In this document: piece after piece, positions 1 through 20,000 of the stretch
Layout of the letters: each line of letters opens with the position of its first letter
Numbering within the stretch: position 1 is the first letter of the stretch
Origin: Archaeoglobus sp. JdFR-37
GTDB taxonomy: Archaea > Halobacteriota > Archaeoglobi > Archaeoglobales > Archaeoglobaceae
DNA length: 20,000 nt
Direction of reading: 5' to 3'
Assembly (NCBI GenBank): GCA_002010215.1
Contig: MTMY01000004.1
Location: 119,758-139,757 of the forward strand
The notes under the pieces: model-generated
What the model was told of the DNA's origin: nothing
The model's database searches: none
Seen by the model: only the letters and a program-made list of their open reading frames with translations
Made by a program: the position numbers and the translations under genes

Positions 1-1059
1 CCAGTGTACGTTAAAGCGATGGAAGTTCTAGGTCCCATCATCGGAAGAACAGGAGCTCAGCTCCTCTTGAGCCTTATAGAATCCATTTTAATAATAGCCC
101 TCATTTTTATAAATGTTCTGATAATTGTCTGGCTGGAGAGGAAGATTCTCGGAAGAATGATGAACAGAAGAGGACCGGTTTATGCAGGCCCACCGTTGCT
201 CTGGGGACTGTTTCAGGCAATTGCCGACTTTTTAAAACTCATGACAAAGGAGTTCTTCATTCCAAGGAGGGCGGACAGGCTAACATATATTATCGGTCCC
301 GCTCTGGTGGTGTTCGCAGGACTGGCCATAGGTTTGATGGTCCCCTTTGGCGAGGGCTTTGTTGGCCTGAAAAATGAGGCCAGCCTGATTTATATCATAG
401 CTCTAGCAAGCCTCGAACCCATGGGTGTGATGCTCTGCGGCCTTTCAGCCAATAACAAATTCTCCCTGATGGGAGGTATGAGAGCTGCTGCTCAGATGAT
501 AAGCTACGAGCTGCCAGCTGTCCTAGTTCTGATTTCAGCAGCCTTACTTGCAGGAAGTGTTGATATTCTCGAGATAGCTGAGTCCCAATCTCAGATATGG
601 TACGTTGCCATCCTCCCGCTTGGAGCCCTCCTTTACCTGATAACCGTATTGGCGGAGCTTGAGAGGACACCTTTCGATATCCCTGAGGCGGAATCAGAGC
701 TCGTTGCAGGGTTTATGACAGAGTATGGGGGTATGTTTTACGGCATGCTGATGGCCGCCCACTACATAAGCGTATTTGTCACATCCGCCCTTTTCGTGGC
801 AGTTTTCCTTGGTGGGTATGGCTTGCCTTTCGGTTTAAATGCAGCCTTAGAAATGCTCCCACCTGCTCTTGCAAGCCTTACTACCCTCCTCATCTTCCAT
901 GTGAAGGTCTATATAGTGGTCTTTCTCCTGATATGGATTAGAGCTGCCTATTTCAGGTTCCGGATTGACCAGCTTCTGGAGCTGGGCTGGAAACGCCTCT
1001 TTCCACTTTCACTTCTCAATCTAGTATGGGCTATAGCAGCTTTGGGGGTGTTATCTTGA
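1..1059 (+). CDS. fqoH: F420H2:quinone oxidoreductase / complex I subunit H (NuoH-like); frame is open from base 1, so the true start may be GTG 4, ATG 19 or upstream of the window
   Basis: WLERKILGRMMNRRGP, QAIADFLKLMTKE, NNKFSLMGGMRAAAQMISYE, ERTPFDIPEAESELVAGFMTEYGG, RFRIDQL: NuoH/ND1 signature motifs; multiple TM segments. Confidence 0.95.
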   Translation, partial: PVYVKAMEVLGPIIGRTGAQLLLSLIESILIIALIFINVLIIVWLERKILGRMMNRRGPVYAGPPLLWGLFQAIADFLKLMTKEFFIPRRADRLTYIIGPALVVFAGLAIGLMVPFGEGFVGLKNEASLIYIIALASLEPMGVMLCGLSANNKFSLMGGMRAAAQMISYELPAVLVLISAALLAGSVDILEIAESQSQIWYVAILPLGALLYLITVLAELERTPFDIPEAESELVAGFMTEYGGMFYGMLMAAHYISVFVTSALFVAVFLGGYGLPFGLNAALEMLPPALASLTTLLIFHVKVYIVVFLLIWIRAAYFRFRIDQLLELGWKRLFPLSLLNLVWAIAALGVLS

Positions 1060-1703
1060 AGGTCATCAAGAAGCTGGCTGGTCCACTGGTAGTTCCCTTA
1101 AGCTACTTCTTTCAGCGCCCCATAACAGTACAGTATCCCGATGAACGGCTTGTTGTACCCAAAGGGTACAGAGGCCACCCTCTCTTCACTCTTGAAAACT
1201 GCATAGCCTGCAGAGCATGTGAAAGGGCATGCCCAGTCAACACAATCCAGATCGACATGGAGATAAAACCGGATGGGAGAAGGATAATGTACGGTTACTA
1301 TCTCGACCTCGGCCGCTGCCTTTTCTGCGGATTCTGTGCTGATGCGTGTCCTACAGGGGCAATCGTGATGGGGCCAAAGCTTGAATTGATGGAGTGGAAG
1401 AGAGAAGAGCTTGTTTACGACATAAGAAAATTCCAGAAGCTGAAAAAGGAATTAAGGTGGAAGCCTGAAAAACCTGTAAAGCGTTCTGCATGTGCACATC
1501 CTGAAAACTGCATAGGCTGCATGTTCTGCGTTGAAACCTGTCCTGTCAATGCCATATCCGTCACTACTGTGGGAGACGAGCGAGTTCTGAGAATAGATCC
1601 CACTGTGTGCTCTGGCTGTGGAATGTGCGTGAAAAACTGCCCTACCTTCGCCTTAACGATGACTGAATATGCTGAGACCGAATATTCCGAATATGAGAGA
1701 TAA
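1056..1703 (+). CDS. fqoI: Complex I subunit I (NuoI-like) with an additional C-terminal 2x[4Fe-4S] ferredoxin domain
   Basis: TVQYPDE...GYRG N-terminus and four CxxCxxCxxxCP motifs. Start re-assigned to TTG 1056 (overlaps H stop; RBS GGGGGTG 1044-1050) rather than ATG 1026. Confidence 0.92.
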   Translation: MKVIKKLAGPLVVPLSYFFQRPITVQYPDERLVVPKGYRGHPLFTLENCIACRACERACPVNTIQIDMEIKPDGRRIMYGYYLDLGRCLFCGFCADACPTGAIVMGPKLELMEWKREELVYDIRKFQKLKKELRWKPEKPVKRSACAHPENCIGCMFCVETCPVNAISVTTVGDERVLRIDPTVCSGCGMCVKNCPTFALTMTEYAETEYSEYER

Positions 1704-1717
1704 TTGAGGTGTGATGG

Positions 1718-2770
1718 ATGACAGAGGTGTGTTACTTCGAGTGGAGAGTAAAGCTGCCAAAAAAGCCCCTGAGAGACCAGAAGTATTTTGGAAACCTCAA
1801 GAAGTTCGTTATAGATGCTGGATTATGCAGTCACTGCACCACATGTACTTCTGTCTGTCCGGTTTATGGTATAACAGGCGGTGACAAGCCCATTGATTTT
1901 CCAAATTGGGAAAAAGATTGCATTGATTGCGGATCGTGTATTAGAGTCTGTCCAAGATGGGGATACGAACCAAAGAATGGTATTGGAAATTATGTCGAGA
2001 TTACAGCAGCAAAATCGAAACGATTCAAGGGTCAGGATGGCGGTATGGCCAGCGAGATTATCGCTTCAGCCTTCGAGCTAGGCATGATAGACAGGGCGGT
2101 TGTGGTCAGCAGAGACGATGTGTGGCATCCTGTTATGACCCAGGTTAGGACTGCGAAGCAGCTCGGAGATGAGAAGATTGCCAGCTCCAAGTATAGCTTT
2201 GCAGATGTCATGGTCGAGCTTAGAAATGCCACCTACAACACCAGAAAGGGTGTTGCAGTAACGGCAACACCATGTATGATTTCTGGACTTAAGAAACTGG
2301 AGGATGAGGTAGCGAGTTACAAACAGAACGTCAAGCTGGCAATAAGCCTCTTCTGCATGGAGAATTTCTACTATCACCAGCTCTCAGAGCTTTTAGCTAA
2401 CAAAGGCATTGAAATGAAATCCGTAGGAAAAATGCATGTTACCGACAACGGATTGGCTGTTGAGGTGAGCGAGGGGGAGGCTGGGGAGTACATCAGAGTT
2501 GTTGAGATCAACGAAGAGGAAATAGAGGAGATACTTCCTTCAGGCTGTAGAGTGTGCCAGGATTTTGTTGGAGTTGAAAGCGATGTAAGTGTTGGTAGCG
2601 AGGGGTCACCAGAAGGATTCTCCACAATAATCGTTAGAAGTGAAGTTGCTAAGAAAATCATGGATCACATAAGGGAAAAGGATTACGCTGAGTTCGCTGA
2701 GGTTGATGTTGATGCCATCGAAAAGCGCTGCGAGAATAAAATCCAGAAAAGACCTTACAGGAGGGGGTAA
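1718..2770 (+). CDS. fqoF: F420H2-oxidising input subunit F (FrhB/FpoF/FqoF family flavo-iron-sulfur protein)
   Basis: Two N-terminal CxxCxxCxxxCP motifs followed by FrhB-family motifs GQDGG, TPC, LFCMENF, GCRVCQDF, DVSVGS; RBS GAGGTG 1706-1711; position inside a complex I operon. Confidence 0.9.
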   Translation: MTEVCYFEWRVKLPKKPLRDQKYFGNLKKFVIDAGLCSHCTTCTSVCPVYGITGGDKPIDFPNWEKDCIDCGSCIRVCPRWGYEPKNGIGNYVEITAAKSKRFKGQDGGMASEIIASAFELGMIDRAVVVSRDDVWHPVMTQVRTAKQLGDEKIASSKYSFADVMVELRNATYNTRKGVAVTATPCMISGLKKLEDEVASYKQNVKLAISLFCMENFYYHQLSELLANKGIEMKSVGKMHVTDNGLAVEVSEGEAGEYIRVVEINEEEIEEILPSGCRVCQDFVGVESDVSVGSEGSPEGFSTIIVRSEVAKKIMDHIREKDYAEFAEVDVDAIEKRCENKIQKRPYRRG

Positions 2771-2772
2771 AG

Positions 2773-3024
2773 GTGGAAGATCTCATCTTCGCTGTCATTG
2801 CTGCAGCGACGCTTTTGTTTTCTCTTGCCATATTCCTTGAGAGGGAGATAATGCACTCAGCCGTATTCTTTGCAGTTTCAATGCTTCTTATCGGTGGCGT
2901 ATACGTGCTTCTCGGAGCCTACTTCTTGGCGTTCATGCATGTAATGGTGTACGTTGGTGCTGTTGCAATTCTGATGGTGTTTGCGATAATGGTGACGAGA
3001 AAGGGTGGTATGAATGAGCTTTAG
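2773..3024 (+). CDS. fqoJ: Complex I subunit J, N-terminal half (J1)
   Basis: HSAVFF...YVLLGAYFLAFMHVMVYVGAVAILMVFAIM matches the NuoJ/ND6 TM1-3 motif (VYVGAV). Confidence 0.9.
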   Translation: MEDLIFAVIAAATLLFSLAIFLEREIMHSAVFFAVSMLLIGGVYVLLGAYFLAFMHVMVYVGAVAILMVFAIMVTRKGGMNEL

Positions 3025-3241
3025 AGTGCTGAGAGGTGTAATCGCAATAGCTTTCGGCCTGCTGGCCTACACATTCATATCCGGAGCACCGTTCCCCTCA
3101 GAAATACTGTGGGTACCTAATGTAGATGAAATAGGTGCAGCGCTTTTCAAGATATACGGAGTTCCCTTTGAAGTTGCATCTTTGATAATAGTCGTGGCAG
3201 TTTTTGCAGCCATCTATCTTGTCAGGAGGGATGTGGCATGA
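3014..3241 (+). CDS. fqoJ: Complex I subunit J, C-terminal half (J2)
   Basis: IGAALFKIYGVPFEVASLIIVVAVFAAIYL matches the NuoJ C-terminal PFE motif; overlaps J1 and K. Confidence 0.88.
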   Translation: MSFRVLRGVIAIAFGLLAYTFISGAPFPSEILWVPNVDEIGAALFKIYGVPFEVASLIIVVAVFAAIYLVRRDVA

Positions 3242-3543
3242 TTCCCCAGAGTTACGTCCTTGCATTCTCCATATTACTCCTCTCCATAGGGGCACTCGGT
3301 GTAATGACCAAGAGAAACCCCATAGTTATGTTGATGGGAATTGAACTAATGCTAAACGCTGCCAACATCAATCTCATCTCATTCTCCCGTCTGTTTCCTG
3401 AAGGCTTTACAGCTCAGGTCTTCGCCCTCTTCATAATCCTAGTTGCCGCTGCAGAATCCGCCATTGCTCTCGCCATAGTTGTCAGGATATTCAGAAATCA
3501 TGGCATCGTTGACATATCGCTGTTTGAAGGACTGAGGTGGTAG
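3238..3543 (+). CDS. fqoK: Complex I subunit K (NuoK/ND4L)
   Basis: KRNPIVMLMGIELMLNAANINL and VAAAESAIALAI; ATGA overlap with J2. Confidence 0.95.
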   Translation: MIPQSYVLAFSILLLSIGALGVMTKRNPIVMLMGIELMLNAANINLISFSRLFPEGFTAQVFALFIILVAAAESAIALAIVVRIFRNHGIVDISLFEGLRW

Positions 3544-3563
3544 GTGATAGGTAGGTGATAGAG

Positions 3564-5438
3564 ATGATCGAGTACTCATGGCTCATACCCATAATGCCTC
3601 TGTTTGGCTTCATAATATGCCTGACCGCTGGCTACAGGTTTACAAAGGGTCTGGGAGAAGTGGCAATTTTCTTCATGTTTCTTTCCTTCCTGCTGAGCCT
3701 TGGAGCCTTCATAGATGTCCTCAACGGCCAGACATATCAGGCTAAAATGGTTTGGGCAGTGGTTGGGGGCAAGGAGATCACATTTGGCGTGCTCATAGAC
3801 CAGCTGAGTGCACTGATGGTTCTGATAGTCTCCACACTCATTCTACTGATTCACATCTATTCGATGGGCTACATGCTGCCTTTCATCAAAACCAATAAGC
3901 TGAGCAGATACTTTGCAGAAATGCAGCTTTTCAGCGTGGGAATGCTGGGGCTGGTGATTGCAGACAACCTCCTTCTGATGTTCATGTTCTGGGAAATCGT
4001 CGGGCTGTGCAGCTACCTCCTTATAGGATACTTCTACAGGAAGCCAGAGGCAGCAAAAGCCCAGCTTAAGGCATTTCTGGTAACAAGGGCAGGAGATGTT
4101 GCATTCCTTATTGGAATTGTTGTGCTCTTCGTTTATGCCGGAACCTTTGATTTGCTCAAGCTGTTCAGTCTAGCTCCTGAAATGGATAATTTCGTTTTGA
4201 CTTTCGCCGCCATCATGCTTTTCGGCGGAGCAATTGGTAAGTCAGCCCAGTTTCCGCTACATGTTTGGTTGCCAGATGCTATGGAGGGTCCAACCACCGT
4301 TTCAGCATTGATACACGCTGCCACCATGGTTAAGGCTGGAGTATATCTTGTGGCAAGAACCTATCCCCTCTTTGCCATGAGCAGCGAAGCTTTGACAATC
4401 GTCGCATACATCGGTGGCTTCACCGCCTTATTTGCAGCCACCATGGCGCTGGTCATGGTTGACATCAAGAAGGTAATCGCCTACTCCACCATTTCCCAGC
4501 TTGGCTACATGTTTTTAGCCTTAGGAACCGGTAGCCTCTTCGCAGGCATGTTTCACCTGATGAATCACGCCTTCTTCAAAGCCCTGCTCTTCCTTGCCGC
4601 TGGAAGCGTCATAAATGCATGCATGACCAACGATATACGTGAGATGGGTGGATTGCGGAGACTCATGCCCATAACCGCTTACACCATGCTGGCTGGCAGC
4701 TTAGCTCTTGCTGGAATTCCACCCTTCAGCGGATTCTTCAGCAAGGATGAAGTCATACTTGCTGCTTATAACACTGGAGACATGGTTCTTGCATTCTTCG
4801 GTGTTGCTGCCGCTGCTCTGACAGCCTTTTACATTTTCAGGGTGTGGTTCATGGCCTTCACCGGGGAGTACAGAGGCAGGGAACATCCCAAAGAGAGTCC
4901 GGCAGTTATGACCTCCGTCCTTGTTATTCTTGCTATCTTCGCATTCTCAACAGGTTTTGCCAAAACTTGGCTTGAAGGTTACATGGAACACTTTATCGAA
5001 ACGAGCTATCCCCACGAGGTTGTAAAAGAAGGTTACATGCAGCTCGTGCTTGAGCCAAATGAAGCCCTCATGGCCCTGACAGTTGTTATTGCTGTTGCGT
5101 CCATAACCATTGCCTATCTTGGATACGTAAGAGGCATACCGATATACCGTATCAGAGACGTGCTTAAACCTATCCACACGCTTCTTTATGAGAAATACTA
5201 CATGGATTACCTCTTCGAGGATATCTTCGGCGGAAGAATAGGAATTTACTGGGCAAGGGTGACGGGGTGGTTTGACAGGGTTGTCATCGATGGAGTCGTT
5301 GATGGCATCGGAAAGGTGATGCTGGTTTCAGGGAGCGTATTGAGAAAAGTTCAGACAGGCAATGTCCAGTACTACCTGAGCGTGGTGCTTCTCGGTGTGA
5401 TGGCTCTGATATTCTACTTCACGGGGGTGAGTCCATGA
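3564..5438 (+). CDS. fqoL: Complex I antiporter-like subunit L (NuoL/ND5); start ATG 3564 or GTG 3555
   Basis: FWEIVGLCSYLLIG, GKSAQFPLHVWLPDAMEGPTTVSALIHAATMV, HAFFKALLFL, FFSKD, QTGNVQYY. Confidence 0.96.
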   Translation: MIEYSWLIPIMPLFGFIICLTAGYRFTKGLGEVAIFFMFLSFLLSLGAFIDVLNGQTYQAKMVWAVVGGKEITFGVLIDQLSALMVLIVSTLILLIHIYSMGYMLPFIKTNKLSRYFAEMQLFSVGMLGLVIADNLLLMFMFWEIVGLCSYLLIGYFYRKPEAAKAQLKAFLVTRAGDVAFLIGIVVLFVYAGTFDLLKLFSLAPEMDNFVLTFAAIMLFGGAIGKSAQFPLHVWLPDAMEGPTTVSALIHAATMVKAGVYLVARTYPLFAMSSEALTIVAYIGGFTALFAATMALVMVDIKKVIAYSTISQLGYMFLALGTGSLFAGMFHLMNHAFFKALLFLAAGSVINACMTNDIREMGGLRRLMPITAYTMLAGSLALAGIPPFSGFFSKDEVILAAYNTGDMVLAFFGVAAAALTAFYIFRVWFMAFTGEYRGREHPKESPAVMTSVLVILAIFAFSTGFAKTWLEGYMEHFIETSYPHEVVKEGYMQLVLEPNEALMALTVVIAVASITIAYLGYVRGIPIYRIRDVLKPIHTLLYEKYYMDYLFEDIFGGRIGIYWARVTGWFDRVVIDGVVDGIGKVMLVSGSVLRKVQTGNVQYYLSVVLLGVMALIFYFTGVSP

Positions 5439-6883
5439 TTCTGAGCGTCATCCTCATCCTGCTCCTACTCGGAAGCATTTTGCCGTGGCTGGTCAGAAGT
5501 GCAACCATTGCAAGATGTGTAGCCATCTTCTTCGCCTTCCTGTCCTTTGCAGCTTCAATTTATGCATACACAATGTTCGAAGGTTCAGGTTTCCAGTTTG
5601 AGGAGCGATACGAGTGGATTCCCTCGCTGGGCATAAGCTACCATCTTGCCGTCGATGGCCTTAGCCTGCCTTTAGTAATCCTCACAACTTTGCTGGCTCT
5701 GGTAGCAACCATTTACGGTGTTGACGAACCTAAGAGAGACAATCAGTTTTACGGCCTCATCATGCTGACGTGTTTCGGTACCGCTGGCGTCTTCATGGCC
5801 CTAGACCTCTTCCTCTTCTTCGTGTTCTGGGAGATCGTACTGATTCCCATGTATTTCCTGATTGCCATCTGGGGTGGACCACGCAAGGATTATGCAAGTT
5901 TCAAGTTCATAATCTACACCCATATCGGAAGCGTCATCATGATTCTGGCATTCTTCGCTATGCACTACCTCTATTACCTCCAGACAGGCGTCAGAACCTT
6001 CGATTTGTTTGAGCTTGCTAAGCTGAGCATCGAACCAAAGCTGGCAGTTATACTGTTTATAGCATTGATATTCGGTTTCTTCATCAAAATGCCCATCTTC
6101 CCCTTCCACACCTGGCTTCCGGCAGCCCACGTAGAGGCGCCGACAAGCGGAAGTGTTTTGCTGGCCGGCATACTGCTGAAGATGGGTGGTTACGGCCTGT
6201 TCAGAATCCCGTACACATTCTTCCCTGAGGTCGCCAAAGCCTATGCTTACCCTATCGCCATAATAGCCATTGTAACCATCTTCTACGGAGCTCTTGCAGC
6301 AATGGCTCAGGAGGATTACAAAAGCCTCATAGCTCTTTCCAGCGTCTCTCACATGGGATACGTGCTGCTCGGCGCCGCAGCACTGACACCAGCTGCAATA
6401 ACAGGAGCAATCTTCCAGATGTTTGCCCATGGCGTAGCTTCACCACTCCTCTTCATCATGGCCGGAACACTTCATCATAAAGCTGGAACCCGCCTCATCC
6501 ATAGGCTTGGAGGTGTTGCCCATAAAATGCCCATCTGGGCGACATTCATGGTGACCGCCAGCATGGCAGGTCTGGCATTGCCATTCACTGCTTCCTTCGT
6601 TGCCGAATTCACTGTTCTGATAGGAGCCCTTGAGGCTTTCAATGTCCTCGCCCTATTCGTCTTCCCAGCAGCTATCGTAACAGCCGGTTACTTCCTATAT
6701 GCCCTTAGAAGAGCAGTATTTGGCCCATTCAACGCTGATCTCCACATCTACGGCGATGTTGATGCCCATGAGTTCGTGGCAATGTTCATGCTGGTGGTGG
6801 CAATCATCTATCTGGGTATATACCCGATTCCACTTGAAGGGATCATAGACACCTTCAGCGTTGCATTTGCAGGAGGTGTGTAA
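5435..6883 (+). CDS. fqoM: Complex I antiporter-like subunit M (NuoM/ND4)
   Basis: FWEIVLIPMYFLI, IKMPIFPFHTWLPAAHVEAPT, LLKMGGYG, SSVSHMG, FVAEF; RBS GGGGGTG five nt before ATG. Confidence 0.96.
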   Translation: MILSVILILLLLGSILPWLVRSATIARCVAIFFAFLSFAASIYAYTMFEGSGFQFEERYEWIPSLGISYHLAVDGLSLPLVILTTLLALVATIYGVDEPKRDNQFYGLIMLTCFGTAGVFMALDLFLFFVFWEIVLIPMYFLIAIWGGPRKDYASFKFIIYTHIGSVIMILAFFAMHYLYYLQTGVRTFDLFELAKLSIEPKLAVILFIALIFGFFIKMPIFPFHTWLPAAHVEAPTSGSVLLAGILLKMGGYGLFRIPYTFFPEVAKAYAYPIAIIAIVTIFYGALAAMAQEDYKSLIALSSVSHMGYVLLGAAALTPAAITGAIFQMFAHGVASPLLFIMAGTLHHKAGTRLIHRLGGVAHKMPIWATFMVTASMAGLALPFTASFVAEFTVLIGALEAFNVLALFVFPAAIVTAGYFLYALRRAVFGPFNADLHIYGDVDAHEFVAMFMLVVAIIYLGIYPIPLEGIIDTFSVAFAGGV

Positions 6884-6884
6884 G

Positions 6885-8288
6885 ATGGCCGATACACTCA
6901 GCATGCTGAACATAGTAATACCGGAGATCATCGTAGTTCTATTCGCTTTCCTAGCCCTCTTCTCAGATCTAAAAGGGAAAAATCGAAGATTAGCAGGATT
7001 CATAACCTTGGTGGGATTCATATTAGCCATTCTCTACCTTCTCACACTGAAGGGAGTTGAAGGAAACCTACTCACCTTCGTTCTCGATTCCTATGCCTGG
7101 AGTTTTAAAATGCTCTTCCTGTTCGCCTCCGCCATCGTTGCAGTAATCTCAATTGGGTATCTTGAGAGGGCGAAGAGTAGCGTTGGCGAATACTATGCTC
7201 TGCTCATGCTCGCCACCGCCGGAGCCATGTTCGTTGTCTCTGCAAGAGACTTGATTACACTGTATGTTGCATTTGAAACTGCCAGCCTGTCAAGCTATGC
7301 TCTAGCAGCATATTTCAGGTGGGATAGAAGGAGCAATGAAGCGGGTCTGAAGTACCTCTTTTACGGAGCTTTCTCAAGCGCCCTGATACTCTATGGTCTG
7401 AGCCTAATCTATGGATTGACTGGTAGAGTGGAGCTTGAAGCAATATCTCTGGCAATTTCATCCAGTCCTGTAGCTTATCTTGCCCTCGCTATGCTCATTG
7501 CCGGATTTGGTTACAAGGTTTCCGCTGTACCCTTCCACATGTGGACACCTGACGTGTATCAAGGGGCTCCAACAAGCGTCACAGCTTTCCTAGCAGCAGT
7601 CAGCAAGGCGATGGGCGTTGCTATATTCCTCCAGATATTCGTTCTTGGCCTCGGAAGTATGATCGGTGACTGGAGACTAATCATCGCAGTAATAGCTGCC
7701 GTAACCATGACCCTTGGCAACGTGGTCGCCTTAGTACAGACAAATGTGAAGAGAATGCTTGCCTATTCCAGCATAGCCCACGCTGGCTATGCTTTGGTTG
7801 GAATAGCCGCCTTTAACCCTCTGGGCATCGCATCAGCCATCTTCCACATGGTGACTCATGCCCTGATGAAAGCAGGAAGCTTTGCCGTTGTTGGCGATGA
7901 AGGGGAGAGCATACACCAGCTGAACGGGCTGTGGAAGAGGTCACGTATCGCAGCTTTTGCCATGACAGTTTTCATGTTCAGCCTCGCTGGTTTCCCGCCA
8001 CTTGCAGGTTTCTGGAGTAAGTACTGGCTTTTCTGGAGCGCTATGGAATCAGGTCTATGGATTCTGGCCCTGATAGGTGTCCTCAACAGCGTGATTTCTG
8101 TATTCTACTACGCAAGAGTTATCAGAGCCATTTACGTCATCGAGTCGCCAAGAACCCTGAAGATTTCCAGAATGAGTTCTGCAGTGGTGGCAGCGGTGAT
8201 ATGTATGACTGGGATTCTGATAATAGGTGTGTACCCACAGCCCGTGATTGCCACACTGCTGGAAGCCATCAGGGCAGTTTACCCCTGA
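6885..8288 (+). CDS. fqoN: Complex I antiporter-like subunit N (NuoN/ND2)
   Basis: EAGLKY, YKVSAVPFHMWTPDVYQGAPT, QTNVKRMLAYSSIAHAGY, GFPPLAGFWSKY. Start re-assigned to ATG 6885 (RBS GGAGGTG 6872-6878). Confidence 0.96.
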   Translation: MADTLSMLNIVIPEIIVVLFAFLALFSDLKGKNRRLAGFITLVGFILAILYLLTLKGVEGNLLTFVLDSYAWSFKMLFLFASAIVAVISIGYLERAKSSVGEYYALLMLATAGAMFVVSARDLITLYVAFETASLSSYALAAYFRWDRRSNEAGLKYLFYGAFSSALILYGLSLIYGLTGRVELEAISLAISSSPVAYLALAMLIAGFGYKVSAVPFHMWTPDVYQGAPTSVTAFLAAVSKAMGVAIFLQIFVLGLGSMIGDWRLIIAVIAAVTMTLGNVVALVQTNVKRMLAYSSIAHAGYALVGIAAFNPLGIASAIFHMVTHALMKAGSFAVVGDEGESIHQLNGLWKRSRIAAFAMTVFMFSLAGFPPLAGFWSKYWLFWSAMESGLWILALIGVLNSVISVFYYARVIRAIYVIESPRTLKISRMSSAVVAAVICMTGILIIGVYPQPVIATLLEAIRAVYP

Positions 8289-8878
8289 TGTTTGATATAC
8301 TCTTTTAGAAGGAGCAGTGCTTCTTTTTCCCTTTTTCCACCGCATTTTTCTATGATTTTCTCTAGCTCAAGGATTCTGGATGCATAATTCGGGTTGAGGT
8401 GTAAGCGGGTGGCATAGATGAGGGCCTCAATCAGAAGGTTGAAGCCCCGGTTAACCGCCCTAATCTCCCGTTTGAGTACTTTCCCCTCCTCCAGCCTCAG
8501 TTTTATCACTCTACCTCTACCACCCTTCTCCAACTTTCCAGAAAAGCGACATACTGTTAGTGCTCCCTTCAAAATTGGAGGCTGGAGGCTTTCATACCAC
8601 TCCCTCCCCGGGTCCTCGAAGGCTGAAATGACAAATAGAACAGGATCGTGAATGACGTTCACCCATAGCTCACCACTTCTCTCAAAATTTTCTCTAGTAT
8701 GGTTTGAATATAACCTTACTTCAGCATCAATTCCTGATTCATCCCCTACTATCAGTCCCAGAGGTGCTGCATTCAAATTGAACTCACCAGACTCAACAGA
8801 CAATACTCCATGAGTTATCCCGATCACTTCATTAATACCCTCTTTCAGCCCCAAATCGGAAAGTTTCATGAGCTTCAT
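8279..8878 (-). CDS. DUF447 family protein (split-barrel fold; family associated with archaeal C1-cofactor genes)
   Basis: INEVIGIT...NAAPLG...RLYSNHTRENF...NVIHDP...NRGFNLLIEALIYATR pattern recalled for DUF447; ATGA overlap with the upstream CitG-like gene. Confidence 0.75.
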   Translation of the reverse strand: MKLMKLSDLGLKEGINEVIGITHGVLSVESGEFNLNAAPLGLIVGDESGIDAEVRLYSNHTRENFERSGELWVNVIHDPVLFVISAFEDPGREWYESLQPPILKGALTVCRFSGKLEKGGRGRVIKLRLEEGKVLKREIRAVNRGFNLLIEALIYATRLHLNPNYASRILELEKIIEKCGGKREKEALLLLKEYIKHQG

Positions 8879-9723
8879 GGTCTCAGCCCCTCCAGAAGAG
8901 CCAAGTAAATTGATGAAATCGTGAGGTCTGCCACACTTCCAGGATTTGCTCCCATTTTGAGGAGTTTTTCATCAAGCTCCCTGAATACCTCAATACCTCT
9001 ATCTTCATACCTCTTCACAGCTTCCTTTGCCATATCTCTCACTTTAATTGCTGTGTTAAATCCGAGTTTAGAAATTATTAGAGGATCAATTAGTTCTGAA
9101 AGAAGATGGTGGTATGTTAGAACTATGGCTCTATTCAAGTCTTCTTTGGCAAAGTAGAGCAATAACTCCATCCCTTTGAGGCTCAGAGGATACCCTTCCA
9201 CCAGTTCTCTGGCTATGAAATTCTCCTCTGGAGCAAGTTTCATCCATTCATAGAGATTTAGTCCTCGAATTTCGTCTTCTTCACTCTCCAGACTCTTTTC
9301 AGCAGCATCCATAACTCTAGCACCGCTCAGCCTGAAGGCCCGCATGACATACTGGCAATCCCCCTCATTTCCCTTGAGGGTTTCAACCGCTGACCTAGCA
9401 ACACTCCAAGCATCACCGGTATCCCATTTCATAATGAGGGGTATCAGCAATAAAAAAGCTCCAAAATGGACGTTTCCGGCTTTTTGCCACTTGAGAGAAT
9501 TCTCAACGCAGAGGTAAACTAGCTCTCCAACGCTTCCATCCTTTTCTGCCGCTCTTAAGAAAACAGGAAAAGCTGCAGAAGATGAAGCAAGAAAATGCTC
9601 ATATCTCAGGTCGCTAAAGTTATGATCCCTGTCCACATTTCCTGCCTTCGGGCTGCCTGATACCTCCAAAAGCATTGAAAGAGTTGCAGCGATTGCAGCA
9701 TCCTGGCTGCTTTTGAAAGGCAT
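8875..9723 (-). CDS. citG: CitG family triphosphoribosyl-dephospho-CoA synthase-like protein (archaeal type)
   Basis: LLEVSGSPKAGNVDR, GNVHFGAFLLLIPL, DPLIISKLG, NPGSVADL. True start most likely ATG 9723 (TTTTATA box at 9751-9745), not 9843. Confidence 0.85.
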   Translation of the reverse strand: MPFKSSQDAAIAATLSMLLEVSGSPKAGNVDRDHNFSDLRYEHFLASSSAAFPVFLRAAEKDGSVGELVYLCVENSLKWQKAGNVHFGAFLLLIPLIMKWDTGDAWSVARSAVETLKGNEGDCQYVMRAFRLSGARVMDAAEKSLESEEDEIRGLNLYEWMKLAPEENFIARELVEGYPLSLKGMELLLYFAKEDLNRAIVLTYHHLLSELIDPLIISKLGFNTAIKVRDMAKEAVKRYEDRGIEVFRELDEKLLKMGANPGSVADLTISSIYLALLEGLRP

Positions 9724-9744
9724 GAAGAAGATTGATAAAGGATG

Positions 9745-9751
9745 TATAAAA
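9745..9751 (-). promoter_or_regulatory. Probable TATA box of leaderless citG-DUF447 transcript
   Basis: TTTTATA 22-28 nt upstream of ATG 9723; no RBS visible. Confidence 0.5.
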
Positions 9752-9885
9752 TTCTTGGTTCCTAAGTATGCTGTTGTTTTGGGTTGCGGATTCTGACTCT
9801 GGATGGGGCCTAAATGGTGAAGTGTGACGAGAAGTCGTAACACCTAAAATCTCACTCCGCTGACAAATTCCGAAACACGTAAAAA

Positions 9886-9892
9886 TTATTAA
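9886..9892 (+). promoter_or_regulatory. Probable TATA box of leaderless mqnP transcript
   Basis: A-rich BRE-like tract then TTATTAA 22-28 nt upstream of ATG 9914; no RBS. Confidence 0.45.
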
Positions 9893-9913
9893 TTCACCAC
9901 TTTTTCGCCTTCT

Positions 9914-10783
9914 ATGCTTCACAAACTCAGACTTTACGCTGATTTCATCAAAATTGAACATACTTTATTTGCCCTCCCTTTCGCCTATGCAGGAGCTTTG
10001 CTGGCAGCTGAAGGGTGGTTTGGATGGAGAATATTCATTCTGATACTCACAGCCTTTACAGGGCTGAGAACTGCAGCGATGTCCTTCAACCGGATAATTG
10101 ACAGAGAGATCGACGCAAAGAATCCAAGGACAATGTACCGCCACCTTCCAGCAGGGTTGATATCATTGAGAGAAGCCTATACGATTGCCACAATCTCATT
10201 AGCTGTCTATTTCCTCTCCGCATATTTCATCAATGAAACTGCCTTTCTGCTCTCACCCATTCCAGCCATAACTGCTTATGTTTACCCTTACCTCAAAAGA
10301 TACACATGCCTTTCCCACTTCGTTCTGGGCCTCAATCTTGCCTATGCTCCCGGAGGTGGGTGGGTTTCCGTTACAAATTCGGTTGACATTTTTGGCAGTG
10401 AATTTGTTCCCTTTATCCTTGGAATCGCCGTAATTTTTTGGGTTGCAGGCTTTGATATGATATATGCTCTGCAGGACGTGGAATTCGACAAAAAGTATGG
10501 TCTGCACTCCCTACCAGCACATTTCGGAGAAGAGTTTGCAGTGCTAGCATCAGAAACCTCCCATGCTGTATTCTTCCTGCTACTACTGATTTCATTCGCC
10601 GCTTATGGATTTGATGCTATCTTCAAAGCAGGCTTGGTAATAATTGCCATACTACTAGTGATCGAACACTACATAGTCAGAACAGGTGTTGATGAAAAGA
10701 GAATCCAGATTTCTTTCTTCTATCTGAATGCAGCTATAAGTGCCACATTGCTTCTATCCATCGCTATTGGGACTATTCTTTAG
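9914..10783 (+). CDS. mqnP: UbiA-family prenyltransferase, MqnP type (futalosine menaquinone pathway)
   Basis: IKIEHTLFALPFAY N-terminus, NRIIDREIDAKNPRT, YPYLKR, WVAGFDMIYALQDVEFD Asp-rich motifs. Confidence 0.85.
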   Translation: MLHKLRLYADFIKIEHTLFALPFAYAGALLAAEGWFGWRIFILILTAFTGLRTAAMSFNRIIDREIDAKNPRTMYRHLPAGLISLREAYTIATISLAVYFLSAYFINETAFLLSPIPAITAYVYPYLKRYTCLSHFVLGLNLAYAPGGGWVSVTNSVDIFGSEFVPFILGIAVIFWVAGFDMIYALQDVEFDKKYGLHSLPAHFGEEFAVLASETSHAVFFLLLLISFAAYGFDAIFKAGLVIIAILLVIEHYIVRTGVDEKRIQISFFYLNAAISATLLLSIAIGTIL

Positions 10784-11476
10784 CCTTCTATCCTTAGCAT
10801 TCTCAATAGCTTTCTCAATGGCTCTCTTATGAACATTTGCCGCTCTGTGGATTTTCCCGTCGATACCACGGGATGCGTAGCACGGATAAATCTGGGTAAA
10901 ATATCCAGCCTTACTGGGGGCTTCTTCAACGCTTATACCCTCGAGCCTTTCAGCCACAAAGAAGCTGCTGCCGCATATAGCACCTCTTTTAACCCTCACT
11001 TCCTTGATTTTCCCATCTTCTATCTCAACTTCGAACTCTGGCATGCCATAGGCTTCGATGAATTCACTGATGTCTTCATCCTCGATGTATGGTGTGGCGC
11101 AGCAGATGTCTTCCCACAGCACTCTGATGCCATATCTGCCAGCAACCTCTTTTATCTGGGCTCTGGATCCGCTTTTAGAGCCTCCTGGCAGAATTACCAA
11201 CCTCGCCCCCTTCTCGGCTGCAAGCTTTATTATCTCGAGGTTTATGTCTGGATGTAATGCATAGCTTATGAGGATGTTTGCAGAAAGCACTTCTTCAGGT
11301 ATTGATTTCACTATTTCCTCAGGCTCGTCAATCACCGGTGGAAGATTTGTCGGCAACTCGTAACTTACAATATCGAAACGTCTTGCAATCATTTCCATTG
11401 CTCTTTTCCCGTACTTTCCCCTAAGCAGTATTCCGATTTTCAGATTATTCTTAGAGGTTTGGGAGGCTTTGGTCAT
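10754..11476 (-). CDS. DUF166 family protein (conserved Cys/His; function unknown)
   Basis: GKYGKR, LPPVIDEPEE, HPD, DICC, GAICGSSFFVA, YPCYASRG, IHRAANVH pattern recalled for DUF166; ATGA overlap with cooC stop. Confidence 0.7.
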   Translation of the reverse strand: MTKASQTSKNNLKIGILLRGKYGKRAMEMIARRFDIVSYELPTNLPPVIDEPEEIVKSIPEEVLSANILISYALHPDINLEIIKLAAEKGARLVILPGGSKSGSRAQIKEVAGRYGIRVLWEDICCATPYIEDEDISEFIEAYGMPEFEVEIEDGKIKEVRVKRGAICGSSFFVAERLEGISVEEAPSKAGYFTQIYPCYASRGIDGKIHRAANVHKRAIEKAIENAKDRRLKNSPNSDG

Positions 11477-12219
11477 GATATCATCCTCATTAAGTTCTCC
11501 TTAATCTCGATAAAGGGATCGAGTCTGCAAACTCTGTATGGCGGTTTGTTTTCAAGGTCTGCCATAACAAAGCATTGATCGTAGGGTATTATTCCAAGCA
11601 GCGGATGCTCTATCTCCTCAACCAGCTCTCTCGCCTTCTCACTCTCCACAAATTTGTTGACTACTACTGCAATTCTCTCAATTCCTATATCGCTGGCAAG
11701 CTTCTCAATTCTTTTCAGGGTCTCCACTGCTCTGCTTCCGGGCTCTATCACAGCAATGAGGATATCAACTCCCTTAGCAGTTCCCCTGCCAAGATGCTCT
11801 ATCCCTGCTTCCATATCCAGCAGCAAAACATCCTTTTCTTTAAAGATGGCGTGTCTGAGTATGGCACGAAGAAAGGCGTTTTCAGGGCAGAAACATCCTT
11901 CTCCACCCTTCTCAATAGTTCCAAGCACCAAAACCCTCACACCATCGTCATTTTTAACGCTGTACTCTTCAAATATATCATCTACTTTGGGATTGAGCTT
12001 GTAAGTACCAAGAGGGCCATAAACCCTCTCTTTAATAACATCTTCAAGTTCGGACAAAGGGGTGACCCTGTCCTTAACGCCAAGAGCTGACGGGAGGTTA
12101 ATTGAGGAATCACAATCTATAGCCGTAACCCTGTATCCATCCTTGGCAAGGAGGTAGGCCAGCACAGCTGTTAGGGTTGTTTTCCCAACTCCGCCTTTTC
12201 CTGAAATTGCAACTTTCAC
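11473..12219 (-). CDS. cooC: CooC/AcsF nickel-insertion ATPase (CODH/ACS maturation factor)
   Basis: Deviant Walker A SGKGGVGKTT, IDCD, metal-binding GCFCPEN, DMEAGIEHLGRG, VVNK. Confidence 0.92.
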   Translation of the reverse strand: MKVAISGKGGVGKTTLTAVLAYLLAKDGYRVTAIDCDSSINLPSALGVKDRVTPLSELEDVIKERVYGPLGTYKLNPKVDDIFEEYSVKNDDGVRVLVLGTIEKGGEGCFCPENAFLRAILRHAIFKEKDVLLLDMEAGIEHLGRGTAKGVDILIAVIEPGSRAVETLKRIEKLASDIGIERIAVVVNKFVESEKARELVEEIEHPLLGIIPYDQCFVMADLENKPPYRVCRLDPFIEIKENLMRMIS

Positions 12220-12245
12220 AAAATCCCCCTCGACGGGAGGATTTT
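12220..12245 (-). promoter_or_regulatory. Inverted repeat directly upstream of cooC GTG start
   Basis: Minus strand AAAATCCTCC-CGTCGA-GGGGGATTTT-GTG: 10-bp stem with one G-U pair. Confidence 0.55.
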
Positions 12246-12258
12246 AACATTTGTGGAA

Positions 12259-12439
12259 TTTTGCATGTTTTTGCATCTGGCTACGTTGGACCTTCCTTGG
12301 ACCTCACGTTGGATGCATTTGGTACAGATGCCTAGATGACCTAGATGACAGTACTACATAATCATGACATTGTTGAATATTGTTGAATACTAAATTCTAA
12401 AAACGGGGTGCCGAAAATTGTTGACGGCGGTGACGGCGG
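12259..12439. repeat. Series of unrelated short tandem duplications
   Basis: TTTTGCAT (12259, 12269), TTGGACCT (12286, 12297), CCTAGATGA (12331, 12340), ATTGTTGAAT (12369, 12379), TGACGGCGG (12422, 12431). Confidence 0.75.
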
Positions 12440-12471
12440 GAATGGTGCTACAACTACCAGCGGCACCCCAT
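12399..12471 (-). ncRNA. Candidate ~70-nt small RNA closed by a 9-bp GC stem
   Basis: GGGGTGCCG (12405-12413) and CGGCACCCC (12461-12469) form a perfect inverted repeat. On the minus strand it is preceded by CCGCAACACTTATCAA (BRE/TATA-like) and followed by TTTTT. Confidence 0.4.
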
Positions 12472-12603
12472 TATATACTTCAACGTAATGTTGATAAGTG
12501 TTGCGGTGGATTGGTAAAACATGCAATTACTCTTAAGCCTCATTCTTTCATTTTCAACAGTTAAGAAAAAAGCTTAAATTGTATGAGGTGTCTGGTCTTC
12601 TGG

Positions 12604-12990
12604 ATGAAATACTTAGCTATTGCAGTGATTCTTGCTATTGCGATAACTCACGTAAACGCCTATTACGGAGTTAATGGAACAAAAGTAGAGTTTCAGTACT
12701 CTCTTAGCCCTTTTGAGAAGCTTACTATATTCCTTTTCGGAGCTGAAGATTTGAAAGACAGAATCCTCTCACTTGTAAATTCTACATCCTACGAAATTCT
12801 GAACATCGGTTACGATTCTGCAACCCTTCTGTTTCCTGTTAGCTACATTAACGGGACGTATTTCTTTGAAGGAGTCGAGCTGAATGAGGAGATGAATATA
12901 ACTCTCTATTACCCCGGAAACGTGACTTTAGAAATCTATTCTTCTAAAATTCCAGCCTCAGCTATCACTTCTCTTGAGCTGGAAGTTTAA
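12604..12990 (+). CDS. Small secreted/surface hypothetical protein
   Basis: Signal-peptide-like MKYLAIAVILAIAITHVNA; five N-x-S/T sequons; AAAAAGCTTAAAT promoter-like box 12567-12579 favours ATG 12604 over 12583. Confidence 0.7.
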   Translation: MKYLAIAVILAIAITHVNAYYGVNGTKVEFQYSLSPFEKLTIFLFGAEDLKDRILSLVNSTSYEILNIGYDSATLLFPVSYINGTYFFEGVELNEEMNITLYYPGNVTLEIYSSKIPASAITSLELEV

Positions 12991-13615
12991 TCACCCTTTT
13001 GATATAGACAGGAGGGATTTCTTCAGCCAAAGCGATGAAGCTATTGACCTTTATTATCCTTATTCCTTCTTCCCTGGCCCTCTTGGCGTCGATCTCCAGT
13101 ATCATGGGCTCATCGGTTCTTAGTCTAGCAACCTCCTCACTCTTCTCAATAGTCGTTGAAAGGTGGACATAAGTCTGGTTGACAGGCTTTATGCCTATCT
13201 CCAGCAACCTTATGGCCTCTTCCTCACCTGTTCCATAATACAGAACTTCCTCCTCAGCAGGTGGATAGTCTGAAAGTTTAACCTTCACGCTATGACCATA
13301 CTTGGCTCTGATCCTATCTCCCTTCAGCTCATACCTCTGCTTGGGATCACTGTACACCAGTGCTTTCACAAGCCACTGATTTGCCCACTTATATTTCCTC
13401 CTGACAGCCCTGACGAGGGCATCAAAGCTAACCCACCCATCTTCATCCATTTCTATCCCAAATCTTTCGGGAAAGTGCCTGAGAATTCCGGAAACGAACC
13501 TGCCAAGCTTTTCGACTCCGTCCTTATTTAGAATAACTTCTCCTCTGTAATCGCACTCAGGGCAGTTTTCACCCCTATAAAAGCCGTGTTCTGGGCAGAT
13601 TCTTATGTCTTCCAT
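12965..13615 (-). CDS. kptA: RNA 2'-phosphotransferase (Tpt1/KptA) with N-terminal Cys/His zinc-ribbon-like motif
   Basis: SGILRHFP, KQRYE, RIRAKYGHSV, YVHLS; the Arg-His-Arg-Arg catalytic set is present. Confidence 0.92.
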   Translation of the reverse strand: MEDIRICPEHGFYRGENCPECDYRGEVILNKDGVEKLGRFVSGILRHFPERFGIEMDEDGWVSFDALVRAVRRKYKWANQWLVKALVYSDPKQRYELKGDRIRAKYGHSVKVKLSDYPPAEEEVLYYGTGEEEAIRLLEIGIKPVNQTYVHLSTTIEKSEEVARLRTDEPMILEIDAKRAREEGIRIIKVNSFIALAEEIPPVYIKRVIKLPAQEK

Positions 13616-14117
13616 GATCTCTCACCATCCAAAGCAGTGCCGAAATTGCCCCCATCGCGGAACATGTTTCAAGACTTACCCCACTGAACGTGACATCAAG
13701 GTGATACTTTGAACTTTTCAGATATTCTTTAGGTAAACCCTTTCTCCCAAGACCGATTAAAAATGTTGCGGATGAGTCCAGAAGTTTCCAAAGAGATTCC
13801 ATGTCCAGCCTCTTTTGCTGGCTGGGCTTTGATGTAGTTGCAACCACAGTTCCGAAGTGGGCCGGGATTTTTTCCACTAGGTGCACCCACCCCTTCTCCA
13901 GCAGTTTTACCGCATACTCACCATGCTCTCCAATGGTTGTATACTCCCTTACAGCCTCAATCATCTCCTCCTCCCTCTCCCAGAAGTCAAAGTCAAGGAG
14001 GGCCAGATGCATGTTGTAAGCATAGCATAGAGGTGCAGCTCTTGCTATACTTCTCAGATGAATTTCGTGGAGCTTGAGCTTGTCATAGGTGTTTACGAGG
14101 CAGAGGGTTATCATCAT
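13575..14117 (-). CDS. DUF531 family protein, predicted SPOUT-class RNA methyltransferase
   Basis: VNTYDK, RSIARAAPLCYAY, VATTSKP, LIGLGRKGLP, HLDVTFSGVSLETCSAMG (SPOUT-knot-like C-terminus). Confidence 0.75.
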   Translation of the reverse strand: MMITLCLVNTYDKLKLHEIHLRSIARAAPLCYAYNMHLALLDFDFWEREEEMIEAVREYTTIGEHGEYAVKLLEKGWVHLVEKIPAHFGTVVATTSKPSQQKRLDMESLWKLLDSSATFLIGLGRKGLPKEYLKSSKYHLDVTFSGVSLETCSAMGAISALLWMVRDHGRHKNLPRTRLL

Positions 14118-14183
14118 TTAGAGTAGGATGGAGTGTTAAAAAATTGAGGGTTGTATTTCACAGATACTAAAATCACCTTACAA

Positions 14184-15845
14184 TCACCTTGCCCCGAAAC
14201 GCTCCCTCCAGTCGGGTATCTCCTTATCCCTGTCCCATCCATGATCTTCCTTCTCTTTCTCTTCCTCCTTAAGCTGCCATTTCTTTATTCTGCCTGTAGG
14301 CGTGTATGGGAAACTCTCAACGAATTCTATGTAGCGTGGAATCTTGAAGTAAGCCACCTTTCCTGCCATGTACTCTATTATCTCCTCCGGCTTTATCTCA
14401 ATTCCTTCCTTGGGCTTGATGAATGCTTTTATCTCCTCTCCCCTTAGCCTGTCTGGAACTGGCACAACAGCGACATCCTGAACCTTTGGATGGCTCTTGA
14501 TGACGTCTTCAATCTCCCAGCTTGCTATATTTTCCCCACTTCTCCTGACTATGAACTTCTTGCGGTCAACAAAATAGAGGTAGCCATCCTCATCCATCGT
14601 GACAAAATCTCCGCTGTAGAGCCAACCGTCTCGAATTGTTTCAGCCGTCTTTTCTGGGTCTTTCCAATATCCCAACATCTGAGCAGGACTTTTTCTTATC
14701 AGCTCTCCTACCTTGCCCCTCTCCACTTCATTCCCAGCTTCGTCCACAACCTTCACTTCATGCCCCAGATCAGGGAATACTGGTACTCCAAAGCTTCCAA
14801 TCTTCTTGTAGGGATGGGGCGGATTCAGGCATGGCAGAGGCTCCTCTGTCTGGCTGTAGCCTTCAAGCACCTCAACACCAAACCGCTCCTCAAACTTGAG
14901 CCAGATTTCCTTGGGCATTCCGCCTATTATCACGTATTTTGCAGGGTTATCCTTCTCGAATTCGGTAGGAGGTAAAGCGTAGAGTATGTTGGCCATTGAA
15001 CCGAGCAGATTGAAGGCTGTGGCTCCATATGTTGATACGTCCTCCCAGAATTTGGATGCAGAGAAAATGCTCCTTAGAGTTATCCTTCCGCCTGCAAACA
15101 TCATGCCAAGACTGGAATATATCTGGGCGTTGATGTGGAAGAGAGGCAAGCCAGTATAATCATTGTCATCCTCGCCGATCATCCACAGCGTGATGGCCTT
15201 TGCAGAGAGAGTGTAGGAGTAGTTTGAGAGGACAGCACCCTTGGGCAGCCCTGTTGTGCCCGAGGTGTAGATTATCGCCACAGGATCATTTTTCGAAATG
15301 CTCACATCCGGGTTCTTTGTTGAGCCATCAAGTTGGTCGAGAGTCTGATATTCTGATGAGTCGCCCCTCACAATGATTCTTTCCAGATGTGGAAGCTTAT
15401 CCTTTATACTTTCCACAATGGGGAGCAAATCCTCCTCAACTATTATCGTTGAAGACTCGCTGTTCCCGATAACATGCCTTGCGTCAAATTCGCGATAAAA
15501 CCAGTTTACAGGCACCTCAACAGCCCCAATTTTCGCGCATGCATAAATGCACCGCAGATAATCCAGAGAGTTTCTCAGATACAGAGAAACCCTGTCACCT
15601 TTTTTAACACCTAAATCCATCAACGCATTCCCTATTCTGCTGGCATCTCTGTTCAGCTCCTCATATGTGATTTTTTCTCCTGTATCTGCGAATATAGCGT
15701 AATCTTTACTCCCATTAAGCTTAGCAGCAGCCTCAACCGCTTCTTTAACAGTGTCAGCCCTGGCCATTTCCTCCGGCAGATTTTTGATGGCATAGCTATA
15801 TGTGGGCCATCCTGCCAGCTCGCCTTCCTTTATAATAAAAGAGAT
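14184..15845 (-). CDS. AMP-forming acyl-CoA ligase, CaiC-like subfamily; first ATG is 15767 but the frame is open to 15863 and a probable ATC start lies at 15845
   Basis: YTSGTTGLPKG, LPLFHINAQ, FSASKFW, EGYSQTE, GWLYSGD, DRKKFIVRRSGENI, TPTGRIKK. Confidence 0.93.
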   Translation of the reverse strand: MSFIIKEGELAGWPTYSYAIKNLPEEMARADTVKEAVEAAAKLNGSKDYAIFADTGEKITYEELNRDASRIGNALMDLGVKKGDRVSLYLRNSLDYLRCIYACAKIGAVEVPVNWFYREFDARHVIGNSESSTIIVEEDLLPIVESIKDKLPHLERIIVRGDSSEYQTLDQLDGSTKNPDVSISKNDPVAIIYTSGTTGLPKGAVLSNYSYTLSAKAITLWMIGEDDNDYTGLPLFHINAQIYSSLGMMFAGGRITLRSIFSASKFWEDVSTYGATAFNLLGSMANILYALPPTEFEKDNPAKYVIIGGMPKEIWLKFEERFGVEVLEGYSQTEEPLPCLNPPHPYKKIGSFGVPVFPDLGHEVKVVDEAGNEVERGKVGELIRKSPAQMLGYWKDPEKTAETIRDGWLYSGDFVTMDEDGYLYFVDRKKFIVRRSGENIASWEIEDVIKSHPKVQDVAVVPVPDRLRGEEIKAFIKPKEGIEIKPEEIIEYMAGKVAYFKIPRYIEFVESFPYTPTGRIKKWQLKEEEKEKEDHGWDRDKEIPDWRERFGAR

Positions 15846-15868
15846 ACTACCACCCCCAAACCTTTAAC

Positions 15869-15901
15869 CTTTTATAACTATTATTTATGAGCAAATACAA
15901 A
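15869..15901 (-). promoter_or_regulatory. 33-bp promoter/operator cassette, copy 1 (upstream of CoA ligase)
   Basis: Minus strand TTTGTATTTGCTCATAAATAATAGTTATAAAAG; 29/33 identical to + strand 16666-16698. Confidence 0.75.
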
Positions 15902-15919
15902 TCCTTTGAGTCCTTATTT

Positions 15920-15936
15920 TGAGCATACTTTGCTCA
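15920..15936. promoter_or_regulatory. Palindromic operator candidate TGAGCA-N5-TGCTCA
   Basis: TGAGCA 15920-15925, TACTT, TGCTCA 15931-15936; the same hexamer recurs at 15888, 16631, 16641 and 16674. Confidence 0.6.
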
Positions 15937-16061
15937 TGCAGGTTAGAAAACTCCTTCCAGGGATTTTTTGACTCAAATATGGCTTATAAGCCCTCACAGA
16001 AAGGAAAATCCCTATGAATCTCTCCGAAAATCTTTTGAAGTAAGATTGTAAATTCAATATC

Positions 16062-16619
16062 ATGCCAAAAAGGCGTTTACAAACAACTCTTAGTGAAGAA
16101 GCTTTTAAAATCATCGAAAAGTATCGCTCCAAATACGGCGGGATGAATGAGGTGATTGAGGAGGCGCTTAAACAGATGGACAGCGGTTTGAACAGGTTAA
16201 GTGAGAATGACAGGTTGCTTATGGATTTGATAAGAAGTCTGGATTTCACTGCATGTGGTAAAAACCAATACCTCTATCTGATTCTCGGTGACAGGAAAAA
16301 GGCTGTTGAAGAGAGCATGATGGAGACTGCAGTTGAATGGTATCTTAAAAAGCCACTCAAAGAGACAACTCTGGAAGAGTTTCTCAGAACCGTTGAAAAT
16401 GGTTGGAAAGCCCTCAATAGAGTTGAATACGTTGAGATAACAAAAGGTGAGAACTGGATCCAGTGGCTCTGCTACCATACAATGCGCCACAGAGAGGTGA
16501 GTGAGTTCTTGGCGAGACACATCACGTACATCTACGAGAAGTATTTTGCCAACGAGTGGGATATTGTAGAGAACATAACTCCTAACGGTTTCCTTCTGAA
16601 GTTTTACAGAAAGGGATGA
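16062..16619 (+). CDS. Putative transcription regulator: N-terminal ribbon-helix-helix plus C-terminal possible ligand-binding domain
   Basis: KRRLQTTLSEEAFKIIEKY...GGMNEVIEEALKQM fits the strand-helix-helix RHH pattern; sits between divergent catabolic genes; TTTTGAA box at 16033-16039 suggests a leaderless mRNA. Confidence 0.65.
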   Translation: MPKRRLQTTLSEEAFKIIEKYRSKYGGMNEVIEEALKQMDSGLNRLSENDRLLMDLIRSLDFTACGKNQYLYLILGDRKKAVEESMMETAVEWYLKKPLKETTLEEFLRTVENGWKALNRVEYVEITKGENWIQWLCYHTMRHREVSEFLARHITYIYEKYFANEWDIVENITPNGFLLKFYRKG

Positions 16620-16629
16620 TTACTTTTAT

Positions 16630-16698
16630 ATGCTCATAAATGCTCATCACTATTTGACAAACTGTTTTGTATTTGCTCATGTATAATTATTATAAAAG
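16630..16698 (+). promoter_or_regulatory. ATGCTCAT direct repeats plus 33-bp promoter/operator cassette, copy 2 (upstream of thiolase-like operon)
   Basis: ATGCTCAT at 16630 and 16640 (10-bp period); TTTGTATTTGCTCATGTATAATTATTATAAAAG at 16666-16698. Confidence 0.75.
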
Positions 16699-16709
16699 AG
16701 GTGTTGCTC

Positions 16710-17789
16710 TTGAAAGTGGGTATCGTTGGCATCGGCATAACCCATTTTGGCGTTCATGAAGAGCCCTTTTACAACGTCGCCTATACTGCAGCAAGGAAGG
16801 CATTAGAAGATGCGGAGATGGAAAGGCATGAGATTGATAACGTAGTTCTGGGGGGATACGATGTTTCTGTTGGAAGAACAATCTCCAACATGTACACCGC
16901 TCCGGCCGCAGGCGGATATCTCAAGGACGAGATAAGAGTAAGCGATGATGCTGCTTACGCATTGGCTCTGGCATACATGCGTATAAAATCCGGGATTTTC
17001 GACGTTGCAATGGTTCTCGGCTACGGCCACTGTTCAGAAACACCCATTGAACTTGTTGAGCTTCTGAGCCTCGACCCATTCTTCCACAGAGACTTAGGCA
17101 TATCCTACCAGATGAGCTACGCCATGCAAAGCTATGCTTACAAGATGAAATACGGTGTGGAAGACGAAACTGCAGCAGAAGTAGTAGTGAGAGCAAGAAA
17201 GAGGGCATCAAAATACGAGTATGCCCATGTGAGAGAAGAAGTGAGTGTTGATGACGTTTTGAGCTCTGAAATGGTCATATTCCCACTCAGGAAGCTTGAG
17301 CTTCCGCCCTGGAGTGATGGGTGTGTGGCTTTAATTCTGGCGGAGGAGACGATTGCAAGGAGGATTAATCCTGAACCCATTTGGGTTGAAGGCCTAGGCT
17401 GGAACACCGAAAACTACTACATGGGGAGCAGAGATCTGGCAGAGCTCTCTTCTACCAGAAAAGCCGGTGAGATGGCCTATAGGATGGCTGGATGCGATGC
17501 TAAAAGCGTTGAGGCTGTAGAAATCATGGATTTAACTCCATACCACCACCTCATGGCATTGGAAGCTCTGGGATTTGCTGCTGATGGTAAAGGAGGAGAG
17601 CTTATCGAGTCTGATTTCCCCACCAACAGCTCTGGTGGAGCCCTCTGTACCAATGCTCATGGCACAACAGGGCTATTCCTGACAGCAAACTTGGCGCTTC
17701 AGATTAGGGATGGATGTGATAGGGGCATCAGTCATGCTGTCAGCGGATATGCTGCCCAGAACTCAATTGTGACGATTCTGGGGGTGTGA
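16710..17789 (+). CDS. SCP2/thiolase-fold protein lacking the catalytic Cys, Ltp4-like
   Basis: MKVGIVGIGITHFG, EIRVSDDAAYALALAY (no Cys), SDGCVALIL, NSSGGAL, SHAVSGYAAQNSIV. Start TTG 16710 (RBS GAGGTG 16698-16703). Confidence 0.85.
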   Translation: MKVGIVGIGITHFGVHEEPFYNVAYTAARKALEDAEMERHEIDNVVLGGYDVSVGRTISNMYTAPAAGGYLKDEIRVSDDAAYALALAYMRIKSGIFDVAMVLGYGHCSETPIELVELLSLDPFFHRDLGISYQMSYAMQSYAYKMKYGVEDETAAEVVVRARKRASKYEYAHVREEVSVDDVLSSEMVIFPLRKLELPPWSDGCVALILAEETIARRINPEPIWVEGLGWNTENYYMGSRDLAELSSTRKAGEMAYRMAGCDAKSVEAVEIMDLTPYHHLMALEALGFAADGKGGELIESDFPTNSSGGALCTNAHGTTGLFLTANLALQIRDGCDRGISHAVSGYAAQNSIVTILGV

Positions 17790-17791
17790 GA

Positions 17792-18955
17792 ATGAGAAGA
17801 GCTGCTGTTATTGGAGTTGGACAAACAAAATTCAGAACCAGGAGAGACGACAAAACTCATCCGGAGCTTACCAGAGAAGCTGTTTCCCGAGCTCTGGAGC
17901 ATGCAGGCATAACAATGGATGATGTTGATGCCTTTGTGTTCGGCACCATGGACCCCTTCGACGGAATAAACTGCCCAGACAGATGGAGCTCAACTGCTGC
18001 AGGCTTCGGAAAGCCCTTCATGAAGATCAGCACCGGCGGAACAACAGGTCTTACAACTGGAATAGCCGCTTACCAGCACGTTGCAAGCGGGCTGTTCGAT
18101 GTGGTTGTTGCAGTTTGTACTCAGCGTGTGGGAGAGAATGTGGATGCCCAGCCAGTTCTGAACACAGCTGTTGATCCAATCTATGAGAGGCATTCTGGAG
18201 TTGGGGCCATAAGCGTCGCAGCCATCCAAGCTACAGTCCACATGCAGAAGTATGGCACGACTGAAGAGCAGATGGCATGGGTTTCGGTGAAGGACCATGA
18301 GAATGCTCTAAAGAACCCGTATGCCCACATCAAGAAGAAGATAGGTGTTGAAGACGTGCTTTCCAGCCCCGTTGTTTCATCTCCTCTAAAACTCTACGAG
18401 TGCTGCCCCAGAAGCGATGGTAGCGTAGCTGTGATCTTTGCATCCGAAGAAAAAGCAGAGCAGATAAGAGATGACCCAGCTTGGATTCTTGCCGAGTCAT
18501 CCATAAGTGATTCCTATTTCGTCGGAGATCGCCCGGATCTGGCAGTCTGGGATTCCCTGAGCATAGCTGGAAGGCGATTGTACAGGCTTGCGGGCATAGA
18601 TGATCCAAAGAAGGATATAGATGTTGCCGAGCTTTACTCGCCCTTCACTATTCAGGAAATTCTTGAGCTTGAAGCCCTTGGTTTCGCTGAGAAGGGCGAA
18701 GGTGCAAAGCTTGCTGAGGAAGGTGTTACATTCGTGGATGGAGATATGCCTACCAATCCTTCTGGCGGAGTTCTCTGCACAAATCCCATTGGAGCTACAG
18801 GCCTGGTAAGGCTTGGAGAGGCTTCGCTTCAGGTGATGGGAGAGGCAAGCAATCAGGTTGATGGAGCTGAAGTGGCATTAGCCCATGCATGGGGTGGCAC
18901 ATTACAATTCCATGCCTTAATGCTGGTTTCAAGCCATAAAAAGCTCAGGAGGTGA
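17792..18955 (+). CDS. SCP2/thiolase-fold protein lacking the catalytic Cys, Ltp3-like (putative aldolase subunit)
   Basis: VIGVGQTKF, KISTGGTTG (no Cys), KNPYAH, PRSDG, DVAELYSPF, NPSGGVLCTNPIGATG, AHAWGG. Start ATG 17792 (RBS GGGGGTG 17780-17786). Confidence 0.88.
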   Translation: MRRAAVIGVGQTKFRTRRDDKTHPELTREAVSRALEHAGITMDDVDAFVFGTMDPFDGINCPDRWSSTAAGFGKPFMKISTGGTTGLTTGIAAYQHVASGLFDVVVAVCTQRVGENVDAQPVLNTAVDPIYERHSGVGAISVAAIQATVHMQKYGTTEEQMAWVSVKDHENALKNPYAHIKKKIGVEDVLSSPVVSSPLKLYECCPRSDGSVAVIFASEEKAEQIRDDPAWILAESSISDSYFVGDRPDLAVWDSLSIAGRRLYRLAGIDDPKKDIDVAELYSPFTIQEILELEALGFAEKGEGAKLAEEGVTFVDGDMPTNPSGGVLCTNPIGATGLVRLGEASLQVMGEASNQVDGAEVALAHAWGGTLQFHALMLVSSHKKLRR

Positions 18956-18959
18956 TGTT

Positions 18960-19415
18960 ATGGTTTTGAGGATTGAGGCGAAATGGGAAATTCCCTACGT
19001 GCATTCTGCTGGAGAACACGCAACAAAATTCTTCGAGGCTTTGAAGGAGAAGAAGATTCTGGGTGTGAAGTGTCCAAAATGTCAGAGGGTGCTTGTCCCT
19101 CCAAGGGCTTTCTGCGAGCGCTGCTATGTTGATACGGATGAGTGGGTTGAGGTGAAGGATGAGGGAGTTATAGAGACAGTAACAATCAACTACGCCCGTT
19201 TTACAGGATTGCCAGACCCTCCTTATGCTGTTGGCATTATAAAGCTGGATGGAGCGGATACAGGAATGCTGGCATATCTTGGAGGCGTTGACCTCACAGA
19301 CTGGAAGAAGGCCCATGAGAAGCTGAAGGTTGGAACGCGCGTTAAGGCTGTATGGAAGGATAGGCCGGAAGGCAGAATTACGGACATTCTTTACTTCAAA
19401 CCGGTGGAAGAATGA
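18960..19415 (+). CDS. DUF35 Zn-ribbon + OB-fold acyl-CoA-binding protein
   Basis: ILGVKCPKC...PPRAFCERC, PYAVGIIKLDGAD, KVGTRVKAVW; RBS GGAGGTGA. Confidence 0.92.
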   Translation: MVLRIEAKWEIPYVHSAGEHATKFFEALKEKKILGVKCPKCQRVLVPPRAFCERCYVDTDEWVEVKDEGVIETVTINYARFTGLPDPPYAVGIIKLDGADTGMLAYLGGVDLTDWKKAHEKLKVGTRVKAVWKDRPEGRITDILYFKPVEE

Positions 19416-19864
19416 TTGGAGAGGGTTGGTATTTCGAGGATTATGAGGTGGGAAGTGAGATTCGAAGCAACTCCAGAACAATAACCGAAGCAGATATTGT
19501 TAACTTTGCGGGCATAACTGGAGACTGGAACCCCCTCCACACCGACGAAGAATTTGCCAAGAAAAGCGTTTTTGGAAAGCGAATTGCCCACGGAACCCTG
19601 ACGTTCGCCATAATGACGGGTTTGCTGGCCAGACTCGGGATTATAGAGAAAACAATCGTTGCTTTCTACGGCGTTGATAAGCTACGCCTCACAAAGCCGG
19701 TTTTCATTGGAGATACGCTTACAGCCATTGCAAGAGTGGTTGAAAAGGAGGATAGGGGCGATGCGGGCATGATTGTAATGGAGGCTGAGGTTGTTAACCA
19801 GCGTGGCGAGGTTGTTCTCACTAGTATCCTCAGATTTCTGGTTAAGAAGCGTGGAGATGGGTGA
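19412..19864 (+). CDS. MaoC-family (R)-specific enoyl-CoA hydratase/dehydratase
   Basis: YFEDYEVG, RTITEADIVNFAGITGDWNPLHTD, RIAHG, PVFIGDTL; catalytic Asp/His present; ATGA overlap with DUF35. Confidence 0.92.
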   Translation: MIGEGWYFEDYEVGSEIRSNSRTITEADIVNFAGITGDWNPLHTDEEFAKKSVFGKRIAHGTLTFAIMTGLLARLGIIEKTIVAFYGVDKLRLTKPVFIGDTLTAIARVVEKEDRGDAGMIVMEAEVVNQRGEVVLTSILRFLVKKRGDG

Positions 19865-19914
19865 TTACACAACTGGAGCCAAAATGAGGCTATATAAATT
19901 AGGAGGTGTAAAAA

Positions 19915-20000
19915 ATGGATTTCAGGCTGACGGATGAGCAGAGGATGATTGCGGATGCGGCTAAGGATATAGCTAAGGACTTCCCGCCGGAGTACTGGAG
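19915..20000 (+). CDS. Acyl-CoA dehydrogenase, N-terminal fragment (runs off window)
   Basis: AGGAGGTG RBS at 19901-19908; translates MDFRLTDEQRMIADAAKDIAKDFPPEYW, a typical ACAD N-terminus; not in the supplied ORF track. Confidence 0.8.
   Translation, partial: MDFRLTDEQRMIADAAKDIAKDFPPEYW

Follow-up and report, generated by a model that had tools for sequence, protein, structure and literature searches.

Ltp3 and Ltp4 (Rv3523-Rv3522; the Rv numbers for the Ltp genes are taken from a table in PMC6429209) belong, with the double-DUF35 protein Rv3521, to actinobacterial sterol side-chain catabolism. In a review (PMC6678751) the pair is described, on the basis of genetics, as a heteromeric aldol-lyase for the C24-branched sterol side chain, the chemistry itself being only deduced. 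Two related aldolases, Ltp2 with ChsH1/ChsH2 (TcLtp2, 6ok1) and the bile-acid aldolase Sal with Shy (CtSal, 9myr), combine a thiolase fold, Gly in place of the nucleophilic residue and a DUF35 partner (ChsH2 and Shy, respectively). The essential catalytic base in both TcLtp2 (YDHF) and CtSal (YDCY) is the Tyr that opens the motif equivalent to HDCF (PMC12329534); the acid in Sal is Cys304 of YDCY. Both enzymes are homodimers in which DUF35 is fused to a hydratase, of the MaoC type in Sal, and in the Ltp2 pathway a MaoC hydratase and an acyl-CoA dehydrogenase (ACAD) act earlier.

The window analyzed here, the whole 20,000-nucleotide stretch from Archaeoglobus sp. JdFR-37, encodes a comparable trio, consisting of two thiolase-fold proteins (A and B) and a DUF35 protein. 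The most likely role of the cluster, judged from its sequence, is that A, B, the DUF35 protein, a hydratase and a dehydrogenase would split a hydroxyacyl-CoA by aldol chemistry, as in the bacterial sterol-degrading relatives. In common with Ltp3-Ltp4 the window has two adjacent thiolase-fold subunits without Cys, the Ltp4-like one preceding the Ltp3-like one, and a DUF35 partner. B and Ltp3 share YxPF, NPIGA[ST]G, HA[WY]GG and Gly or Ala for the nucleophilic Cys, A and Ltp4 share DAA[WY]AL and HAxSG, and a one-residue deletion before Asn is common to both pairs. Unlike Ltp3-Ltp4, the window pair has an archaeal host, no sterol-catabolic context, and a stand-alone MaoC protein of the homomeric type and a single ACAD as neighbors; its DUF35 protein is single-domain (151 aa) and encoded downstream, whereas that of Ltp3-Ltp4 is a double-DUF35 protein of 340 aa encoded upstream. 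B resembles Ltp2 and Sal in fold, in Gly for Cys, in the Tyr and in the DUF35 partner, but reads YSPF where Ltp2 has YDHF, and has Pro or Ala at the position of the Sal acid.

True thiolases with a free-standing DUF35 protein belong to the same subfamily as A and B by sequence and fold, but carry Cys, His and Cys where A and B carry none of them. The Friedel-Crafts acyltransferase PhlABC (5m3k) resembles the trio in having two different thiolase-fold subunits and a DUF35 protein. We take Cys88 of PhlC to be catalytic. The similarity to PhlABC is weak (1.6e-16), and it is the title of a homolog's C88S entry (9skm) that points to this Cys.

Gene content of the window

The genes for A, B, the DUF35 protein and the MaoC hydratase are tightly packed on the plus strand (16701-19864; Table 1), the stop of A overlapping the start of B and the start of the MaoC gene overlapping the DUF35 stop. 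A sequence-only reading of this DNA had proposed a ligase, an acyl-CoA dehydrogenase, a MaoC hydratase and a DUF35 protein as partners of A and B; all are present, and the gene set is conserved in orthologous loci. Pfam and NCBIfam both assign A and B to the thiolase fold. Database names for proteins of these types are "acetyl-CoA C-acetyltransferase" or "thiolase family protein," much as the same reading had expected of automated annotation.

Table 1. Features of the locus, with positions in the window
Feature	Position	Strand	Size	Assignment
AMP-forming acyl-CoA ligase	14184..15767	-	527 aa	Pfam AMP-binding and AMP-binding_C; upstream of operon, divergent
AF_0136-family protein	16062..16619	+	185 aa	nearest ESM Atlas clusters PF27313 AF_0136_C, score 0.94
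Protein A, thiolase-fold, Ltp4-like	16701..17789	+	362 aa	Pfam: only Thiolase_C_1 passes
Protein B, thiolase-fold, Ltp3-like	17786..18955	+	389 aa	best NCBIfam PRK08313
DUF35 protein, zinc ribbon and OB fold	18960..19415	+	151 aa	Pfam zf-ChsH2 and OB_ChsH2_C
MaoC-type (R)-specific enoyl-CoA hydratase	19412..19864	+	150 aa	Pfam MaoC_dehydratas, 119 bits
Acyl-CoA dehydrogenase, start of gene	19915..20000	+	first 28 codons	translation MDFRLTDEQRMIADAAKDIAKDFPPEYW

The Cys4 ribbon of the DUF35 protein is intact, with Cys38, Cys41, Cys52 and Cys55 invariant among 31 sequences. The protein is a presumed scaffold for the A/B pair. The best NCBIfam matches of the MaoC hydratase, the C-terminal part of PaaZ (86.6 bits) and RipB/Ich (78.1 bits), are each below cut-off; its translation contains GDWNPLH, presumably the hydratase-2 motif. 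The ligase likewise scores below the cut-offs of its best NCBIfam families, PRK06155 (414 bits) and PRK06187 (412 bits), and orthologs with 78-81% identity adjoin the trio in related loci L015, L017 and L019. The ACAD gene is partial in the window because the contig stops at 20000; its remainder aligns to another contig of the same genome (C47). The gene is complete in orthologous loci, with three ACAD domains in L015 and L016. A Pfam-A search with the AF_0136-family protein returned no match. Its gene is kept beside the cluster in L015, L016 and L019 and occurs in 8 of the 40 loci of at least 10 kb; the protein is possibly a ribbon-helix-helix regulator.

Kinship and active-site residues of A and B

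Family scores, a phylogenetic tree and a topology test were used to place A and B relative to Ltp4 and Ltp3. The reference proteins from Nocardia farcinica were identified by NCBIfam scores above cut-offs (596 bits for Ltp4 and 750.4 bits for Ltp3) and by the neighboring genes, one of the Rv3520c family and one encoding a double-DUF35 protein. The best curated family of B is Ltp3 (NF006180/PRK08313), at 357.7 bits and below the cut-off of 514. The best NCBIfam match of A is PRK06066 (191.9 bits), and A scores 154.7 bits against the Ltp4 family (NF005924/PRK07937) over positions 34-349 of 353, below the cut-off of 419. B and N. farcinica Ltp3 share a clade of 16 rows (support 97/98, starred), and A groups with N. 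farcinica Ltp4 (93/98, unstarred). A further starred clade (99/94) unites Ltp2 with all of the Cys-less proteins and leaves out seven other thiolases, six of them Cys-bearing. Grouping B with the Cys-bearing thiolases is rejected by the AU test (p 0.008), the constraint group having been chosen after inspection of the tree and restating what the sequence-only reading had named as its refutation, namely that the proteins group with canonical thiolases. The Ltp3/Ltp4 likeness claimed in that reading thus stands as regards the best family of B, the shared motifs, the tree and the AU test, but the scores below cut-off and the different DUF35 arrangement set the window pair somewhat apart. Sequence and fold searches give another ranking: with B as query the true thiolase 7yvy (2e-55) scores ahead of TcLtp2 (6ok1, 1e-30), and Foldseek places solved true thiolases above the aldolases, with Ltp2 at rank 14 and Sal at rank 32.

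The residue comparison used HMMER alignments to two solved thiolases (7yvy and 6esq) and a MAFFT alignment that included Cys-bearing paralogs from the same genome. The loops on which the sequence-only reading had based the loss of the nucleophilic Cys (RVSDDAAY in A, ISTGGTTG in B) are found in the translations, as are ELYSPF of B and the C-terminal motifs HAVSG..QN of A and NPIGATG and HAWGG of B, and the alignments agree that both proteins lack the nucleophile. In place of the Cys of AACA[ST]G, B has Gly84, and A has no Cys loop. At the HDCF motif B reads YSPF and A reads MDLT, neither with the Cys, and the His of GHP is replaced by Asn in both, within TNAH in A and as Asn333 within NPIGATG in B. 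A canonical SCP2/archaeal-type thiolase was considered and rejected, since the fold fits but the Cys nucleophile, the HDCF Cys and the GHP His are absent from A and B.

In the Cys column, the 76 B-type relatives have Gly in 61 cases, Ala in 14 and Cys in one; Tyr284, which opens the HDCF equivalent, and Asn333 are each conserved in 75. None of 63 A-type relatives has the Cys loop, and Asp83 is conserved in 62. Because the loss recurs across both sets of relatives, it cannot be put down to chance or to sequencing error. Certain motifs are invariant in B and peculiar to it (MDPFDG, TGGTTG, QRVGE and CCPRSDG), and B is far better conserved than A: identity to Chloroflexi relatives is 55-60% for B vs. 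43-47% for A, and Asgard relatives of B fall in the same 55-60% range. This difference, with the invariant motifs, argues for a working active site in B. It also bears on the idea that A and B are a non-catalytic, scaffolding or regulatory pseudoenzyme pair that, together with the DUF35 protein, organizes the MaoC hydratase and other enzymes. Such a role would suit the degenerate state of A, of which Pfam passes the C-terminal thiolase domain only, the loss of every thiolase catalytic residue, and the existence of DUF35 scaffolds such as the archaeal KT/DUF35/ACR/MaoC complex (bioRxiv 10.1101/2024.07.05.601840). We nevertheless regard it as improbable, given the identity of B across domains of life, the activity of its relatives Ltp2 and Sal as enzymes, and the invariant Tyr284, Asn333, Gly85, Cys207 and His181 in thiolase active-site loops, none of which a pure scaffold would need.

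In the alignment B lacks the second catalytic residue of either aldolase: Tyr344 of Ltp2 aligns with Asn333, and Cys304 of Sal with Pro286 (Ala in 30 of the 76 relatives). An ortholog of the thiolase linked to HMG-CoA synthase, encoded in the same genome, is also without the Cys, having Asp there, and this is conserved in three relatives; a missing Cys alone is thus weak proof of lost thiolase function in this lineage. In the AlphaFold model pLDDT falls below 50 in the motif-bearing loops (57-67, 195-208, 281-287 and 325-334), so that its geometry is uninformative on the active site.

Neighborhood of the trio in related loci

Related loci span Archaeoglobaceae, Asgard and other archaea, and Dehalococcoidia and other bacteria. 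Where the locus leaves room, a thiolase-like ORF lies directly upstream of the B-type gene in 54 of 55 and a DUF35 gene directly downstream in 63 of 64. A double DUF35 gene lies upstream in 9 of 12 Ltp3-type loci vs. none of 68 B-type loci. Among the 40 loci of at least 10 kb, 26 have an ACAD gene, 15 MaoC, 6 crotonase, 4 SDR genes and one a 3-hydroxyacyl-CoA dehydrogenase, the last count depending on a single blastp seed at E<1e-6. Pfam annotation of the orthologous loci found no 3-hydroxyacyl-CoA dehydrogenase. As the trio in Archaeoglobaceae is accompanied by a dehydrogenase and an (R)-hydratase but not by this enzyme, it would be expected to act on a 3-hydroxyacyl-CoA rather than on a 3-oxoacyl-CoA.

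Thiolase-like, DUF35 and MaoC proteins also form the core of the Sulfolobus fatty acid synthase complex, and many KT/DUF35 pairs occur per archaeal genome (bioRxiv 10.1101/2024.07.05.601840). The cluster might by this analogy be a biosynthetic module working in the condensing direction, with a ketothiolase/DUF35 unit and a MaoC dehydratase. The archaeal complex, however, requires an active ketothiolase, an NADPH-dependent ketoacyl-CoA reductase (SDR) and an MDR enoyl-CoA reductase (bioRxiv 10.1101/2024.07.05.601840), whereas both thiolase-like proteins here lack the nucleophile, Pfam annotation of the window and of L015-L017 shows neither SDR nor MDR genes, and the neighboring AMP-forming ligase and ACAD are catabolic enzymes. 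A biosynthetic role is accordingly considered highly improbable.

Genes for acetoacetate-CoA ligase, class I CoA-transferase pairs or hydantoinase A/B lie near the trio in 14 of the 68 related loci. The neighboring acetoacetate-CoA ligase is above its NCBIfam cut-off in all three cases tested, and the hydantoinase A/B genes are three-subunit sets resembling acetone or acetophenone carboxylase. Such neighbors fit a ketone or a 3-oxoacid as product. The acetoacetate-activating neighbors would equally fit a role in acetoacetyl-CoA cleavage. The β-branched substrate suggested in the sequence-only reading draws indirect support from these gene neighbors in relatives and none from the window's own genome, where no homolog of acetoacetate-CoA ligase, class I CoA-transferase or hydantoinase A/B was found.

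The same neighbors make up a gene set for acetone or acetoacetate use, in which a thiolase normally acts last, and so lend weight to the view that the trio performs another acyl-CoA reaction, neither retro-aldol nor classical thiolysis. Examples would be decarboxylation of malonyl- or 3-oxoacid-type thioesters, or acetoacetyl-CoA cleavage by direct attack of CoA, with no acyl-enzyme. The only activity shown by TbSLP, a solved relative without the Cys, is slow malonyl-CoA decarboxylation (PMC12329534), B has neither of the proton donors known from Ltp2 and Sal, and the HMG-CoA-synthase-linked ortholog has likewise lost its Cys. This view is considered unlikely, although less so than the two preceding ones: the literature searched, with other aims, offered no precedent for Cys-free thiolysis, the gene context in Archaeoglobaceae predicts a 3-hydroxyacyl-CoA substrate, and the conserved Tyr of B matches the aldolase base.

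Proposed lyase reaction

On the evidence of genes and residues it is probable, in our judgment, that A, B and the DUF35 protein constitute a heteromeric retro-aldol lyase that follows the dehydrogenase and hydratase steps; we infer in this way the formation of the complex, its chemistry, its proton donor and its substrate. The ligase would make an acyl-CoA, the ACAD would convert it to a 2-enoyl-CoA, and the MaoC hydratase would add water to give a (3R)-hydroxyacyl-CoA. The predicted complex would then cleave the C2-C3 bond directly, with no prior oxidation to a ketone and no acyl-enzyme, releasing acetyl- or propionyl-CoA together with a ketone, an aldehyde or a 3-oxoacid as the carbonyl product. 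B would be the catalytic subunit, its Tyr284 taking the hydroxyl proton as do Tyr294 of Ltp2 and Tyr302 of Sal, and A would be a diverged subunit completing the thiolase-type dimer, with the DUF35 protein stapling and shaping the whole.

A wider and more tentative reading, about which we are rather doubtful, is that heteromeric thiolase-fold C-C lyases may form a large family, so far unstudied, of which the trio would be the founding example in archaea. Such enzymes would give anaerobes a dehydrogenase-free ending of β-oxidation for tertiary 3-hydroxyacyl-CoAs through a third catalytic solution beside those of Ltp2 and Sal. The anaerobic hosts of the family would include Archaeoglobaceae, Asgard, Bathyarchaeia and Thermoplasmatota, as well as Dehalococcoidia, Desulfobacterales and other bacteria. 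Substrates might be of the isovalerate, 3-methylglutarate or citramalate type and products a ketone or 3-oxoacid plus acetyl-CoA, the ketone being salvaged in some lineages by the adjacent acetone-carboxylase-like enzyme and acetoacetate-CoA ligase. Catalysis would then rely on Tyr284 plus a proton donor other than a Tyr or the HDCF Cys.

All thiolase-fold aldolases in the literature searched come from Actinobacteria or Proteobacteria and have steroid side chains as substrates. A relative conserved across domains in hyperthermophilic and other anaerobes cannot concern sterols, so that the chemistry would extend to acyl-CoA catabolism in general. If the proposal is correct, a systematic misannotation of such proteins as acetyl-CoA acetyltransferases would be corrected, a small thermostable system for studying the function of Ltp3-Ltp4-type heteromers would become available, and anaerobes would have a route for degrading branched acids that lie beyond the reach of ordinary β-oxidation.

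Organization of the operon and its surroundings

Two thiolase-fold proteins that lack the nucleophilic Cys, A (362 aa, Ltp4-like) and B (389 aa, Ltp3-like), are encoded in the terminal 20 kb of a contig (C2) of an archaeal assembly of 1.97 Mb that is 94.5% complete. Together with the DUF35 gene that follows them they form a trio, after which come genes for a MaoC hydratase and an acyl-CoA dehydrogenase (ACAD). The genes for A and B overlap by 4 bases, as do those for DUF35 and MaoC, and B is separated from DUF35 by a gap of 4 bases, and the genes are therefore regarded as a single operon. The rest of the dehydrogenase gene was found on another contig of the same genome (C47). Past the window end, contigs C47 and C40 carry this remainder, then an ORF of 117 aa and a pair of adjacent CoA-transferases of the CaiB type (family III), whose nearest family is succinyl-CoA:mesaconate CoA-transferase, below its cut-off. 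The same pair follows the ACAD gene in a sister MAG (L038:12058-14702).

Features of the cluster in window positions
Feature	Position	Strand	Remark
AMP-forming acyl-CoA ligase	14184-15767	(-)	
AF_0136-family protein, 185 aa	16062-16619	(+)	Pfam-A: no hit
Thiolase-fold protein A	16701-17789	(+)	
Thiolase-fold protein B	17786-18955	(+)	
DUF35 zinc-ribbon/OB protein	18960-19415	(+)	
MaoC hydratase	19412-19864	(+)	
Acyl-CoA dehydrogenase	from 19915	(+)	first 28 codons

The AF_0136-family protein accompanies the cluster within the Archaeoglobaceae. A PDB sequence search returned no credible match for it; its N-terminus resembles a ribbon-helix-helix, and from this likeness it may be the regulator of the cluster. 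Further upstream, positions 1-8288 (+) encode a membrane complex of the Fqo/Nuo kind (F420H2:quinone oxidoreductase type), one subunit of which is FrhB-like. Positions 8279-14117 carry housekeeping genes, for DUF447, CitG-like, UbiA, DUF166, CbiA/ParA-type ATPase, Tpt1 and DUF531 proteins, and a small ORF with a secreted look (12583-12990) lies between the ATPase and Tpt1. Like the membrane complex, these genes are unconnected to the trio.

Active-site residues and kinship with Ltp3 and Ltp4

A and B were aligned with solved thiolases and with four Cys-bearing paralogs from the same genome. The position of the nucleophilic Cys is occupied by Gly in B (STGGTTG against AACA[ST]G), HDCF is replaced by YSPF, and GHPxGATG by TNPIGATG; at the equivalent sites A has RVSDDAAY, MDLT and TNAHGTTG. 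Among 76 B-type relatives the Cys column holds G in 61, A in 14 and C in one, with Tyr284 and Asn333 each present in 75 and Cys207, Phe287, Gly85, Asp211 and Gly212 in all. None of 63 A-type relatives has the Cys loop, and 62 retain Asp83. The sequence-only reading, which had both proteins lacking the nucleophile and expected automated annotation to call them acetyl-CoA acetyltransferases, is thus borne out on both counts, the public labels being acetyl-CoA C-acetyltransferase or thiolase family protein. An AlphaFold2 model of B (15 sequences) reached a mean pLDDT of 70.6 with active-site loops too poor to be of use for geometry, and Foldseek against the PDB recovered the general SCP2/archaeal thiolase fold alone, ranking true thiolases above the solved aldolases Ltp2 and Sal, and was non-discriminating.

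The missing nucleophile bears directly on one rival, a KT/DUF35/MaoC complex of the fatty-acid-synthase type. According to the Sulfolobus preprint (bioRxiv 10.1101/2024.07.05.601840), in which cysteine, aldolase and lyase go unmentioned, such a complex requires an active ketothiolase and reductases. The trio cluster contains neither, and this reading is rejected; it was dropped together with a PhlABC reading because no nucleophile is present in A or B.

No Ltp4 above the family cut-off was found in 14 named control genomes. A tblastn search of a plasmid collection (257 records) with B led to a 2.66-Mb Nocardia farcinica record, in which a Rv3520c-family gene, a gene whose 340-aa product has two DUF35 OB domains, a match to NF005924 (596 bits; cut-off 419) and a match to NF006180 (750 bits; cut-off 514) are consecutive. 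A table in PMC6429209 lists Rv3520c, Rv3521, ltp4 (Rv3522) and ltp3 (Rv3523), and the last two Nocardia genes are therefore identified as Ltp4 and Ltp3. The Ltp2 ortholog in N. farcinica (NF005892, 711 bits) bears YDHF, the motif reported for TcLtp2. This record (NZ_LN868939.1) and an 11.85-Mb Nonomuraea record (NZ_LT559118.1) are filed as plasmids, carry chromosomal gene sets and are almost unannotated; in the Nocardia record these sets are the ltp2, ltp3 and ltp4 loci.

B and Nocardia Ltp3 correspond at the HDCF position (YSPF/YVPF), the GHP position (NPIGATG/NPIGASG) and the C-terminal motif (HAWGG/HAYGG), as do A and Ltp4 in the N-terminal loop (DDAAYAL/MDAAWAL) and C-terminal motif (HAVSG/HATSG). 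All four lack one residue ahead of the Asn. A tree of 41 rows (IQ-TREE, LG+C20), which includes no named Sal, BbsB, SCP2-thiolase or SLP rows, places the B family with Ltp3 and with B-like proteins of Rhodococcus, Streptomyces, Simplicispira and Haloterrigena (97/98, starred), and the A family with Ltp4 (93/98, not starred). The likeness to Ltp3 and Ltp4 proposed from sequence alone stands for the motifs and for the clade of B, is more tentative for the clade of A, and does not extend to family membership: Ltp3 is the best curated family for B, at 357.7 bits against a cut-off of 514, and A, in a full-length match to the Ltp4 family, reaches 154.7 bits against 419. A starred clade (99/94) unites both groups with Ltp2 and with a second Cys-less pair of the same genome, separate from the seven other thiolases of the set, six of which have the Cys and one of which, encoded on contig C17, has Asp. 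Constraining the B family with these seven, a group chosen post hoc, after the tree, and equal to the grouping with canonical thiolases named beforehand as refuting the proposal, costs 22.6 log-likelihood units (p-AU 0.008), and such a grouping is rejected within this set.

Distribution and conserved gene context

Among public records a Geoglobus sp. MAG comes nearest, its B protein being 96% identical, which places the organism in the Archaeoglobaceae. A search of 24 further genomes of the family found orthologs of A (58-88% identity) in six, and in those six the set ligase-A-B-DUF35-MaoC-ACAD is conserved, which upholds the gene set originally proposed. A wider scan (one genome per species) covered the best 80 of 133 relatives, split at 44% identity to B. 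The archaeal hosts among these 80 are Archaeoglobaceae, Bathyarchaeia, Thermoplasmatota, Thermoproteota and Asgard; the bacterial hosts include many Dehalococcoidia/Chloroflexi, as well as Bacillota, Desulfobacterales, Acidobacteriota, Actinomycetota, Myxococcales and Dormibacterota. At the 68 B-type loci of this sample, a thiolase-like ORF is the immediate upstream neighbor in 54 of the 55 that leave room for one, and DUF35 the immediate downstream neighbor in 63 of the 64 that leave room on that side. Of its 12 Ltp3-type loci, 9 have a double DUF35 upstream.

Neighbors were counted at 40 B-type loci of at least 10 kb (blastp seeds, E<1e-6): ACAD at 26, ligase at 23, MaoC at 15, crotonase at 6, SDR at 4, and 3-hydroxyacyl-CoA dehydrogenase at one, the last from a single haloarchaeal seed that distant forms may escape. 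CaiB was found near the trio in just 3 of the 40, and a Bbs-like benzylsuccinate route, prompted by the two CaiB-type genes after the ACAD in this genome and the sister MAG, was left as a hint. The trio is also present on plasmids of Haloterrigena, Simplicispira and Streptomyces, and on a Rhodococcus plasmid it is joined by a ligase and a CaiB transferase, as well as by two ACADs and a split MaoC pair. On a Streptomyces clavuligerus plasmid (L037, 3913-10073) a double DUF35, an Ltp4-like and an Ltp3-like gene adjoin genes for a terpene synthase and an acyl-CoA synthetase, a setting that is isoprenoid, not sterol.

Additional Cys-less pairs are found. The second pair of this genome (G000:C14:164-3555, (-)), comprising an A-like member and a B-like member with YDPF and GNPIAA, is followed by two DUF35 genes, and in several Dehalococcoidia loci (L078, L079, L083, L106) the same four-gene set adjoins the trio in divergent orientation. 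In four Archaeoglobaceae loci (L047, L050, L053, L054) a third pair lies 3' of the AF_0136-family gene in the order DUF35-A''-B''-DUF35, the B'' protein bearing YSPF or YAPF and TNAIG. This third pair forms one super-cluster with the trio, and the family has therefore radiated inside the Archaeoglobaceae.

Putative chemistry and substrates

Several neighbors of the trio bear on substrate and product. Unclassified neighbors were clustered and cluster representatives scanned. Class I CoA-transferase pairs occur at 10 B-type loci and acetoacetate-CoA ligases at 11. Three such ligases (L050, L089 and the separately fetched Archaeoglobaceae locus L016) scored 830-877 bits on NF002937 (cut-off 639), and the remaining nine loci were assigned via 47-75% identity. 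Three-subunit hydantoinase A/B sets (~780, 745 and 190 aa) occur at three loci, and match best, below cut-off, the subunits of acetophenone carboxylase and caprolactamase. These sets directly adjoin the trio (L050:241-6931, L054:1-4291, L089:1-5624) in three MAGs, two from Archaeoglobaceae and one from Thermoproteota, and L050 and L089 have the acetoacetate-CoA ligase next to the trio as well. At least one of the three neighbor types is present at 14 of the 68 B-type loci (from the best 80 of 133 relatives). These 14 belong to Archaeoglobaceae, to a single Thermoproteota MAG and to two groups of Dehalococcoidia/Chloroflexi; those of Dehalococcoidia are close kin and not independent. Such neighbors fit release of a ketone (acetone-like) or acetoacetate from a tertiary 3-hydroxyacyl-CoA, e.g., 3-hydroxyisovaleryl-CoA or HMG-CoA, and would equally fit acetoacetyl-CoA cleavage.

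The genome studied here has no homolog of the class I CoA-transferase, acetoacetate-CoA ligase or hydantoinase A/B, and no canonical HMG-CoA lyase above cut-off (best 66.6 against 246 bits), which is compatible with an HMG-CoA-lyase-like role without being evidence for it. Its ACAD is nearest to acryloyl-CoA reductase, non-decarboxylating glutaryl-CoA dehydrogenase and cyclohexane-carbonyl-CoA dehydrogenase, and its MaoC to the C-terminal part of PaaZ and, second, to itaconyl-CoA hydratase RipB/Ich, all below cut-off. Together with the CaiB-type CoA-transferase matches, these similarities point in a different direction from the neighbors at other loci, suggesting short, branched or dicarboxylic acids as possible substrates.

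Solved thiolase-fold aldolases offer a basis for a mechanism. According to PMC12329534, the base and acid are Tyr294 (in YDHF) and Tyr344 for TcLtp2, and Tyr302 (in YDCY) and Cys304 for CtSal; both enzymes have Gly at the former nucleophile position. B retains the base Tyr and the Gly, but unlike Ltp2 has Asn333 at the Tyr344 position and unlike Sal has Pro/Ala286 at that of Cys304; if an aldolase, it therefore would employ a new proton donor. Candidates within B would be the invariant Cys207, Cys/Ser331 and His181; alternatively a donor could come from A, e.g., its Asp83.

A scaffold-only role would suit A and is at odds with the conservation of B. Other chemistry, such as decarboxylation or Cys-free thiolysis, is a less likely reading that gains from the C17 thiolase (G000:C17:8508-9665, (-); L125:3009-4166), which is likewise Cys-less and conserved in three relatives. 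Encoded between HMG-CoA synthase (upstream) and DUF35 (downstream), it reads VEAADASG and HDSF, with Asp for the nucleophilic Cys, Ser for the acid/base HDCF Cys, and the His retained; its orthologs (72-76% identity; G007, G008 and G018, each with one thiolase-like gene) read identically. Full-text literature searches, with most subscription journals outside their scope, returned no thiolase-fold aldolases outside bacterial steroid catabolism and no publication on Cys-less heteropairs of archaea or Dehalococcoidia. The trio is a real and well-conserved feature and, with its activity, subunit roles and substrate all putative, on balance probably represents a thiolase-fold retro-aldolase of a new, heteromeric type.
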